In this document: piece after piece, positions 1 to 64,000 of the stretch
How the letters are laid out: each line of letters starts with the position of its first letter
Numbering within the stretch: position 1 is the first letter of the stretch
NCBI GenBank assembly: GCA_047972125.1
Contig: JBKEAK010000208.1
Location: 1,543-65,542, forward strand
From: Halodesulfovibrio sp.
GTDB taxonomy: Bacteria; Desulfobacterota; Desulfovibrionia; Desulfovibrionales; Desulfovibrionaceae
Direction of reading: 5' to 3'
Length of the DNA: 64,000 nt
Translations under genes and position numbers: made by a program
The notes under the pieces: model-generated
The model's database searches: none
What the model was told of the DNA's origin: nothing
What the model saw: only the letters and a program-made list of their open reading frames with translations

Positions 1-1
1 T

Positions 2-241
2 GCACTGGTTTTTGCCAGCGGACGCGGTCACAGAAACTGCCTGCTCAGGGGCACGGGCATTGCACTTTGCCCGCACATAGCCGTTGCAGAAGACCTGCAG
101 CAAAAAAGGCTGCACCGGCTGAACTGGCCTGCCGCCCCAAAGGAAACCGCCCTGCTCATGATACGCCACGTGGACAAGTGGTGCTCGCCCCTGCTGGCAG
201 ATTTTCTTGCCCTGACCCAAAAACACGTCCGGGGCGCATAG
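2..241 (+). CDS. 3' end of a gene entering from upstream of the window; the tail resembles the C-terminus of LysR-type regulators
   Basis: Frame 2 is open from the window edge to TAG at 239-241. The translation ends ...ETALLMIRHVDKWCSPLLADFLALTQKHVRGA, codons are GC3-rich, and a hairpin terminator follows. The family call rests on resemblance only. Confidence 0.3.
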   Translation, partial: ALVFASGRGHRNCLLRGTGIALCPHIAVAEDLQQKRLHRLNWPAAPKETALLMIRHVDKWCSPLLADFLALTQKHVRGA

Positions 242-263
242 GTGGCAAGATTCACATCTTCAT

Positions 264-297
264 AAAAAAAGCCCCCTCAAACATGAGAGGGCTTTTT
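264..297. terminator. Bidirectional rho-independent terminator hairpin
   Basis: A-run 264-270, stem gccccctc (271-278) pairing with gagagggc (285-292, one mismatch), T-run 293-297. It lies between convergent genes. Confidence 0.6.
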
Positions 298-318
298 CAT
301 GCCAAATTTAAGGACACG

Positions 319-936
319 TTACACACGCTCAGCAAGTATCTCCGCAGAATAGTTCACTAGCGCGGCCAGTTTTTCTGCCTGTTCCCCCTTCAGTTGGACA
401 AAACAGCCGCCCACGGCCACCACTTCGCGCTTCTGGTGCAGATGGCGCGGGCTGAAGCGATAGGTTTGCACGCCGGGGTCTGCATCATCTTCCTGCTTTT
501 GCATTTCCTTGGGCAGCTTGAAAAAGAGATAGGTCTCCATATCGCGGAACTCCTCTATCCCCACAGGCACGGCGCTCACGTCGCCCCCGGTGAGTTCGAG
601 AAAGGCCCCGAAATGGGATACATTGCGCATGATGCCTGTCACGCGTCTGCCCCGTATGCCGCCCACGGCGAGCACTATGGGAATCTGCACCACAAAGCGG
701 TCGTCCCGCCTGTCCTGACATTCCATCTTCTTCAGAATGCGGCTTTTGCGCAGATCTTCGCCGTAGACAAACATGGTGCTGCTGTTGCTGTTCCACATCA
801 CAAGGGCGTCTTCAGGCGTGTCTGTGCGCGGCCCTGCCTTTTCGCACTGCTCGCACGAGACAAAATAATACACCCCGTCATATTGCAAATGCACCACTCT
901 GCCCCCACAGCCGGTGCACGGTTTCGGCAATTCCAT
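319..936 (-). CDS. PilZ-domain (c-di-GMP-binding type) protein with an N-terminal Cys4 zinc-ribbon
   Basis: ATG at 936 is preceded by GGAGG. The N-terminus carries CTGCGG...CEQCE (a Lar-like zinc ribbon). PilZ signatures are RRDDR (RxxxR) and NVSHFG (D/NxSxxG). Confidence 0.7.
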   Translation of the reverse strand: MELPKPCTGCGGRVVHLQYDGVYYFVSCEQCEKAGPRTDTPEDALVMWNSNSSTMFVYGEDLRKSRILKKMECQDRRDDRFVVQIPIVLAVGGIRGRRVTGIMRNVSHFGAFLELTGGDVSAVPVGIEEFRDMETYLFFKLPKEMQKQEDDADPGVQTYRFSPRHLHQKREVVAVGGCFVQLKGEQAEKLAALVNYSAEILAERV

Positions 937-1070
937 GATCCCCAATCCTCCAGTGGCAAACGTAAACCCAAAAAACAACTCTGATATTCATAGTAAGCAT
1001 AAGTCCGTACGCTTTCCACTATTATCATGCATGGGTTGTACTTTGCCGGACGAATGGCTACAACCCGCTC

Positions 1071-2177
1071 ATGCTGCACCAACACGACCATTCCGCCTTT
1101 TCGGCAACGCTGCTCGACTGGTTCGATGCCCACAAGCGCCCGCTTCCGTGGCGCACGGACTACCAGCCCTACCATGTCTGGATATCAGAAATAATGCTCC
1201 AGCAAACCCAGATGGAACGGGGCGTGGACTACTTTCTGCGCTGGACGGACCGCCTGCCGGATATTGCCGCTGTCGCCGCAGCAAGCGAAGACGAGGTGCT
1301 CAAACTGTGGGAGGGCCTTGGCTACTACTCCCGCGTGCGCAACCTGCACAAAGCGGCCCGCATCATCATGGAACAGCACGGAGGCGTTTTCCCCGACGAT
1401 ATCGCCAGCATACGTGCCCTGCCCGGCATAGGCGACTATACGGCCGGGGCCATTGCCTCCATTGCCTTCGGGCAGGATGTGGTGTGCGTTGACGCCAATG
1501 TGGAACGGGTTATCGCACGGGTCTGCGACATGGATTCCCCGGTGAAGCAGAAGGAGAACATGGCCTTTATCCGCGCAACAGCGGAATCACTGCTGCCCTC
1601 GGGCAAGGCACGGGAATTCAATCAGGCCATGATGGAACTTGGCGCGCTTGTCTGCTCCAAGAAGGCGCGATGCGAAGCATGCCCCGTCAGCCGCTGGTGC
1701 GAGGCGCTGCATCTGGGCATAGTGCACGAACGGCCTGTTCCTGTGCCACGCAAGCCCATAACCCATCTGGACGTGGCCACCGGCCTGCTTGTACGCGATG
1801 GCCGCATTTTCATCCAGAAGCGCCCGGAGCACGGTGTCTGGGCTGGATTCTGGGAATTCCCCGGCGGCTGCGTGGAACAGGGTGAGCACCCGAGCGAAAC
1901 CGTGGTGCGCGAATTCATGGAAGAAATGGAATTCGCCGTCACCCCCATAGACAAGATCACCGTCATCAACCACGGCTACACCACCTACCGGGTCTCGCTG
2001 CACTGCTATTTTCTCAAACTCGACGAGGGAGACGGCACCCCGGTGCTGCATGCCGCAACGGAATACCGCTGGGTGCGATTCGACGAGCTGGACAACTACA
2101 CCCTGCCTGCAGGACACCGCAAACTGGCTGACGTGCTTGCAACCGACCTGCGCATGGCCGCCCTGCTCAAGGCCTGA
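1071..2177 (+). CDS. mutY: A/G-specific adenine DNA glycosylase MutY
   Basis: HhH-GPD motifs (PWR...PYHVWISEIMLQQTQ), a 4Fe-4S Cys cluster (CSKKARCEACPVSRWC) and a C-terminal NUDIX-like domain. Confidence 0.9.
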   Translation: MLHQHDHSAFSATLLDWFDAHKRPLPWRTDYQPYHVWISEIMLQQTQMERGVDYFLRWTDRLPDIAAVAAASEDEVLKLWEGLGYYSRVRNLHKAARIIMEQHGGVFPDDIASIRALPGIGDYTAGAIASIAFGQDVVCVDANVERVIARVCDMDSPVKQKENMAFIRATAESLLPSGKAREFNQAMMELGALVCSKKARCEACPVSRWCEALHLGIVHERPVPVPRKPITHLDVATGLLVRDGRIFIQKRPEHGVWAGFWEFPGGCVEQGEHPSETVVREFMEEMEFAVTPIDKITVINHGYTTYRVSLHCYFLKLDEGDGTPVLHAATEYRWVRFDELDNYTLPAGHRKLADVLATDLRMAALLKA

Positions 2178-2400
2178 GTTCCCTATTTCACCTGATATCA
2201 TCTGAAGAGCAGGCCAACTCACCAAGCTGCCCCATGCAGGTTAATGACAACCTCTCGTTTTCAGTAAAACCACGTTCACATCAAGCCAAAACTGAGGTTA
2301 AAAAAACGGGGTTTCATCGCTTATACGAGGTGCAGGAACGTTAGGTTCCTGCCCGGCGGAGCCAAGAAATACCAAGAACGACTTTGTCCGCAGTCTAAAT

Positions 2401-2431
2401 GGGGCAGCGCATCATAATGACGCGCTGCCCC
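2401..2431. terminator. GC-rich hairpin between convergent genes; possible terminator
   Basis: ggggcagcgc (2401-2410) pairs with gcgctgcccc (2422-2431). The flanking U-runs are weak. Confidence 0.35.
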
Positions 2432-2492
2432 ATGTTCATTGCACGCTTAACAGCAAAGACAGACGGCTGGCCTGTCCAACCGGATACCACCC

Positions 2493-3920
2493 CTAGCTTA
2501 TGGGCCGGATATCAATGGTGGGGTACAATCCTTCGGCTTCACCGTCTGCGTAAGGCTGGATGATGTTGAAGGTCAGGTACTTCATGTTCTGGGCATGGCC
2601 TTTGCCCTTGTCGTGCCCGTCCCAGTAAGCCCCGTTTTCCTGCAGGATATGCTCGATACGCTCGCGGAACCCGCGCACGAAATCGCCCGTATCGCCACGG
2701 AAGCACATGCGGCCTATCTGCACATCCCCGCTGCCGGAAGCAAACTCGTCAAGGTCCACGGTCTGCGTGGCAAGGTCCGCCCCGTTTCTGATGTGTCCCC
2801 ACACCAGCCGGTTGGCGGGAATATGCAGCGGCTCCTCAAGATCGATGATGGTGTGCGGCATGATGATACAGTTCTTGCCCACCGTCAGAGGTGCCTCTTC
2901 GGTGCCGCGCAGGAAGCTGTTAAAGCCGACAAAGACCTTTTCTTCAAGCCGCGCGCCCACGATTTTCGCTCCATGCGCCGCAACACAGCAGGGACCGAGC
3001 ACGGAATCGATGACGTAGCACTTTTCCTGTGCGTTCGAGCCCTTGCTGATGACCGCGTTCTCCAGATAAGAGCGCTGGGCCACAAGCACGTTGCCCTCAA
3101 TGGTGGTATCGCCACGCTTCACGGCGTAACGGGAAACGAACGACCCCGGTCCGGCGGGATAATGCCCCTGCCGGGCAGAGGCGAACAGCCCCGCAAACGC
3201 GTCTTCGTACGGTTCGGCAAAATCTATGAACACCCCTTCGGGTGCCTCGCCTTCCTCATGCCGGATATATTTGTCCAGCACGGCAAGGTCATATTGGTAA
3301 TGGAACTCCCAGCTGCCCGGAGAACGCAGGAAGATGGTGCCGGGCTCAAACTTTTCGTGCCGCACCTCGCCTGCCTGAATGTAGGCAAAGTGCCCGATCA
3401 CGCAGTTGTGTACGGTGGTCAGGTCTATGGTGCCGAAGGTGCCGATGAAACTCCCCTCGGAAGGGGCTCCGTGGATATTGGCATACGGCATGGCCACGGT
3501 GTTGCGGATATGGAACTCTTCCGGTGATTCCGGCGAATGGGAATTGCTGTGTACAAGCGTGGTATCCAGAAAGCTGTTCCGGATGGTGATTATCTCGTCG
3601 TGGTACAGCGGAATGCTCACATCGCCTATCTGCCAGAGCTGGCCTTTCTTCTTCAGCTCATCACCACGGATATCGCTTCGCATGAGCACGGAGTGGCGCA
3701 CCTTGCAGCGTCCCAGAAAGTAGCTGCCCGAAAGGCTGGAGTTATTGAACTGCAGATGGATGGGGTGGTAGGTGCTCAGGCCGTAACAGGCAAACGAGCA
3801 GCCGCCATAACGGTATTCCGCCATAACGCGCACGTAGAGACGCACGTCGAAACCAAGGCCGCGCAGGTTCACGTTTACACGGTCGATGATACGGTCAAGC
3901 AACAGGGCAAAGAGTTTCAT
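2493..3920 (-). CDS. Hypothetical protein, possibly with a left-handed beta-helix / hexapeptide-repeat-like fold
   Basis: Long ORF with ATG 3920 preceded by AAGGAG. Repetitive short beta-strand-like segments (e.g. VIGHFAYIQAGEV, IEGNVLVAQRSYLENAVI) are present. No catalytic family was recognised. Confidence 0.3.
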   Translation of the reverse strand: MKLFALLLDRIIDRVNVNLRGLGFDVRLYVRVMAEYRYGGCSFACYGLSTYHPIHLQFNNSSLSGSYFLGRCKVRHSVLMRSDIRGDELKKKGQLWQIGDVSIPLYHDEIITIRNSFLDTTLVHSNSHSPESPEEFHIRNTVAMPYANIHGAPSEGSFIGTFGTIDLTTVHNCVIGHFAYIQAGEVRHEKFEPGTIFLRSPGSWEFHYQYDLAVLDKYIRHEEGEAPEGVFIDFAEPYEDAFAGLFASARQGHYPAGPGSFVSRYAVKRGDTTIEGNVLVAQRSYLENAVISKGSNAQEKCYVIDSVLGPCCVAAHGAKIVGARLEEKVFVGFNSFLRGTEEAPLTVGKNCIIMPHTIIDLEEPLHIPANRLVWGHIRNGADLATQTVDLDEFASGSGDVQIGRMCFRGDTGDFVRGFRERIEHILQENGAYWDGHDKGKGHAQNMKYLTFNIIQPYADGEAEGLYPTIDIRPIS

Positions 3921-4073
3921 GAGTTGCTTACTACTCCTTTCGGCATTGCGTCGTTCAGAGGAAGCCACACGCTGGGTGGTCGATCAATAGTGTAGTATAT
4001 CCGGTTTCCGGCCCGCGTCAACAAAACCCGTTTCACGCTCTCGCTTATGCGTGTGTTCACTGACATTACATAT

Positions 4074-4105
4074 AAAAAAGCCCCCGGAACCTGCGTTCCG
4101 GGGGC
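4074..4105 (-). terminator. Rho-independent terminator of the permease operon
   Basis: gcccccggaac (4080-4090) pairs with gttccgggggc (4095-4105). A-run 4075-4079 becomes the U-run on the minus strand. Confidence 0.75.
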
Positions 4106-4130
4106 CCATGGTACGGTAGTAGCGTTTGGC

Positions 4131-4565
4131 CTAGTGACCGCCGCCGCCAACCAGACCGGAGGCAGCGAGGGAAAGTACGAGAATTTCCGCAACTACAAAG
4201 AAGGTATAAGCCCTATCCTTGCAGCGCAGGTAGCCGGGAATAAGCACTGCGTAACAAACGATGGTAAGCAGTGCCAGCAGGGCGAGACCGAAGAAGTTCA
4301 TGTAGTCGCCCTTGCCCAGCAGTGCCACCCAGTTCCAGCCCTGAGGCGAGTTGGTGGCGGCAAGGTAATCGTTAATGCCGAGGTGCCAGTTGGCAACGAC
4401 GGTTTCAATCGGCACGTGGGGTTCAAACACACCCAGCACGTACATGACATAGGAAATGATCATCAGCAGCAGGCCGGTGTTTGCACCGATCTCCAGAATT
4501 CTCGCGTAAAGCTTCTGCTCCGGAGTAGCTTCGGTAGAAAGGCCGCAGGCTTGTTTTTCGCTCAT
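4131..4565 (-). CDS. Small polytopic membrane protein (DUF1634-like partner of TauE/SafE permeases)
   Basis: Three hydrophobic helices; it sits 12 nt downstream of the TauE-like gene on the same strand. The family call comes from the typical gene pairing. Confidence 0.45.
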   Translation of the reverse strand: MSEKQACGLSTEATPEQKLYARILEIGANTGLLLMIISYVMYVLGVFEPHVPIETVVANWHLGINDYLAATNSPQGWNWVALLGKGDYMNFFGLALLALLTIVCYAVLIPGYLRCKDRAYTFFVVAEILVLSLAASGLVGGGGH

Positions 4566-4577
4566 ATCATCCTCCCG

Positions 4578-5567
4578 TTAGCCCAGAATTCCCAGGCCAA
4601 GACCCTTGTCCAGAGCCTTGAAACCCGCAAAGAAGAGAACGCCGATAACCATGTAGCGGATGAAGGTCGGCTTTGCGATGGCAAGCAGACGCACACCCAC
4701 GAAGGAACCGGCCATCAGACCGATGATGGAAGGAATAGCCATCAGCGGAATAACGCAACCCTGGTTCAGATAAATCCATGCAGCGGAGGTATCCGTGATG
4801 GACAGGAGGAACTTGGAGGTTGCCACGGACACTTTCAGCGGAGCGCCCATGAGAAGGTTCAGAACGGGAATGTTTGCCCAACCTGCGCCCAGACCGAACA
4901 TACCGGCCATCAGACCGATGACGATGAAGAGCAGAAGGCCGGGAAGAGTGCGGTGCGTCTTCCAGTGGAATTCCTTGCCCGTGCCCTGATCCTTGTAGAT
5001 GCCTTCGATCCCGAGTGCGAGGCCGATTGCATCCTGCTTGGTCACGACAGGGTATTCGGAGTTCTTGGAGCAGAGCAGCAGCACTGCAATACCCATGATG
5101 GTAGCGCCAAGAGCGGTCTGAATGTAGCGCGGATCAAGCGCGGACAGATACAGACCGAGCATGGCACCGACAATGGCGCACGAAGACGCGATAAGCGCCA
5201 CCGGCAAGGCCAGCCGTAGACTGGCCAGATTGCGCTTGAGCAGGCCGGGACCGGCAGCCAGAGCGCCCGCCAGTGCTACCATAAGGCCGGCACCGCGCAC
5301 AAAGTCGATATGGAACGGGAAAAAGCCCGAAACCAGCGTCACGAACAGCACGCCGCCACCAACACCCGCGAGCACCGCAATGATGCCGAGGATGAAACAG
5401 AAGAACAGCAGCACAACAGGCCAGAACCACCACGGCTTGCCGTCTGCACCAGGCACGACGCCCGCATCAGCGGCAGCGGACGCCATGGCTGCCACAGGAG
5501 ATGCGAAGACAATCGCGCTCACCCAGAGGCAGAGATTGGTAAAGAGATTCAGAACAGTTTTCAGCAT
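4578..5567 (-). CDS. TauE/SafE-family anion (sulfite/organosulfonate-type) exporter permease
   Basis: Two-fold repeated polytopic protein with Gly-rich helices (GVGGGVLFV ... GLGAGWANIPVL) typical of TauE/SafE. Confidence 0.7.
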   Translation of the reverse strand: MLKTVLNLFTNLCLWVSAIVFASPVAAMASAAADAGVVPGADGKPWWFWPVVLLFFCFILGIIAVLAGVGGGVLFVTLVSGFFPFHIDFVRGAGLMVALAGALAAGPGLLKRNLASLRLALPVALIASSCAIVGAMLGLYLSALDPRYIQTALGATIMGIAVLLLCSKNSEYPVVTKQDAIGLALGIEGIYKDQGTGKEFHWKTHRTLPGLLLFIVIGLMAGMFGLGAGWANIPVLNLLMGAPLKVSVATSKFLLSITDTSAAWIYLNQGCVIPLMAIPSIIGLMAGSFVGVRLLAIAKPTFIRYMVIGVLFFAGFKALDKGLGLGILG

Positions 5568-5898
5568 GATTTCCTCACATGACTAAGTTGACCTCTAACC
5601 CAAGTCACTTACTACGTTTGTCCGGCCTAGATGAATGTGAAAAATATGTCAATATGAAACAGATACAACCAATAGAACCTATAGATAAAACCTATATAGT
5701 GGTTTCACAATGTTGCCACAAAATGAACAGCATAATAAATTCAGATAGTTAAAAACAAAAAACAGCCCCGCTGTTTTTACATTTTTGCAGTAAGGACGCA
5801 CTTACCTCCCAGACCTTCCGGAGAGCCTCAAAATTTTTTTCTTTGCTCTCAACCTGTTGCCCGACAATGGCTTCCGAAGATAATTTGCGACAGTATAA

Positions 5899-5942
5899 AG
5901 AAAAAAAGAGATTGTTCCATTTTGGAACAATCTCTTTTTTTC
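5899..5942. terminator. Bidirectional rho-independent terminator
   Basis: agagattgttcc (5907-5918) pairs with ggaacaatctct (5924-5935), flanked by an A7 run and a T6 run. It lies just downstream of the 6000-8651 gene. Confidence 0.8.
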
Positions 5943-5999
5943 TTGCCATTGCCTGACACATGAGGCGCCCACGCACCAAAGAGCCAGAATTACAGCCGG

Positions 6000-8651
6000 T
6001 TATTTGGGCACTATGGGATGGTGCGCAGACTCATACACCGTCAGTTCGCGAGTATGGCAGATGCAGTTGTTGCCTCTGCCAAGAGGACCGGCAAGCTGCT
6101 GATACTGCAGGGGAATGATGTTGCTGCGCAGTTTGCCGAAGGCATTTTCCGCCGGATACAGGGCATGGGTGGACCCGTGGCAGGCCTGACACATGATGGC
6201 CCCCATGTCGTCCTGTCGCTCGCTGTACAGCTCGGCAGGATCACCCGATGTCCATTTATGCGCCGCAGAAGAGTCCGCCGCAGGTGTGGTGAAGAAGTCG
6301 TGGCATACGGTGCAGTCAGGCTCGCTGACCCAGGGAGAACGGGCCTGCACGTCTTCGTAGGAATCCGCAACACGGGGCACAAGGTGCGTCATGAGCTTGT
6401 CCACACCGCGCTTGCCCAGCTCCTTTTCCTTCTTCAGCAGGCCAAGGGCGTGGTCTTCCAGCGTGCCGTGGCAGTTCACACAGGTAAGCCCCTTGGAGGC
6501 GTGCACACCGCGCATGCCCTGCGTAAAACTCGACCGGGCTGCGGGATGGCAGCTCTTGCAGCTGCGGTCGTCTTCCTCGCCAAGATAGTTCGCATGCCAG
6601 CCATGCACAGCGGCGGAGAAGCCGATAAGCCCTTCCTGCCCTTCAGTTCCCAGCTTGGGAGAGCCGTGGCAGCTCTGGCAGAGCACGGGGTTGCCACGGG
6701 CGGCACGCGCCACAAGGTCGGTTCTGTTGATCTTGTCATGTGCGGCGAGAATGTTGTCTGCCGTCACATCAGACATGCCGGTGCGGTTGGCCACGCGCCA
6801 GCCACCATCGTGGCAGTTGCGGCAGCCCCATTCCGTGGAAACGGGAACGGCAACCTGTGTCTCGGCCAGCAGTTCGCCGGACGAATCACGCGCCTCGACA
6901 ATGAGCAGCGGATAGGGATTGACGGAACCGTCGTTGCCATAGGGCAAGGCAGGCAGGCCATGCACCACAAATGCCCTGTGGGCCTCATCAGGCGCAAACT
7001 GCCCTTCCGGCCCTGAACCCGGTTCACCGCCGGGAGCCATGCCCACATTCGGGGGAACTTCCTTGCCGAACAGCGCTGCGGCATGGTCCCAGAAGGTCAC
7101 ATGCTTGGCGGGCGTTTCAAACCCCTTTTCCATGCGGTAGGAAAGCACGACACCGTCCGTCAGAATTTCCGGCGTGTCATCCCGCCGCAGCAGCTGGGCA
7201 CGCACGGTCACACCGGGCGGTTGCATGGTGAAACGGTCATTATTATCTGAAATGGTTGTCATGCCCATGGTTGCCCACGCCACCAGCACATATTCCGCTT
7301 CATGCCTGTTGAATGCAGGAATGATGGTTGCCAGTGCCTGCGGTGAAACAGAGGTACCCTCGGGCTCGCGCTTCTGAATGATGTCGGCAATATAGGTGGC
7401 AAGCGCCACGCGCTCTATTTCAGTGCCCAAGAAAGGCGGCATGAAATTGCGCAGGCGTCCCTGACCGGAAAGCTGAGCCTCAAGGCCCGTGCGGGTCAGC
7501 GCAGCCGTTTTCGTCTCGGCAGAGAGCATGGGGCCGCCAATGCTGTGGCAGGCCAGACACTGCAGGCGATAGAGTTCCTCACCGGCCTCTACCATGTTCT
7601 GCGGCGTCACCTCGCGCACCTTGACCCACTTGGCGTGCTGCAGCGCGCCTTCCTTGCGGATGAGTTCAGTCTCGGCCACCTTCACGGAGTTGGACCACGT
7701 GTGCCCGTGGATGAGATAAGGTCTGCGTCCGGCTTCACGTATCCATTCAAAAGTACCCATATGGGCCAGTCCGGCAAGCACGAGCACCCCGACAAGGGCA
7801 GCCCGGCACACCTTGGTGCGCATGTAGGCAACCGTCAGGCCGCCGAGAATGATGGCAGCGGTAAGGGGGAAGAACACCCGCACCAGTTGCGGAGTCTGGG
7901 CCGACTTCTGCAGAACCATGGTGAACTGCGGCTCGGGCAGGGCCATCAGATACCACACCCCGGCAGGCAGCATGAGCAGGAAGGGATAGCCAACCCACTG
8001 CACGGCGTAGCGCACCATGCGCTCGCGGGTGTGTTCTTCCTTGATGCGTATGGCCGTTACCAATGCAAACAACCCTGCTCCCATGAGGCAGATGGAGGTG
8101 CGCAGCGCAAGCGAGGGCCAGAAGGTGGGGTTGAAGAACCCGTCCCAGAACCGCTGGGTCTGCAACCATTCGCCCGGAGTGAGCATGGTGGTGATAATGC
8201 CGTTGATGACATACAGCGACATGAAGGCAAAACCGAAATAGAACCAGCCGATAACCATGTGATCGCGACGTGACATGTGGTTGAAGCGGTAGTGATACAG
8301 CAGCAGAGCCACAATTTCACACAGGAAGAACACCCACTCAATTGCCCAGCCGAAGCCGAAGGCATGCACCAATGTGGATGTTGCCGCAGGCGAAAGCAGC
8401 CCGATGGTGAACCATATGCCCACCCCGGTCATGCCGCCCGCCACCATGGTCAGCAGCAGAAAGAACTTGGTGTGCGCCTTGACGTAGTCGAGAATGCGGG
8501 AATCATTTTCCCTCACCGCCTTGCGCTCCGTCAGCACGAGGAAAAGGCCGCCGCCCACCGCAAAATGCGCGATGAAGACGTGGAACACCGCCACGCAGGC
8601 GATGATGAAGCCACCGGAAAACTCGGGAATCCACCATACTGGATATTCCAT
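6000..8651 (-). CDS. Fusion protein: cytochrome-bd-subunit-I-like polytopic membrane domain, monohaem cytochrome c module and multihaem cytochrome c domain
   Basis: The start was chosen at MEYPVWW (ATG 8649-8651), 2 nt after the upstream stop. The N-terminal region (FHVFIAHFAVGGG, GWAIEWVFFLCE) is CydA-like. There are seven CXXCH motifs (CLACH, CRNCH, CQSCH, CKSCH, CVNCH, CTVCH, CQACH) plus a terminal CICH. Confidence 0.7.
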   Translation of the reverse strand: MEYPVWWIPEFSGGFIIACVAVFHVFIAHFAVGGGLFLVLTERKAVRENDSRILDYVKAHTKFFLLLTMVAGGMTGVGIWFTIGLLSPAATSTLVHAFGFGWAIEWVFFLCEIVALLLYHYRFNHMSRRDHMVIGWFYFGFAFMSLYVINGIITTMLTPGEWLQTQRFWDGFFNPTFWPSLALRTSICLMGAGLFALVTAIRIKEEHTRERMVRYAVQWVGYPFLLMLPAGVWYLMALPEPQFTMVLQKSAQTPQLVRVFFPLTAAIILGGLTVAYMRTKVCRAALVGVLVLAGLAHMGTFEWIREAGRRPYLIHGHTWSNSVKVAETELIRKEGALQHAKWVKVREVTPQNMVEAGEELYRLQCLACHSIGGPMLSAETKTAALTRTGLEAQLSGQGRLRNFMPPFLGTEIERVALATYIADIIQKREPEGTSVSPQALATIIPAFNRHEAEYVLVAWATMGMTTISDNNDRFTMQPPGVTVRAQLLRRDDTPEILTDGVVLSYRMEKGFETPAKHVTFWDHAAALFGKEVPPNVGMAPGGEPGSGPEGQFAPDEAHRAFVVHGLPALPYGNDGSVNPYPLLIVEARDSSGELLAETQVAVPVSTEWGCRNCHDGGWRVANRTGMSDVTADNILAAHDKINRTDLVARAARGNPVLCQSCHGSPKLGTEGQEGLIGFSAAVHGWHANYLGEEDDRSCKSCHPAARSSFTQGMRGVHASKGLTCVNCHGTLEDHALGLLKKEKELGKRGVDKLMTHLVPRVADSYEDVQARSPWVSEPDCTVCHDFFTTPAADSSAAHKWTSGDPAELYSERQDDMGAIMCQACHGSTHALYPAENAFGKLRSNIIPLQYQQLAGPLGRGNNCICHTRELTVYESAHHPIVPK

Positions 8652-8653
8652 GA

Positions 8654-9745
8654 CTAGCCCTCCCTGCCGGGGCGGAACGCCAGCCGGATCATGTAGAAGA
8701 TGCACCAGAGACCGCCGAGAAGCGTCACAAAGAAGAGAATCATCGGTGAATAATCTGCCATGACAGGCAGGTCCTGTACCTTGAAATAGGGCTCAAGATA
8801 GGCAGCCCGGACAAGCGCACGAACCAGCGACATGGCCAGCACGGTGGCGACAAGGGCCACCGCCGTTGCCTTGACCCGGTTGCGCACTGCGTAGTGCAGC
8901 ACTATGGCAACGCACACCAGCGCCACGGCCAGCGCACCGGTATGGAACTCGGATGAACCGAGGAAAAGGGACCTTATGCGCACCGGCATGGCACCGAGAA
9001 ACGCACCACCCACCAGCAACTGCATGGCAGTACAGATGGTGAACCACATCATGCCGAAGCGGATATGCGGCATGGCCTCCTGCTTGTCCATGGTGCCCTT
9101 GGTGAGGCGGTGTTCAAACAGCAGGGCCAGCGTGAGCCCGCCCACAGCCACGGCCGCCAGCATGAAGTGCAGGTAGCGCGGCACCAGCGCGGGGTCTGCC
9201 GTATTGAGCAGCAGGCCGCCCATGCCGTGATCGGCCGCACCGCCGTCGCCGAAGTAGGCCAGCCATGCCTCAGGCTGCAGCATCATGGTCATGTTGTTGG
9301 TGAAGATGAATCCCACAAACAGCAGAACCGCACAGACCACAGCCAGAATCAACCGGCTGCTTTTCCACGCCTCGTACTTGTACCGGAAGGTATAAAGCCC
9401 CGAATAGGCGATGATGGCGCACAGCACCACAGAAAGCCAATAGGCCCCCATGAGCACCGAGCTGGTATAGAAAAATTGTCCGTAAAGCATCTGGGCGAAC
9501 AACAGCGGGGCAACGCCAAAGTTCACGGTAAGTGCGAAAAGCGTGGGCAGTGAGTGGGAAACCTCCCGCACTGCGGCATCGCGGGGAAGGGATACGGACC
9601 GGACGAGACAGAGAATGCCCCCGCCCACCACGGCGTTCATCAGCAGAATATGTGCGGCAAAGGTGACAATCAGCAGAACCTCCAGCCAGCCCCAAGCCAC
9701 GGGTATTGCATCCGGCGCAGGTATCAGATTTGCGGCAACCATCAA
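8654..9745 (-). CDS. Polytopic membrane protein paralogous to the N-terminal domain of the downstream gene (CydA-like, no haem c motif)
   Basis: About 9 hydrophobic helices. FAAHILLMNAVVGGG parallels FHVFIAHFAVGGG of the partner. The gene appears translationally coupled to the next one. Confidence 0.6.
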   Translation of the reverse strand: MMVAANLIPAPDAIPVAWGWLEVLLIVTFAAHILLMNAVVGGGILCLVRSVSLPRDAAVREVSHSLPTLFALTVNFGVAPLLFAQMLYGQFFYTSSVLMGAYWLSVVLCAIIAYSGLYTFRYKYEAWKSSRLILAVVCAVLLFVGFIFTNNMTMMLQPEAWLAYFGDGGAADHGMGGLLLNTADPALVPRYLHFMLAAVAVGGLTLALLFEHRLTKGTMDKQEAMPHIRFGMMWFTICTAMQLLVGGAFLGAMPVRIRSLFLGSSEFHTGALAVALVCVAIVLHYAVRNRVKATAVALVATVLAMSLVRALVRAAYLEPYFKVQDLPVMADYSPMILFFVTLLGGLWCIFYMIRLAFRPGREG

Positions 9746-9997
9746 ACTCTCCTTGCTAGAAATCCGTCGTGAAGCGCCCGCACCGGCGCACCATCAATAA
9801 GAAAGGTATTATTTCCTCTGCAACTGTCTATAAACTGAACTTGCCTGCGGAGTATACTATTTAACGCATACCGCGTTATGATATTTCGATAATGATTACT
9901 GTTCTACAGATATACTACCAATCACAGTGCAGGCGGCAAACCGCAGTGGCCGCTCGGCAGCTTGTTATTTTTCAGCAAACAGGGTAGGTGCCGCTGC

Positions 9998-10450
9998 ATG
10001 TCCGGCTTGTTTTCCCATATACTGGAACGCACAGTCACTGTTGAAGCCACTCCGTGGACCCTCTGGAAGGTTCTGACGGAGTTCTCCGACTACGGTTCGT
10101 GGAATGCCCTGTATCCGGAAGCCGAGGGCACTGCCCGGCCCGGTGCAGATATTACCGCCTCCATGCGGCTTGTCAGCACCAAACCCATGCGGATAACCCT
10201 GCGCGTTCTTGCTGCGGAACACAGCAAGGAACTGGCATGGATGGCCCGCTATGCGTTCCCCGGCTTTCTCGACATGACGCATTGCTTTATCATTGCGCCG
10301 GTGGACCGATACGGTTCACGCTTGACGCACGGCATCCGCGTCTCCGGCATACTCACACCGCTGTACGCCAAGGCACTGCGCAACGTGGCCGAACCGAATC
10401 TGGAACGCATGACGCAGTCTCTGAAGGCCAGAGCGGAGGCCCGCAGGTAA
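9998..10450 (+). CDS. SRPBCC (START/polyketide-cyclase-like) domain protein
   Basis: About 150 aa. The N-terminus (ERTVTVEATPWTLWKVLTEFSDYGSWN) is typical of SRPBCC ligand-binding proteins. The start was chosen at the internal ATG 9998. Confidence 0.55.
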   Translation: MSGLFSHILERTVTVEATPWTLWKVLTEFSDYGSWNALYPEAEGTARPGADITASMRLVSTKPMRITLRVLAAEHSKELAWMARYAFPGFLDMTHCFIIAPVDRYGSRLTHGIRVSGILTPLYAKALRNVAEPNLERMTQSLKARAEARR

Positions 10451-10568
10451 CACCGCTGCGTTCCTGCCTCGGCCCAAGCACTACGCCCCAGACAGTACGG
10501 CTGCCGTACCGGACGCAGAAAGCCGCACCATGGCAACGCCCCAATTCGCCCGCGAGGATAATGCGCGA

Positions 10569-11360
10569 ATGAAAAAAACCTTGCTCCTGTTCGACATAGG
10601 CAACACCAACGTCAAGATTGGTATGGCAGATAATTCCGGTCTGACAACCAGTTACGTCTTGCCCACAGACCAGCACCAGACTCCGGATTCCATCGGCCTG
10701 CATCTTCTGGGCATGGTAAACCACGCAGGATTTGCGCCCGATGATGTGGAAGCCTGCGTGGGCAGTTCCGTCGTGCCCAGTTTTGATCCCATTATCCGCG
10801 ACGCGCTGGCGAGATATTTCGGCAAAAGACTGCTTCTTGCGCCGGGAGATATTCCCGTACCGCTGGAAAACAGATATACTCATCCCGAGCAGGTGGGAGC
10901 GGACAGACTTGTGGCAGCCTATGCGGCACGCAGGCTGTATCCGGAACCGTATTCGCTGGTTTCCGTGGACTACGGCACCGCCACCACCTTCGACTGCGTG
11001 GAAGGCGAAGCCTATCTCGGCGGGCTCATATGCCCCGGAGTCAAGTCTGCCGCCGGGGCACTTGCCGCGCGCACGGCCAAGCTGCCGCGCATAAGTCTGG
11101 AAATTTCAGGGGATATGCCCGTGGTGGGCAGAGATACGTCCACCAGCCTGAACCACGGGTTCATCTTCGGCTTTGCCGCCATGACGGAAGGAATCTGTCA
11201 GCGGCTCGGCAACGTGCTGCAAGGCCCCATGCAGGTGGTGGCCACGGGCGGATTCGCCCAGTCCATAGCGCGCGTTGCCTCGTGTTTTGACCATGTCAGG
11301 CCCGACCTTCTGCTGGAGGGCCTGCGCCTTTTATACATGGAAAGCGGCATCAAGGAATAA
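10569..11360 (+). CDS. coaX: Type III pantothenate kinase
   Basis: MKKTLLLFDIGNTNVKIG is the ASKHA phosphate-1 motif, and GADR and ATGG motifs are present. The length is typical. Confidence 0.9.
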   Translation: MKKTLLLFDIGNTNVKIGMADNSGLTTSYVLPTDQHQTPDSIGLHLLGMVNHAGFAPDDVEACVGSSVVPSFDPIIRDALARYFGKRLLLAPGDIPVPLENRYTHPEQVGADRLVAAYAARRLYPEPYSLVSVDYGTATTFDCVEGEAYLGGLICPGVKSAAGALAARTAKLPRISLEISGDMPVVGRDTSTSLNHGFIFGFAAMTEGICQRLGNVLQGPMQVVATGGFAQSIARVASCFDHVRPDLLLEGLRLLYMESGIKE

Positions 11361-11396
11361 CCTTACACGGCGACCTTTCCGCCGGGATAAGACTGA

Positions 11397-12731
<1,335 letters not shown>

Positions 12732-12755
12732 GCCGGACTGGTACGACAGAATGCA

Positions 12756-12786
12756 AAAGGCCGGAGCATATGCTCCGGCCTTTTTG
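12756..12786 (+). terminator. Rho-independent terminator of eno
   Basis: ggccggagca/tgctccggcc stem (12759-12780) followed by TTTTT. Confidence 0.85.
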
Positions 12787-12870
12787 CGTTCGTGCCTGCT
12801 GCGGCAAGACGGTTGTGCGAATTCCCTAAATATCCTTACTCAAGCAGCAGATCTCCCGAAAGAACTTTTA

Positions 12871-13050
12871 TTACTTCTCTTTTACCAGCCAAACATAGGC
12901 GAGCATTCCAGCACCGATCGCAACAAGGGGATAGCTCACCCATCCCGGAACTGCTATCGAATGCCAGTAAAGATACTCTTCGCCTAAATTGCTGACACCA
13001 AGCAAAAAGACGAACAATCCTAAAAAACTATTCAGTATTTTTCTTTTCAT
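12871..13050 (-). CDS. 59-aa two-TM protein, paralogue 1 of a four-member family (putative immunity-type protein)
   Basis: Not in the ORF track because it is under 60 aa. Hand translation: MKRKILNSFLGLFVFLLGVSNLGEEYLYWHSIAVPGWVSYPLVAIGAGMLAYVWLVKEK. It shares the layout and the W-V-x-Y...G...ML...VWL...KEK tail with 13159-13347 and 15538-15735. Confidence 0.5.
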   Translation of the reverse strand: MKRKILNSFLGLFVFLLGVSNLGEEYLYWHSIAVPGWVSYPLVAIGAGMLAYVWLVKEK

Positions 13051-13122
13051 TTGACTTCAACATATGGAGATTTCGTGCGGAATTCAGGCGATATAAGTAA
13101 TTTGATGCTGAAATGTGTAATT

Positions 13123-13202
13123 AAAAGAGAGACTACAAAAAGCAGCCTCTCTTCACTCCTATTTCTCTTTGGGCGGACTCAGCCACACAACCAGCAGCAT
13201 AA
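13123..13202. repeat. Copy A of an ~80-nt direct repeat (3' end of a small TM gene plus the downstream hairpin)
   Basis: aaaagagagactacaaaaagcagcctctcttca[c/t]tcctatttctctttg... recurs at 15502-15581 with few mismatches. It contains the hairpin aagagag/ctctctt. Confidence 0.8.
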
Positions 13203-13347
13203 CGATACCTATGATGATGAGCGCATACGGAACCCAAGGGTCAACTAACGGAAGCTCCTTATAGTAAACAACGTCATTGCCGCTTTTTACCGCACCGAGC
13301 ACAACTATTAACACACCCCAACTACTGTATATTATCTTGCGCTTCAT
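13159..13347 (-). CDS. 62-aa two-TM protein, paralogue 2 (putative immunity-type protein)
   Basis: MKRKIIYSSWGVLIVVLGAVKSGNDVVYYKELPLVDPWVPYALIIIGIVMLLVVWLSPPKEK. An alternative GTG start at 13416 would overlap the upstream stop (GTGA). Confidence 0.55.
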   Translation of the reverse strand: MKRKIIYSSWGVLIVVLGAVKSGNDVVYYKELPLVDPWVPYALIIIGIVMLLVVWLSPPKEK

Positions 13348-13412
13348 CGTGTTATGTTTAGCCAACCATATTTCCAATGAGACACTCAACTCAGCCCCTG
13401 CCGGAAAGCCTA

Positions 13413-14003
13413 TCACAACTCAAAGCCCGGGCCGCGCATGCATTCCCGTGCAGCTTGAAAGTTGCCGAGCACATAATACTCTTCACCTGCGATCTGCACC
13501 CGGGTATACAGATAAAACCGCTTCCGGATTGCCGTCTGCACAGCCTGCACATCCTCCCGCCCAACGCAGAGCACCCGCCGTGGCCGGACTGAGGCCACGC
13601 AGAAGCGGGTATCATCCCAGTACATCCCGCACCGGAAACTATTCACATAGGCCTGCAGGCTGACAAGGGAAACACCAAGGGAAAGAAACAGAAGCAAAAC
13701 AACCATAAAATCGGGAATGTAGAACACAACCCCGAGTGGATAAAAGCAATAGAAGGCGTAGACCACAACAAACAAGGTCGCCGAGGTAATACATATACGT
13801 TTGGGGACAAGGCGCACTGCACCCGCATCAACAAGGACGCCCTGTTTTGCAAAACGCCTGACAAGGAGCCACCGCCGCAGGTCGAACCGGAACATGACAC
13901 AACACACGTCAACCAGCAGAATCGGGATAAAGAAAAGAATGGGGATAAGGGACAGCAGCCCAGCACAGAGCACAAGCGTGTTATTTCCGAAAGCCAACTC
14001 CAT
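13413..14003 (-). CDS. Hypothetical membrane protein (3-4 TM plus a ~70-aa soluble C-terminal domain)
   Basis: ATG 14003 is preceded by AAGGAG, 9 nt after the upstream stop. Hydrophobic helices are present; no family was recognised. Confidence 0.55.
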   Translation of the reverse strand: MELAFGNNTLVLCAGLLSLIPILFFIPILLVDVCCVMFRFDLRRWLLVRRFAKQGVLVDAGAVRLVPKRICITSATLFVVVYAFYCFYPLGVVFYIPDFMVVLLLFLSLGVSLVSLQAYVNSFRCGMYWDDTRFCVASVRPRRVLCVGREDVQAVQTAIRKRFYLYTRVQIAGEEYYVLGNFQAARECMRGPGFEL

Positions 14004-14012
14004 GCCCGCTCC

Positions 14013-14537
14013 TTATGCCTTGTCCGGAGCTCGGTGCTTCCAGAGAAGGAAGCCGAACCCTGCGTTCAGTGCGACCCAATAGGCCACAAGGTATGACACC
14101 GGAAGCACGACATGGCCACTCAGCAGCAACACGAGGCCCGCAAACAATGCCAAGCTGATGGCCTTATCTTTAGCGGATACGGTTCCCACGAAAGATGCAT
14201 ACCCGAACCTGTATGAAGCCAGCAGCAGTGCGGCACACACCAACAGCACCGCCCCGCAAAGGATAAGGTTCTCTGCCTCAGTGAAGTCCGCCCTGTAATC
14301 CCATTTGGATAGAGCAAAATAGACTGCCCAGCTCCCGCCTACCGCTATAGCCGCAGAGATCACCTTCGCTGCCCTTCTGCTTCCTGTCACCGCAAAAGGA
14401 ACTGCCAGCACAATCGGCCCCATCATCCCTATAAGAGCATACATGAAGACGTTCCACACTTCCTGATGCCACACAAGCACCATAGCCCGCTGAGTTATAT
14501 CAAGAGAAAACAGGGAGAGCATTATTCGCCAAATCAT
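14013..14537 (-). CDS. Hypothetical polytopic membrane protein
   Basis: About 5 hydrophobic helices. The ORF is open to 14621; the start was placed at MIWRIML (14537) but remains uncertain. Confidence 0.5.
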   Translation of the reverse strand: MIWRIMLSLFSLDITQRAMVLVWHQEVWNVFMYALIGMMGPIVLAVPFAVTGSRRAAKVISAAIAVGGSWAVYFALSKWDYRADFTEAENLILCGAVLLVCAALLLASYRFGYASFVGTVSAKDKAISLALFAGLVLLLSGHVVLPVSYLVAYWVALNAGFGFLLWKHRAPDKA

Positions 14538-14706
14538 ATGCCGCCCACAGATATTACAGGTTGTATCAGGGCAGCCACCCGGGCTGCCCTGTTTGCGTAC
14601 TTCTACCGCCCTCTGTTCCACTTTCTGCTTTCTATCTCTGCAGCTGCTGGCGATGGTACGGGACGATCATCAATCAAGGCCACGGTAAATGCCCTCATTC
14701 CATCAA

Positions 14707-14883
14707 CTACCGCTTCCTGCGCATAAACCAACTGTATGCGAGAATACCCACACCTGCGATAATCAGAAACGGGGCAACCCACTCATCAATGGCGACACCC
14801 CTATTCGTCAGCTCACCGGAATAGACACCCCATCCCCCGATCATAACCATTGAGAGTCCGATAAATAATTCAAACGGCTTCAT
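14707..14883 (-). CDS. 58-aa two-TM protein, paralogue 3 (putative immunity-type protein for the orphan toxin tail)
   Basis: MKPFELFIGLSMVMIGGWGVYSGELTNRGVAIDEWVAPFLIIAGVGILAYSWFMRRKR. It has the same topology and the W-V-x-(Y/F) motif. The ORF is open to 14904. Confidence 0.5.
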   Translation of the reverse strand: MKPFELFIGLSMVMIGGWGVYSGELTNRGVAIDEWVAPFLIIAGVGILAYSWFMRRKR

Positions 14884-15080
14884 CCTATTCGTCCTCATCA
14901 CCAACCGTCGTTACCTTTTCTGCCTAACGTCATAACAAGCAGGTATACCCCTACTGCTATAAATACATAAGAACCCAGACTCTAAGGATATGTTCATATA
15001 ATATGGCTGCTCGGCCAGGCTCTGTCTCACTCCCTCCACAACCAATAATATCCCAACAACTCTCAATTCGAACTGCGCTT

Positions 15081-15440
15081 TCACTTAGACTGCCCTCGCC
15101 GTATACCCTTTGTTACAGTTCTCACGCCCTCTCCAACTTTTGCCCCGATACACTCGCTTGGAGAAGAAGGGGGTAACTCCGGGGCAATGGCCCCTGCGGT
15201 AACATCACGAATTATCTCGTATGATGCGGGGCTGGTGAGCACCTTATTTACCGCATCTATACCTTTGTTACGCACAGCTTGTCCTGCAGCAGAAGCCGCC
15301 TTTCCCACAGCTTGAGCAGCCACCTTCCCTGCCTGAGTTGCCATCTTGGCGGCTTGCGGTGCTTGTTTCAATGCGGCCGCGCCAAGCTCCGGCAATGCGG
15401 CAATCTCAACAAGCTCGAAAATCTCACCATGCTCGACCAC
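15081..15440 (-). CDS. Orphan polymorphic-toxin C-terminal module (no Rhs shell), related to the tail of 15719-16738
   Basis: Residues LVEIAALPELGAAALKQAPQAAKMATQAGKVAAQAV...RNKGIDAVNKV match the Rhs tail. The last ~55 aa are unrelated to it. Confidence 0.55.
   Translation of the reverse strand: MVEHGEIFELVEIAALPELGAAALKQAPQAAKMATQAGKVAAQAVGKAASAAGQAVRNKGIDAVNKVLTSPASYEIIRDVTAGAIAPELPPSSPSECIGAKVGEGVRTVTKGIRRGQSK
15262..15410. repeat. Recombination tract shared with 15911-16027 (orphan copy, carrying a 33-nt internal duplication)
   Basis: Near-identical DNA, e.g. ggcggcttgcggtgcttgtttcaatgc[g/a]gccgcgccaagctccggcaatgcggcaatctcaac. The extra segment encodes GKAASAAGQAV. Confidence 0.8.
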
Positions 15441-15501
15441 GGCACTATGATATCGCCCACGGATTCCAGGCGGCTGGACTTCTCCGCTGAACTACATAAT
15501 C

Positions 15502-15581
15502 AAAAGAGAGACTACAAAAAGCAGCCTCTCTTCATTCCTATTTCTCTTTGCTCGGGCTCAGCCACACAATCAGCAGCATGA
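15502..15581. repeat. Copy B of the ~80-nt direct repeat
   Basis: See 13123-13202. The two copies are 2379 nt apart in the same orientation. Confidence 0.8.
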
Positions 15582-15735
15582 CAACACCTATCACACCGCA
15601 AGCGTATGGAACCCAGCTGGGAAGCAATTTCCTATTAAAAATCACCACGTCTTCCCCCCAATGAAAGATGGCAATCCAGAGAGGAAGAAGGGCATACAGG
15701 CTATTTTTGAACTTTTGTTTACTGCTTCCTTTCAC
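15538..15735 (-). CDS. 65-aa two-TM protein, paralogue 4 (putative cognate immunity protein of the Rhs tail)
   Basis: MKGSSKQKFKNSLYALLPLWIAIFHWGEDVVIFNRKLLPSWVPYACGVIGVVMLLIVWLSPSKEK. Its start overlaps the last 17 nt of the toxin gene. Confidence 0.6.
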   Translation of the reverse strand: MKGSSKQKFKNSLYALLPLWIAIFHWGEDVVIFNRKLLPSWVPYACGVIGVVMLLIVWLSPSKEK

Positions 15736-16738
15736 GCTTCATGCCCTTTGTAAAATGGTCAAACACATCGCGACCACTGCTCCCAATCTGTTCCCAAATA
15801 TTTGTAGCCGGAATCTCGGGATATGCAGCCCCCAAGCCCACATCTTTACCATGCTCGATCGCTGCAGCCACTGCCGCCGGATTCCCCATAACCTTATTTG
15901 CCACATCAATGCCTTTGTTGCGTACAGCTTGAGCAGCAGCCTTCCCTGCCTGAGTTGCCACCTTTGCGGCTTGCGGTGCTTGTTTCAATGCAGCCGCGCC
16001 AAGCTCCGGCAATGCGGCAATCTCAACCATGGCACTGTTGATATTGGCCACGGTATCCAGAGGCTTATCCACTGCAGTCTGTGCTTTGGTACCGGATTTA
16101 TTAAACGTATCCGCTGCGCTGGCTGCCACCTTGGTACCGCCATAGGCAAGCACAGTGGCACCGGCCATGGCACCGGCAAAGGGAAGAAGAAATGCAAACA
16201 GTCCCAGCGGATCATTCGCATTCACCGGATCATCAACACAATAATCCCACAAATCGTGATCACCGCCAGTATCGCCCAGCGGGTCCCGGGCGGTGAAACG
16301 GCCCACAGCGGGATCGTAATCGCGGTAGCCAAAACGGACGAAGCCTGTGTAGCGGTCAGGCAGCCCCCCGGCAAAGCCAATGGGCATATAAAACCACTCG
16401 TTTGAGTCACTTAGCACATTGCCAAAGCTATCATACACGATTTCCTTTATCAATTCCCCGCTCTGCGACCACACCGCCCTGAGCGAGCCCACCTGATCAT
16501 AACCGAGCAGATAAGTCGCCATCTCGCTGCCGGCACTCTGCATGCTGACCTCGCCGAGGTTCTCCATCACTGTCACGGCTTCCGGAAGCCTCTCTGCTCC
16601 ATACTGAAAATGATATGAAAGCCCACGGATGTGATCATGATAGGTGGCAAGCCGCGTGGAAAACAAAAGGCCACACCCTACAGGAAAGCAGGCGCAGTCA
16701 TTTCTGCACCTTCCCCGCACGGCATGGCCGGTATCCAC
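15719..16738 (-). CDS. 5'-truncated Rhs-family protein: last YD/RHS repeats, RHS-associated core ending in DPLGL, and a 159-aa variable C-terminal tail
   Basis: YLLGYDQVGSLRAVW, YDSFGN, GFAGGLPDRYTGFVRFGYRDYDPAVGRFTARDP and DDPVNANDPLGL (DPLGL at 16199-16213). RHS-like sequence starts almost at the ORF start, only 23 nt after the stop of the neighbouring gene. This may be a remnant or pseudogene. Confidence 0.75.
   Translation of the reverse strand: MDTGHAVRGRCRNDCACFPVGCGLLFSTRLATYHDHIRGLSYHFQYGAERLPEAVTVMENLGEVSMQSAGSEMATYLLGYDQVGSLRAVWSQSGELIKEIVYDSFGNVLSDSNEWFYMPIGFAGGLPDRYTGFVRFGYRDYDPAVGRFTARDPLGDTGGDHDLWDYCVDDPVNANDPLGLFAFLLPFAGAMAGATVLAYGGTKVAASAADTFNKSGTKAQTAVDKPLDTVANINSAMVEIAALPELGAAALKQAPQAAKVATQAGKAAAQAVRNKGIDVANKVMGNPAAVAAAIEHGKDVGLGAAYPEIPATNIWEQIGSSGRDVFDHFTKGMKRERKQ
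15911..16027. repeat. Recombination tract shared with 15262-15410 (Rhs-tail copy)
   Basis: See 15262-15410. Confidence 0.8.
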
Positions 16739-16761
16739 AAGATTTTCAGATCAAAGACGGA

Positions 16762-17640
16762 TCAGACCCGCACCTCCACAGCCTCGCTGGGCGCATAGCC
16801 AAAATGCCGTTTGAACTCGCGGCTGAATTGGGAGGAGCTTTCATAGCCGACCATGTGGGCAGCAACCCCCGCCTGCAGGCCCTGCGCCACCAGCAGCTGC
16901 CGCGCCTTTTCCAGCCGGATGCGCTTGAGATACTGCACGGGCGACAGCGATGTGGCCGCCTTGAAATGGTCATGAAATGAACGCACGCTCATATTGGCCG
17001 TCTCCGCCAGCGCGGTTACGTCCAGCTGGGTGGAGTAGCTGTCGTGCATCACCCGTAGCGCGGAAACTACTCGGGCATAAGCGCTCTCGCCACGGGCCGC
17101 CGAGGCGAGAATATGCCCCTGCCGCCCCGCAAGCACGCGATAATAGATTTCACGCACGGCCTGCCTGCCGAGAATGAGCGCCTCTTCCCTGCTTTCCAGA
17201 CTTTGCAGAAGGCGCAGCATGGCATTCTGCAGAGGTTCCGACATGGTGTCGAGAAACGCGCCTGCGTGCCTGTCCGTGCCGTCCGCCTCCGCATCGGCCC
17301 CACTGCCCAGCGTATCCAGAATCTCCCGCACCACCAGATAATCGATGCCGACCGTCACGGAAAGAAACGGTTCTTCCGGCGTGGCAGCGGTTTCACACTC
17401 AAAGGGACCCACCGCAGGCACCACCAGATAGTGGCCCGTATCATAGGTGAATGACCTGTCGGAAAGGTGCGCTGTCTTACGTCCCTGCACCACAAGGCAC
17501 AGGCAGGCATTGTATACCAGCGGGTTCTTGGGCACGGGTGCTCCCGCACGGTACAACGTGACATCGTCCAGAAACGTGGGAGTCGCACCGTCGCTCTGAG
17601 CGAGCCGGACAAAAGCACTGCGCAGTGCCGGATCTGTCAT
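16762..17640 (-). CDS. AraC-family transcriptional regulator, YqhC-like (cupin/AraC_N-type sensor domain plus a double HTH)
   Basis: C-terminal AraC HTH (SVRSFHDHFKAATSLSPVQYLKRIRLEKARQLL...VGYESSSQFSREFKRHFGYAP). It is divergent from a yqhD-like gene, as in E. coli yqhC-yqhD. Confidence 0.8.
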   Translation of the reverse strand: MTDPALRSAFVRLAQSDGATPTFLDDVTLYRAGAPVPKNPLVYNACLCLVVQGRKTAHLSDRSFTYDTGHYLVVPAVGPFECETAATPEEPFLSVTVGIDYLVVREILDTLGSGADAEADGTDRHAGAFLDTMSEPLQNAMLRLLQSLESREEALILGRQAVREIYYRVLAGRQGHILASAARGESAYARVVSALRVMHDSYSTQLDVTALAETANMSVRSFHDHFKAATSLSPVQYLKRIRLEKARQLLVAQGLQAGVAAHMVGYESSSQFSREFKRHFGYAPSEAVEVRV

Positions 17641-17918
17641 GTCATTCTCCTTTTCTTCACCCTGTCAAGCCGGTCAGCCTGCCACAGCAATACTGCGCGG
17701 CCATCTTCCACCATCGCTTACCACACGCCCCACCGCAGAACCACACATCTGCCGGGGCTTGCATGAATAGGCACGACATCCGCAGAATCAGGTATTCAAT
17801 TCTTCCGGCATATGCGAGATTACTCCAGCATACACATTGCCCGCTCACGACTTCACGCCCCGCAACGCACCGGGCACACGGGCAGCACGACAACCCGATT
17901 ATTCACAGGAGAAACACC

Positions 17919-19070
17919 GTGAACAACTTCATTTACCAGAACACCACCCGCATCATCTTTGGCGAAGGCCAGATCAAGGCCATTGCCGACGCCATTCCCG
18001 CAAACGCCAAGGTGCTGATCACCTACGGCGGGGGTTCCATCAAGAAAAACGGCGTGTACGATCAGGTCGCCGCAGCGCTTGCCGGTCATACATGGAGCGA
18101 ATTCGGCGGCATTGAGCCCAATCCGCAGTACGACACCCTGATGAAGGCCGTGGCCCGCATCCGTGAAGAAGGCTTCGACTTCCTGCTCGCCGTGGGCGGC
18201 GGCTCCGTGCTGGACGGCACCAAGTTCATCGCCGCAGCCGTGCCCTACACCAAGGGCGACCCGTGGAACATTCTGACCAACTTCGAATCCGTGCCGCAGG
18301 CGCTGCCCATCGGCTGCGTGCTCACCCTGCCCGCCACCGGCTCGGAAAGCAACGGCGGAGCCGTGGTTTCCCGTGGCAGCGACAAGCTCTTTTTCGTTTC
18401 CGAGCCTGTGCGCCCCAAGTTTGCCGTGCTCGACCCCGCAACCACGCTCAGCCTGTCGCCGCGTCAGGTAGCCAACGGCGTTGTGGACGCCTTTGTGCAC
18501 ACCATGGAACAATACCTGACCTATCCGGTCAACGCCAAGGTGCAGGACCGCTTTGCAGAAGGCCTGCTGCTCACCCTGATAGAAGAAGGCCCCAAGGCCC
18601 TTGCCACGCCGGAAGACCTTGCCGTGCGCGCAAACATCATGTGGACTGCCACCCTTGCCCTGAACGATCTCATCGGCTGCGGTGTGCCGCAGGACTGGAC
18701 CACCCACATGATCGGCCATGAACTTACCGGTCACTTCGGTCTGGACCACGGCAGAACCCTCAGCATCGTGCTGCCTGCTGTCATGCGCTACAGACGCACG
18801 CAGAAAGAAGGCAAGCTGCTGCAGTATGCCGAGCGTGTTTTCGGCATAACCGAAGGTACCGCCGAAGAGCGAATCGACAAGGCCATTGCCGCAACAATCG
18901 ACTTCTTCCGCACCATGCAGGTGCCTGTATCCCTGACTGATGCCGGGCTTGATGCCGCCGCCATAGACAAGGCCGTGCAGAGCCTTGCGGAGCATAACCG
19001 CACCGGCATGGGTGAGCGCGGAGACATCACCCCCGAAGACTGCCGCGCCATCCTGAAGCTGGCCCTGTAG
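17919..19070 (+). CDS. yqhD: NADPH-dependent iron-containing alcohol dehydrogenase / aldehyde reductase, YqhD type
   Basis: GTG 17919 is preceded by AGGAG. VNNFIYQNTTRIIFGEGQI...VLITYGGGSIKKNGVYDQV...FGGIEPNPQYDTLMKAV...LLAVGGGSVLDGTKFIAAA is collinear with E. coli YqhD as I recall it. Confidence 0.85.
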   Translation: MNNFIYQNTTRIIFGEGQIKAIADAIPANAKVLITYGGGSIKKNGVYDQVAAALAGHTWSEFGGIEPNPQYDTLMKAVARIREEGFDFLLAVGGGSVLDGTKFIAAAVPYTKGDPWNILTNFESVPQALPIGCVLTLPATGSESNGGAVVSRGSDKLFFVSEPVRPKFAVLDPATTLSLSPRQVANGVVDAFVHTMEQYLTYPVNAKVQDRFAEGLLLTLIEEGPKALATPEDLAVRANIMWTATLALNDLIGCGVPQDWTTHMIGHELTGHFGLDHGRTLSIVLPAVMRYRRTQKEGKLLQYAERVFGITEGTAEERIDKAIAATIDFFRTMQVPVSLTDAGLDAAAIDKAVQSLAEHNRTGMGERGDITPEDCRAILKLAL

Positions 19071-19097
19071 TTACCAAGCGGACACGCAAATAAATAA

Positions 19098-19125
19098 GGC
19101 CGGAGCGGGTGCGCTCCGGCCTTTT
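19098..19125. terminator. Rho-independent terminator between convergent yqhD and hflX
   Basis: ggccggagcg (19098-19107) pairs with cgctccggcc (19112-19121), followed by TTTT. Confidence 0.8.
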
Positions 19126-19149
19126 CACATGCTTCAAACAAAATCACTG

Positions 19150-21030
19150 CTACTGAATGATCCCCTTGCCGTCGCCGTCCCAGGCGTCCCATTCATCAAA
19201 GGGAACATCCTCCACGACCTCTTCGGCCATGATGCCCTGATACTGCACAAGCCCGCGCTCCCAGTCCACGCGGGAAACTATGGCCTTGGAAAGATCTTCC
19301 AACCCTTCGCCGCTGCTCGCGCTGATGGGTATGGCCTGCGGGTAGGAATACCGCATGCCCTGTCGGGCTTCTTCGTCCAGCGTATCCCACTTGTTCAGGA
19401 TAAGTATGGTGGGAATGTCATGCAGCCCCAGTTCGTTCAGAATGGATTCCACGGCGGTAATCTGCTTATCCACCTCGGGATGTCCGGCATCCGCCACGTG
19501 CAGCAGCAGGTCGGCGGCTTCGAGCTCCTCAAGGGTGGCCTCGAAGGCCTCTTTCAGCTCTTTGGGCAGACTGCGGATGAATCCAACGGTATCCGTAAGA
19601 ATCAGCTCACGCTCCATGGGGAAACGAAGCCTGCGGGTTGTCGGGTCCAGCGTGGCAAACAGCTTGTTTTCCGCCAGCACATCGGAGTTGGTCAGGGTAT
19701 TCAGCGTGGTGGACTTGCCCGCGTTGGTATAGCCCACCAGTGCGGCCACGGGCACGCGGGCCTTTGCGCGGCGGTCGCGGGCGTATGAACGCTGTTTGCT
19801 CAGCGTCTTCAACTCGCCCTTGATGCGGGCAATGCGGTCGCGAATCTTGCGGCGGTCCGTCTCCAGCTTGGTTTCACCGGGACCACGGCCACCGATGCCA
19901 CCCATGAGCCTGTCCATGGCGCGGTTTTTCCCCACAAGGCGGGGCATGGTGTACTGCAGCTGGGCCATTTCCACCTGCAGCTTGCCCGCACGCGATGTTG
20001 CATGCTGAGCGAAAATATCGAGAATGAGCTGGGTGCGGTCCAGCACCTTTCGTTCGGTGGCATCCGTCAGGTTGCGCAACTGCGCGGGCGACAGTTCGCC
20101 GTCAAAGACGACAAGACCGGCGTTCCCCTGCAGGCACAGCACTTCAAGTTCGGCCAGCTTGCCTTTGCCCATGATGAACTTGGGGTTCATCTGCGGCACG
20201 CGCTGGATGATCTGCCCCACCACGGCAATGCCTGCGGTGCGGGCCAGTTCGCGCAGCTCCTCCAGATAGGATTCCTGCACCTTGCGCGGCTGGGTGCTTA
20301 CGCTTACCAGCACGGCGCGTTCTCCCTCGCCATCTGCCACACGGGCATCGGTAAGGGCACGCGCCATTTCGTCTTCCAGCGCCTCGGTCTGGGCGTTGAA
20401 GTCCACCTCAACCCTGTCCCACGGCTCCATGTCGTGCAGGGTGTATGGCTTGGGCCCATCGGGCAGTACCTCCCCCCTGCGCGGTGCACGTCGGCTGACG
20501 GAAACTTCCTCTTCAGCCTCGGCGTCATCGTCCTCTGCCTGCCGGGTGGGCAGCAGATGCGCAAACTGGAACCGCGCCGGAGAACCGAACTCGTCCAGCG
20601 TGATCACCCCCACGGAATCGAGCCGCAGAAAGAGCATGTCCATCAGGTCTTCCTGAGACAACGGCGTATCCGTGAGGTGGGTATGCATGAGGCGCAGACC
20701 GCGCAGACGCCCGCTGCCCAGACGGGCGCGGGGCAGTTCCGGAATATAGATGGCGCCCGTATCGCCAACAATGACCAGCTGCGGCCGTCCCTGACGGTCG
20801 ATGAGAAGGCCGATCTGACGGGCAATGCTGGCGGAAAGCGCGGCAAGTTCGCGCCCCTGTTCGAGCGTGTAGCCCCCCTGCGAGGGATATCTGCGGGTAT
20901 ACAGTCGCTGCAGGGCCTTGAGCTGGCTGGGCTTGAGCCCCTGAGTGTTACCGAGAACGGAAGCTATGGCGTGCTCCTTCTGGAACGGGTTGCGTTGGCA
21001 GGGAAACGGCTGAGCGGTTCCCGAATACAC
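19150..21030 (-). CDS. hflX: GTPase HflX (long form with an N-terminal extension and acidic insert)
   Basis: HflX N-domain (ERAVLVSV...), G-domain motifs GYTNAGKSTTLN (G1), DTVGF (G3) and NKWD (G4). The start codon is uncertain. Confidence 0.85.
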   Translation of the reverse strand: MYSGTAQPFPCQRNPFQKEHAIASVLGNTQGLKPSQLKALQRLYTRRYPSQGGYTLEQGRELAALSASIARQIGLLIDRQGRPQLVIVGDTGAIYIPELPRARLGSGRLRGLRLMHTHLTDTPLSQEDLMDMLFLRLDSVGVITLDEFGSPARFQFAHLLPTRQAEDDDAEAEEEVSVSRRAPRRGEVLPDGPKPYTLHDMEPWDRVEVDFNAQTEALEDEMARALTDARVADGEGERAVLVSVSTQPRKVQESYLEELRELARTAGIAVVGQIIQRVPQMNPKFIMGKGKLAELEVLCLQGNAGLVVFDGELSPAQLRNLTDATERKVLDRTQLILDIFAQHATSRAGKLQVEMAQLQYTMPRLVGKNRAMDRLMGGIGGRGPGETKLETDRRKIRDRIARIKGELKTLSKQRSYARDRRAKARVPVAALVGYTNAGKSTTLNTLTNSDVLAENKLFATLDPTTRRLRFPMERELILTDTVGFIRSLPKELKEAFEATLEELEAADLLLHVADAGHPEVDKQITAVESILNELGLHDIPTILILNKWDTLDEEARQGMRYSYPQAIPISASSGEGLEDLSKAIVSRVDWERGLVQYQGIMAEEVVEDVPFDEWDAWDGDGKGIIQ

Positions 21031-21115
21031 GAACGCCCCGCAGGCGGGTCATGCCCGGCCTGCGGAGGCGGTTACGTCAGACACAATGTGCATACCGGTG
21101 TCACCGGCACGCGGG

Positions 21116-21715
21116 CTACGCCGTCTTGGAAGACAGGTAGTCGGTAATCATGCGGTCGTAGTTTGAGGTGCGCTCAAAGGTCTTGGCAGCCATGCGGCGG
21201 CGGAATTCCAGCCCCACACGCATTTCGTTGGCCTTCAGCTCCGCAGAAACCTCGGCGTAGTCTGCCGGATCGGGCAGCACCAGCATGCTGTGGAAGTTCT
21301 TGGCGGTTGCGCGCAGCATGCAGGGACCACCGATATCGATTTCCTCGATGGCGGCCCTGAGGTCCAGTCCCTTACGGGCAGCCTCTGCAAAGTTGTACAG
21401 GTTCACCACGATGAGATCAAAGGCGGCAATGCCCAGTTCCTTCAGCGTGGAAAGATGCTCGGGGTTATCCTTGTCGGCAAGGATGCCCGCATGAATATGC
21501 GGGTGCAGCGTCTTGACGCGTCCGCCAAGGATTTCCGGAAAACCGGTAACCTTGCTCACGGGCGTGACCTTCAGCCCCGCCTCGGTAAGCATGCGTGCCG
21601 TGCCGCCGGTGGATACCAGCTCAACACCGTTCTCGTGCAGGAAGGTGGCAAACTCCACCAGCCCGGACTTGTCGGTAACGCTGAGCAATGCTCGTTTAAT
21701 GGGCAAAAGGTCCAT
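21116..21715 (-). CDS. Stand-alone IMP cyclohydrolase-type domain (MGS-like N-terminal domain of PurH)
   Basis: ATG 21715 is preceded by GGAGG. IKRALLSVTDKSGLVEFA...VSTGGTA...TGFPEILGGRVKTLHPHIHAGIL matches the PurH N-terminal domain. The ORF stops after ~199 aa with no AICAR-formyltransferase part. Confidence 0.75.
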   Translation of the reverse strand: MDLLPIKRALLSVTDKSGLVEFATFLHENGVELVSTGGTARMLTEAGLKVTPVSKVTGFPEILGGRVKTLHPHIHAGILADKDNPEHLSTLKELGIAAFDLIVVNLYNFAEAARKGLDLRAAIEEIDIGGPCMLRATAKNFHSMLVLPDPADYAEVSAELKANEMRVGLEFRRRMAAKTFERTSNYDRMITDYLSSKTA

Positions 21716-22008
21716 GCGTCCTCCATATATGCACAGTTCAATGGTACCCGTGGCTTGCCAGAATACAGAACTGATGGCAAGCCCGCCCGACCATGGGAAC
21801 AGGCGGGCATGACTCCTCCGCATTCTCTGTACCACGCTTCCGGCATTGTTGCGAGCGGCAAGCACACAAACCGACAACATGAACAGTCCACCGCCAAAAG
21901 GCTGACTCATGCATGGGCAAAAGCACGCTGGATAATCAGCAACCCCGCGAAAATCCTTGGCGCGCATCTGCAAAACATGAGTGGCTCGCCCTTTGCAAAT
22001 CAGACGGC

Positions 22009-22800
22009 ATGGATCTGTTCAACTTCAATACCACCGAATTTTTCAGCTTCCTGCTGACATTCATGCGCCTCAGCCTTGTGGTGTTCATGCTCCCCGTCTT
22101 CGGTGGAGAGAGCGCCCCGAAAACGGTAAAGGCCGCACTCTGCATTGTGCTGACGCTGGCGCTCTTTCCCTCGCTTGCGGTGAAAGGACAGGCCATGCCC
22201 GAGCACCCCTTCGACCTGATCAGGATAATGGCTTCCGAAGCCGTTCTAGGGCTGGTGCTGGCTCTTGCCGTGGAGTTCATCTTTGCGGGCATTCAGACCG
22301 GCGGGCAGATACTCGGCTTTCAGATGGGCTTCACCATGATCAACGTGGCCGACCCGTTGACCGGCACCACTGTTTCCATCACCTCGCACTTTCTCTACCT
22401 CGTTTCGCTGCTCACCTTCATGACGCTGAACGGCCACCTGCACATGCTCAGGGCGCTTGCCCAGACCTTCGAGGCCATTCCTCCCGGCCAACTGGTCATC
22501 GGCCCGGCCATCGTGCACCAGATTCTGGACCTTTCCGGCATCATGTTCACGCTGGCGGTAAAGATCGCCGCGCCGGTCATGGCCGCACTCTTTCTCGTGG
22601 AACTGGCGCTCGCCCTGATGGGCCGCGCCGCACCGCAGATGAACCTTCTGCAGCTCGGCTTTCCCCTGAAGATCGGCGTAGGCTTCTTCTTCATGGGTCT
22701 TCTCTTCACCATCATGTCCCGGCGCATCGGCGACTTCGTCATTGAGATAGGCCCCCTGTTCGGCCATCTCATTGACGCCATGTCTCCGCTTCCCAAGTAA
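22009..22800 (+). CDS. fliR: Flagellar type III export apparatus protein FliR
   Basis: About 260-aa polytopic protein immediately upstream of flhB. It contains FLLTFMRLSLVVFMLPVFGG. Confidence 0.85.
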   Translation: MDLFNFNTTEFFSFLLTFMRLSLVVFMLPVFGGESAPKTVKAALCIVLTLALFPSLAVKGQAMPEHPFDLIRIMASEAVLGLVLALAVEFIFAGIQTGGQILGFQMGFTMINVADPLTGTTVSITSHFLYLVSLLTFMTLNGHLHMLRALAQTFEAIPPGQLVIGPAIVHQILDLSGIMFTLAVKIAAPVMAALFLVELALALMGRAAPQMNLLQLGFPLKIGVGFFFMGLLFTIMSRRIGDFVIEIGPLFGHLIDAMSPLPK

Positions 22801-22812
22801 GGAGGACGTGGC

Positions 22813-23883
22813 ATGGCACAGAAAGATCCGAGCAGAACAGAACGAGCGACACACAAACGTCGCAAAAAAGCCAGAAACAAGGGTAATGTTCCGAAGGCGC
22901 AGGAGCTTGGCAAGGTTGTTTCCGTCATCGCGGGCATGTACGGCCTCTACGCCTGGATTGGCGTCATCTATGACAGCCTGCACAAGATCATGGTCCGCTT
23001 TCTGCGCGACAGCATGACCTTCACCGTTACTCCCGAAAGCATTTACGACCTCATGCAGTGGCTTTCCATCGAGCTGGCCAAGATGCTTGTTCCGCTGCTC
23101 CTCTTCATCGCCTTTCTGGCCTATCTCAACATGCGCCTGCAGGTGGGCAAGCTGTGGACCACTGAAGTGTTCAAATTCAAGGGCATGCAGTTCAACATCG
23201 TAGCGGGCCTCAAGCGCATGTTCATTTCGCCGCAGACCCTCATAAGACTCGGCAAAAGCCTGCTGCAAGCCGTTGCTATCGGCATTGCTCCCTATCTGGT
23301 GCTCAAGGCGGAAATGCACAACTTTCTGCCGCTCTACTACATGGATGCCGCCGGTCTCAGCGTCTACATGCTGGAAACCAGCCACCGCATGGTGCTGTAT
23401 GCGCTGGTGCCCATGATCCTCATCGCCATCGGCGACCTGTGGTACACCCGCTGGGACTACGAAGAAAACCTCAAGATGACCAAGGATGAAATCAAGGACG
23501 AACGCAAGCAGGCCGAAGGCGACCCCAAGGTCAAGGCCGAGCAGCGCAAGAAGATGATGCAGATAATGATGCGCCGCATGATGCAGGACGTGCCCAAGGC
23601 GGACGTGGTTATCACCAACCCCACGCATATTGCCGTGGCCATCCGCTACGACGCGCTGGAGGCCCCCGCCCCCCGCGTGCTGGCCAAGGGTGCCGATCAC
23701 ATTGCAGAAAAGATCAAGGAAATTGCCCGCGAAAACGGCATTCCCCTGCGGGAAAACGTTCCTCTGGCACGTGCCTTGTATAAGTCGGTGGAAGTAGGGG
23801 ACATGATTCCCGAGGATCTGTACAAGGCTGTGGCATCCATTCTTGCAAGCCTGCACAAATTCAAAGGAAGTAGAAGAGGTTAG
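22813..23883 (+). CDS. flhB: Flagellar export apparatus switch protein FlhB
   Basis: N-terminal KTEKPT-like motif (SRTERATHKRRKKARNKGNVPKAQE) and the NPTH autocleavage site (VVITNPTHIAVAI). Confidence 0.95.
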   Translation: MAQKDPSRTERATHKRRKKARNKGNVPKAQELGKVVSVIAGMYGLYAWIGVIYDSLHKIMVRFLRDSMTFTVTPESIYDLMQWLSIELAKMLVPLLLFIAFLAYLNMRLQVGKLWTTEVFKFKGMQFNIVAGLKRMFISPQTLIRLGKSLLQAVAIGIAPYLVLKAEMHNFLPLYYMDAAGLSVYMLETSHRMVLYALVPMILIAIGDLWYTRWDYEENLKMTKDEIKDERKQAEGDPKVKAEQRKKMMQIMMRRMMQDVPKADVVITNPTHIAVAIRYDALEAPAPRVLAKGADHIAEKIKEIARENGIPLRENVPLARALYKSVEVGDMIPEDLYKAVASILASLHKFKGSRRG

Positions 23884-23939
23884 GGCAACCCCAAGCTTCT
23901 TGCAGAACACACTCGCTATCCATCAAAGGTGTCGGAAAA

Positions 23940-26063
23940 ATGGCAAAAGCAGAAATAGCAGCGCCGAAAATCAACTACGAAAGATTTGCCAAGCACGGCG
24001 ATATTCTGCTGGCAGGCGGTGTGGTCACCATTCTCTTCGTGATGCTGGTGCCCCTGCCCACCTTCTTTCTCGACATCATGCTCTGTCTGAGCATTTCACT
24101 GGCGCTCATCATTCTGGTGACGTCCATGTTCATGCTCTCCCCGCTGGAATTTTCCATCTTCCCCTCCCTGCTGCTGGTGAGCACGCTGTTGCGTCTCGCC
24201 CTCAACGTCGCCTCCACCCGACTCATCCTGCTGCACGGGGACGAAGGCACAAGCGCTGCCGGTTCAGTCATCCAGTCATTCGGCGAGTTCGTCGTAGGCG
24301 GGAACTACGTTATCGGTGCGGTAATCTTCTGGATTCTGTTCATTCTCAACAAGATGGTTATCACGGCGGGTACCACGCGTATCGCGGAAGTGGCAGCACG
24401 ATTCACCCTTGACGCCATGCCCGGTAAGCAGATGGCCATTGAAGCCGACCTGAACGCCGGCCTCATCGACGAAGAAACGGCCAACGAAAAACGCGACATC
24501 ATCCGCCGCGAAGCAGACTTCTACGGCGCCATGGACGGTGCGGGCAAGTTCGTTCAGGGTGACGTGACTGCAGGCCTGCTCATCACCATGGTAAACATCA
24601 TCGGTGGCATACTCATCGGCATCGTGCAGAAGGACATGCCATGGCAGGATGCGCTCACCACCTATACCCTGCTCACCATCGGTGACGGTCTGGTTGCCAC
24701 CATCCCTTCGCTCATCATCTCCACCTCCGCGGGTATCATCGTTTCCCGTGCGGCGGCAGAAGCAAAGATGGGCGAAGAATTCATCGGCCAGCTGACCTTC
24801 AACTCCCGCGCCCTGAAGCTGGTGGCATTCGTGCTCCTCGTCTTCGCGCTGGTTCCTGGCATGCCCTTCCTTCCCTTCACGATTTTTGCCTGCGGTCTGT
24901 TCTTCATCTCCAAACTGGTCAGTGAATCCAGCGACGGCGTTGCCGACCGCACCGGTGCCAAGAAGGGCGCAAAGGGCGGCAAAAGCGGTGGCAAGGCAGA
25001 TTCCCCGAGCCTCGACACGCCGGAAGAAGTTCAGGCCCTGCTGCCGCTGGACGCACTGGAACTGGAAGTGGGCTACGGCCTCATCCCGCTGGTGGACGAA
25101 GAACAGGACGGCAACCTGCTCTCCCGCATACGCTCCATCCGCAGGCAGTTCGCTCTGGACGTGGGCGTGGTTGTTCCTTCGCTGCACCTGCGCGACAACC
25201 TGCAGCTCAAGCCCGGTCAGTACTCCGTGCTGGTAAAGGGCAACACCGTGGCCGGAGCGGAAATACTCATCGACCATTACCTTGCCATGGACCCGGGCGA
25301 TGCAAAGCATCACATCAAGGGCATAGAAACCCGCGAACCCGCCTTCAACCTGCCTGCCCTGTGGATTCCGCAGAGCCAGAAGGAAGAAGCCATGCTCGCA
25401 GGGTACACCGTGGTGGACCCCTCAACGGTCATCGCCACCCACCTGACGGAAGTGTTCAAACGCCATCTGTCCGACTTCCTCGGCAGACAGGAAGTGCAGA
25501 GCCTGCTCGACAACCTTGCCAAACACGCGCCCAAGGCCGTGGAGGAACTGGTGCCCGGCATCCTTTCCCTCGGCGTGGTGCAGAAGGTGCTGCAGAATCT
25601 TGTGCGGGAAAACGTATCCGTCCGCGACCTGCTCTCCATCGTGGAAACGCTGGCCGACTTCGGCCCCGGCGTGAAGGACCCCGACGTGCTTACCGAATAT
25701 GTGCGCGAGCGCCTGTCACGCACCATCGTGAAGCCTTACATGGACAGCAACAGCGTTCTGCCCATCATTACGCTGGACCCCTCTGTGGAAAAAACCGTAC
25801 AAGAGGCCATCCGCCGCTCCGATGGCGGCTCGTATCTGGCACTTGACCCGGCAACGGCCCAGCGCCTCATACAGGCCGTCAACCAGAGCGTGGAAAATGC
25901 CGTGGGTACGGACGGTCAGCCCGTTCTGCTTACCTCTCCTGTATCCCGTCCGCATCTTGCGCAGCTGCTCATCCGCTTCCTGCCTACGGTGCCGGTCATC
26001 TCGCAGGCAGAAATTCCCTCTGACATCAGGCTCACCTCTGTGGGCAGCGTAGGATTGAAGTAA
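23940..26063 (+). CDS. flhA: Flagellar export apparatus protein FlhA
   Basis: 707 aa with a conserved FHIPEP region (FSIFPSLLLVSTLLRLALNVASTRLIL, GKQMAIEADL) and a cytoplasmic ring domain. Confidence 0.97.
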   Translation: MAKAEIAAPKINYERFAKHGDILLAGGVVTILFVMLVPLPTFFLDIMLCLSISLALIILVTSMFMLSPLEFSIFPSLLLVSTLLRLALNVASTRLILLHGDEGTSAAGSVIQSFGEFVVGGNYVIGAVIFWILFILNKMVITAGTTRIAEVAARFTLDAMPGKQMAIEADLNAGLIDEETANEKRDIIRREADFYGAMDGAGKFVQGDVTAGLLITMVNIIGGILIGIVQKDMPWQDALTTYTLLTIGDGLVATIPSLIISTSAGIIVSRAAAEAKMGEEFIGQLTFNSRALKLVAFVLLVFALVPGMPFLPFTIFACGLFFISKLVSESSDGVADRTGAKKGAKGGKSGGKADSPSLDTPEEVQALLPLDALELEVGYGLIPLVDEEQDGNLLSRIRSIRRQFALDVGVVVPSLHLRDNLQLKPGQYSVLVKGNTVAGAEILIDHYLAMDPGDAKHHIKGIETREPAFNLPALWIPQSQKEEAMLAGYTVVDPSTVIATHLTEVFKRHLSDFLGRQEVQSLLDNLAKHAPKAVEELVPGILSLGVVQKVLQNLVRENVSVRDLLSIVETLADFGPGVKDPDVLTEYVRERLSRTIVKPYMDSNSVLPIITLDPSVEKTVQEAIRRSDGGSYLALDPATAQRLIQAVNQSVENAVGTDGQPVLLTSPVSRPHLAQLLIRFLPTVPVISQAEIPSDIRLTSVGSVGLK

Positions 26064-27157
26064 TGCAGGTCAAGACATTCACAGGCCCGGACGCAAAAAC
26101 CGTCCTTGCCCGCATCAAGCAGGAGATGGGACTTGAGGCGGTCATCCTCTCCAAGCATGAAGGGGCCGACGACGGCGGCCCATGGTGCGAGATGACTGCC
26201 GGACTGGAGCGTACGGCAACGGCTGTCAAAAAAATGAGTTCCGGTAACGGCAACGGGAACGGGAATGGAAACGGCACCCCTGCAGGATGGAACGAATGGC
26301 ACCGTGAATGGAGTGAAATCCGCGAACACCTGCTCGCGCTCATGAAGCCCGGCATCCAGCTGGACGAACTTGCACCGCGCCAGCGCGTGGCCCTTGAATA
26401 TCTCGAACGCGAAGGCGTGGACAACGCCGTGCTGCTCTCGCTCTTCCGCAAGCTGCACAAGGCCCCCGAACTTTCCGTGCTGGTGCCGCTTTCCGAAATG
26501 CTGCCCGTGCAGCCGTGGGGTGAAGAAGAATGGCCGCAGCACTGCCACGCCGTGACCGGCCCCTTTGGTGCCGGCAAGACCAGCACCCTCATCCGCATGG
26601 CCATAAACCTGCGCAGCCGCCGCCCCGACATGCGCATCTGCATTGTCAACGCCGACTGCGAACGGGGCAACGGACGCCTCTTGCTCAAGCATTACGCAGA
26701 ACTTTCCGACATAGCCTATCTTGAAGCGGGCGATCCCGTCAGTTTTGCCAACATGCTGCGCGAAACCCGCGACTACGACAAGGTGCTCATCGACCTGCCC
26801 GGACTTGGCAGAAACGACACATTTTCAACCATTGCGGACAAGCTGGGGCTCGGCACTGCACGCGACCTTGCCGTGCATCTGGTGCTTGCACCCTCTTACG
26901 CCCCCGCGCAGTTGTCTGCATTCCTGCGTCAATATGTAACCGACTGTCCGGGAAGCATTATCTGGACGAAACTGGACGAAGCCTGTACTTTTGGTGCATT
27001 GGTATCGTTAGCAGCATCGTCCGGATTGCCGGTATCCGCTCTCTCGTTCGGTCCGGGTTTGAAGAATACACTTATCGCCGCTCGCGACGTCACCATATGG
27101 AGACTGCTGTTCAAGCACCAGCTTCCCTGTGATGCCGACCCGCGCAACGGTATGTGA
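26063..27157 (+). CDS. flhF: Flagellar SRP-like GTPase FlhF
   Basis: TAATG overlap with flhA. P-loop GPFGAGKTST, DLPG and TKLDE motifs. Confidence 0.9.
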   Translation: MQVKTFTGPDAKTVLARIKQEMGLEAVILSKHEGADDGGPWCEMTAGLERTATAVKKMSSGNGNGNGNGNGTPAGWNEWHREWSEIREHLLALMKPGIQLDELAPRQRVALEYLEREGVDNAVLLSLFRKLHKAPELSVLVPLSEMLPVQPWGEEEWPQHCHAVTGPFGAGKTSTLIRMAINLRSRRPDMRICIVNADCERGNGRLLLKHYAELSDIAYLEAGDPVSFANMLRETRDYDKVLIDLPGLGRNDTFSTIADKLGLGTARDLAVHLVLAPSYAPAQLSAFLRQYVTDCPGSIIWTKLDEACTFGALVSLAASSGLPVSALSFGPGLKNTLIAARDVTIWRLLFKHQLPCDADPRNGM

Positions 27158-27175
27158 TCTTACGGAGTTCCTCAC

Positions 27176-27991
27176 ATGAAGGGCGATTTTCCTCTGGTTT
27201 TCTCAATCACCTCCGGCAAGGGAGGCGTAGGCAAGACGAACCTTTCCGTCAACCTGGCCTGCAGCCTTGCCCGTTCGGGAAAGAACGTGGTGCTGCTTGA
27301 TGCCGACCTCGGCCTTGCCAACGTGGATGTCCTTCTGGGCATGACCCCGACCAAGAACCTCTTTCACCTGTTCCATGAAGGGGCCAAGCTCGAAGACATT
27401 CTCTTTGACACCCCCTACGGCTTCAAGATTCTGCCCGCCTCGTCCGGCATGAGCGAAATGCTTTCGCTCTCCACCGGCCAGAAGCTGGAATTGCTGGAAG
27501 CCATGGACGCGCTGGAAGACAAGGTGGACTATCTGATTGTTGACACCGGTGCCGGCATCAACGATAACGTATTGTATTTCAACCTCGCGGTGCAGGAGCG
27601 CATTGTAGTGCTCACGCCCGAACCCACCTCGCTGACGGATGCCTATGCCCTCATCAAGGTGATGAAGCTCAATCACGGCGTTGAGCATTTCAAGGTGCTG
27701 GTGAACATGGCACCAGACCCGAAAACGGCAAAGGAAATGTACACGCGCCTGTATGCAGCCTGCGACCACTTCCTCTCCGGCGTGTCGCTCGACCTTCTGG
27801 GCTACATTCCCCGCGATCCGGAAGTGCGCAAGGCAGTGGTGAATCAACGGCCCTTCTGCGCCTCTCCGCAAGGCGGCCCCGCATGCACTGCGGTACAGCA
27901 GGTGGCCAAGACCATTCAAAACTGGGAAGTATCGGCCAACCTTGATGGAAATATCAAGTTCTTCTGGAAAAAGCTCCTCTTCAGGCAATAG
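27176..27991 (+). CDS. flhG: MinD/ParA-type ATPase FlhG (FleN)
   Basis: Deviant Walker A SGKGGVGKTN. The position between flhF and fliA is the expected one. Confidence 0.9.
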   Translation: MKGDFPLVFSITSGKGGVGKTNLSVNLACSLARSGKNVVLLDADLGLANVDVLLGMTPTKNLFHLFHEGAKLEDILFDTPYGFKILPASSGMSEMLSLSTGQKLELLEAMDALEDKVDYLIVDTGAGINDNVLYFNLAVQERIVVLTPEPTSLTDAYALIKVMKLNHGVEHFKVLVNMAPDPKTAKEMYTRLYAACDHFLSGVSLDLLGYIPRDPEVRKAVVNQRPFCASPQGGPACTAVQQVAKTIQNWEVSANLDGNIKFFWKKLLFRQ

Positions 27992-28760
27992 TTCCACTGG
28001 CGGCAATGAGCCGTGGGAACTGCTTGAGTCCGGTGCCGTTGCGTGGGTGGACATGTCTGCCCGCCAGCAGGAGTCCGTTGTCCGGCACTATGCACCCAAG
28101 ATCAAGTTCCTTGCCTTGCGCCTGAAGGCCAAACTGCCCAAGAACGTGGAACTGGGCGAACTCATCAGCGCGGGAACGCTCGGGCTGATGGAATCCCTTG
28201 GCAAGTTCGACCCCAAGATGGGTATCAAGTTCGACACCTACGCGGAAAGCCGTATCCGCGGGGCCATGCTCGGCGAACTGCGAAGGCTGGACTGGTTTCC
28301 CCGCAGCCTGCGCCACAGGGTGCGGCAGCTTGAAGAGGCCATCCACAGAATAGAAAGCGACAAAGGCCGCATTCCCACCGAAGAAGAACTGCAGCAGGCC
28401 ACCGGGCTGGATGAAAAAGATGTCCGCACCGGGCTTGAAGCGCTGCAGAATCAGCTCTGCCTGAGCCTTGACGCCATTCAGGATACATTTTCCTCCGAAG
28501 GCCGAGACTCGCTGGATGGAGAGCCCTTTCAGGCCACGGCACTTCAGGAACTGATTGAAAGGGTTGCGTCACTTATCGATCAATTGACACCTAGGGAAAA
28601 GCTGGTATTGTCACTCTATTATAGTGACGAATTAAATATGCGTGAAACCGCCGAAGTTATGGGCATAACCGAAGGCCGCGTATCTCAGTTGCATACACAG
28701 GCCTTGCAGCGGTTGCGCCGGGAATTCCATACATCGTATGGCAACACCGAAAGCATTTAA
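27942..28760 (+). CDS. fliA: Flagellar sigma factor FliA (sigma-28)
   Basis: Sigma-70 regions 2-4 (ELISAGTLGLMESLGKFD; YYSDELNMRETAEVMGITEGRVSQLHTQAL). The start is uncertain: ATG 27942 overlaps flhG by 50 nt, and ATG 28053 is an alternative. Confidence 0.85.
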   Translation: MMEISSSSGKSSSSGNSSTGGNEPWELLESGAVAWVDMSARQQESVVRHYAPKIKFLALRLKAKLPKNVELGELISAGTLGLMESLGKFDPKMGIKFDTYAESRIRGAMLGELRRLDWFPRSLRHRVRQLEEAIHRIESDKGRIPTEEELQQATGLDEKDVRTGLEALQNQLCLSLDAIQDTFSSEGRDSLDGEPFQATALQELIERVASLIDQLTPREKLVLSLYYSDELNMRETAEVMGITEGRVSQLHTQALQRLRREFHTSYGNTESI

Positions 28761-28780
28761 CGTTTTTTAAGGAGTTCCGC

Positions 28781-29161
28781 ATGGCTTTCGATCCCAATAT
28801 GCGAGTTCTTGTCGTTGACGACTTCTCCACCATGCGCAGAATAGTAAAAAACATCCTGCGCCAGCTCGGCTTCACCAACATTGTGGAAGCTGACGACGGC
28901 ACCACCGCGTGGGAAACGCTCAACAAGGACAAGATCGACTTCATCATTTCCGACTGGAACATGCCGAACATGACCGGCATCGAACTGCTCCGCAAGGTTC
29001 GGGCCAGCGAAGAATTCAGCGATCTGCCCTTCCTCATGGTAACGGCGGAAGCCCAGCAGGAAAACATCATTGAAGCTGTGCAGGCGAAGGTTTCTAACTA
29101 CATCGTTAAGCCCTTCACCGCTGAAACCATGAAGCAGAAAATCGACAAGATTTTCCCCTAG
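28781..29161 (+). CDS. cheY: Chemotaxis response regulator CheY
   Basis: 126-aa single REC domain (VLVVDDFSTMRRI...DFIISDWNMPNMTG...VKPF); AAGGAG RBS. Confidence 0.9.
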   Translation: MAFDPNMRVLVVDDFSTMRRIVKNILRQLGFTNIVEADDGTTAWETLNKDKIDFIISDWNMPNMTGIELLRKVRASEEFSDLPFLMVTAEAQQENIIEAVQAKVSNYIVKPFTAETMKQKIDKIFP

Positions 29162-29280
29162 GCCATATGCCCTCCGCCCCGGCGGAGCGCGTTGTCCTCT
29201 GACCACATCCGCCCATGGCAGAATAAGTTCTTTCAGTAGACGGCCTCGTTTCAGAGAAGGCCCAGCTCGACACGGAAGCG

Positions 29281-29937
29281 ATGAGCGAGCCGGATGGAGT
29301 CGGACACGCCCCTGCCGACGACAAGGTCGAACTCGACCTTGAAGACGCCCCCTTCCTTGAAGATGACGAAGAAGAGGAAGAGGCCCCTCCGCCGCAGGCT
29401 GCTCCTGCGCCAGTCAACCTCGAACTCGCTACCGAAAGCAAGCCAAACGCCCTCAAGGCGTTGCTCGGCAACAAAAAAATAGTTATCTCTCTTGCAGGTG
29501 TGGGCGTTCTGCTGCTCGTTCTTGTGGCGTGGCTTGTGCTCAAGCCTGCCCCCCGGCCGGAATTGCCGCCTGAGCCGCAGGTTGTCACCGTGCAGCCGGA
29601 CCAAGCTCCGGAACCGGAGCCGCAGCAGCCCAACAGTTTTGTGGTTTCATGGGAGCCCTTCTGGGTGGAAATGAAAGATGCTGAAGGTCACATACGCTTT
29701 CTTGTCTGCAAATTCGCCGCCCCGACCGAGAACGAAAAACTCTCATGGGAAGCAGGCACCAAGAAAACCGTGCTCAGAGATGCGATTTTCTACTACCTGC
29801 GCAACAAAGATCTGATCTTTTTGTCCGATAAGACAAATGTAGACGTGCTTAAGGCCGACCTGTTGGCCGTGATCAACCAGTACATGAACAACGGCCAGTT
29901 CGAGGACCTGCTCATAGAAAACTATCTGGTGAAATGA
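29281..29937 (+). CDS. fliL: FliL-like flagellar basal-body-associated protein with an acidic/proline-rich N-terminus
   Basis: Single TM helix (IVISLAGVGVLLLVLVAWLVL) followed by a FliL-type C-terminal domain (FLVCKFAAPTEN...VLRDAIFYYLRNK...LKADLLAVINQYM). Confidence 0.6.
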   Translation: MSEPDGVGHAPADDKVELDLEDAPFLEDDEEEEEAPPPQAAPAPVNLELATESKPNALKALLGNKKIVISLAGVGVLLLVLVAWLVLKPAPRPELPPEPQVVTVQPDQAPEPEPQQPNSFVVSWEPFWVEMKDAEGHIRFLVCKFAAPTENEKLSWEAGTKKTVLRDAIFYYLRNKDLIFLSDKTNVDVLKADLLAVINQYMNNGQFEDLLIENYLVK

Positions 29938-29938
29938 C

Positions 29939-30271
29939 ATGTCGCTGGACGCCAGCCTGCCTGTCCTTCTCGCGCAGATGGCCCATGTGGAAAAAATAGC
30001 CCACAACGAAACGGTCCATCCCGAGGCGCAACAAGCAGCCGCCAAGCAGAATGCCGCGGAAGAGCTCAAGCGTGAGCAAAGTGCGGTGGAAAAGACGCCG
30101 CAGTCCAAGGATGCGCAGGCGGTGGTGGATAAGGACGGCCGACAGGGTGCCGGAGGCAATGCCCGCAAGCGGCGCGCCAAGCCTCCGCCCAAGCCTGATG
30201 AGGAAGAGGAACAGCCGGAACACACGGCAAAAAGCCCGTGGCAGGGCAACATCCTCAACGTCAAAGTCTAA
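29939..30271 (+). CDS. Hypothetical highly charged 110-aa protein in the flagellar locus
   Basis: ATG lies 1 nt after the fliL stop. It is Lys/Glu/Ala-rich and predicted disordered. No family was recognised. Confidence 0.45.
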   Translation: MSLDASLPVLLAQMAHVEKIAHNETVHPEAQQAAAKQNAAEELKREQSAVEKTPQSKDAQAVVDKDGRQGAGGNARKRRAKPPPKPDEEEEQPEHTAKSPWQGNILNVKV

Positions 30272-30449
30272 TGCACACCTGGCCTGCCCGACCTGCCCGA
30301 CATGTAAGCCCTGCCCGGCCTCGCGCTTCGTCCCCGCAGGCCCGTCCCGACTCGACGCAGGAGCGGGATGCAGAAACGCAGCACGGACCACCGGCTGAAA
30401 TTCACCCACAACATTTTATCGCCGCATGCGGCCTCACCTGTGAAACGCC

Positions 30450-30869
30450 ATGCAATTTGCCCACTGGATGCTCCTTGCCCTGAGCCTTACCGAGCTTTTG
30501 CTGCTCATCCTGCTCTTTGTCTTCTTTCTCCGTCTGAAGCGCTCCGAATCCCTGCTCAATGAAATGCAGTCCAAGCAGGAAACCCTGCTCGCCAAGATGC
30601 ATTTCAACGCACAGCTTGAGCATGAGCTGATGGAATCATTCTCCGAGCGGCAGGAACAGCTCAGGCAACTGGACATTCAGCTTGAAGCACGCGCCGCAGG
30701 ATTGGAAAAACTCATCAGACAGGCAGAAAGCATGAGCCGCTCACCGCAGTTCCTGCGCGAGATGATTCTGGATGGCAACCGCAAAGGGCATTCGCCGCAG
30801 CAACTCGCCCGCGCCACCGGCCTTTCCGTGGACGAGGTGGAACTCATTCTCATGAAGGCAGGCCGATAG
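30450..30869 (+). CDS. Membrane-anchored coiled-coil protein with a small C-terminal HTH-like module (DUF2802-like layout)
   Basis: N-terminal TM helix (WMLLALSLTELLLLILLFVFFL), a coiled coil, and the C-terminal segment GHSPQQLARATGLSVDEVELILMK. Confidence 0.4.
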   Translation: MQFAHWMLLALSLTELLLLILLFVFFLRLKRSESLLNEMQSKQETLLAKMHFNAQLEHELMESFSERQEQLRQLDIQLEARAAGLEKLIRQAESMSRSPQFLREMILDGNRKGHSPQQLARATGLSVDEVELILMKAGR

Positions 30870-30959
30870 CACGGGACATATCCGTACCACCCACAGCCTG
30901 AACACCTGTCACCCCTTCTTCAATTTCGTCCGCCGGAGTTCCGCACTCGCCAGCAGACC

Positions 30960-31934
30960 ATGAGACCGCTTAACCGAACATCCCCTCTTTACTGGCAGGA
31001 CGCAGGCCAGAGTTCATCCGCAGGACAGGATTCCGCAGGCAGGGCTGCTGCCTTCCGCCGTTCGCACCACGTGGGGCAGATTCTCCATGGCAAGGTGCTG
31101 CGCTGGGTACGTGGCGGCATGGCATGGGTGCATGTGGGCGGGCAGGAACTGCTGGCCCAGTTGCAGACCAAGCCCGAAGCCGGTGTGCCCCTGCGCTTTC
31201 TGGTGGAACAGCTGGTGCCGGATATCATCCTGAAAGAAGTGGATGGGGACGCAGCCGCAACGGCGTACCCCAACGTTTCTCCGGGCGACCTCATCCGGCA
31301 ATATCTCGAAGCCAGAGATGCCTTTGATGCTGTGCTGCATGACCGCCTATGGCCATCCATCGCTTCTTCCTCCGATACTTCCCCCGACACTTCCGCGACA
31401 GCTCCAGCCGCTCTTGCGGCAGTTGCCACATTCGTATCGGAGGACGCCGAGGCACTCGCCCTGTTCACGCAGGTCCAGCAGCATCGCCTGAACGTCAATC
31501 TGCTGCTCACAGCCACCCGCTCCGGAACTCTGCACTACCTGCCGTGGCTCATGCCCGAAGCCAAAGGCGTGGAACTGCTGCTGCCCTCCGAAAACGCAGG
31601 AACGGCACGCATCACTGCCAGCGCGCAACTCCCTGCGTGCGGCCGCACGCTCATACAATGTCTTGCAGGAACGGAAAGGATGGCCTACAGGCTCTTTCTG
31701 GAACGCGCCCAATCTGAACATTCCGGCCACCCCTCCGGCAGGTTGGAGACGGTGGCAACCCTCGCAGCAACAGTATGCCGCATTCATGACGAACAGCGAC
31801 CGCAGCAGGTTCTGCCGATTGTCTGTCTGGGCTGCGGACCGCTGCCGGCCGGTATTCACGACGTGCTCACAAGCATATTGCGTCCCGCAGGACTCTCAGG
31901 CGGCACGTCCGGCTCACTGAACAGACGGGCTTAA
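30960..31934 (+). CDS. Hypothetical 324-aa protein in the flagellar/chemotaxis locus
   Basis: Codon usage is consistent with coding. The N-terminal segment GQILHGKVLRWVRGGMAWVHVGGQELLAQL is S1/OB-like. No family was recognised. Confidence 0.4.
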   Translation: MRPLNRTSPLYWQDAGQSSSAGQDSAGRAAAFRRSHHVGQILHGKVLRWVRGGMAWVHVGGQELLAQLQTKPEAGVPLRFLVEQLVPDIILKEVDGDAAATAYPNVSPGDLIRQYLEARDAFDAVLHDRLWPSIASSSDTSPDTSATAPAALAAVATFVSEDAEALALFTQVQQHRLNVNLLLTATRSGTLHYLPWLMPEAKGVELLLPSENAGTARITASAQLPACGRTLIQCLAGTERMAYRLFLERAQSEHSGHPSGRLETVATLAATVCRIHDEQRPQQVLPIVCLGCGPLPAGIHDVLTSILRPAGLSGGTSGSLNRRA

Positions 31935-31978
31935 CGCCCGCTACGACACTCCCGTTTTCACGGGTCACTCCGGAATCC

Positions 31979-33019
31979 TTGATCATGACTATTGAAATGC
32001 CAACACGCCGCGATGACAGCGGCCTTCATATTGCCCAGCACAAGCCGTGGCTGGCCCCGCTCGCGGGCTATTCCGACCTTGCCTTCCGCCTGCTCAGCCG
32101 GGAATTCGGGGCAGACGTGGTCTGCTCGGAAATGGTCAGCGCCAAGGGGCTCTACTACAAGAGCTCCGGCACGGAACTGCTGCTTGAAACCACCCCCGAA
32201 GACGCCCCCATGGTGCTGCAGCTCTTCGGCAACGACACGGACATCATGCAACGCGCCATGGAACCGCTGGTGGCCGCAGGCTACACATGGTTCGACCTGA
32301 ATATGGGCTGTTCCGTCCGCAAGGTAGTAAAAACCGGCTGCGGTGCCGCCATGCTCTGCGATGTGCCCAATGCCGTGGAAGTGGCCCGCACCATGGTGCG
32401 CATGGCTGGTGAAGGGCGTGTGGGATTCAAGTTCCGCCTCGGCTGGGAAGCAGGCAGCGAAGTATATCTCGACCTTGCCAAGCGCCTGCAGGATGTGGGC
32501 GCGGGCTGGCTGAGCCTGCACCCCCGTTATGCAAAACAGGGCTTTTCCGGCGAGGCCAGATGGAGCGCCCTGCGCGAGCTGGTTGAGGCAGTCGAAATTC
32601 CCGTGGTGGCAAGCGGCGACCTGTTCCACGCGGAAGACGCCGTGCGCTGCGTACAGGAAACCGGCGTAACCGCCGTCATGTTCGCACGTGGTGCCCTGAA
32701 CAATCCGGCCATTTTCGAAGAATTTACCACCCTCATGCAGGGCGGCAGCTTTGTACGCCCCGATCCGGTCAAGACCATGCGCATACTGCGCAGGCATGTG
32801 GAACTGGCCCGCAAGCACTGCCCGGACAAAACCGCCCTCTTCAAAATGCGCTCGCTTGTGCCACGTTATATCAAGCTCTTTCCCGGTGCCCGCCACATGC
32901 GCAACCAGTTGACGGAATGCACCACTTGGGAAACACTGGATTCGCTGCTGGAAACATTTTTCACCCGCTGGAATGAAGAGGGAGCCGAGTTCGAACCGCA
33001 GCGCATAGCCATGCCCTGA
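31979..33019 (+). CDS. tRNA-dihydrouridine synthase (Dus family)
   Basis: LAPLAGYSDLAFRLLSREFGADVVCSEMVSAKGL, LNMGCSVRKV (catalytic Cys) and TIM-barrel FMN motifs. Confidence 0.85.
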   Translation: MIMTIEMPTRRDDSGLHIAQHKPWLAPLAGYSDLAFRLLSREFGADVVCSEMVSAKGLYYKSSGTELLLETTPEDAPMVLQLFGNDTDIMQRAMEPLVAAGYTWFDLNMGCSVRKVVKTGCGAAMLCDVPNAVEVARTMVRMAGEGRVGFKFRLGWEAGSEVYLDLAKRLQDVGAGWLSLHPRYAKQGFSGEARWSALRELVEAVEIPVVASGDLFHAEDAVRCVQETGVTAVMFARGALNNPAIFEEFTTLMQGGSFVRPDPVKTMRILRRHVELARKHCPDKTALFKMRSLVPRYIKLFPGARHMRNQLTECTTWETLDSLLETFFTRWNEEGAEFEPQRIAMP

Positions 33020-33050
33020 CCGCACACGGCCCCACACCGAAAGGAAGATC

Positions 33051-33896
33051 ATGAAAGTTCGCAGAGCTGAAACCGCAGGATTCTGCATGGGCGTGTCCCT
33101 CGCCCTGCAAAAGCTGGATACCGAAGTTGCACGGCATGAGGGAGCCATTGCCACGCTTGGCCCCATCATCCACAACCCGCAGGTGCTGCATCATTACGAA
33201 AATCTGGGCGTGCGCTGCCTGAAGGAACCCGGAGATGCCCGCAAGGACGAACGTGTCATCATCCGCGCCCATGGTATTCCGCACACTGTGGAACATGCCC
33301 TGCACGGCCATGCCCGCGACGTGGTGGATGCCACCTGCCCCAAGGTAAAACGCGCACAGCTGGGCATTGCCCGCAAGCTGCGCGAGGGCTGCACCCTGCT
33401 GCTGTTCGGCGAAAAGGACCACCCCGAGGTGCGCGGCCTGATGAGCTACGCCGGGGAAGATGCCTTTGTGTTCGGCGAATTCGACGAACTGAAAAATTAT
33501 CATTTCGAACCGGCTAAAAAATACTGCGTTGCGGCTCAAACCACCCAAGACCGTAAAGTTTTTACAGAAATAGTCGATTGGTTACGCGAGAGACTGGGTG
33601 AGGACCTGCCAGTTCTGGAAACCATTTGCGATGCCACCCGCGAGCGGCAGGAAGAGGCCATAGCCCTTGCCCGCGAAGTGGATGCCATGGTCGTCGTAGG
33701 CGGCTATGACAGCGGCAATACGCGCCGCCTTGCGGACGTTGCCAGAGCGCAGGGCTGCCTGACCGTACACGTGGAAACCCCTGAGGAACTCGATATTGAG
33801 CTGCTCAAGGGAGCCAGTGTGGTGGGGCTTACTGCCGGGGCGTCCACCCCGAAACAGATAATTGACGCTATGCAAAAAAAGTTGGAAGCGTTATAG
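33051..33896 (+). CDS. ispH: 4-hydroxy-3-methylbut-2-enyl diphosphate reductase IspH (LytB)
   Basis: AETAGFCMGV, DATCPKV, ETICDAT (three cluster Cys) and VVGGYDSGNTRRL. Confidence 0.95.
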   Translation: MKVRRAETAGFCMGVSLALQKLDTEVARHEGAIATLGPIIHNPQVLHHYENLGVRCLKEPGDARKDERVIIRAHGIPHTVEHALHGHARDVVDATCPKVKRAQLGIARKLREGCTLLLFGEKDHPEVRGLMSYAGEDAFVFGEFDELKNYHFEPAKKYCVAAQTTQDRKVFTEIVDWLRERLGEDLPVLETICDATRERQEEAIALAREVDAMVVVGGYDSGNTRRLADVARAQGCLTVHVETPEELDIELLKGASVVGLTAGASTPKQIIDAMQKKLEAL

Positions 33897-33992
33897 TTGA
33901 AGTAAGGCATACTTGCATTCAACACGGAAACTAAAACCGGAGTCACTCCGGACACGATTTTGACACATTGATCCCAGGGTACGGGAGGGAAT

Positions 33993-34940
33993 ATGCAGAC
34001 GAACATTCTGCTGGAATCCGGCACGAATGAACTGGAAATTGTCGAGTTCTTCCTCGATGAGGTGGAGGTCGGCGGAGAAACCTATCGCGGCTACTACGGA
34101 GTGAACGTCGCCAAGGTGCTTGAAATAATCCGCATGCCCTCCGTTACCGAACTGCCCGAAGGGCAACACACAAGCGTGCTTGGCGCATTCAACCTGCGCA
34201 ACCACATCATCCCGCTTGTGGACCTTTCGAAGTGGCTGAACAAGAACCGTGGCGAAGTGGAACCTCCCAAGGTCATCGTCACGGAATTCAACAATGTCTG
34301 CACGGCTTTTCAGGTTTCCGGCGTCAACCGCATCCACCGCATCAGCTGGGAAGAAGTGGAACCGCCGAACAAGTATGTGGCGTCGCTCAGCAACTACTCC
34401 ATTACCGGCGTGGTCAAGATCGACAAGCGCATCATCTTCCTGCTCGACCTTGAAAAAATCGTGGCCGACCTGAACCCCGCCCTTGGGCTGCGCCTTGACG
34501 AAGCCATCGACTGGTCTGCCAACGTGCGCTACCGCGCCATCATCGCGGACGACTCCGGTCTAATCCGCGAAATGCTGCGCGACCTGATGGAAAAGGCCAA
34601 CTTCGACGTGGAAGCCATGACCAACGGCCGCGAGGCGTGGGACCGGCTTGTGGAACTGAAGTCCAAGGCAGAAGCGGAAGGCCGACACATCACCGACTAC
34701 GTGCAGGTCATGGTATCCGACATCGAAATGCCCAGCATGGACGGCCACAACCTCTGCAAGCGCATCAAGGAAGACCCGAGCCTGAAAAAGCTGCCTGTTA
34801 TCCTGTTCTCGTCCCTCATCACCGACAAGCTGCGCCACAAGGGTGACGCCGTGGGTGCGGACGATCAGGTATCCAAGCCCGAGGTAACGCACCTTGCGCA
34901 GCGCGCGCTGGCGCTGATTCCGGCTTCGCAGCAAGACTGA
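33993..34940 (+). CDS. cheV: Chemotaxis coupling protein CheV (CheW-like domain plus REC)
   Basis: N-terminal CheW-like domain (TNELEIVEFFL...YGVNVAKV) and C-terminal REC (IIADDSGLIREMLRD...VSDIEMPSMDG...SKP). Confidence 0.9.
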   Translation: MQTNILLESGTNELEIVEFFLDEVEVGGETYRGYYGVNVAKVLEIIRMPSVTELPEGQHTSVLGAFNLRNHIIPLVDLSKWLNKNRGEVEPPKVIVTEFNNVCTAFQVSGVNRIHRISWEEVEPPNKYVASLSNYSITGVVKIDKRIIFLLDLEKIVADLNPALGLRLDEAIDWSANVRYRAIIADDSGLIREMLRDLMEKANFDVEAMTNGREAWDRLVELKSKAEAEGRHITDYVQVMVSDIEMPSMDGHNLCKRIKEDPSLKKLPVILFSSLITDKLRHKGDAVGADDQVSKPEVTHLAQRALALIPASQQD

Positions 34941-34941
34941 C

Positions 34942-34980
34942 AAAAAAGGGCGGTGCCGAGAGGCACCGCCCTTCATCTTT
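34942..34980. terminator. Bidirectional terminator between cheV and the convergent gene
   Basis: gggcggtgcc (34948-34957) pairs with ggcaccgccc (34962-34971). An A6 run lies upstream and a T-rich tail downstream. Confidence 0.75.
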
Positions 34981-35002
34981 ATATGACTGGCTTCTGCCTG
35001 CC

Positions 35003-36100
35003 CTACACCAACGCCCTGTTCAGGTTCACAATGAAGTCCTGCACGTTGGTCAGAATGGCATGCGCAGTCAGGGAGCCGCGATCCGCCAGCTTGCCTGCCG
35101 CAAATTCCGACATATCCACGATGAAGAAGTACACGGGCCGCACACTGCCGTCCTCCATCACCTGATACGAGGGCGTCATGTTGCCCGTGGCAATGGTATG
35201 CAGCTGGGTGGCCATGGCGATAACCGTTGTGGCCTTGCGCGCAAGGGCCCGCATGCAATCCTGCGCGGCATACACATCGCCCACCACTCCGGGCAGGGGG
35301 CCGTCGTCGCGGATGGACCCGGCAAGCACATAATCCACCTTATTCTCCACCACGGCACGCATGACGCCATTGCGCACGCCGCCCTGATGCACGGCCTGTT
35401 CTATGGAACCGTATCCCTTGATGGCGTTTATAGCGTCCAGATGATGGTAGTGCCCCATGGATGCCTGCTTCTTGGAATAGATGCCCTGACCAAGCGCGGT
35501 TTCATACAAGGCCCCTTCAAGATCGTGAGTCGCCAGCGCGTTACCGGCCAGCAGGCCGTGCACATAGCCTTTGTCCACCAACGAGGCAAAAGCCCTGCGC
35601 GCATCGGAATCGAAAATCACCGCAGGGCCACCGACCCAGAGGATGAAACCGTTTTTCCGGTCGTGGCGCAAAATCTCATGCAGCGTGTCATAATCTATGG
35701 AAAACGACGTTTCCCGGCTGGTGGAGGTGCGGAAGGCGAACTTCTCGCACGCGTCCCCATCCACACCCATGAAGCCCGTGGTGTGCACATAAAGTCCGTC
35801 TTCGCCATTTTCACGGCGGCCCACCGCAACAAGGTCCCCCACCTTGAGACGGCGAAATTCCACCACCTCAAGCGTATCGTCGTTGACCTTGCGTATGACA
35901 CAGTCCATGCGGGACTGCCTGAGCAGAATCCACTTGCCCTTCACCGTCTGCACATATTCCGGATAGATCGCCGTGGCGTGATAGTCCGCAGGCGCAACTC
36001 CGGCCCGCACACACGGGGCAAAACGGGCAACCGGCGCATCGCGCAAACCGGGAGAAGTGAAGTCGGGATGATGGTACTCGGGCAGGACAAAACGGGACAT
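35003..36100 (-). CDS. TIGR00300 / LOR-SDH-like family protein (deoxyhypusine-synthase-like fold); biochemical role unclear
   Basis: ATG 36100 is preceded by GGAGG. Segments such as FILWVGGPAVIFDSDAR, GLLAGNALATHDLE and LAGSIRDDGPLPGV resemble that family as I recall it. Confidence 0.4.
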   Translation of the reverse strand: MSRFVLPEYHHPDFTSPGLRDAPVARFAPCVRAGVAPADYHATAIYPEYVQTVKGKWILLRQSRMDCVIRKVNDDTLEVVEFRRLKVGDLVAVGRRENGEDGLYVHTTGFMGVDGDACEKFAFRTSTSRETSFSIDYDTLHEILRHDRKNGFILWVGGPAVIFDSDARRAFASLVDKGYVHGLLAGNALATHDLEGALYETALGQGIYSKKQASMGHYHHLDAINAIKGYGSIEQAVHQGGVRNGVMRAVVENKVDYVLAGSIRDDGPLPGVVGDVYAAQDCMRALARKATTVIAMATQLHTIATGNMTPSYQVMEDGSVRPVYFFIVDMSEFAAGKLADRGSLTAHAILTNVQDFIVNLNRALV

Positions 36101-36276
36101 GGGCACCTCCATGGGGTTCGGGACTGTCACCAAGCCTGAAAGATACCATGGTTCTACCATGCCCTCGAAATGAAAGGAACCCCTTCTGCCCTTCCCCGAC
36201 CTTTCACCGGCCTTGCCCCCTCAGCCATTTCTGTCCCTTTGTATCGGGCAGGCTGGCAAACCGGCCGTTCCGGCCT

Positions 36277-36324
36277 GCTATCATTCCGACCTGCTATCAG
36301 TCAGGCCAGCTATCATTCCGGCTT
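36277..36324. repeat. Three imperfect tandem copies of a 16-nt unit
   Basis: gctatcattccgacct / gctatcagtcaggcca / gctatcattccggctt, lying 177-224 nt upstream of the ATG at 36100. Confidence 0.8.
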
Positions 36325-36390
36325 GCGCGGCCTGCACTCCGTCCGCAATCAACACCGTTTCTACTGACACCCGTTGCAGTTTTTCTCCAC

Positions 36391-36422
36391 GCAAAAGCCC
36401 CCGGAACAATCTTCCGGGGGCT
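36391..36422 (-). terminator. Rho-independent terminator of the radical SAM gene
   Basis: agcccccggaa (36396-36406) pairs with ttccgggggct (36412-36422). A-run 36392-36395 gives the U-run on the minus strand. Confidence 0.75.
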
Positions 36423-36481
36423 GAGAAAACATCCCTGCCGACGAAGTCTGGCGGCAAAGCTGTCAGACTATCTGCGGCGTA

Positions 36482-37396
36482 TCAGGATTCGCTGCATGAA
36501 GCGCCAAAGGCAAAGCAGCTGAAGCAGCGATGGTGCCGCAGGCTCACCGGCTCGTTCAGGGCCGCTTCAAGGTCGGTCCCGAAGTAATATTCGTCGTCAT
36601 CGTCCACGAGCGTGCAGGGTAACACCTGCATTCTGCCACCGCGCTTCACGATCATCTTGCTGAAGGCGCACATGAAACGGGAGCGGCTTTCCGCTGTGTG
36701 GTAGCGGGTCATGCAGTCAGTGGTAATCTGGGGTACTTCCGGCGAAGTTGCCGGACGCCCGAGATCGGGAAAGGCCACAATGTTCAGATTCTCCGGCAGA
36801 CCCGCTCCCTTGAACAGGGCGGCGTAACGCCGTGACACCGCCGCCGTATCCTCGCCTTTGTCAGCATGACGGGCCACGGAAACGCTGAAGCCCAGCGTAT
36901 ACAGCGCACTCAGACCGTGCAACGCACGCTCGAAGCTGCCCTTGCCCCGTGCGGCATCGTGCAGTTCAGGATCAGGCCGGTCCAGACTGACGCGGAAAGA
37001 GACCGGATTGGCCCCGTGCGCAAGGTGCGCGATGGAAGAAAGCGAACGGGAAAGGGGGCGGGTGGCATTGGTCAGCACCAGACAGGGACGCAGGCTGGCG
37101 GCATATTCCAGAATGGCGGGAAATGCCGCAGCCATGAAGGGTTCTCCGCCGGTAAAGCTGAACCGCTCCACGCCAAGGCGCACGGCTTCATCAAGATAGG
37201 GGGCCACGTCTTCCAGCGATATTTCATCAAGACGGGAAACACCCGGGCCTGATCCTTCCAGACAGAACGAGCAGGAAAGATTGCAGTTGGTCCCGGTGTG
37301 AAACCAGAGTTCGCGCAGGGTTTCCGGTTCAATGAAACCGCGGGGCTCCCCTTTGGGGGTAAAATTCCAAGCCTGAGTATGTTCCTGAATCATCAT
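36482..37396 (-). CDS. Radical SAM protein with a C-terminal Cys-rich extension (ArsS/TIGR04167-like layout)
   Basis: CNLSCSFC (CX3CX2C), FTGGEPF, and the C-terminal motifs VLPCTLVDDD and HHRCFSCFAFGASCSE. Confidence 0.6.
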   Translation of the reverse strand: MMIQEHTQAWNFTPKGEPRGFIEPETLRELWFHTGTNCNLSCSFCLEGSGPGVSRLDEISLEDVAPYLDEAVRLGVERFSFTGGEPFMAAAFPAILEYAASLRPCLVLTNATRPLSRSLSSIAHLAHGANPVSFRVSLDRPDPELHDAARGKGSFERALHGLSALYTLGFSVSVARHADKGEDTAAVSRRYAALFKGAGLPENLNIVAFPDLGRPATSPEVPQITTDCMTRYHTAESRSRFMCAFSKMIVKRGGRMQVLPCTLVDDDDEYYFGTDLEAALNEPVSLRHHRCFSCFAFGASCSES

Positions 37397-37585
37397 GCCT
37401 CCATCCGGCGATTTTCATGACAGGCCGGAAAAGCGCCCGCCTGCCCGGCACCCTACAACAACCCGCCCCCACGAATCCAGACCATTTATACTGCCTATCG
37501 GACTGGCACCCCGCATTTCTTCTTTCTATGTTGCCCAGCCGAAAGCACGACCGAATTACGCGGACGGCGAACGCCTTCAGGCAAC

Positions 37586-37610
37586 AAAAAAGCCGCCCGC
37601 AGGCGGCCTT
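37586..37610 (-). terminator. Probable rho-independent terminator
   Basis: gccgcc/ggcggc stem with an A6 run on the plus strand (U-run on the minus strand), just downstream of 37632-37904. Confidence 0.5.
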
Positions 37611-37631
37611 CAGATCATTTGGCAAGGTCCG

Positions 37632-37904
37632 TCAGGACTTTTCCGGCATATCCTCATCCTGAAAATCTTCCGGAAACAAAATCTTGTGGGGCACAAGAGG
37701 ACGCTCCCACAGGCAGACCATGCGCACCTTTTTCATGAAACGGTCCAGGGGCACATAGTCGTCATATTTTGCGCAGGTACGCTCAAAGGCGTCGCGTACA
37801 TATTCCATGGTAAAGCGGCCGGGGTACTGGGCCTCGATATCGGCCTGCACAGCGAGCCACAGATCGTCGTCCGTAATGTCGGGCCAAACCTTTTCAGTGC
37901 TCAT
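37632..37904 (-). CDS. Hypothetical 90-aa acidic protein
   Basis: ATG 37904 is preceded by GGAGA. MSTEKVWPDITDDDLWLAVQADIEAQYPGRF... No family was recognised. Confidence 0.45.
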   Translation of the reverse strand: MSTEKVWPDITDDDLWLAVQADIEAQYPGRFTMEYVRDAFERTCAKYDDYVPLDRFMKKVRMVCLWERPLVPHKILFPEDFQDEDMPEKS

Positions 37905-38030
37905 TCTATGTCTCCTGCAAAACTGGTTGCGGCAATGCATACCGCCAAAGCCGGAAATGTGCCTGCATTGCCGCCTGCCTGTCAACCGCCCTGCGCATGC
38001 CTGCGTCCGGGAAACCGTTACGCAGGCGGC

Positions 38031-38639
38031 TCAGCCCAGCCGTTCGATCACGAGCAGCGCCTCGCCGTTACGATCCTTGTTGCAGATATCGTAACGGGCC
38101 ACGCGGAATGCCTCCCACGGCAAGGCGGATGCCCAGTCGAACACGGCCACGCCTTCTGCTCTGCCACCTTCATGCCCGGTGTATACATGCACGGTCACAA
38201 TGCCGTGCACACATAGCATGGACAGCACTGCATCCAGAGCGGCTATGGTGCCCTGGGGCTGCGTGACAATGGTCTTGTCGCCTCCGGGCAGATATCCCAG
38301 ATTGAACATGGCGGCGCGCACACGGCCATGCGCGGCAGCCGGGATCAACCGCGCTGCCTGCTCATGCCCCGCATGAAGCAAGGTGACCCGTTCGGCCACA
38401 CCGGCAGCGGCCAGACGCTCGCGGGCATTGGCCAGCGCAGCATCTTGAATATCAAAGCCGTACACATGCCCCTGCTCCCCGGCAAGCTCTGCCAGAAACA
38501 GGGTATCGCGCCCGTTGCCAACGGTTCCGTCCACGGCAACCGGCCCGCCGTGCGCACCTTCGTCCGGCGGCAGCAGCATAGCCTGCCGCACGAACTGCTT
38601 GGTCAAATCCAGTATGGATATGAGAACAGACGGCCTCAT
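38031..38639 (-). CDS. Class I SAM-dependent methyltransferase of the YtqB/MnmM type
   Basis: VAVDGTVGNGRDTLFLAELAGEQGHVYGFDIQDAALANARERL is collinear with B. subtilis YtqB ([29 protein letters not shown]) as I recall it. ATG 38639 is preceded by GGAGA. Confidence 0.65.
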   Translation of the reverse strand: MRPSVLISILDLTKQFVRQAMLLPPDEGAHGGPVAVDGTVGNGRDTLFLAELAGEQGHVYGFDIQDAALANARERLAAAGVAERVTLLHAGHEQAARLIPAAAHGRVRAAMFNLGYLPGGDKTIVTQPQGTIAALDAVLSMLCVHGIVTVHVYTGHEGGRAEGVAVFDWASALPWEAFRVARYDICNKDRNGEALLVIERLG

Positions 38640-38763
38640 AGGTATTTCTCCGATCGCATGGGCTGGTCCTACGCCATAGCTGTGGCCCCTGCAACCGATC
38701 AGGCATGCGCGAGGTGCTGACGCATATTCACAACGGCTCATCACTCTTCATAATTTTCACCAT

Positions 38764-38839
38764 GTGCAAGCCCCTGGTTCAGTGCAAATTGTGCAAGGTT
38801 TTTCACCCTGCGCGCAACTCCTTGCACCTTACATTGCAC
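38764..38839 (+). promoter_or_regulatory. Array of five GTGCAA/TTGCAC hexamers (candidate enhancer-binding-protein UAS)
   Basis: GTGCAA at 38764, 38782 and 38791; its reverse complement TTGCAC at 38822 and 38834. GTGCAAGG (38791-38798) and CCTTGCAC (38820-38827) form an inverted repeat. The array lies 55-130 nt upstream of the -24/-12 element. Confidence 0.45.
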
Positions 38840-38893
38840 AACCACTCAACCCCAAAACACAGTAACATTCCGATTTTACAGGACAACACACTT

Positions 38894-38908
38894 TGGCACA
38901 GTCCGTGC
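38894..38908 (+). promoter_or_regulatory. Sigma-54 (-24/-12) promoter
   Basis: TGGCACagtccGTGC has the exact GG-N10-GC spacing of the TGGCACG-N4-TTGC consensus. It lies 30 nt upstream of ATG 38938. Confidence 0.6.
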
Positions 38909-38937
38909 TTTATTCCACGCAACAAACGGAGCACATA

Positions 38938-39132
38938 ATGCAACGCAATTCAACATATACTCAATCCCCTTTCACCAATCATGAACTCACTCCCATGATT
39001 GATTTCATACAAGAACAGATTGCCACCTCCTCAGAAGCCCAACGGCAATCAGTTCGCCTCCTTATGAGGTGGTGGCTTGAAGCTGGCCGCCACCTCACTC
39101 CCGAAAGTGAACACCCTGTACATAACCAGTAA
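38938..39132 (+). CDS. 64-codon ORF downstream of the sigma-54 promoter (hypothetical small protein, or part of a regulatory RNA)
   Basis: ACGGAG RBS 9 nt upstream of the ATG. MQRNSTYTQSPFTNHELTPMIDFIQEQIATSSEAQRQSVRLLMRWWLEAGRHLTPESEHPVHNQ. The local sequence is AT-richer than the surrounding window. Confidence 0.4.
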   Translation: MQRNSTYTQSPFTNHELTPMIDFIQEQIATSSEAQRQSVRLLMRWWLEAGRHLTPESEHPVHNQ

Positions 39133-39182
39133 AAAACGCATTGGAACCTCCCTAAAGCACTCACCTCATCTCCTCAACGCGT

Positions 39183-39214
39183 CAGGGCGGGGAGTCGGAA
39201 GCTTCCCCGCCCTG
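39183..39214 (+). other. Perfect 11-bp-stem hairpin flanked by 14-nt CU-rich direct repeats
   Basis: cagggcgggga (39183-39193) pairs with tccccgccctg (39204-39214). ctcatctcctcaac occurs at 39165-39178 and 39238-39251. No U-run follows the hairpin. Confidence 0.6.
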
Positions 39215-39288
39215 AAGGAGAAAGAACAAATTTCCAGCTCATCTCCTCAACTCCAGAAACTCCCTTAACAGTCCGGTTCCCCCGCCGG

Positions 39289-39318
39289 AAAAAACGAACG
39301 GCCCGAAAGGGCCGTTCG
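39289..39318 (-). terminator. Rho-independent terminator of the cbiA-cbiC operon
   Basis: cgaacggccc (39295-39304) pairs with gggccgttcg (39309-39318). The A6 run at 39289-39294 gives the U-run on the minus strand. Confidence 0.8.
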
Positions 39319-39388
39319 CAGTTTGTGCAAATGAGTTTCCACCAGCTCGGCAGAGCAAGGTAACTGCCGTTTCACCGGCAGGGGGGGG

Positions 39389-40066
39389 TTATTTGCGCAA
39401 GGCCAGCTCGGCAAGCGCATTCACCGTTGCTGCGGCAAGGGGAGAACCGCCCTTGCGACCGCGAATGGCAATAAAGGGCACTGCAGTCTGCCCCACGAGA
39501 AGTTCTTTCGACTCTGCCGCGTTCACAAATCCCACGGGCATGCCGACAATCAGGGCAGGAGCCTGCCCGCCTGCTTCAAGATGCTCCATCAGGCGGATAA
39601 GCGCCGTGGGGGCGTTGCCGATGGCCATGATGCATCCCTGCAGTTCGGTACGGGCCGCTTCCATGGCGGCATGGGCACGGGTTGTGCCGTTTGCCTTGGC
39701 AGCCGCCACCACATCGGGCCTGTTCAGCAGGCACTGCACCGTGCAGCCCAAGGGCTCCATGCGGCGCAGGGGAATGCCAGAGCGGGCCATTTCCGTATCC
39801 GTGAACACCTTGCATCCGCCGCCAAGGGCTTTCAAACCGGCATCCACAGCCTGAGGGTGAAAGACGATATGGTTGAGCAGATCAAAATCAGCCGAGGTAT
39901 GAATAAGCCTGCGGGCAATCTCCCACTGCGCACCGGCAAAGGGGCGGGGTTCCGGCACTTCGCTGTCGATGATCTCGAAGGAACGCGCCTCTATGGTATC
40001 GGGGGCAAAATAAGGCTGAAGCGTGGTCAAAATGCTGTATCCTTTACCGCGCTCTGGCGCAGGCAT
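39389..40066 (-). CDS. cbiC: Precorrin-8X / cobalt-precorrin-8 methylmutase
   Basis: IEARSFEIIDSEV..., IHTSADFDL, GNAPTAL and VGFVNAAESK motifs. The start was placed at ATG 40066 (23-nt overlap with cbiA); the ORF is open to 40243. Confidence 0.85.
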   Translation of the reverse strand: MPAPERGKGYSILTTLQPYFAPDTIEARSFEIIDSEVPEPRPFAGAQWEIARRLIHTSADFDLLNHIVFHPQAVDAGLKALGGGCKVFTDTEMARSGIPLRRMEPLGCTVQCLLNRPDVVAAAKANGTTRAHAAMEAARTELQGCIMAIGNAPTALIRLMEHLEAGGQAPALIVGMPVGFVNAAESKELLVGQTAVPFIAIRGRKGGSPLAAATVNALAELALRK

Positions 40067-41420
40067 CCACAAATGCCGTTGCAAGGGCGGGATTAGAGGC
40101 AAAATGAAGGTGAACGTACGACCCCAAGGTGTTTCTGCGGACAAATCCTTCCGACTGGGGACGCCAGTCCCGGCGGTCGCGCAGCTTGTATATGGCGAGC
40201 GCCTCGGGATCTTCTTCGGAAATATGGGAATAGTGGAATTCATGCCCGCGTGCCACTGTCCACGGCGCTCCGAAAATGGAAGGAGCCATGGTCGTTATCT
40301 CGCGGTAGCCCAGCGCACGGAACCGCACATCCATGCGGCATTCCATTGCAAAGCAGCCGCACATGGGCAGCAGTGTCCCTGCGCCGGTGCGCAGGCCCTG
40401 CATCAGGTACATGAACCCGCCGCATTCTGCATAGACCGGCCTGCCGCTCTCTGAAAAATGAAACACGGCCCGGCGCATGGGTTCGTTGTCCGCCAAAGCT
40501 TCGGCATGCACTTCGGGGTAGCCGCCTCCGAAATACAAACCGCTCACGCCCTCGGGCAGATCAGCATCTTCAAGTGGCGAGAAGTAGCACAGCTCGGCCC
40601 CTGCTTCTTCAAGAAGCCGCAGGTTGTCAGCATAATAGAAGCAGAAGGCGGCATCCCGCGCCACACCGATGCGGGCACGCACAGGCACCTTGGGGGCCAC
40701 GCGGGGAAGACCGGGATACAGCTCAGGCAACAGGGAAAGAAAGGCCGGAATATCCATGGCGCTTTCTATCCAGTCGGCCATGGCCTCACGCCGCTCTGCC
40801 GAAAGCGGATGCTCCTCTGCGGTCATGAGTCCGAGATGGCGCGAAGGCACAGCGAGCGTATCGTCACGCTGCAGGCAGCCCGCAAGATGCACCCCGGGGC
40901 AATATGTCTTCATGGCTTCCGCCAGCAGGGAGACGTGGTTGTCACTCCCCACCCTGTTGAACAGAACGCCCGCAAAGGTCAGGCCGGGATCGAATGCGGT
41001 ATATCCCTGCACCAGCGCGGCAGCGGAACGGGCCATGGACCGCGCATCGGCCACAAGCAGCACAGGCGCATTCAGCCATTTGGCGATCTCAGCCGTTGAG
41101 CCGGATTCGCTGCTGCCCGAGGCTCCGTCGTAGAGTCCCATGACCCCTTCGACAATGGCAACATCGGGCACGTCGTGTGCCTGAATGGTGTGTCTGGTAA
41201 AAATATCCTGCACGGTTTCGGCATCAGTCATCCAGCCGTCAAGGTTGTGGCTGGGACGGCCGGTAACAAGGGCATGGTGGCCGGGGTCGATAAAGTCCGG
41301 CCCGACCTTGAACGCCTGCACCTTGAGCCCGCGCCGCTCAAGAGCAGCCATGAGCGCAAGGCTCACGAGCGTCTTGCCGCACCCGCTGTGCGTTCCCCCC
41401 ACTACGAGCATTCTGGTCAT
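40044..41420 (-). CDS. cbiA: Cobyrinate a,c-diamide synthase
   Basis: N-terminal P-loop GTHSGCGKT, KVGPDFIDP, and a C-terminal glutamine amidotransferase domain (YAECGGFMYL). Confidence 0.9.
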   Translation of the reverse strand: MTRMLVVGGTHSGCGKTLVSLALMAALERRGLKVQAFKVGPDFIDPGHHALVTGRPSHNLDGWMTDAETVQDIFTRHTIQAHDVPDVAIVEGVMGLYDGASGSSESGSTAEIAKWLNAPVLLVADARSMARSAAALVQGYTAFDPGLTFAGVLFNRVGSDNHVSLLAEAMKTYCPGVHLAGCLQRDDTLAVPSRHLGLMTAEEHPLSAERREAMADWIESAMDIPAFLSLLPELYPGLPRVAPKVPVRARIGVARDAAFCFYYADNLRLLEEAGAELCYFSPLEDADLPEGVSGLYFGGGYPEVHAEALADNEPMRRAVFHFSESGRPVYAECGGFMYLMQGLRTGAGTLLPMCGCFAMECRMDVRFRALGYREITTMAPSIFGAPWTVARGHEFHYSHISEEDPEALAIYKLRDRRDWRPQSEGFVRRNTLGSYVHLHFASNPALATAFVDACARAR

Positions 41421-41426
41421 GCGCTG

Positions 41427-41666
41427 CTACAGCTCCCTGCGGGAAAATTTGCGGGCCATTATTTCCGCATCTTCGGGCTGGGAAGTCACCTGCAGTTCCG
41501 GGGCAGCACCGAAACAGGTGAATTCTCCGCGCTCCATGATGACATACCCTGCCGAAATGACCTTGGTGTAGGGCATCTGTTCACGCATGTCGGCGTGATC
41601 AACTCTCTGGGGGAAGATGAAGGGGACAGGCTGGCCTGAGAAATCTTCGAACATGATGTACTTCAT
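41427..41666 (-). CDS. Hypothetical 79-aa protein, first gene of the cbi transcription unit
   Basis: It ends 6 nt before the cbiA start on the same strand. MKYIMFEDFSGQPVPFIFPQRVDHADMREQMPYTKVISAGYVIM... No family was recognised. Confidence 0.45.
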   Translation of the reverse strand: MKYIMFEDFSGQPVPFIFPQRVDHADMREQMPYTKVISAGYVIMERGEFTCFGAAPELQVTSQPEDAEIMARKFSRREL

Positions 41667-42262
41667 ATGATTCGGCTCCGAATATGACTATGGCGTTGAT
41701 TCTCCCTTTTACGCATTTTGCCGAAAAACGTCCATCCAGCCGGAGCGCTGTTCCCGTCGCTCAGCGGCGTCCGGCACCCATGGCACCCCCATCAGCCCGC
41801 ACGGCACCTGCCCTGCGGGCAGCCGCTTCTCATGAGAAATTTCGTAAAGGCCCGCGTAGCCAATTTCATTCCTGTAACGTCCGCCTGCCGTCATTTCGCT
41901 GTGTTGACAGGCCTCAAACTTCAACAGGCAAGTCCGGACAAATTTCAAAACTGCATAAGAGGGTATAAATCAGCGTAGTAATCCACATCAACTGCACCAT
42001 AAACCCTCATCCACATTCATTCCCTACGCTACTCCATGGCATGGAAACACATTTGAATGGCAACGAGCGCCTCTTGTCCTTTCCCCTGTTTAAACCGGTA
42101 TCCCTATTACCGTTGCGACATCGCATCCGTTTTACCAACAACATTATATTCAAAAAAGCATTGCGCTTTTCGATGTTTTCTGAAATAAAACGCCGGAGTC
42201 ACGATCCTTCTTCACCTCTGTTGAGAAAATCGTGCCACTGTCCCACCCTGAGGAGCAGAAGA

Positions 42263-42655
42263 ATGGAAAACTACCTGAAAGAAGCTCTTGAAATAGTAAA
42301 GGCTCAGGCCAGTGTCCGGACCATGACGGAAGAAGAAATCACCACCATGGTCAAGAAACTTGCTGACGGCATAAAGGCCATCAGCGAAGGCTGTGCTGCG
42401 GGCGATGATACTGACACGGCTGAGATGGACCCCAAGAAGGCCATCAAGGAAAAGACCATCACCTGTGTCGAGTGTGGCAAGTCTTTCAAGATTCTGACCA
42501 AGAAGCATCTCGCCACTCACGGGCTCACTGTAGAAGAGTATCGTGAGAAGTGCGGCTACAAGAAGGGCACTCCTCTTGTATGCAAATCCCTGCAACGGGA
42601 ACGCCGCAAGAAGATGAAGGACATGAAGCTGTGGGAACGCCGCAATCAGGACTAG
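42263..42655 (+). CDS. MucR/Ros-family zinc-finger transcriptional regulator
   Basis: ATG 42263 is preceded by GAGGAG. ITCVECGKSFKILTKKHLATHGLTVEEYREKCGY is the Ros/MucR C2H2-like motif. Confidence 0.85.
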   Translation: MENYLKEALEIVKAQASVRTMTEEEITTMVKKLADGIKAISEGCAAGDDTDTAEMDPKKAIKEKTITCVECGKSFKILTKKHLATHGLTVEEYREKCGYKKGTPLVCKSLQRERRKKMKDMKLWERRNQD

Positions 42656-42680
42656 CCCCCTGTCACAAGATTTTTCTGAA

Positions 42681-42707
42681 AAGGCATCATAACATGATGC
42701 CTTTTTC
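42681..42707. terminator. Bidirectional rho-independent terminator
   Basis: aaggcatcat (42681-42690) pairs with atgatgcctt (42694-42703), followed by a T-run. It lies between convergent genes. Confidence 0.8.
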
Positions 42708-42753
42708 TTTTTCCGGCCCCGCCACTACAGCAGGGTAGAGAGCTCCAACGTCA

Positions 42754-43524
42754 CTATTGCGCCATTTCGCCGTTTGCCCTGCCGAGTGCAGGGTCCACGA
42801 GCATGAGCAACTCTTCGGTCCATTTGCCGGTCACAAGATTCAGATAGAGATACGGCATGTCCGGACGCGCGCCGGGCACGGAGCAATCTGCCGGGGCGTG
42901 CAGCCAGTAAACATGATACACGGCGTGTTCTGCAAAACGTTCGGTACAGAGCAGCTCATACGGGCCATACTCGGCAATGTAGTCTTCCAGAATCGGTTCC
43001 GCCGGCACTCCGGCAGCAGCATGGGCAGTGTGCCCTGTGTCATAATTGTCGTCATGCCCTACAGCAGAATTAGCCATATGATTGGCAACATGATTGGCAA
43101 CATGATTGGCAACACGCGTACGGGTATTACGTGTAACAGACCACACAACGCTCCCCAGCTCTTTGCGCGTCAGCAAGACCTGAAAGAAGCCCCCATCTGC
43201 ATACCCTTGTCTGGTCAGATACCGTTGCCCCAACAGAACGCCCTTTCCATTACGCCATTCTTCCATACTCGCCTGAGGATGCACCGCCAGCACAGTTGCT
43301 GCAGTATCCCCCAGCCGCGTGCCGAGCACGGACACACCGGCACCGGCAGTGCTCAATGCCGCAGCCAAGGGATCACTTGCAGCCACGGGCGTGTCTGTGT
43401 CGCCCCACACCGTGGCGGGGCACAATATAAGCGTTAAGACATACAGAAAATAACGAAACCGGATTGCACGCTGTTTGCAAAAAGAATATGGTGCTACCAA
43501 TACCAATAGTTTTTTGACAGCCAT
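42754..43524 (-). CDS. Hypothetical exported protein containing an in-frame (ANHV)n repeat
   Basis: Signal-peptide-like N-terminus (FRYFLYVLTLILCPATVWG). No family was recognised. Confidence 0.5.
   Translation of the reverse strand: MAVKKLLVLVAPYSFCKQRAIRFRYFLYVLTLILCPATVWGDTDTPVAASDPLAAALSTAGAGVSVLGTRLGDTAATVLAVHPQASMEEWRNGKGVLLGQRYLTRQGYADGGFFQVLLTRKELGSVVWSVTRNTRTRVANHVANHVANHMANSAVGHDDNYDTGHTAHAAAGVPAEPILEDYIAEYGPYELLCTERFAEHAVYHVYWLHAPADCSVPGARPDMPYLYLNLVTGKWTEELLMLVDPALGRANGEMAQ
43078..43113. repeat. Three perfect tandem copies of a 12-nt unit inside the CDS
   Basis: atgattggcaac x3 on the plus strand, encoding VANHVANHVANHM on the minus strand. Confidence 0.9.
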
Positions 43525-43660
43525 CAGAGTTGCTCCAATTCCGGTTCATTGTGTTGCATGAATAGCTTTTACTCTATTTTTTAATTATCTGTCACAGAAC
43601 TTTCAGCCTGATCGCAAGACGATATCGATACTACAAGTGAGGGGTTTCTTCGTGAAGAAC

Positions 43661-45454
43661 ATGAGCATTCGTTGGAAAATAATGTTGCTGGTATTGCTTG
43701 GTCCAGTGGTGATATCGCTCATCATGGCATGGCAACGGGTGGACGACATCAAAACCAACGCCATTGAGGCACAGGTAAAGAAAAGCCGCTCGCTCGTGCT
43801 TATGGCAGAAGCTGCACGGGAGGAGATGTCGAGCAAGCTGAATATGGGGGTCATTGTACCTTTTGATCAGCTGCCGCCCGACAAGATTCTTGAAGCTGTT
43901 CCCATTGTGACCGCCATGAAAACTGCAGCACTCAAAGCCAAGGAAGCAGGCTACGAACTGCGTGTTCCCAAGGTTTCTCCACGTAACCCGAAGAATACCC
44001 CCACAGCTCTTGAACTGGCCGTGCTGAAAGAACTGAAGGGACAGAACCTTTCTGAAAAGGTACTCGTGTCGGATGACGCAGTTCGTTACTTCCGCGCTGT
44101 GCGCCTTTCCAAGGAATGCCTGTATTGCCACGGCGACCCGGCGGGTGAAAAAGATGTGGTAGGCGGCGTGAAGGAAGGCTGGAGAGAAGGCGAAATTCAC
44201 GGCGCCTTTGAAATCATTACTCCCCTGAAGGAAGCCAACGATCAGATATTCAGGGCCAAAATCACCATCTCTCTGTTCACGGCTGCCATTCTTGCCATCA
44301 TCTTCGGCGTGGTCTGGCTGCTCATGAACCGGAACGTCATCAACCCCCTGCTCAGCATCCAGAACTTTGCATCTGCTGTTGCGGCCGGAAACCTCAACGC
44401 AAAGCCCGAGGGTAGATTCTCGGCAGAACTCGGCAAGGTAAAGGGTGCCATTGAAACCATGGTGGATACCCTGCGCGCCAAGATGCTGGAAGCCGAAGAA
44501 AAGAACCGTCAGGCGGCACAGGCAACCCAGCAGGCTCAGTCTGCCCTTGAGGAAGCCAACCAGCAGCAGCAGAAGGTTTCTTCACTGCTCACTACCATAA
44601 CCCACGTGGCGCAGGAAGCCAGCGAGATTGCCCAGAAGGTATCTCTGGCAACCGAGGCACTTGCCGCACAGGTGGACGATGTTTCCGACGGCATGGCGCA
44701 GCAGTCGGCCCGCACGGGCGAAACAGCCACCGCCATGGAAGAAATGAACGCCACGGTTCTGGAAGTGGCCCGCAGCTCCGGCAATTCTGCCGCAAGCGCG
44801 GAAGCCGCCAAGGAACAGGCACTTTCCGGCGCAAAAATCGTGGAAGATTCCGTTGCCGCCATCAGCAAAGTGCACCAGCAGGCCCAGAGCCTGAAGGGAG
44901 AAATGACCCAGCTTGGCAAGCAGGCGGACGACATCAGCCGCATTATGGATGTTATCAGTGACATTGCCGACCAAACCAACCTGCTGGCCCTGAACGCCGC
45001 CATTGAAGCGGCCCGCGCGGGCGAAGCAGGCAGAGGCTTTGCCGTGGTTGCCGACGCGGTGCGCAAGCTGGCCGAAAAGACCATGCAGGCCACCAAGGAA
45101 GTGGGACAGGCTATCAACGCCATTCAGCAGAGCGCCCGCAATAACATTCGCAGCATGGACGAGGCAGCTTCCAGCGTTGAGACGGCCACCTCTCTGGCGC
45201 ATGACTCCGGAAAGGCCCTGCAGAAGATCGTGACCCTTTCGGAAGAAAACTCCGATCAGGTCCGCGCCATTGCCACGGCCGCCGAGCAGCAGTCTGCCAC
45301 CAGTGAAGAGATCAACCGTGCGATTGACGACATCAGCCGCATTGCGGGAGAAACTTCCGACGGCATGCAGCAGGCTGCCGAGGCAGTGAACAGCCTTGCC
45401 GAACTGGCAAAGAATCTGGCCGTACTGATCAGCGAGATGAACAAGCAGAGCTAA
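43661..45454 (+). CDS. Methyl-accepting chemotaxis protein with a periplasmic c-type-haem-binding sensor domain
   Basis: TM1, a periplasmic domain with a single CLYCH (44117-44131), TM2, HAMP, and an MCP signalling domain ([37 protein letters not shown]). Alternative GTG starts are at 43637 and 43652. Confidence 0.9.
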
Positions 45455-45510
45455 TGGCACAGCTAGTGGCATAAATAACCGCCGCAAGTAGCCCCCCGAA
45501 AACAACACAA

Positions 45511-45545
45511 AAGCCCCTGCAGTATGCCTGCGGGGGCTTTTCTCT
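45511..45545 (+). terminator. Rho-independent terminator of the MCP gene
   Basis: agcccctgcag/ctgcgggggct stem (one mismatch) followed by a T-rich tail. Confidence 0.7.
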
Positions 45546-46013
45546 TGCGCCGGTACATGGAAACTACGCGACTTCACCGCACATCAGGCCAGTTACAGGC
45601 AAACGGCAGACATGCATCAGGAGGATATCAGGCGGACACCGGATGCACCCCGCCTCTTCCATCATGCCTGCCCCCGGTCACTTCGCTCGCATACGGAGCC
45701 ATTCTCACAATTTTTTATTCAGCTAGTATGCGGTCGTATCAAATCTCATTCTCTCCCATAAAAGTCAGGAATTATCGTGGGTTAATTTCCACTAAATAAT
45801 GTTTTTTTGCCCCTCATTAATGGCGTTTGAGTACTCACATAACCACTTAACCATCTGAAAACAGAGTACTCGTAGCATTTTTATGAGTGAGCACACAAAA
45901 AAGCACCCGATCTTTTCAAAATTCGCAAAATGGTCTAAAGCAATCGACGCCAACAGATATCTTTCGCATTTCGTACAGTTAGGTTTAACACCAAGTTTCG
46001 AGGAAGGTGTACC

Positions 46014-46781
46014 TTGCCAAAGAGATACTTTCCCATCGCCGTGCTGACCGGTATTCTGGCAGCCGTCGCCCTTTTCGGCTACATGACTCCGACCAAGTCG
46101 GAAACCACCCCCGTCCGCATTCTCATGGATAATGCTGGCGGCAAGGTGATTTTCAATCATGTGGCCCACACCAGGGATTACGGCGCAGCCTGTGAAACCT
46201 GTCACCATGAGACCGTAGCCGGAGACACGGAACCTCTCTCCTGCGGTCAGTGCCATGGGGCCAACGTCACCGATGCCTGGGTGAAGGAACATCAGACATC
46301 CTTTACCAAGGACCTCCAGTGCGCGACCTGCCACCATGTCGAGTTCGCCAAGGACCACGACTGGGGCCACAAAATGCATGAGGATATCGCCTCCTGCACG
46401 GATTGCCACCACGCCGACACGAACATCGAGCCGGAACCCACCAACTGCGCAGACTGCCATCAGGCCGAAGCAGATGGAAAGATGCCCGCCCTGCGTGATG
46501 CCGTGCACGTGAAGTGTCAGTCCTGCCACGCGGAAATGTTCGAGGCGCAACTCAAGGGTTGCAGCAACTGCCACGGCGAAGTGAACCAGAAGGAAGCACT
46601 CAAGGCCGGCCAGATGGACAAGAAGTTCACCAAGTGTACTTCCTGTCATACCGACAAGGCCGTGACCGAAGTCATCCCCAGCCGGATGACCGCCCTTCAC
46701 GCCAGCTGCATGGGTTGCCACGAAAAGCAGGATGCCGGCCCTTACAAGAAGGGCGAGTGTAACCAGTGTCATTTCCGTTAG
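46014..46781 (+). CDS. dhcA: Membrane-anchored decahaem cytochrome c associated with the Rnf operon
   Basis: TTG start preceded by AGGAAGG, an N-terminal anchor helix, and ten CXXCH motifs (CETCH, CGQCH, CATCH, CTDCH, CADCH, CQSCH, CSNCH, CTSCH, CMGCH, CNQCH). It sits directly upstream of rnfC, as in Desulfovibrio vulgaris. Confidence 0.85.
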   Translation: MPKRYFPIAVLTGILAAVALFGYMTPTKSETTPVRILMDNAGGKVIFNHVAHTRDYGAACETCHHETVAGDTEPLSCGQCHGANVTDAWVKEHQTSFTKDLQCATCHHVEFAKDHDWGHKMHEDIASCTDCHHADTNIEPEPTNCADCHQAEADGKMPALRDAVHVKCQSCHAEMFEAQLKGCSNCHGEVNQKEALKAGQMDKKFTKCTSCHTDKAVTEVIPSRMTALHASCMGCHEKQDAGPYKKGECNQCHFR

Positions 46782-46790
46782 GAGAGCAAT

Positions 46791-47972
46791 ATGAGTAACG
46801 CTGTTTTCTCTCTGACCTACGGAGACATGGGTAGCTTTCAGGAAGGTCCTGTTCCCGCTGAACTGCGCATTCCTCTTGCCGGTCATGAACTCAAGACCGT
46901 GAAGAAGAAGGCAGAAGTGGTTCCGGGTACGCTCGTGGCCGACCACAAGAACGCCAAGACAGGTAACATGCACGCCGGCATCGCCGGGGTGGTGACCGAC
47001 ATCACCGCAGACAGCATAGTCATTGCCGCGCAGGAACCCGCCGAACCCGCATCCGTAGCAGCCGTAGACGTATCCGCCCTTACCGGCGATGCGCTTGCCA
47101 CCGCACTGAAGGAACTGGGCGTGGATGTACGCCCTCTGGTCAAGAAGTGCGACACCCTGATCATCAACGGCCTGAACCCCGAGCCCGGCATAACCTTTGC
47201 CGAAACCTTGCTGGGGCAGCACAAGGGAACCATCGAAGCCGGTCTTGCCGTGCTGAGAAAGCTCTCTCCCGCCAGCAGAATGATGCTGGCCTGTGCAGAC
47301 GGTTCAGCAGCCAACCTTTCGGGCCTCACAAATGTTGCCGTGAAGCCCGTATATCCCAACAGCCTCGATGAGCTGCTCATCGCCAAGGCCACCGGCAGCG
47401 AAAAGAGCACCGGTGTGCGGGTGTTGCCCCTGCATACCCTGTTCAACCTCGGACAGGTTGCCCAGACCGGCATGCCCCTCACCAAAACCGTGGTGAGCGT
47501 ACAGGGTGTGAACTACATGGTCACCATCGGCACCCCCGTAAGCGAGCTGCTGCAGCACGCCGGCCACACCATAGCCGACGGCGACATGATCATCGTCGGC
47601 GGCCCCATGCGCGGCATAGCCGTAGCCGACCTCATGCGCGGCGTGGGCAAGGATACGCAGGGTCTCTTCCTCATCAAGAAGGGCTCCTTCGCTCCCGTAA
47701 CCAACAAGCAGTGCATAAGCTGCGGCGAATGCGTGCTGCACTGTCCCTCGCGGATAATGCCCAACCTCATTACCCGCTATGTGGAATTCCGTCAGTTCGA
47801 ACAGTGCACCGATCAGGGCATTGACGTCTGCATGGAATGCGGTCTGTGCGCATACTACTGCCCGGCCCGCCGTCCCATGCTGCAGCTGATCAGGCTCGGC
47901 AAACATCAGATAGCCCTCAAGGAAGCTCAGGTCAGCGCCTGCTCCCTGCAGGGCCCAGAGGGGGCTGCATAA
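46791..47972 (+). CDS. rnfC: Rnf complex subunit C, short/divergent form
   Basis: N-terminal barrel domain, an SLBB-like segment (IIVGGPMRG) and two C-terminal 4Fe-4S motifs (CISCGECVLHCP, CMECGLCAYYCP). The GGAGFP and ECEPY motifs are absent. Confidence 0.85.
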   Translation: MSNAVFSLTYGDMGSFQEGPVPAELRIPLAGHELKTVKKKAEVVPGTLVADHKNAKTGNMHAGIAGVVTDITADSIVIAAQEPAEPASVAAVDVSALTGDALATALKELGVDVRPLVKKCDTLIINGLNPEPGITFAETLLGQHKGTIEAGLAVLRKLSPASRMMLACADGSAANLSGLTNVAVKPVYPNSLDELLIAKATGSEKSTGVRVLPLHTLFNLGQVAQTGMPLTKTVVSVQGVNYMVTIGTPVSELLQHAGHTIADGDMIIVGGPMRGIAVADLMRGVGKDTQGLFLIKKGSFAPVTNKQCISCGECVLHCPSRIMPNLITRYVEFRQFEQCTDQGIDVCMECGLCAYYCPARRPMLQLIRLGKHQIALKEAQVSACSLQGPEGAA

Positions 47973-48931
47973 TGTCCAACGAAGCATTGCCAACCGCGCC
48001 CATTCTGGCTGTCGGTGCCGCTCCCCATTTCCATTGCGGCACGAGCATTCAGGGCATGATGCGCAATATCCTCATCGCCCTTGCTCCCGCCATTGTCGGT
48101 GCCCTGTACTGGTATGGCATGGAAGCAGCCCGCGTAATGGCGCTTGCCGTTTCCACGGCAGTTGTAGTTGAAGTTCTCGCAACCAAGGCCATGCACCGCG
48201 AAGTGATGGTAGACGACCTGCACGCCGTTGTAACCGGCCTGCTTTTCGCCTTCACGCTGCCCGCCGGTGCACCCTGGTGGCTGGTTATTACCGGCACCGC
48301 CGTTACCATGCTGATGGGCAAGATGCTCTTCGGCGAACTGGGCGGTTCTCCGGTTGTCGGTCCCGCAGTGGGCTGGGCCTTCTGCCGCGTTTCCTGGCCG
48401 CTGTTCGTTGACCCGAACGCGACCATGCTGAACACCGAAATGGTGAACCCGCTCACCCAGCTGAAGTACTTCGGTGCTGCACAGGTGAGCAACTTCAGCA
48501 TTCCCGCCCTGCTCTCCGGCGATCAGCTCGGCGCGCTGGGTGCAATGCAGGTGGGTGCCCTGATCCTCGGCGGCATCTATCTCATCATCCGCGGCACCAT
48601 CCGCTGGCAGATTCCTGCGGGCTTCATCATCGGTGTGCTGGGTCTGGGCGGCCTTTACTACGCCATGGACCCCACCCTGTATGCGAACCCCGTGTTCCAC
48701 CTGCTGACCGGCTCCACCATGCTGGCAGCCTTCTTCCTGATGACGGATTCCTCCTCCTCGCCCAACGGCAACGTATCCCGTCTGGTATACGGCATTGTCG
48801 GCGGCGTGCTGGTGGTTCTCATCCGGACCTACGGCAAGTATCCCGACGGTGTCATGTTTGCGGTTCTTCTCGCCAACATGGTCAGCCCGCTGGTGGACCT
48901 CATCAAGCCCAAACCGTTCGGAGCGAGGTAA
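47972..48931 (+). CDS. rnfD: Rnf complex subunit D
   Basis: TAATG overlap with rnfC. It is a polytopic NqrB/RnfD-type protein, with the FMN-attachment region near MTDSSSSP. Confidence 0.9.
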   Translation: MSNEALPTAPILAVGAAPHFHCGTSIQGMMRNILIALAPAIVGALYWYGMEAARVMALAVSTAVVVEVLATKAMHREVMVDDLHAVVTGLLFAFTLPAGAPWWLVITGTAVTMLMGKMLFGELGGSPVVGPAVGWAFCRVSWPLFVDPNATMLNTEMVNPLTQLKYFGAAQVSNFSIPALLSGDQLGALGAMQVGALILGGIYLIIRGTIRWQIPAGFIIGVLGLGGLYYAMDPTLYANPVFHLLTGSTMLAAFFLMTDSSSSPNGNVSRLVYGIVGGVLVVLIRTYGKYPDGVMFAVLLANMVSPLVDLIKPKPFGAR

Positions 48932-48934
48932 GCC

Positions 48935-49513
48935 ATGCGTGAAATAATCAAGATGATCGTTGTGCTTTCCGCAATCTGCGGTCTCTCCGGCTTCTGTCTG
49001 TCCTACCTCAAGCAGCTGACCGCCCCCGCCATTGAGAACCAGGTTCTCACCTTTGTGCAGGGTCCGGCCATCAAGCAGGTTCTGACCGACACCGACAACG
49101 ACCCCATTGCGGACCGCAAGAAGTTCACGAACCCCGCCACCGGCAAGGAAATCAACGTATTTCCCGCCATCAAGGGCGGCAAGCTCGTTGCCATCGCCCT
49201 TGAAGAATTCGGCGCAGGCTTCGGCGGTGACATTGGCGTTATCGTTGGTTTTAACGTGGAGAACGACACCCTTGCCGGTATCGGCGTTACGACCATGAAG
49301 GAAACTCCCGGCCTTGGCACCGCAGTAGCGGAGACCCGATTCACCAAGCAATTCAAGAAGCTGCCCATGAACGTGGACCTCAAGTCCAAGGGTGGACAGA
49401 TTGACGCACTTTCCGGTGCGACCATTTCTTCCACCGGCGTTGTGACTGCAGTTCAGAACGCTGCAAAGGTGTATCAGGCCATCAAGTCCGAAGCCACGGG
49501 CACCTGGAAATAG
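48935..49513 (+). CDS. rnfG: Rnf complex subunit G (FMN-binding)
   Basis: N-terminal anchor and the FMN-binding motif DALSGATISS. Confidence 0.9.
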   Translation: MREIIKMIVVLSAICGLSGFCLSYLKQLTAPAIENQVLTFVQGPAIKQVLTDTDNDPIADRKKFTNPATGKEINVFPAIKGGKLVAIALEEFGAGFGGDIGVIVGFNVENDTLAGIGVTTMKETPGLGTAVAETRFTKQFKKLPMNVDLKSKGGQIDALSGATISSTGVVTAVQNAAKVYQAIKSEATGTWK

Positions 49514-49542
49514 CCGGTCGTGAACCGATAAAGGAGAATACA

Positions 49543-50217
49543 ATGGCCAGCATGTGGAAAGAGTTTTCCAAGGGCCTGTGGGCGGAAATTCCGCCGTTCC
49601 GGCTTATGCTCGGACTGTGCCCCACGCTCGCCGTTACGAAATCCGCCAACAACGGCCTCGGGATGGGTCTTGCCGTTATCTTCGTTCTTGCCCTGTCCAA
49701 CGGCGTTATCTCGCTGATTCGTAACATTATCCCCAAAAAGGTGCGTATCGCCTGTTACATTGCCATCGCAGCTTCGCTCGTTGTTGCGGTGGAACTGCTC
49801 ATGCAGGCGTACACCTACCCCCTTTACCAGCAATTGGGCATCTTCGTGCCCCTTATCGTTGTTAACTGCATCATCCTTGGCCGCGCGGAAGCCTTTGCAG
49901 GCAAAAACCCCGTGCACCTGTCCGTTGCGGACGGCCTTGGCATGGGCATTGGCTTCACCATGTCGCTGACCTTCCTCGGCGCTCTCCGCGAAATACTCGG
50001 ATACGGCACCCTGTTCGGTCATCACCTGTTCGGCCCCGGCTTCCATCCTGTTCACTTCATGGTAGAAGCCCCCGGCGCGTTCGTATCGCTCGGTCTTATC
50101 CTCGGCGGCATGAACCTCATGAGCATCCGCAAAGCCATGCGCCGCGGTGAAAAGCCCGCTGAAAACCCCATGCCCGGCTGCGAATCCTGTCGCGGTTGTG
50201 CAATGGGCAGGGATTAG
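49543..50217 (+). CDS. rnfE: Rnf complex subunit E
   Basis: NqrD/RnfE-type polytopic protein (LGLCPTLAVT, LIVVNCIILGRAEAF). Confidence 0.9.
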   Translation: MASMWKEFSKGLWAEIPPFRLMLGLCPTLAVTKSANNGLGMGLAVIFVLALSNGVISLIRNIIPKKVRIACYIAIAASLVVAVELLMQAYTYPLYQQLGIFVPLIVVNCIILGRAEAFAGKNPVHLSVADGLGMGIGFTMSLTFLGALREILGYGTLFGHHLFGPGFHPVHFMVEAPGAFVSLGLILGGMNLMSIRKAMRRGEKPAENPMPGCESCRGCAMGRD

Positions 50218-50230
50218 GAGGTACTAAGCT

Positions 50231-50806
50231 ATGATGGAATACTTCCTGCTCCTCATTTCTGCGGTCTTCGTTAACAACGTTGTTCTTGCCCAGTATCTTG
50301 GTCAGTGCCCCTACCTTGGTTGTTCCAAGGAAAAGGGCGTGTCCATCGGCATGGGCGCGGCGGTTATCTTCGTAATGATCATCGCCACCCCCATTACCTG
50401 GCTCATTCAGTTCAACGTGCTTGTACCCCTGGGTCTGGACTACCTGCAGACGATCATGTTCATTCTGGTCATCGCAGCACTGGTTCAGCTGGTGGAAATG
50501 TTCCTGAAGAAGGCTGTGCCCCCGCTGTACAGCTCGCTCGGCATCTTCCTGCCGCTCATCACGACCAACTGCGCCGTGCTCGGCGTGGCCATCGTGGTAC
50601 AGCGTGAAGGTTTCGACCTTGGCACGTCCACCTACTATGCGTTTGCCACCGGCCTCGGCTTCATGCTGGCGCTGATTCTGCTCGCAGCCATCCGTGAACG
50701 ACTGGAGATCTCCCGTCTGCCCCTCGCCATGCGCGGCGTTCCTGCCGCACTGGTACTGGCAGGCATCATGTCCATGTCGTTCATGGCGTTCTCGGGCATG
50801 ATCTAG
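50231..50806 (+). CDS. rnfA: Rnf complex subunit A
   Basis: NqrE/RnfA-type protein (FVNNVVLAQYLGQCP, LITTNCAVLGVA). Confidence 0.9.
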   Translation: MMEYFLLLISAVFVNNVVLAQYLGQCPYLGCSKEKGVSIGMGAAVIFVMIIATPITWLIQFNVLVPLGLDYLQTIMFILVIAALVQLVEMFLKKAVPPLYSSLGIFLPLITTNCAVLGVAIVVQREGFDLGTSTYYAFATGLGFMLALILLAAIRERLEISRLPLAMRGVPAALVLAGIMSMSFMAFSGMI

Positions 50807-50875
50807 GCATACGACGTCTAGGGCAAAGAGGTAATTGACCCCCTGCACGGGGGCATAACCACAAGGATAAGCATT

Positions 50876-51757
50876 ATGCTGACATCTGTACTTTCTCTGC
50901 TCGCACTGGGCTTCATCGCCTCGGTCGTGCTTTCCGTGGCTTCCCGCGTGTTCTACGTGGAAGAAGACCCCAGAGTGGAAGCCGTGTCCGAAGTGCTGCC
51001 GGGCGCCAACTGCGGCGGTTGCGGTTTTGCAGGATGTGACGCCTATGCCGCTGCCGTTATTCAGGACCCCTCGGTTTCTGCAGGCCTGTGCTGCGCCGGT
51101 GGTCCGGAGGTTGCTGCCAAGGTTGCCGAGCTTGCCGGAAAGGCTGCCGGTAGTGCCGAACCCCAGATATCCTTCCGCCGTTGCGTGAAGGACGAGGGCA
51201 AGGTTAAGAAAAAATACGAGTATCAGGGTCTTGATTCCTGTGCGGCTTCCGCACAGCTGCAGGACGGCCCCGATGCATGCAAGTACTCCTGCCTCGGCTT
51301 CGGGGACTGCGTTAAGGTTTGCAGCTTTAACGCCATGTACCTTGAAGGCGGCCTGGTGCGCATTGATCCCGAAAAGTGCGTCGCATGCGGCGCCTGTGTA
51401 GGCGTGTGCCCCAACAAGATTCTGGAAATGATTCCCCGTCGCGCCCGCGTTCAGGTCTTCTGTTCCACCATGGACAAGATGAAGGACGTCATGAACGTGT
51501 GCGAAGCCGGCTGCATCAACTGCGGCAAGTGCGTGAAGAAGTGTCCTGCCAACGCCATTTCCAATGCGGAAGGCAACATCAGGATCGATCACGCTGCCTG
51601 TCTCGCTTACGGCCCCGAGTGCGAAGAAGCCTGCGTGGAAGCATGTCCCCGCAGCATTCTGCGTCTCATGTGCCACAAGAGCGTGGCGCACAAGGCTGAT
51701 GCAGCAGCAGCGGCCGCTGCTGCTGCGCCTGAACAGCAACCCCAAGCCACCGCCTAA
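50876..51757 (+). CDS. rnfB: Rnf complex subunit B (polyferredoxin)
   Basis: N-terminal anchor, the CGGCGFAGC motif and several CxxCxxCxxxCP ferredoxin motifs. Confidence 0.9.
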   Translation: MLTSVLSLLALGFIASVVLSVASRVFYVEEDPRVEAVSEVLPGANCGGCGFAGCDAYAAAVIQDPSVSAGLCCAGGPEVAAKVAELAGKAAGSAEPQISFRRCVKDEGKVKKKYEYQGLDSCAASAQLQDGPDACKYSCLGFGDCVKVCSFNAMYLEGGLVRIDPEKCVACGACVGVCPNKILEMIPRRARVQVFCSTMDKMKDVMNVCEAGCINCGKCVKKCPANAISNAEGNIRIDHAACLAYGPECEEACVEACPRSILRLMCHKSVAHKADAAAAAAAAAPEQQPQATA

Positions 51758-51770
51758 AGGAGCGAAGAGC

Positions 51771-52784
51771 ATGAATACCAATCGTCGCCAGTTCCTCAAG
51801 GCATGCGGCCTGCTCGGCCTCGGCGCCGCCGTTAACGGTGTGCTCCCCGTGGTTTCCGAAGCTGCCCGCATCGGCAAGGAATACTCGGTGCACCAGACCC
51901 GTCTGATGATGGGTACCATTGTCACCATCACCGCACTGCATCCTTCCAAGCAGCTGGGTGAGGAAGCCGTGGGCCGTGCCTTTGAGGAAATCAAACGCCT
52001 TGAAGCCGTGTTCTCCCGCTTTGACGCTTCCACCCCCGTGTCCGTGCTGAACAAGGACGGCAAGGTTTCCGGCATTCCCGCCGAACTTGCCGAAGTGATG
52101 GACCGTTCCAAGCGTTTCGGCAGCCTTACGGACAACACCTTCGACGTAACCGTGCAGCCTGTTGTGGACCTGTTCCGCGCCAAGCAGAACCTGAACGGTG
52201 CGCTCGACCTGTCCAAGGAAGAGTTCGAACACGCTCTGTCTCTGGTCGGCCAGCAGAACCTCAAGCTTTCCGGCCGCAGCATCCGTCTGGACCGCGAAGG
52301 CATGGGCATCACGCTGGATGGCATCGCCAAGGGCTACATCGTGGACAAGGCATCCGCCGTTCTCGCGGCACACGGTGCCGTGAACCACATGATCAATGCC
52401 GGTGGCGATATCCGCACCATGGGCGAGAAGGACAAGGCAACCCCTTGGACCATCGCCATTGAAGACCCCGCCAAGAACGGCAACTACCCCACCGTGATCT
52501 CCATGAACACCGGTGCCATTGCCACCTCCGGCGGATACGAAGTCTTCTACGACAAGAAGCACATGTACTCCCACCTCGTCAGCCCCGTGTCCGGCAAGAG
52601 CCCCAATAACGTGGCATCCGTGTCCGTTACCGCTCCCACCGTCATGGAAGCCGACGCGCTGGCGACTGCAGTGAGCATCATGCAGACCCGCAAGGGCCTG
52701 CAGTTCATCAACAGCCTGCCCGGACGCGAAGCCCTCATCATCGCCAGAACTGGCGAGCAGTTCGCTACCCCCCGCTGGGCCTAG
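51771..52784 (+). CDS. apbE: FAD:protein FMN transferase ApbE (Tat-exported)
   Basis: ATG 51771 is preceded by AAAGGAG. It has a twin-arginine signal (NRRQFLKACGLLGLGAA) and ApbE motifs (GIAKGY, INAGGD, ATSG). The position after rnfB is the expected one. Confidence 0.9.
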   Translation: MNTNRRQFLKACGLLGLGAAVNGVLPVVSEAARIGKEYSVHQTRLMMGTIVTITALHPSKQLGEEAVGRAFEEIKRLEAVFSRFDASTPVSVLNKDGKVSGIPAELAEVMDRSKRFGSLTDNTFDVTVQPVVDLFRAKQNLNGALDLSKEEFEHALSLVGQQNLKLSGRSIRLDREGMGITLDGIAKGYIVDKASAVLAAHGAVNHMINAGGDIRTMGEKDKATPWTIAIEDPAKNGNYPTVISMNTGAIATSGGYEVFYDKKHMYSHLVSPVSGKSPNNVASVSVTAPTVMEADALATAVSIMQTRKGLQFINSLPGREALIIARTGEQFATPRWA

Positions 52785-52805
52785 ACTGAACAGCACAGCA
52801 ATATG

Positions 52806-52834
52806 AAAGGCCGCCCCTTGGGGCGGCCTTTTTT
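52806..52834 (+). terminator. Rho-independent terminator of the rnf-apbE operon
   Basis: ggccgcccc (52809-52817) pairs with gggcggcc (52821-52828), followed by TTTTTT. Confidence 0.85.
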
Positions 52835-53364
52835 ACATCTCTTACGCTGCTGTCTTGTCCATTTCATGTCACAACCTGCTCAAAGCCCGCCCCTCTAGTG
52901 CCCAAAGACTTTCTCAAAGACTAGCTCAAAGTCTAGCCCGGACACTACCCCCCGCCTCTTGCTTCCCGCACAGGCAATGCCTGCACACTCCACGTCACTC
53001 GCCACTGCAAACAAAAAACCGCCCCCTTGCGGAGGCGGTTGCGACCATATGCGGCGTATTGCGTTGCGGGATTACCCGCTCCCGAAATTGCCGCCCGAAA
53101 ACCCGAAATATGTACCCGTTCATGCGTCATCTTCCTGACACGCGAGACGGACTGGTTCAGCCTACCAATGAGAAAGGCATTCAGGATCACAGGTCTTCCC
53201 GGAGCGTGGAGTCTGGCCCTGCGGCATTCTGTATTCAGCGAGGCCCCGGCGCGGCACATACGGCCGCAACAGAGAACAGAGCACCGAGGGAAACAAAACC
53301 ACGCGGGAGTTCACGCATGCAGGCACTTCCGTTCAAACGGACCGGCCTGTGTGCATCTGACCAG

Positions 53365-53715
53365 CTAGACCGTGATGGCCTTCTTGGGCTTCTCGAACTG
53401 CACGGCAGTGCCGTAACAGCAGAAATATTTGCTTCCGTCGGGGTGGAACGCCACGTTTTCCTTGTAGCCGATAATGGCCTGCGCGCCCTTGTTTACGGCG
53501 CGGGCGGCCATGCCGAAGAAGGCTTCGTCAGAATCATACCCGCGACAGACAACAAGACCGAGCACCTTGCCCAGCGTTCTGCCTTCAAGAACTTCGGTGG
53601 TGACCACGGGAAAACGTCCCGTCATGAACAGTTCCTTCACCACTTCCATATTTTCCGTACGGGGGCTATCCGCCTTGCGGCCCTTCTTGTCATTACCGCC
53701 GAGTAAAAACAGCAT
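53365..53715 (-). CDS. Small protein with a YbjQ/UPF0145-like core
   Basis: FPVVTTEVLEGRTLGKVLGLVV ... GAQAIIGYKENV ... YGTAVQF parallels E. coli YbjQ (TTPTLEG..IVEY.GVV ... GADAVVGIDIDY ... SGTAVK) as I recall it. It is flanked by large non-coding stretches. Confidence 0.4.
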   Translation of the reverse strand: MLFLLGGNDKKGRKADSPRTENMEVVKELFMTGRFPVVTTEVLEGRTLGKVLGLVVCRGYDSDEAFFGMAARAVNKGAQAIIGYKENVAFHPDGSKYFCCYGTAVQFEKPKKAITV

Positions 53716-53943
53716 GGCATCCTCCTTATCACAGACGCCGCAGCGCCATGTTGTTGTCAGTATGCCCCTGACTTTGCAAACCCCTTGCCAGAATGACGCA
53801 AAAAAGCCCCTTCGGGGTTACATGCATGCCAACCCGTTAAAGATACTGCATTGTTTCACGGGAAACACAAAGACCCTAAGCCCTCACCGGGGTCAGGCAC
53901 ACTCTCGACACGGCAAGGCGGAAAAATCGGACGCCGCTTCATG

Positions 53944-54030
53944 GCCGGTTCGTGATCAGTTCAGGACCGGTTCATAGACTAGCTCAAGGGCCGATTCATG
54001 CGGCTTACAGCCGGATATACCCCCGGTTCA
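53944..54030. repeat. Four direct copies of CCG(G/A)TTC(A/G)T spaced 22-32 nt apart
   Basis: ccggttcgt at 53944, ccggttcat at 53966, ccgattcat at 53990 and ccggttcat at 54022. They lie 230-315 nt upstream of the ATG at 53715. Confidence 0.7.
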
Positions 54031-54160
54031 TGACGGTATTTGCGCAGAGTGCGGAATATTGACACCACGCGACCAGAACAACCGGAAGCGGAATAGAGAA
54101 AGAATATGGAAGAAAGGGGAAGTGGGAAAGATAAGGAACTGAAGAGTGACAGCCAGCCCC

Positions 54161-55315
54161 TCACGAATGAAGAAGCACGCTGAACATGTCGCCGAGCAGC
54201 AGATCAAGGCCTTCCTCCACCTTCAGCAGGTCGGCAACGGCAAGGCCAGTGCGGCCCCATGCCTCTTCACTGAGCGGAGGAACGAACGCTTCTTCGGTGG
54301 AACTCAGCCCTATGGCCTTGGCCATGATGTCCGCCACATGCACCACATGCGGTTCCAGAAACTTCTCGGACTTTTCTGGCAGATGGTGGTGCAGCACGCC
54401 CATGGTCACGGAGAAAGGGAAATTCCACTTGCGCAGCAGCATGCCGCCCAGACGGGCATGGTCAAAACCGACCACCTCGGCCTCTGCCGCATACAGGGGA
54501 ATGCGCTTTTCCAGCGACACCTGCATGATGAGGGAAGATTTGCCCGGTCGGGACGTACATAGCGCGGCACGACCGATATCGTGCAGCAGCCCGCACACGA
54601 AGTAGCGTTCCGGCTCCGGCAGCTTGGCCCTTTCCGCAAGGCGCTGGGCTATGCTCCCCACGGCAATGGAATGCTTCCAGAAGGATTTCATGTCGAAGCG
54701 CCCTTTCCCGGCTTCCTTGAAGGCATCCATGGCGGCAACACCAAGCGCCATGTTGCTGAGCTGCTTCATGCCCACCACAGTCACGGCACGGGAAATGGTG
54801 TCTATCTGTGAGGGAAAGCTGTAGAAGGCGCTGTTCACAAGGCGGAGCAGAAAGGCAGAAAGGCCTGCATCGCGGCTTACCACGGCGGCCACGTCACAGG
54901 CGGAACTTTCCGGATTATTGATGGTCTGCTGCAGTTCCAGAACAATCTGCGGCAGCGCGGGCAGTTTCATGTCTCCCTGCAGCACGTCCAGCGGGTCCAG
55001 AGGGGCATGTTCCGCATCACTTGCCCCGGCAGGATCAACATCAGGAGAAAGGGCGCAGGAAGCCACATCCTTGAGGCACCAGCGCAGGGCCATGTCAAAG
55101 AGGGCCGCGTTCACAGGATGGCGGTTGTCCGCAAATCGGAAGCGCGCTGCGCACACCTTGGCCGCGTGCACCATCGAATCCTGCCCGCTGCCTGAAGAAC
55201 CTGAACGTCCGGAACCACCGGAATCGGCAGGACCGTCCATTACGGCAGAAACCGCAGCATCCGGTCGGTCGGTCTTCACTCCCTTCCGGGGAATAGGCTT
55301 GCCGGAATCCCGCAT
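54161..55315 (-). CDS. HDOD-domain signalling protein with a long low-complexity N-terminus
   Basis: LPALPQIVLELQQTINNPESSACDVAAVVSRDAGLSAFLLRLVNSAFY...ISRAVTVVG...HSIAVG...GLLHDIG is typical HDOD. GGGAGGA RBS. Confidence 0.8.
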   Translation of the reverse strand: MRDSGKPIPRKGVKTDRPDAAVSAVMDGPADSGGSGRSGSSGSGQDSMVHAAKVCAARFRFADNRHPVNAALFDMALRWCLKDVASCALSPDVDPAGASDAEHAPLDPLDVLQGDMKLPALPQIVLELQQTINNPESSACDVAAVVSRDAGLSAFLLRLVNSAFYSFPSQIDTISRAVTVVGMKQLSNMALGVAAMDAFKEAGKGRFDMKSFWKHSIAVGSIAQRLAERAKLPEPERYFVCGLLHDIGRAALCTSRPGKSSLIMQVSLEKRIPLYAAEAEVVGFDHARLGGMLLRKWNFPFSVTMGVLHHHLPEKSEKFLEPHVVHVADIMAKAIGLSSTEEAFVPPLSEEAWGRTGLAVADLLKVEEGLDLLLGDMFSVLLHS

Positions 55316-55324
55316 GTTCCTCCC

Positions 55325-55798
55325 TTAGATAATCGGAATCTGCCCGTGTGATGCCTTCATCAGGTACACGCCCACGGCAAAGACATACCAGACAAGACCG
55401 AAAAGCACTATCTTCAGCGAAAGAAGAAAGAACCGCGTCTTACGGTTGCGCATGGCAATAACCAGCGCCAGCCCTTCAGCCGTGGTTTCGCCGCGCAGTT
55501 CCGATATCCAGTGCAGCCGCACAACCCCATACAGGGCAACGGCCAGACTCAGCAGCACAAACGCCAGCCCGATGATGAGCGGGTATCCGCTCCACGGTCC
55601 TGCGGCCACAATGCGGTGCCCGGAAAACCCCGTAACGGAAATGGCCAGCGCCCCGATGCCAAAAACAGCCTGCGTGCGCTGGTGCAGCACGGCAAACTGC
55701 CCCTGCAGGCTTTTCCATACCTCGGCCTCGTTGCCCAGCACGGAAAGCATGTAACGAAATTCTTCTCTGTTCTTTTCTGTCACGGTAGTTTTTGTCAT
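55325..55798 (-). CDS. Hypothetical three-TM membrane protein, co-oriented and contiguous with the HDOD gene
   Basis: The ORF is open to 55888. The start is uncertain (ATG 55798, 55828 or 55888). The stop lies 9 nt before the HDOD start. Confidence 0.45.
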   Translation of the reverse strand: MTKTTVTEKNREEFRYMLSVLGNEAEVWKSLQGQFAVLHQRTQAVFGIGALAISVTGFSGHRIVAAGPWSGYPLIIGLAFVLLSLAVALYGVVRLHWISELRGETTAEGLALVIAMRNRKTRFFLLSLKIVLFGLVWYVFAVGVYLMKASHGQIPII

Positions 55799-56017
55799 AC
55801 CCGCATAGTTACAGGAATCCCCTTCCATGGCAATATACATACACTTTTGAAGCTGCAGCTCATGCCCTGCCGCGCCCTCTGATCGCATCGGAAAGGCTGG
55901 CAGCTTGACGACTTGGCTGTGCTGCTACAATAATGAGCGTTTAAGGGGACGGCTTTCCACGGTGCACGGAACCATCCCCTGCTGAACCCAAGCATATTAC
56001 CGGATAGTATTGAGACA

Positions 56018-56311
56018 ATGAACACACTTGAAAAGCTTGACCTTCCGTGGGAGGTCATAACGCTTATTGGCGCAGACAAAATACCCGCGACAAAACTGCA
56101 TCTGTACAACGCCATACTCTACGGCATTGCGGAGCGCTACAAGCGCCACGGGCTGGAATGGATAGAGACGCACGCCCATGAGATCCGCACGCAGATATGC
56201 GCCGCCGCCCGCTATGCCGGTGAAGACCTCTGTGGTTCCCTGCATGGCTGCGGATGGGATGAAGCCTGCGCAGAGGCAGATGCCCTGCTCGCAGATACCC
56301 CTGCGGAATAG
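56018..56311 (+). CDS. Hypothetical 97-aa protein upstream of the sensor kinase
   Basis: The ORF has plausible codon usage. No family was recognised. Confidence 0.3.
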   Translation: MNTLEKLDLPWEVITLIGADKIPATKLHLYNAILYGIAERYKRHGLEWIETHAHEIRTQICAAARYAGEDLCGSLHGCGWDEACAEADALLADTPAE

Positions 56312-56400
56312 TCTGCCGCCACATAACGCCGTTGCATGCAGGCTACACCTGCTCCATGCCCGGCCCGGCACCACGTTAACCCCGCTGCACTGAGGCCCCT

Positions 56401-59400
56401 GTGACCCAATTCCGTTCCCGCGCCCTTTCCACCCTGTTTGCCGCACTCATGCTCACGCTGCTCGCAGTGAGCATGCTGCCCGTGCAGGCTGCCGCCGCCC
56501 AGAAGATACGAAAGAACATTCTGTTCCTGAACTCGTATCACAACGGATATTCGTGGTCCGACAACATCTTCACCGGCGTCAAGGATACGCTGGAACAGAG
56601 CGACTACGCCATTGTGCTGCAGGTCGAGTACATGGACTCCAAAAAGTTCCATTACGAAGACACGGTGCAGACCCTGATAAGCCTTTACCGCGACAAGTTC
56701 CGCGACAAGCACTTCGACGCCATCATCGTTTCCGACAACATTGCCTACGACTTCATCCTCCAGTACGGCGAGGAACTGTTTCCCGGCGTGCCGCTCATCT
56801 TCTGCGGGGTAAACGACTTCAATCCCGCAAGCATTGAAGGGCGCAACATGACCGGGGTTGTGGAGTCGTTCGACGTGCTCGCCAACCTTGATACGGCCAT
56901 GAGCCTGCATCCCGGCATGCACCACATGGTGGTCATCGGCGACAAATCCGTCACGGGCAAGGCCATCCGCACGCAGATTCAGCAGGCGCTTCCTTCCTTC
57001 AAGGACCAGCTCACGGTCGAATACTGGGATGAATATACGCTGGACCAGATGCTCAGCCGCGTCAGGCAAGCAGGGCAGGATACCTTTTTCTACTTCATCC
57101 CCATGTACCGCGACATAGACGGCCAGTTCTTTTCTGCCCGCGAACTGTTGCAGAAGGTGCGCGCAAACACCAATGCCCCGCTCTACTCGAACTGGTCATT
57201 CCTGCTCGGCTACGGCATAGTGGGCGGCAAGCTGCTCTCAGGCGAGGCCCACGGTGCGGCCTCGGCCCAGCTGGCCCTCAAGGTGCTCAGCGGCGTGAGC
57301 CCGCGGGACATTCCGGTGGTCACACAAAGTGATGAGCCGTGGGAGTTCGACTACAACGAACTCAAACGCATGCACGTGAGCGAGCGCAAGCTGCCCAAGG
57401 GCTCCATCGTCATCAACGCCCCCAGCCGGTTCTACGAACTGAACAAGCAGGTCTTCTGGACCATCATCGTCAGCCTTGTCATCCTGACCGTAACGCTGGT
57501 GCTGCTGGTCATGAACGTGCTTGAAAAGCGCTCGGTAGAACTGCGCATCAAGGACCAGCTCTCGTTCCTGCGGCTGCTCATGGATACCATTCCCATTCCC
57601 ATCTACTCCAAGGACAAGTACGGGCGGTATCAGGAATGCAACGTGGCCTTCGAGCGTTTCTTCAACGTTTCCCGCGCGGAGATTCTCAACCGCAACGAAT
57701 GGCAGTTGCAGGGCCTTGGCCTTTCGCAGCTGCACGACTCGGTGGACAGCGTGCTGCTGCGTGAACCCGGCGTGGAAATTTATGAGCAGACCATAACCCC
57801 GGCAAGCGGCCCGCTCGGCGGCATGCCCCACAACATCATCCTGCACAAGGCCACCAACATAAACGCCCGAAAGGAAATTGCCGGGCTCGTGGGCATCATA
57901 TTCGACTTCACGGACCGCAAGAAGGCGGAAGACAGCCTGCGTGCGGCGGAAGAGAAATACCGCTCCATATTTGAAAACTCCCCGCTCGGCATCTTCCGTA
58001 TCAAGCCAGACGGCGACCTTGTGGACATCAACCCCGCCCTCGCCAAGATGGCCGGATACGATTCGCAGCAGGACCTGCTGGAGAACATGCCCGAGATTCC
58101 CCGCTACTTCATCAGCGAGCTGAAGCTGACGGGCGACAGCGGCACGGGCGAAGAAATCCGCACCTTCGAAAAGGCCATCACCACCCGCGACGGCTCATCC
58201 CTCATCGCCAACATTTCCATCAGAATCATTCGCGACCGGCTCGGCAACGTGGACCTGCTCGAAGGCTTTGCCGAGAACGTGACCAAGCGCAAACGGGCGG
58301 AAAAGGCCCGCCGCGAATCCGAACGCATGCTCCAGCTCGTGCTGGACAACATTCCCCAGCTGGTGTCGTGGAAAGATAAAACCCTGCGATATCTCGGCGC
58401 AAACAAGTCGTTCATGAACTTCTTCGGTGTCACCGCCACCGGCGCCCTGCTCGGCAAAACAAACATGGACATCTTCCCCAATCCTGCCGAGGCGGGAGCC
58501 CTGTTCGATGCCGAAGCCAAGGTGGTGGCGGACAACAGCGCCCAGTATCAGACACGCCTTTCCATCACCGATACGCTGGGCGGTGAGGTGTGGCTGGAAA
58601 CCAACCGCGTGCCCCTGCATGGTGACGACGGCGAGGTGGTGGGGCTGCTCACGGCAGCAGAAGACATCACCCAGCGCATCAACCTTGAGCGCCAGCTCCT
58701 GCAGTCCCAGAAGATGGAAGCCATCGGCACGCTGGCCGGGGGCATTTCGCACGACTTCAACAACATTCTCACGTCCATCATCAACTCCGTGGAGCTTGCC
58801 CTCTCCGACGTGGACGAAGATTCCCTGACGTGGAGCGACATGACCCGTGCGCTCAGGGCCGCCCAGCGCGGCAGCCAGCTGGTTAAGCAGATTCTCACCT
58901 TCAGCCGCCCCTCGCTGGAAGGCTTCATGAGTACCAACCTGAACGAGGTGCTCACAGAGGCTTCCGGCCTCATCAAGGCGTCCATGCCCCGTAACATCGA
59001 GATACGCGAACGCCTGCCGGAATTCCCCGCCGTGGCGCATGCCGACCCCACCCAGATTCATCAGGTTGTGATGAACCTGTGCACCAATGCGTTCCAGTCG
59101 CTGCGGGATCAGGGCGGTTTCCTCGAACTCAGTCTGGACCTTGTGCGGCTGGAGGACGAAATCGCCAAGCTGCTCACCGTCGCCACGGGCAACTATTTCA
59201 TGATCACTGTGGCGGACAACGGGCCCGGCATTCCGCCCGAGATTCTGGACAAGATTTTCGATCCCTTCTTCACCACCAAGGGCAAGACGGAAGGAACCGG
59301 ACTCGGCCTTGCCGTGGTGCACGGCATCGTCAAGGCGCACCGAGGCGGCATTCTGGTCAACAGCAAGCCGAACCAGCGCACGGCCTTCGAGATATATCTG

Positions 59401-59832
59401 CCCTGCATGGAGCAGATAGCCGCACCGGACGACGGCCCGCTTGGTGAACCCGTTGCCGGAGCAGGGCACATCCTGTTTGTGGAAGATGATGAAGATCAGC
59501 TGCAGACCATTCCGCGCGTGCTGGAAAGCCTTGGCTATTCCGTGCACGCCGCCGAGCATCCCAGAGATGCCCTGAGCCTGCTGCGCGAAGCACCGCAGGG
59601 CTGGGACCTGCTCATAACCGATTTCGACATGCCGGACATGAACGGTCTGGAGCTTGCCGAACAGGCCACCATCATTGCGCCGGAACTGCCCATCATCCTT
59701 GTTTCCGGACGAGATGTCGCATCGCAGGGGGCGGGTGCCATTCCGTCCATTCGCACCATCATCAGCAAGCCCTACAACAAGATCATGCTGGCAGACGCCA
59801 TCCACCGCATTCTTGTCCAGCGCTCCATGTAA
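56401..59832 (+). CDS. Hybrid sensor histidine kinase (periplasmic solute-binding-like domain, PAS domains, HisKA, HATPase, REC)
   Basis: GTG start, signal/TM, a ~300-aa periplasmic domain, TM ([22 protein letters not shown]), PAS repeats, H-box [13 protein letters not shown] boxes (DNGPGI, GTGLGLA) and REC ([14 protein letters not shown]). Confidence 0.9.
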
Positions 59833-59981
59833 GAGGCAGGCAAAAGGGCTGTTGCTGCCGGGTGCCAATACGCGGTGCCTCTGGACAAAAGTGTATTTTA
59901 CGAGGATGATGAAAAGTCAGTACCACTGGAATATTGAAGAGTATTTGCCACACGCCGATTATCGCTAACCGCCCGAGAGCC

Positions 59982-61493
59982 ATGCCCAATATTCTTGTCA
60001 TAGATGACGACAGACACATCTGCGAAACAATCCAGAGCCTGCTGGCCCGCCTGAACTACCGGTACCGGGCCGAGCACACCATAACCGACGGACTGAGAGC
60101 CCTGCAGGAAGATTCGTTCGACGTGGTGTTTCTCGACATACGCCTGCCGGACGGCAACGGCCTGACCGCCCTGCCCCAGATTCGCAGCACCCCGGACGCC
60201 CCCGAAGTGATAATACTCACCGGCGAGGGAGACCCCGACGGTGCCGAACTGGCCATTCAGGGCGGCGTATGGGATTTTCTGGTCAAGCCCACGCCCATCA
60301 AGCAGACCACCCTCACGCTCAAGCGCGCGCTGCAATACCGCGAAGAAAAGCAGAGCAAGGGGTCTGCCCCGGTTGCGCTGAACCTTGAAAACGTCATCGG
60401 CTCCAGTGATGCCATGCGCACCTGCTTCAACCTTGTTGCGCAGGCCGCCATGACGGATGCCAACGTGCTCATTACCGGCGAAACAGGCACCGGCAAGGAA
60501 CTCACCGCGCGCACCGTGCACGCCAACAGCCTGCGCCGGAACAACCGGTTTGTGGTGGTGGACTGCGCCGCGCTGACCGAAACCCTCGTGGAATCCACCC
60601 TGTTCGGTCACAAGAAAGGGGCCTTTACAGGCGCGCAGCAGGATCAGGACGGTCTGGTCAAGGTTGCCGACAAGGGCACCCTTTTCCTCGATGAAGTGGG
60701 CGAGATGCCTCTCTCCATCCAGAAATCCTTCCTGCGGTTCCTGCAGGAACGCGTGTTCCGGCCCGTGGGTGGCACGCAGGAGATCAAGAGCGATTTCCGC
60801 CTCATATCGGCCACCAACAAGAACCTCGACGAGATGGTGGAACGCGGAGAATTCCGCAAGGACCTGCTCTTCCGCCTGAAGACCATGCACATTGAGCTGC
60901 CCCCGTTGCGGCTGCGCTGCGAGGATGTGAAACCCCTCGCCATGTTCTACATCAACAGGCTCTGCGAGCAGTACGGCGTGCCCAACAAGGGCTTCTCTTC
61001 CGACTTCTTTGCCATGCTCTCCAACTACGAGTGGCCGGGCAACGTGCGCGAACTTTTCAACGTGCTTGAGCGGGCGTTTGTGGCTTCCGGCATGGAGTCC
61101 ATGCTCTATGCCATGCACCTGCCGCAGGACCTGCGCATCAAGATTGCCAAGGCCAACCTTGCCCGTGGGGGAACCCCTTGTGCCACCAGAACGGAATCAC
61201 AGCTCCGCACCGAGCCTGCCCAGCCTGCACAAGGCACTCCGCAGGCCCCGGCATCTGCGGCTGCCAAGGGCTCCGTGACCATGTCTGAAAAAGTGGACAC
61301 GGGCACCTGCGGCGATTCCCTATTGGATGGACCACTGCCCGAGATGAAGGACTTCAAGAATTTGATGGAACGCAAGTATATTGAAGCCATTATTGCGCAG
61401 ACAGAGGGAAACGTGCAGGAGATTATCCGGCTTTCCGGCCTTTCCCGTTCTCACTTCTACGCTCTGCTTAAAAAGAATAATATCACCCTATAA
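59982..61493 (+). CDS. Sigma-54-dependent response regulator (NtrC family: REC, AAA+, HTH)
   Basis: REC (ILVIDDD...FLDIRLPDGNG), Walker A GETGTGKE, the GAFTGA motif (KKGAFTGA) and a C-terminal Fis-type HTH. Confidence 0.92.
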   Translation: MPNILVIDDDRHICETIQSLLARLNYRYRAEHTITDGLRALQEDSFDVVFLDIRLPDGNGLTALPQIRSTPDAPEVIILTGEGDPDGAELAIQGGVWDFLVKPTPIKQTTLTLKRALQYREEKQSKGSAPVALNLENVIGSSDAMRTCFNLVAQAAMTDANVLITGETGTGKELTARTVHANSLRRNNRFVVVDCAALTETLVESTLFGHKKGAFTGAQQDQDGLVKVADKGTLFLDEVGEMPLSIQKSFLRFLQERVFRPVGGTQEIKSDFRLISATNKNLDEMVERGEFRKDLLFRLKTMHIELPPLRLRCEDVKPLAMFYINRLCEQYGVPNKGFSSDFFAMLSNYEWPGNVRELFNVLERAFVASGMESMLYAMHLPQDLRIKIAKANLARGGTPCATRTESQLRTEPAQPAQGTPQAPASAAAKGSVTMSEKVDTGTCGDSLLDGPLPEMKDFKNLMERKYIEAIIAQTEGNVQEIIRLSGLSRSHFYALLKKNNITL

Positions 61494-61608
61494 TTTTGCG
61501 AAGCTATGATGTAGTATTCAGAAAAGCCTCCCGGCACAGGCGTTGAGGCTGCTTTCCCTATTGTTTGTGCACTCATTTTGTTGTATGGAATCCCATTCAG
61601 CAATGGTC

Positions 61609-61626
61609 AGTCTGTTTTTTCAGACT
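61609..61626. promoter_or_regulatory. Palindrome AGTCTG-T6-CAGACT (candidate activator site 1)
   Basis: Perfect 6-bp inverted repeat with a T6 spacer. Confidence 0.45.
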
Positions 61627-61712
61627 CCCGGATTATCCCGGAGCTGAACACCCGCGAGGCATTGAGCCTGTATGCCGGGCCAGTGGCGGGTGCGCCTTTG
61701 CATCAAGGCGAC

Positions 61713-61730
61713 TGTCTTTTTTTTCAGACA
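61713..61730. promoter_or_regulatory. Palindrome TGTCTT-T6-CAGACA (candidate activator site 2)
   Basis: Same architecture as site 1, with centres 104 nt apart. It lies about 90 nt upstream of the -24/-12-like element. Confidence 0.45.
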
Positions 61731-61813
61731 ACCATGTGCGCCCCACCACAGGCCGCACACCGGCAAAGGAGGTAATGCGGGGGAATAATACAACTTTATA
61801 ATATCGCGCACTA

Positions 61814-61828
61814 TGGCATAGTTCTTGT
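61814..61828 (+). promoter_or_regulatory. Candidate sigma-54 promoter upstream of por
   Basis: TGGCATagttcTTGT has the correct GG-N10 spacing, but the -12 element is GT instead of GC. It lies about 160 nt upstream of ATG 61987. Confidence 0.35.
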
Positions 61829-61950
61829 TAAGGCAACTACCGGTTTCACAGCCAACCAACCGCAGGGGGCGAGACGGGGAAAAAACTCGCACCCGATGCT
61901 GATGATCATATGAAGATCACTGCCTGGAAATGGCAACCGGGACAGCATGA

Positions 61951-64000
<2,050 letters not shown>

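Follow-up and report, generated by a model that had tools for sequence, protein, structure and literature searches.

OR-C1 is a two-gene arrangement encoding the proteins OR-C1b and OR-C1a, catalogued by Murali, Gennis and Hemp in 2021 (bioRxiv 10.1101/2021.01.16.426971). In their catalogue, OR-C1a has 8 transmembrane (TM) helices, a C-terminal periplasmic extension that carries haem c ("up to 8" haems c in the Desulfovibrionia) and no quinol site, and it keeps H19, E99 and E107 (E. coli CydA numbering). Cytochrome c was proposed as the electron donor of OR-C enzymes. The OR-C1b list includes haem-free "hypothetical proteins" from Draconibacterium, Halodesulfovibrio and Desulfomicrobium. We found no functional or biochemical study of any OR-C member in the literature, including the known orthologues.

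We found that a gene pair from Halodesulfovibrio sp. is another species' copy of this known type. The window, the whole 64,000-nucleotide stretch of DNA that we analyzed, contains gene 1 (8654-9742, 362 aa) and gene 2 (6000-8651, 883 aa) on the minus strand. Gene 1 is OR-C1b and gene 2 is OR-C1a, arranged as in Murali et al. The initial annotation had placed the pair in a catalogued but uncharacterized group; that was correct, and the group can now be named. The features of the locus are as follows.

5900..5942, minus strand: intrinsic terminator (20-bp stem, 3-nt loop, T run)
6003..6836, minus strand: gene 2 residues 606-883, seven haem-c sites (CXXCH at 610, 658, 698, 724, 780 and 821; CXCH at 863)
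6054..6065, minus strand: eighth haem-c site of gene 2, C863-I-C865-H866 (CICH, a CXCH motif), from motif scan and family alignment
6837..7319, minus strand: gene 2 residues 445-605, periplasmic beta-sandwich without a haem motif, from AF2 secondary structure
7368..7619, minus strand: gene 2 residues 345-428, class-I monohaem cytochrome c (PF13442; cytochrome c6/c551 matches; C365-x-x-C368-H369, invariant M404)
7719..8651, minus strand: gene 2 residues 1-311, CydA-like 8-TM domain, from PF01654, Foldseek, AF2 and family alignment
8654..9742, minus strand: gene 1, OR-C1b-type subunit of 362 aa with the fold of cytochrome bd subunits, 9 TM helices by prediction and no haem-c motif
9743..9961, minus strand: 5' intergenic region, presumed promoter and 5' UTR (ribosome binding site at 9750-9756), shared by gene 1 and a divergent SRPBCC gene

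Genes 1 and 2 are translationally coupled paralogues with the bd-subunit fold. The signs of coupling are the 2-nt gap between them, which had been reported before and agrees with the ORF coordinates, a separate ribosome binding site for gene 2, and the common terminator, a strong hairpin that was also claimed earlier and was found as listed. The longest ORF of gene 1 (8654..9745, minus strand) begins with TTG, and an ATG lies one codon further in (9742-9740). This ATG is the likely start and gives 362 aa; AGGAGAG (9756-9750) lies 5' of it. Gene 1 ends with TAG (8656-8654). Gene 2 begins with ATG at 8651-8649, just downstream of GGGAGGG, and its stop codon is at 6002-6000.

The upstream region had been described as the pair's own AT-rich promoter. 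Its GC content is indeed below that of the genes (47% for 9746-9961 and 37% for 9800-9930, versus 60%), but we found no consensus sigma-70 site in 9746-9961 and therefore treat the promoter as presumed. In phylogenetic footprinting of the upstream region, Desulfovibrio mangrovi was the sole sequence that aligned. One aligned species is not enough to define a regulator site; a Fur/PerR-like sequence, GTAATCATTATC, is present at 9888-9899, but only 8 of its 12 positions are kept in D. mangrovi.

The gene pair is widespread. In 74 of 80 sampled species loci, the gene directly upstream of the gene 2 homologue, and on its strand, is a homologue of gene 1, and the ordered pair occurs in several phyla. 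Clustering of all flanking ORFs of the 80 loci revealed no third conserved gene; the commonest real neighbours are unrelated signalling proteins, in at most 11 loci. Each gene has hundreds to thousands of full-length homologues, so neither is a chance ORF. The gene 1 family comprises at least 2314 clusters at 50% identity, and the gene 2 fusion protein is matched in at least 572 species genomes. Hosts of the OR-C1 family are mainly anaerobes from sediments and guts.

No cydB, cydX-like, NrfD or Fe-S gene adjoins the pair, its flanks hold no plausible small hydrophobic (cydX-type) ORF, and canonical cydAB is absent from the window. The initial annotation had noted the lack of an NrfD/Fe-S partner, with which inspection of the flanks agrees. 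Its remark that no cydB-like gene is adjacent is true by annotation but misleading, as gene 1 is the partner in the CydB position (see below).

We found that the membrane domain of gene 2 is related to CydA. Gene 2 matched PF01654 at 41.1 bits (gathering cut-off 26.2; E 1.1e-10; residues 17-217). In Foldseek searches with its AF2 model, the top 10 matches were CydA chains and the top 20 were bd subunits; the best was 9r2g_A (E 2.3e-8, rmsd 4.1 over 328 columns). The earlier description of gene 2 as a CydA-like domain followed by a monohaem c module and a multihaem region is right. The motifs quoted with that description, FAAHILLMNAVVGGG (gene 1 residues 28-42), FHVFIAHFAVGGG (gene 2 residues 23-35), GWAIEWVFFLCE (gene 2 residues 101-112), CLACH (at gene 2 residue 365) and MPPF (404-407), were all located.

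Residue equivalences were assigned through the gene 2 family and a profile-to-5doq_A alignment, which replaced single-sequence targets; hhalign of either family profile against a single E. coli CydA or CydB sequence, a weak kind of target, gave a probability below 1%. The gene 2 family profile matched Geobacillus thermodenitrificans CydA (7.6e-7), placing H24, E105 and E112 on H21, E101 and E108, and EAGRRP on EVGRQP. The E. coli CydA equivalents are H19 for H24, E99 for E105, E107 for E112, S140 for S145, H126 for H131, and E445, R448 and P450 for E306, R309 and P311. The alignment of E306 with E445 is weak by itself (domain E-value 43) and rests chiefly on the motif. H24, E105, E112, S145, E306 and R309 are each conserved in at least 200 of 201 gene 2 homologues, and the last five of them in all 201. 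The OR-C1a reference of Murali et al., Desulfovibrio senegalensis WP_151150981.1, has H24, E105, E112, S145, H131, Y119, Y121, V77 and W80 numbered identically to gene 2; the E445/R448 equivalent goes beyond their table, which has "-" there. As judged from these alignments, the predicted ligands of the high-spin dihaem O2 site of bd oxidases are kept in OR-C1a, and so are its proton-channel residues. OR-C1a lacks equivalents of both b558 ligands, H186 and M393, and the Q-loop. At the H186 position gene 2 has L183, where most homologues have F, and the next residue, R184, is invariant. The TM6-TM7 loops of both proteins are 13-15 residues long, that of gene 2 about 15.

The periplasmic part of gene 2 carries eight haem-c sites. 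The six further CXXCH motifs in the initial annotation are all present, and the site at 863 adds to them. This last site is CXXCH in 185 of 201 homologues and CXCH in gene 2. Seven distal histidines in the multihaem region, one for each of its seven sites, are invariant (638, 683, 686, 717, 829, 877 and 878), and M404 and these histidines are kept in 197 to 201 of 201 homologues, which suggests that all eight c haems are probably six-coordinate carriers, with catalysis left to the membrane site. The last five haem-c sites match domain II/IV of MtrC/MtrF (PF22113, residues 695-874, 42.8 bits versus a cut-off of 30). Whole-family MtrC/OmcA models were not matched (TIGR03507, 8.5 versus a cut-off of 209). 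The link to MtrC/OmcA is a shared domain and not family membership. The beta-sandwich gave at most weak, p53-core-like Foldseek matches.

Gene 1 was harder to place. It matched no Pfam model, including PF01654 and CydB (PF02322), and searches of PDB sequences with phmmer and two family profiles gave no bd match. Its relationship to bd subunits is beyond the reach of HMMER. One of 119 diverse family members matched PF01654 (E 7.6e-10), and BLASTP of gene 1 against gene 2 was suggestive at most (E 0.064). Profile-profile alignment of the gene 1 family with the gene 2 membrane domain by hhalign gave a probability of 96.2-96.9% (E 2e-9 to 1.5e-10) over 270 columns. The AF2 model of gene 1 has a pLDDT of 89.7, and its top 14 Foldseek matches in the PDB were all CydA or CydB chains (probability 1.0, TM 0.43-0.70). 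The models of both proteins have the architecture of solved bd-oxidase subunits, a pair of four-helix bundles to which a TM9 may be added. By profile-profile alignment and predicted fold, gene 1 is a member of the cytochrome bd subunits. The claim that the two membrane domains resemble each other thus holds, as gene 1 is a paralogue of that of gene 2; kinship to CydA is detected by PF01654 in gene 2, but not in gene 1.

The residues kept by gene 1 differ from those kept by gene 2. H31, H192, M304, R189, R308 and Y113 are invariant in the gene 1 family. H31 aligns with H24 of gene 2 (H19 of E. coli CydA), invariant in both, and H192 is the equivalent of the b558 ligand H186. Gene 1 has no Q-loop and lacks the residues of the O2 site and proton channel: Y, W or F occupies the E99 position and L or I the E107 position, and there are no equivalents of S140 or E445/R448. 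The expectation that the His and Glu ligands would align is therefore realized for His in both proteins and for Glu in gene 2 only. Like the OR-C1b proteins of Murali et al., gene 1 adjoins OR-C1a, is a CydA paralogue and lacks the proton-channel glutamates, and their list includes proteins of its family; they give 8 TM helices, versus 9 in our AF2 model. Every database entry seen for the family reads "hypothetical protein", with no Pfam domain. Gene 1 is the pseudo-symmetric partner in the CydB position. OR-C1b probably binds at least one b-type haem. The invariant H19 and H186 equivalents and M304 of OR-C1b are left uncovered by Table S6 of Murali et al., and the CXCH at the eighth haem site of the window's clade also goes beyond their account. 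The two histidines and the CXCH site may be new points.

We give a little better than an even chance to the notion that the two proteins form one membrane complex, a quinol-independent, cytochrome-c-fed bd-type O2 reductase. Low-potential periplasmic donors would reduce the bis-His haem chain of OR-C1a; in a Desulfovibrio, hydrogenases and formate dehydrogenases would supply the electrons by way of the type-I cytochrome c3 pool. From the chain, electrons would pass to the His/Met haem c, standing in for b558, and on to a b595/d-type pair that OR-C1a holds in TM1-4 and TM8. At this pair O2 would be reduced to water with cytoplasmic protons taken up through the E112/S145 channel, making OR-C1 a quinone-independent, electrogenic O2 sink for an anaerobe. 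From ligand conservation we infer that the haems are present, of which type they are (b or d) and that they react with O2. The coupled pair in 74 of 80 loci, the CydA-type O2 site of gene 2, the missing Q-loop and the donor proposal of Murali et al. point to such an enzyme. Rubrerythrin or ferritin-like neighbours do so too, but that association is confined to three related loci, variants without gene 1.

Two features fit an O2 reductase less well. Seven low-potential haems exceed the needs of an oxidase and resemble an MtrC-type conduit, and the H186 equivalent in OR-C1b makes a quinone-linked haem centre conceivable. Both recall the initial guess of a menaquinol:periplasmic-acceptor oxidoreductase, which agrees with the CymA-like hypothesis raised for the CydA homologue of cable bacteria. 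In such a conduit between quinone pool and periplasm, the membrane subunits would oxidize menaquinol or reduce menaquinone, electrons would travel to or from periplasmic partners over the eight c haems, and there would be no O2 chemistry. The invariant H19 and H186 equivalents of OR-C1b, with M304, R189 and R308, could hold a quinol-facing b haem, the bis-His region matches MtrC domain II/IV, and among the lower-ranking fold matches of gene 1 are NrfD-type quinone subunits (PsrC, ActC/F). However, the Q-loop is missing from both proteins and the two b558 ligands from OR-C1a, and a conduit leaves unexplained why E105, E112, S145 and E306 are invariant, residues with which bd oxidases bind O2 and deliver protons. 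Electron flow from menaquinol to low-potential bis-His haems would also be uphill. A conduit is an open hypothesis in a 2026 preprint on cable bacteria (bioRxiv 10.64898/2026.01.20.700514), which raises the same two rival functions for a CydA homologue; of these published hypotheses it is the weaker for our locus, and we consider it unlikely. The fold matches might also indicate that gene 1 is itself an NrfD/PsrC-type quinone-interacting subunit, the pair forming a Qrc- or ACIII-like module. Although Foldseek aligned gene 1 with PsrC (2vpw_C, TMt 0.64) and ActC/ActF at a probability of 0.97-1.0, these matches rank under the 14 bd-subunit chains, there was no NrfD Pfam match at E<=1 and no NCBIfam match, and the hhalign result and the family member that matches PF01654 both tie gene 1 to CydA. 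This reading is very improbable.

It is also conceivable, but quite unlikely, that the architecture and electron path are as proposed and the membrane dihaem site reduces NO, H2O2, nitrite or a similar oxidant in place of O2. The conserved active-site and proton-channel residues are not specific for O2, canonical bd oxidases are reported to have peroxidase and NO-related side activities, and rubrerythrin, found beside the three variants, is an H2O2 reductase. Yet to our knowledge all members of the cytochrome bd superfamily that have been characterized reduce O2, and none of the 80 loci showed an association with nitrogen-oxide genes.

An extension of the O2 reductase proposal, which has some chance of being right but which we would not expect to hold, is that OR-C1b is no inert CydB-like scaffold. 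It would carry its own b-type haem or haems on H31, H192 and M304, with R189, R308 and R312 binding propionates; the three ligands lie at similar membrane depth, as estimated from helix boundaries only. The CydA ligand set would then be split between the paralogues, with a b558-type site in OR-C1b and the b595/d site and proton channel in OR-C1a. The octahaem chain would bridge two membrane redox centres, and the complex could be a switchable hub that connects the pool of periplasmic cytochromes with O2 and perhaps with the quinones. For cable bacteria, a similar double function has been a matter of speculation.

If OR-C1 is a cytochrome-c-fed bd oxidase, it would let sulfate reducers and other anaerobes pass electrons from H2 or formate to O2 directly in the periplasm, without quinones. 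This would bear on oxygen tolerance and on the means by which cable bacteria reduce O2. Statements that such organisms "lack CydB" are put right once gene 1 is recognized as the second bd-type subunit. The question can be approached in culture because the window's organism is close to an isolate, D. mangrovi (89% and 82% identity).

The OR-C1 pair shares parts with several known systems. In the outer-membrane decahaem cytochromes MtrC, MtrF and OmcA, as in gene 2, a bis-His multihaem domain comes after a beta domain. Unlike them, gene 2 is not an outer-membrane lipoprotein, has one such unit and not two, is fused to an inner-membrane CydA-like domain and has no MtrAB partners. CydAB(X) (qOR1-3; E. 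coli, G. thermodenitrificans, mycobacteria) has both subunit folds, pseudo-symmetric paralogous subunits, and the H19, E99, E107, S140, H126 and E445/R448 equivalents in one subunit, as does the OR-C1 pair. In contrast to CydAB(X), OR-C1a lacks the Q-loop and H186/M393, electrons would enter through covalent c haems, OR-C1b is a CydA-derived paralogue with two His ligands where CydB is cofactor-less, and there is no gene for a CydX-like small subunit.

In CydAA' of Caldivirga maquilingensis (qOR4a/qOR4b), two CydA paralogues replace CydA and CydB, as in OR-C1. Like gene 1, qOR4b lacks E99 and E107 and keeps H19; it has A190 at the H186 equivalent, whereas gene 1 keeps H192. Unlike OR-C1a, qOR4a still has the quinol site and b558, and it carries no haem c. 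The protein of cable bacteria (10.64898/2026.01.20.700514 and work cited there) is alike by description: it is a distant CydA that carries a periplasmic cytochrome domain at its C-terminus, and no CydB is annotated for it. If it is an orthologue, its "missing CydB" may be an unannotated partner of the gene 1 type.

We found that gene 1 and gene 2 form a tight two-gene unit on the minus strand, as the initial annotation had described, with a gap of 2 nt between them and a terminator of their own. All of the peptide motifs quoted in that annotation were found where it had placed them. The features of the unit are:

8654-9745, minus strand: gene 1 open reading frame; likely ATG at 9742, 7 bases past AGGAGAG, giving 362 aa; stop codon TAG at 8656-8654
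8651-8649 (ATG) to 6002-6000 (stop), minus strand: gene 2, 883 aa, with GGGAGGG ahead of the start
6054-6065, minus strand: haem-c site C-I-C-H (CXCH), gene 2 residues 863-866
5942-5900, minus strand: terminator, a hairpin of 20 bp and then a T run

Between gene 1 and a divergent SRPBCC gene lies an intergenic stretch of 219 nt. An AT-rich promoter region had been proposed here. GC content does fall to 37% in this stretch, compared to 60% within genes, but the promoter itself is putative because no consensus sigma-70 site was found upstream of gene 1. The 5' region of gene 1 also contains a GC-rich inverted repeat, TGCGCCGGTGCGGGCG (9775-9790, minus strand), that is conserved in Desulfovibrio mangrovi, and the sequence GTAATCATTATC (9888-9899, minus strand), which resembles half of a Fur/PerR-type box and shows partial conservation in D. 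mangrovi.

Inspection of the flanks confirmed that no cydB, NrfD or Fe-S gene is adjacent to the pair, and no cydX-like gene was found there. The neighbors encode TauE and DUF1634 proteins, a hexapeptide-repeat protein, an SRPBCC protein, pantothenate kinase and enolase. The TauE/SafE-family membrane protein and the DUF1634 protein (a weak match) are a separate pair (4131-5567, minus strand), downstream of the terminator and behind an AT-rich region of their own; this pair is syntenic in D. mangrovi and not in locus L083.

Two other regions of the window were noted. At 45939-50217 (plus strand), rnfC, rnfD and Rnf/Nqr membrane-subunit genes are immediately preceded by a gene for a 280-aa cytochrome, which matches cytochrome c3/c7 Pfam families and has ten CXXCH motifs; an arrangement of multihaem cytochrome and Rnf has been described in Desulfovibrio. 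At 15081-16738 (minus strand), two neighboring ORFs have a near-identical segment in common (…EIAALPELGAAALKQAPQAAK.ATQAGK.AAQAV…RNKGID…). One of them runs on into an RHS/YD-like region, and the syntenic place in D. mangrovi holds TEN_YD-shell/RHS genes. The ORF pair looks like polymorphic-toxin tip cassettes.

We found that gene 2 encodes a CydA-like membrane domain followed by a monohaem c domain and a multihaem region. This architecture, read initially from the sequence, is supported by Pfam, profile matches and the AF2 fold. PF01654 (CydA) matched residues 17-217 with 41.1 bits (cut-off 26.2), and a family profile built from 77 homologues matched Geobacillus thermodenitrificans CydA (5doq_A) with an E value of 7.6e-7. 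In this alignment H24, E105 and E112 of gene 2 correspond to H21, E101 and E108. Another segment, collinear with the first though weaker, places W-I-R-E306-A-G-R309-R-P311 onto L-A-E378-V-G-R-Q-P of 5doq_A, which corresponds to the E. coli motif E445/R448/P450. Where the b558 ligand H186 (E. coli numbering) would be, gene 2 has L183 and most homologues have F, and the next residue is an invariant Arg. The Q-loop is absent from gene 2 in both the alignment and the AF2 model. In that model (pLDDT 90), eight TM helices are followed by a large C-terminal portion on the periplasmic side, and the best PDB matches are CydA chains (E 2e-8). Nine residues (H24, E105, E112, S145, R184, E302, R305, E306 and R309) are each kept in 200 or all of the 201 family sequences.

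The C-terminal part of gene 2 contains a class-I cytochrome c domain (residues 354-421) and matches to multihaem families over residues 606-874, including MtrC/MtrF domain II/IV above cut-off (both Pfam). One plus six CXXCH motifs had been counted initially. Those seven are present, but an eighth haem site, the CICH at residue 863, was missed. M404, the Met of the monohaem domain, is found in 201 of 201 family sequences, and seven His residues outside the haem motifs (638, 683, 686, 717, 829, 877 and 878) are found in 197-201 of the 201. This set gives each predicted c haem one putative distal ligand (one His/Met and seven bis-His). Because each of the eight has such a ligand, the c haems look like pure electron carriers, and the membrane dihaem pocket would be the sole candidate catalytic site of gene 2.

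The CXCH spacing arises from a one-residue deletion, which gene 2 shares with its 14 closest relatives (58-89% identity; D. mangrovi and the Halodesulfovibrio clade). With the deletion come two extra residues ahead of the invariant C-terminal His-His. The site is CXXCH in the other 185 family members, and one further sequence has no motif in the scanned stretch. To our knowledge, no haem-attachment motif of the CXCH form occurs naturally. A review of System I describes altered Cys spacing as nonphysiological.

Gene 1 matched nothing in Pfam or NCBIfam, nor any PDB sequence, family profiles included, and every homologue is annotated as a 'hypothetical protein'. The family is large (at least 2314 clusters at 50% identity, E<=1e-3). 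We found that it is related to gene 2. The gene 1 family profile aligned to the gene 2 family's membrane domain across ~270 columns (96.2% probability, E 2e-9), and with 139 more diverse representatives the values were 96.9% and 1.5e-10. Of 119 diverse family members, one matched PF01654 (7.6e-10). The AF2 model of gene 1 (pLDDT 89.7) has nine TM helices, and its top 14 PDB matches are CydA and CydB chains of bd oxidases. The next fold matches were NrfD-type quinone subunits (PsrC, ActC/ActF; probability 0.97-1.0), a model-based hint that bd subunits and NrfD-type proteins may share a general architectural resemblance.

Among homologues as distant as 29% identity, five residues of gene 1 (H31, Y113, H192, M304 and R308) show no or almost no variation. 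H31 aligns to gene 2 H24 and hence to E. coli H19. H192 aligns to gene 2 L183, itself aligned to H186 of G. thermodenitrificans CydA, and an (N/D)-P-x7-H motif is common to E. coli CydA (N177...H186) and gene 1 (D183...H192). No equivalent of E99, E107 or E445 was found in gene 1. Judged from these alignments, the two paralogues retain complementary parts of the CydA ligand set, since gene 1 keeps the H19 and H186 equivalents and lacks the three Glu residues.

The pair is widely conserved. Relatives of gene 2 occur in at least 572 species. We scanned one genome per species and kept 80 loci, including some from Thermodesulfobacteriota, Bacteroidota, Ignavibacteria, Krumholzibacteriia, Gemmatimonadales, Fibrobacteraceae and Leptospirales. 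In 74 of these loci the gene directly upstream, in the same orientation, is a gene 1 homologue, usually with a 4-nt overlap. Of the remaining six, two are cut by a contig end and four are truly without a gene 1 homologue. No other flanking gene is conserved among the 80 loci. D. mangrovi is the closest relative (89% and 82% identity), and the pair has the same genes on its flanks there. In three of the four partner-less loci, a rubrerythrin and/or ferritin-like gene lies just upstream of the gene 2 homologue:

L012, 6231-6734: rubrerythrin and/or ferritin-like
L062, 980-2061: rubrerythrin and/or ferritin-like
L079, 457-951: rubrerythrin and/or ferritin-like

These neighbors hint, though weakly, at a connection with oxidative stress. 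All four partner-less proteins, which are octahaem CydA fusions, have a common N-terminal extension of about six residues (e.g., MNxxWLLDYPVW in L012).

The bd superfamily has been split into qOR, OR-C and OR-N (Murali, Gennis and Hemp 2021, bioRxiv 10.1101/2021.01.16.426971). In that work OR-C1a is an 8-TM CydA without a quinol site and with a C-terminal periplasmic haem-c extension, with up to eight haem-c motifs in Desulfovibrionia; OR-C1b is its adjacent paralogue, and cytochrome c is the proposed OR-C donor. Residues H24, E105, E112, S145, H131, Y119 and Y121 of their D. senegalensis OR-C1a reference have the same numbers in gene 2. Their OR-C1b list includes 'hypothetical proteins' without haem motifs from Draconibacterium, Halodesulfovibrio and Desulfomicrobium, all genera within the gene 1 family here. 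Because descriptions, residue numbers and genera agree, we identify the pair, by sequence, as a new copy of this catalogued family.

Our results show the fold, paralogy and operon coupling of the pair, conservation of its ligands and proton channel, and loss of the quinol site; its c haems are probably six-coordinate. The best-supported reading is that the pair would function as a quinone-independent, cytochrome-c-fed bd-type O2 reductase. Low-potential periplasmic donors would feed electrons into the bis-His chain. From there the electrons would reach the His/Met haem c, standing in for the His/Met haem b558, and finally the b595/d-type pair, at which O2 would be reduced with cytoplasmic protons. 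It is also possible that a different oxidant is reduced at the same membrane site. The initial annotation had guessed at a menaquinol:periplasmic-acceptor oxidoreductase, moving electrons between the quinone pool and the periplasm. This is consistent with the conduit-like, MtrC-like haem domain of gene 2, and with the retention in OR-C1b of the H186 equivalent and of further invariant polar residues at a similar membrane depth. However, a pure electron conduit would have no evident use for the invariant E112/S145 channel, and for this reason we rank O2 reduction above the menaquinol-linked model, which we consider less likely.

We found no biochemical study of the OR-C1 family in the literature searched. 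The family has already been named, the locus itself will not surprise a specialist, and the organism has a close relative in culture. A preprint on cable bacteria (bioRxiv 10.64898/2026.01.20.700514) describes a CydA homologue to which a periplasmic cytochrome domain is fused. It remarks that CydB is lacking, and leaves both transfer of quinone-pool electrons to the periplasm and O2 reduction possible. Compared to the published tables, three features of the pair may be additional: an OR-C1a counterpart of E445/R448, invariant OR-C1b counterparts of H19 and H186 together with Met and Arg residues, and the one-residue deletion that converts CXXCH to CXCH at the eighth site.

Follow-up and report, generated by a model that had tools for sequence, protein, structure and literature searches.

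A probable mini-Rhs polymorphic-toxin locus in the Desulfovibrio subterraneus clade, disarmed and kept as an immunity repertoire

The interval between eno and an AraC-type gene in Halodesulfovibrio sp. probably represents the mini-Rhs polymorphic-toxin locus that is resident in the Desulfovibrio subterraneus clade, here in a disarmed state and now an immunity repertoire. It was analysed within a stretch of 64,000 nucleotides of contig JBKEAK010000208.1 (hereafter the window). A preliminary description had read it as a decayed polymorphic-toxin/immunity array keeping immunity-type genes, and this reading is supported by about 14 related loci, by their intact head genes and by a 692-bp 5′ deletion in the window copy. 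Toxicity and immunity function are proposed here from context.

Results

Alignment of the interval across relatives, as had been recommended, placed its limits at ~12792/12808 to 16660, with an intact head gene at the exact position in the relatives. On the eno side, flank homology resumes at 12791–12807, next to a perfect 15+15 palindrome after eno (12755–12784, terminator-like) that marks the conserved flank, while on the other side the conserved sequence that follows the AraC-type gene downstream (16661–16761, minus strand) lies outside the island and is 93% identical to the related contigs L001 and L002 up to 16660. The interval had been described as AT-richer, and indeed positions 12792–16660 have 51.5% GC compared to 58.0 ± 1.5% for 522 equally long windows taken elsewhere in the window (z = −4.5), making this the 4-kb stretch with the least GC across the whole window, with a minimum of 42–46% in the small genes. 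Island genes lie exclusively on the minus strand; the eight ORFs listed earlier were all recovered in place, but a ninth (14911–15084, minus strand), a frameshifted immunity-type pseudogene, had been missed. No tRNA was found, in agreement with the earlier view of the borders, an Rfam search gave no match, and a promoter scan yielded signals not above shuffled controls. The reported lack of PAAR, VgrG or secretion genes also held, T6SS, VgrG and PAAR being absent among the 20 largest other ORFs of the window. Among these same ORFs, only the flagellar FlhA, FlhB and FlhF turn up.

The head gene of the array survives as a 339-aa ORF (15719–16738, minus strand), which matches TIGR03696 Rhs_assc_core over residues 102–180 with 62.6 bits (cut-off 32.5), whereas its PF25023 TEN_YD-shell score of 46.1 bits falls slightly under the cut-off of 50. 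The identification as a truncated Rhs core with a toxin tail was thus borne out by the RHS model, but not over the full extent of the ORF: the call begins at a GTG at 16738, within the downstream flank of the AraC gene, and its first ~26 codons (16661–16738) are non-Rhs read-through of that region preceding the deletion junction at 16660. Base-level alignment with L001 and L002 located this junction at 16659–16662 (minus strand), with 3-bp microhomology and 692 bp lost; the head gene is thereby left without its rhs promoter region and start codon and is short of its first 208 codons. Window 17686→16660 corresponds to L001 8905–9932 and window 16661→15874 to L001 10624–11411, with the same pattern in L002. 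The junction recurs, base for base, in an independent metagenome contig (L021), and the deletion allele is found in two different array haplotypes. What is left of the mini-Rhs body (16199–16660, minus strand) comprises the last YD hairpins and the RHS-associated core (autoprotease plug), ends in PVNANDPLGL, and is 98.7% identical to residues 194–349 of the homologous protein P0005.

It may be asked whether the truncated gene is still expressed, by read-through or from an internal start (a 282-aa ORF is called as P0001), and forms with immB an intracellular toxin–antitoxin-like module. Indeed, no stop interrupts the frame between 16738 or 16567 and 15722, both autoprotease DPxGL motifs are retained 19 aa apart, consistent with published criteria, the presence of the allele in two haplotypes indicates that it was not lost rapidly, and PMC7043789 reports an orphan Rhs precedent in Salmonella. 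However, the gene has lost its native promoter and its start codon, a terminator-like hairpin (16690–16711) separates the remnant from the AraC gene, neutrality and selection on the linked immunity genes explain the persistence of the allele equally well, and an in-frame stop in the D. mangrovi head gene suggests that loss is a general trend. We consider such a module quite unlikely, and the loss of function of the head gene the better account.

The end of the head gene also has a composite origin. Based on 155 informative sites, a recombination crossover was mapped to 15874–15937 (minus strand), upstream of which the sequence follows the ‘main’ gene of L001 and downstream of which it follows the L001 orphan-1 module (45 main versus 5 orphan sites above ~15938, and 103/103 orphan sites below 15900). 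The tail end of the head gene in the window is therefore a recombinant between a main-gene body and an orphan-type end.

Tail sequences in the window are labelled CT-B, CT-C and CT-D. The first, CT-B (159 aa, 15722–16198, minus strand, stop codon at 15719–15721), is the candidate toxin; hydropathy and the tail family alignment divide it into a hydrophobic small-xxx-small helix (16142–16198), a helical middle rich in Ala and an end that varies (~15722–15873). Its AF2 model is all-helical at low confidence (pLDDT 64, pTM 0.30), and P0001 scores 111.6 bits in the tail-profile search. The second, CT-C (119-aa ORF, 15081–15440, minus strand), is an orphan tail fragment with neither RHS core nor hydrophobic helix, homologous to the main tail from ~15410 and also present in L001 at 12878–13237. 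The Rhs gene and the orphan tail share a tract, at 15924–16027 and 15307–15410, with 95% identity over 104 nt. The third, CT-D, is a different, soluble toxin tail, of which only a 3′ remnant of 20 codons plus stop persists (14603–14665, minus strand); these codons (14606–14665) are 80% identical to P0005 residues 486–505, and window 14666→13107 matches L002 11455–13015 at 97%. Across the tail family, helix and middle are conserved and polymorphism is confined to the end.

Small membrane genes follow these tails. The intact immB (65 aa, two TM segments, 15538–15735, minus strand) overlaps the tail stop by 17 nt and is the candidate cognate immunity gene for CT-B; an identical 65-aa sequence is encoded in L001 at 12583–12780. 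Next comes immC (57-aa ORF, 14911–15084), a copy, thrown out of frame, of a two-TM gene of 61 aa, in which DNA alignment with two intact L001 copies and protein alignment revealed a 2-bp deletion at ~14976/14977 that removed TM2, the tblastn match being divided between two frames. The two-TM protein listed earlier as having 58 aa is immX (14707–14904, minus strand), intact and indeed 58 aa long when counted from Met8, but 65 aa if the first start codon is used; in L019 an orphan tail end of its own, CT-F (55 aa), precedes it (ORFs 5922–6089 and 6100–6297). The intact immD (169–174 aa, four or five hydrophobic, TM-like segments, 14013–14534, minus strand) matches no family and comes after CT-D in all haplotypes, behind a CT-D head gene in L002 and a CT-D orphan in L001, and is the candidate immunity gene for CT-D. 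It is always followed by a gene for a 196-aa protein with about four TM segments and a soluble C-terminus (13413–14003, minus strand), a candidate second immunity or accessory protein whose sole match is one 90% cluster of 13 members, i.e., an orphan family limited to the clade, and whose gene lies on 24 contigs, invariably within the array. Two further intact two-TM immunity-type genes complete the series: a 62-aa gene (13159–13347, minus strand), 46% identical to immB and frameshifted and truncated in L002, and a 59-aa gene (12871–13050, minus strand) located near the head gene in L019-type strains (L019 5279–5461). A DNA repeat, 13107–13236 against 15486–15615, shows 82% identity. Several immunity-type genes had been said to be retained; six candidate immunity or accessory genes are in fact intact, but one ‘immunity’ ORF is the immC pseudogene.

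Could the small membrane proteins and the Ala-rich ORFs instead be of unrelated function, or spurious in AT-rich DNA, so that the island is no toxin/immunity system at all? The small proteins match no curated family, and the ORFs are short with one of them broken. On the other hand, the two-TM proteins (59–65 aa), with two hydrophobic segments and short basic termini according to hydropathy, are a paralogous family sharing topology and a W-x-x-Y/W signature, are 95–100% conserved between strains, and in unrelated genomes, too, are encoded immediately after Rhs tails, while the Rhs core match is significant. Indeed, the order of tail, then two-TM gene was repeated in seven further modules at five unrelated loci (L003, L006 twice, L016 twice, L017 and L018). 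We regard that explanation as extremely improbable. The tail likewise found no match in Pfam, NCBIfam, PADLOC or PHROG, nor detectable sequence similarity to solved structures. The earlier statement that tails and immunity candidates belong to no recognised family holds for curated families, but both do fall into families that can be defined.

A second way to read the tail takes its first helix for a membrane-translocation (entry) device. Toxic activity would then reside either in the ~50 aa of the variable end or in the Ala-rich middle, its target would be cytoplasmic or membrane-associated, and the tail would be neither a pore nor an ionophore. Such a split between a delivery part and a specificity part is what a conserved helix and middle with a polymorphic end would be expected to give, and a T6SS DNase effector reportedly needs a glycine-zipper motif for translocation (PMC10240207). 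However, 50 residues are very small for an enzyme, no enzymatic family was matched, and the cognate 59–65-aa proteins each lie almost wholly within the membrane apart from short basic termini, so that neutralisation must occur in or at it. We hold the entry device to be unlikely, although it is the strongest of the alternatives weighed here, and prefer a tail that acts on the membrane itself.

The same eno-proximal locus was found in ~14 related contigs from the D. subterraneus clade and D. mangrovi, and also occurs in one further Desulfovibrio MAG. The head gene of the relatives is usually intact (e.g., with the same synteny in L001, L002, L019, L020, L023 and L024) and encodes only 502–523 aa; in D. 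mangrovi it carries instead a premature in-frame stop, an independent inactivation that could also be a sequencing error, and the immunity genes are kept. The window was said to hold no full-length rhs, and tblastn found no second Rhs sequence in it, but the right expectation for full length here is 502–523 aa, not the classical ~1400 aa. At least five array haplotypes are assembled from the same shuffled modules, and toxin-end/immunity modules placed behind intact toxins in sister strains are the counterparts of the window's orphan tail and of every one of its small membrane genes. The locus is shared across the clade, D. mangrovi and the further MAG, and therefore is no recent insertion. In five more distant relatives neither rhs nor eno adjoins the AraC homologue; the locus is therefore accessory at genus level. 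What had been labelled an accessory island is a long-resident hypervariable site beside eno.

The head gene represents an unusually short and apparently undescribed Rhs type, here called mini-Rhs. An intact copy has a disordered N-terminus and a YD sheet of ~280 aa with its autoprotease plug, equal to between about one fifth and one quarter of a shell. The tail, ~160 aa long, opens with the hydrophobic small-xxx-small helix, followed by Ala-rich helices and a variable end of ~50 aa. In the AF2 model of P0002, residues 45–335 reach pLDDT >90, and superposition onto a YD shell gives 2.3 Å. The quarter-shell cannot enclose the ~160-aa tail as classical Rhs cocoons do. One might suppose that short Rhs genes everywhere are decayed C-terminal pieces of classical long rhs, the ‘intact’ relatives included, and hence genomic debris rather than a functional class. 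They lack a recognisable secretion domain (no PAAR and essentially no signal peptide in 64 homologs), equal only the last part of the YD shell (PF25023 positions 623–866 of 909; ~20% of the shell covered, TMt 0.20), and other bacteria often contain fragments of long rhs genes as orphans (PMC3150448). However, the distance from first YD repeat to core end remains at 268–323 aa across the 64 homologs (33–43% mutual identity), where random truncation would scatter lengths; the frames are open with N-terminal extensions of their own (26–197 aa); and a matching small gene follows each head gene. Moreover, all 111 tail-profile matches among 1.84 billion representative proteins are ≤547 aa long with the tail always C-terminal, so that the tail family occurs on the short scaffold alone, never on long Rhs proteins. 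Decay is thus a very unlikely origin, and a distinct short type is favoured.

Discussion

It is already established that rhs modules occur as orphans, that main and orphan copies recombine and that effectors are displaced (PMC3150448, PMC3967940, PMC5361080). Our locus resembles the orphan rhs-CT systems of E. coli and Salmonella (PMC3150448, PMC3967940) and effector displacement in Vibrio cholerae (PMC5361080) in its 5′-truncated tails with their own immunity genes downstream of the head, in the recombination tract shared by main and orphan copies, in a head-fused end that varies by strain, and in some immunity genes without cognate toxin. It differs from these systems in that the head has ~510 aa instead of ~1400 aa, the exchanged unit consists of the last ~50 tail codons with a ~60-codon membrane gene, and the window head is 5′-truncated, leaving the array without a functional delivery gene.

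As for the activity, Tse5 (PA2684)/Tsi5 of Pseudomonas aeruginosa (PMC9637101, PMC10684867) is a close parallel. Tse5-CT (149 aa, with TM and amphipathic helices) depolarises cells and is paired with Tsi5, an immunity protein that has two TM segments (PMC9637101); both systems have an Rhs-borne tail of ~150–160 aa with predicted TM and amphipathic helices, no enzymatic signature, and a small immunity protein with two predicted TM segments. Sequence similarity between the tails is undetectable, and Tse5 has a complete ~1100-aa shell, a PAAR-like N-terminus and VgrG/T6SS delivery, whereas mini-Rhs has a quarter-shell, no PAAR, no T6SS genes nearby and an activity that is predicted; no secretion genes were found near the examined loci. 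Small-residue zipper helices in non-enzymatic toxins, membrane immunity proteins and tandem paralogous immunity genes evolving by recombination are also features of the glycine-zipper, membrane-depolarising toxin systems S. aureus T7SS EsxX and TspA/TsaI (PMC12744356, PMC9484751) and Caulobacter CdzC/D (PMC5380434), but these rely on LXG/T7SS or type I delivery and show no homology, and the mini-Rhs hosts are Gram-negative sulfate reducers. With the classical Rhs/TcC/teneurin YD-shells (P. laumondii Rhs1, PMC8636562; teneurin-like 9ifo, PMC13018210), mini-Rhs shares YD repeats, the core plug (~58% identical to 9ifo over ~100 residues), two DPxGL motifs, a cleavage site right before the polymorphic tail and a downstream immunity gene. 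Unlike them, its YD sheet and plug cover only ~20% of the 9ifo chain (target-normalised TM-score), and it lacks an N-terminal plug and any trafficking domain such as PAAR, with essentially no signal peptide either.

By analogy with Tse5-CT/Tsi5, the toxin probably acts on the membrane. The tail would be released after ...DPLGL, enter the cytoplasmic membrane of the target cell and dissipate its membrane potential, while the ~60-aa two-TM protein encoded behind each tail variant would neutralise it inside the membrane, with the variable tail end setting immunity specificity. When a new end is acquired, older modules (tail end and immunity gene) may be displaced downstream, where, as orphans, they would persist and exchange sequence with the head gene via the conserved tail tract.

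Conclusions

With promoter, start codon and 208 codons removed by the 692-bp deletion, the window strain should no longer be able to attack. Its array should nevertheless keep it protected against sister strains that carry CT-B, CT-D or CT-F, and since immA and imm61 are absent from it, sensitivity to strains with CT-A or CT-E would be expected.

A low-GC and decayed rhs array between eno and an AraC-type gene

The locus of the window is a decayed example, ordinary in kind, of a short-Rhs system whose tails and candidate immunity proteins belong to families exclusive to it. The preliminary description had proposed an AT-richer stretch with all of its candidate genes on the minus strand between eno (11415-12731, plus strand) and the AraC-type gene (16762-17640, minus strand), and both points held, since the ORFs were confirmed and the island has 51.5% GC compared to 58.0 +/- 1.5% in equally long windows elsewhere (z = -4.5). 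Indeed, it is the lowest-GC 4-kb stretch of the 64-kb window, and its small genes display 42-46% GC vs 60-61% for eno, the AraC-type gene and the Fe-ADH gene. The window contains no tRNA, in line with the earlier remark that none marks the borders; together with the lack of any Rfam family in the window, this means that the island has no classical borders. No other Rhs-like sequence occurs elsewhere in the window, and the 20 largest other ORFs include no T6SS, VgrG or PAAR gene, the export genes there being flagellar only. The observation was thus confirmed, and its interpretation as a decayed or displaced toxin/immunity array was supported with the refinements below. A prophage or integrative-element origin of the island was considered and rejected, given that there is no integrase and no tRNA and that synteny is conserved across three species. 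Note that a perfect 15+15-nt palindrome (AAAAGGCCGGAGCAT/ATGCTCCGGCCTTTT) lies past eno at 12755-12784, before the island begins; it is kept in relatives and probably terminates transcription in both directions.

In minus-strand order, the array begins with the rhs remnant (16660 to 16199), fused to the tail variant CT-B (16198 to 15722), whose stop codon is overlapped by immB, a candidate immunity gene of 65 codons. A 5′-truncated tail fragment (CT-C, 15081-15440, with homology starting at ~15410) and its own candidate immunity gene, immC (14911-15084, inactivated by a 2-bp deletion), then form an orphan module, i.e., a tail module downstream of the head gene. They are followed, still on the minus strand, by immX (65 or 58 aa), the last 20 codons of CT-D (a very different, soluble tail), immD (169-174 aa, in which four or five hydrophobic stretches look like TM segments), a 196-aa membrane protein seen only in the D. 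subterraneus clade, and two further intact two-TM genes of 62 and 59 aa. Neither immD nor the 196-aa protein gave anything above the cut-off in Pfam or NCBIfam; the gene of the latter is present on 24 contigs and is an orphan of its clade. It should be noticed that a 119-aa protein identical to the product of 15081-15440 (P0122) was named ‘pyruvate/2-oxoglutarate dehydrogenase complex E2 component’ by JGI, which is almost certainly a spurious transfer via an Ala/Pro-rich low-complexity tract.

Disruption of the head gene

The Rhs nature of the first gene rests on the ORF at 15719-16738 (minus strand), which passes TIGR03696 (the NCBIfam RHS-associated core) with 62.6 bits for a cut-off of 32.5 over residues 102-180, as the proposed Rhs remnant required; against PF25023 (the Pfam YD-shell), the remnant reaches 46.1 bits for a cut-off of 50. 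The remnant also gave the single, weak Rhs-core match in PHROGs (phrog_10385, E = 9e-6), where the small proteins matched at chance level only, and PADLOC returned zero matches. The window aligns with the loci of its relatives up to 16660, beyond which 692 bp of the relatives have no counterpart before the match picks up again. This deletion, whose junction carries a 3-bp microhomology, has cost the head gene its intergenic promoter region, its start codon and 208 codons. Since the alignment breaks at 16660, the first ~26 codons of the 339-aa ORF are the 3′ flank of the AraC gene read through by chance, and this flank also contains a terminator-like hairpin (the promoter/terminator scan performed no better than shuffled controls and was used solely to note this hairpin). 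Exact-sequence look-ups with the AraC protein and the 339-aa ORF returned no match because gene callers choose other start codons.

The identical junction was found in an independent ENA metagenome contig (L021), and therefore the deletion allele is real and circulates in nature. The window and L021 combine the same deletion with different tail ends and arrays: either recombination went on after disarmament or the deletion moved between haplotypes. In D. mangrovi (L029:8134-9723), the head gene carries an in-frame stop, TAA for the Glu of the relatives (...VWSQSG*LIKEIVYDSFGN...), which divides it into ORFs of 277 and 240 aa, and immunity-type genes and an orphan module are kept downstream. 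Unless it is a sequencing error, this stop is a second, independent disarming of the same locus.

A mini-Rhs scaffold

The head gene of the locus encodes what we refer to as a mini-Rhs, with a disordered N-terminus, a YD sheet of ~280 aa with an autoprotease plug, and a tail of ~160 aa; the homologs retrieved by our search are overwhelmingly 220-590 aa long. In 64 homologs, the stretch that opens with the first YD repeat and closes with the core spans 268-323 aa (median 279), and the N-terminal extensions before the YD part are 26-197 aa. If the short genes were randomly truncated long ones, a boundary this fixed would not be expected. Both P0005 and P0002, two intact relatives, exceed the PF25023 cut-off (62.9 and 68.8 bits, respectively) over profile positions 623-866 of 909 only. 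For P0002, an AF2 model that used 59 family members has pLDDT >90 at residues 45-335, with the first 45 residues predicted to be disordered, and superimposes on a bacterial teneurin-like protein (9ifo_A) with an rmsd of 2.3 Å over 312 columns and a TMt of 0.20, spanning just ~20% of that chain. This structure is the best structural match, and its paper covers full-size shells only (PMC13018210). Consequently, the complete closed shell (~1000 aa or more) around the toxin is lacking.

No N-terminal trafficking domain (PAAR/prePAAR, VgrG-binding or signal peptide) was recognized either: none of the 64 homologs contains a PAAR string, one has a hydrophobic N-terminus, and Pfam found nothing N-terminal in P0002 or P0005. 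In distant genomes, the short rhs genes are solitary, in a neighbourhood of housekeeping genes that lacks any secretion gene over 4-10 kb. Note that many short-Rhs N-terminal extensions (e.g., P0006, P0013, P0025, P0026, P0048 and P0063) carry one to four copies of a short motif like ‘STE[DE]F[YL]RE[LV]F(A)K’, a possible signal for export or loading. The D. subterraneus-type proteins lack this motif, and an over-strict regular expression for ‘STEDF...’ matched 3. Two DPxGL motifs define the C-terminal autoprotease and the cleavage site before the variable tail in Rhs proteins (PMC8636562). The remnant reads ...RDPLGD-(19 aa)-PVNANDPLGL|FAFLL... and thus displays the two-DPxGL arrangement with the PxxxxDPxGL demarcation; D358 and G361 are invariant in 59 homologs, and an autoprotease is predicted from these motifs.

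Module shuffling at the same locus in relatives

Close homologs of the window Rhs ORF were found in Desulfovibrio subterraneus, D. mangrovi and metagenomes. A species-representative scan with the AraC protein gave only relatives with at most 59% identity and missed D. subterraneus itself; the informative close relatives were obtained by exact-protein look-ups and comprise a JGI contig (L001), D. subterraneus CP087381 (L002), and a further D. subterraneus assembly with several metagenomes (L019-L028), in which the locus order is hflX - Fe-ADH - AraC - rhs array - eno - coaX. The head gene is intact, with just 502-523 aa, in L001, L002, L019, L020, L023 and L024.

Sister strains carry the same modules in other orders. 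L001 has CT-A on the head gene and CT-B, CT-C and CT-D as orphans, its orphans 1-3 starting within the core (...GDTGGDHDL..., ...WDYCVDDPV...); the head gene of L002 ends in CT-D; and that of L019 ends in CT-E, immX being placed there behind its own 55-aa orphan end (CT-F). These arrangements tie each two-TM gene to one variable tail end, and at least six tail ends (CT-A to CT-F) occur on one conserved body, each with a distinct small gene behind it. In the window, the main tail and the orphan tail share a 104-nt tract (15924-16027 and 15307-15410) with 95% identity, a homology tract of the kind that supports recombination at orphan rhs-CT modules, and a second repeat (13107-13236 and 15486-15615, 82%) connects two small genes. 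A three-way comparison showed that the window gene tracks the L001 main gene down to ~15938 and L001 orphan-1 from ~15873, with 103 of 103 informative sites below 15900 in agreement with the latter. The window gene is therefore chimeric, with a crossover at 15874-15937, which is, on this sequence comparison, the mark left by homologous recombination between main gene and orphan within the conserved tract preceding the variable last ~50 codons. Overall, at least five haplotypes were found in one species-level clade, with one deletion allele common to two of them and a second species, D. mangrovi, adding an independent nonsense allele. Orphan rhs modules, main/orphan recombination and effector displacement have been described (PMC3150448, PMC3967940 and PMC5361080); the array dynamics match these accounts and, in this respect, offer a textbook example from a new group of hosts.

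The surroundings of the array also vary. In Pseudodesulfovibrio thermohalotolerans (L006:8182-16105), a short rhs array adjoins a phage-type integrase and an AraC_N/Fe-ADH pair, the latter as in the window, and in D. mangrovi (L029) the AraC/Fe-ADH pair is absent and rhs comes directly after hflX; the pair and the array may move or get lost independently. A distant Desulfovibrio MAG (L007:4564-7281) contains a 630-aa Rhs of this class, with an N-terminal extension of ~200 aa and a soluble tail, in the interval from eno/folD to the Fe-ADH/AraC pair. Behind it come a 166-aa protein that has a hydrophobic segment at its N-terminus and a stand-alone core fragment; the rhs locus is therefore old and carries non-membrane tails too.

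An exclusive tail family and its two-TM partners

The same kind of tail was found in 56 of 110 homologs. Directly after DPxGL, it starts with a small-residue-rich hydrophobic helix (consensus LFPPLLxFxxGxAxAxGLGxGGxYxAAKxAD; Kyte-Doolittle mean of 1.7 over tail residues 1-19), continues with an Ala/Gly-rich helical middle part (33% Ala+Gly over the tail), and reaches a ‘...DFxEGxxxPxPPxxSxxGxxG’ segment and then a basic end. Its structure model comprises six helices at low confidence (pTM 0.30). A single-sequence search returned 4 close relatives only, so that a profile was needed to delimit the family. The profile of 24 tails gave just 111 matches in 1.84 billion representative proteins, none longer than 547 aa and with the tail always C-terminal or in a stand-alone fragment; the tail family is thus rare and exclusive to the mini-Rhs scaffold. 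In agreement with the preliminary description, the tails and the small proteins match no known family, with nothing above the cut-off in Pfam or NCBIfam.

With 12-46% identity, the small proteins of the window make up a single divergent family, in which two hydrophobic segments are flanked by basic ends and a W-[VA]-x-[YF] signature stands ahead of TM2. A membrane-type tail with a two-TM gene overlapping it or close behind was found in seven further modules at five unrelated loci (L003, L006 twice, L016 twice, L017 and L018), among which L006 repeats the arrangement of an orphan end with its immunity gene. On gene order, a polymorphic C-terminal tail is thus followed by a candidate cognate immunity gene, as is typical of Rhs systems. 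At L017:1195-5822, P0112 (513 aa), among the strongest members of the tail family, and a two-TM gene lie among phage head genes, directly after genes for a phage head-tail connector (PF12236), a Bbp19-like product (PF25181) and a 206-aa acidic protein, and some members of the mini-Rhs family may be phage-borne.

Other features of the window

At 6000-8705 (minus strand), a 901-aa ORF combines an N-terminal part similar to cytochrome bd subunit I (PF01654) with a C-terminal MtrC/MtrF-like multihaem cytochrome (PF22113, PF14522, PF14537), an unusual domain combination kept as an 883-aa gene in L001, L002, L019 and L029. Large minus-strand ORFs of 476-737 aa (50117-52330, 61984-63744, 47927-49543 and 45792-47222) have no Pfam match at E <= 1e-5; some of them overlap opposite-strand ORFs and may be shadow ORFs of a GC-rich genome.

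A putative membrane toxin on a partial shell

Beyond the anatomy, truncation, recombination, pairing rule and family limits observed here, we infer that the tail would be a membrane-inserting, depolarising toxin, for which the two-TM proteins would be specific immunity factors acting within the membrane. This reading is favored because the tail has no enzymatic signature and carries a hydrophobic small-xxx-small helix, because the variable end is tiny and the partner proteins are almost wholly membrane-embedded, and because an experimentally characterized analogue exists in Tse5-CT/Tsi5. Tse5-CT, 149 aa in length, contains TM and amphipathic helices and depolarises cells, and its immunity protein is a two-TM protein (PMC9637101); likewise, the present tail, ~150 aa long and lacking an enzymatic signature, has predicted TM/amphipathic helices and a two-TM partner. 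In a phmmer search of the tail against all PDB chain sequences, the only match was an RNase H2 at chance level (E = 0.2), and the tail is probably without sequence homology to Tse5-CT, whose segment is unconfirmed as a member of that PDB set.

If so, the window strain would have no sword and several shields: these should cover CT-B, CT-D and CT-F, and the absence of immA and imm61 should leave the strain open to CT-A and CT-E. For polymorphic-toxin loci, ending up with a dead weapon and live shields is nothing out of the ordinary, and the window provides an unusually well-documented case.

The wider interest resides in what the intact relatives show rather than in the window's own copy. In the current picture, Rhs toxins are enclosed in a closed cocoon of at least ~1000 aa, and an N-terminal adaptor mounts them on a secretion system. 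Like classical Rhs effectors, the mini-Rhs proteins have the core, the autoprotease motifs, the polymorphic tail and a downstream candidate immunity gene; unlike them, they retain only the last ~280 aa of the shell, without the adaptor or any N-terminal trafficking domain. The limited literature that could be searched contains no description of short Rhs proteins of this kind, their tail or their partner proteins. That they constitute a distinct functional polymorphic-toxin class with its own delivery logic is a serious possibility, which we place just short of probable. In such a class, about a quarter of a YD shell with the autoprotease plug would hold a membrane-active helical tail intramolecularly without a closed cocoon, export would take a route other than PAAR/VgrG-T6SS, perhaps signalled by the disordered N-terminus, and the class would possess its own exclusive tail family and a dedicated candidate immunity family of ~60-aa two-TM proteins. 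Natural populations would, in this reading, repeatedly drop the weapon and retain the shields.

The mini-Rhs architecture is conserved across many Desulfovibrionaceae and related lineages and highly polymorphic, and isolates suitable for testing exist (D. subterraneus, genomes CP087381 and GCA_013340285.1, and D. mangrovi). With a specificity end of ~50 aa and a candidate immunity protein of ~60 aa, these pairs would be among the smallest toxin/immunity recognition units known, and attractive for studying specificity inside the membrane. If functional, the mini-Rhs system raises the questions of how a partial shell handles and delivers a hydrophobic toxin and of how strictly anaerobic sulfate reducers fight one another.
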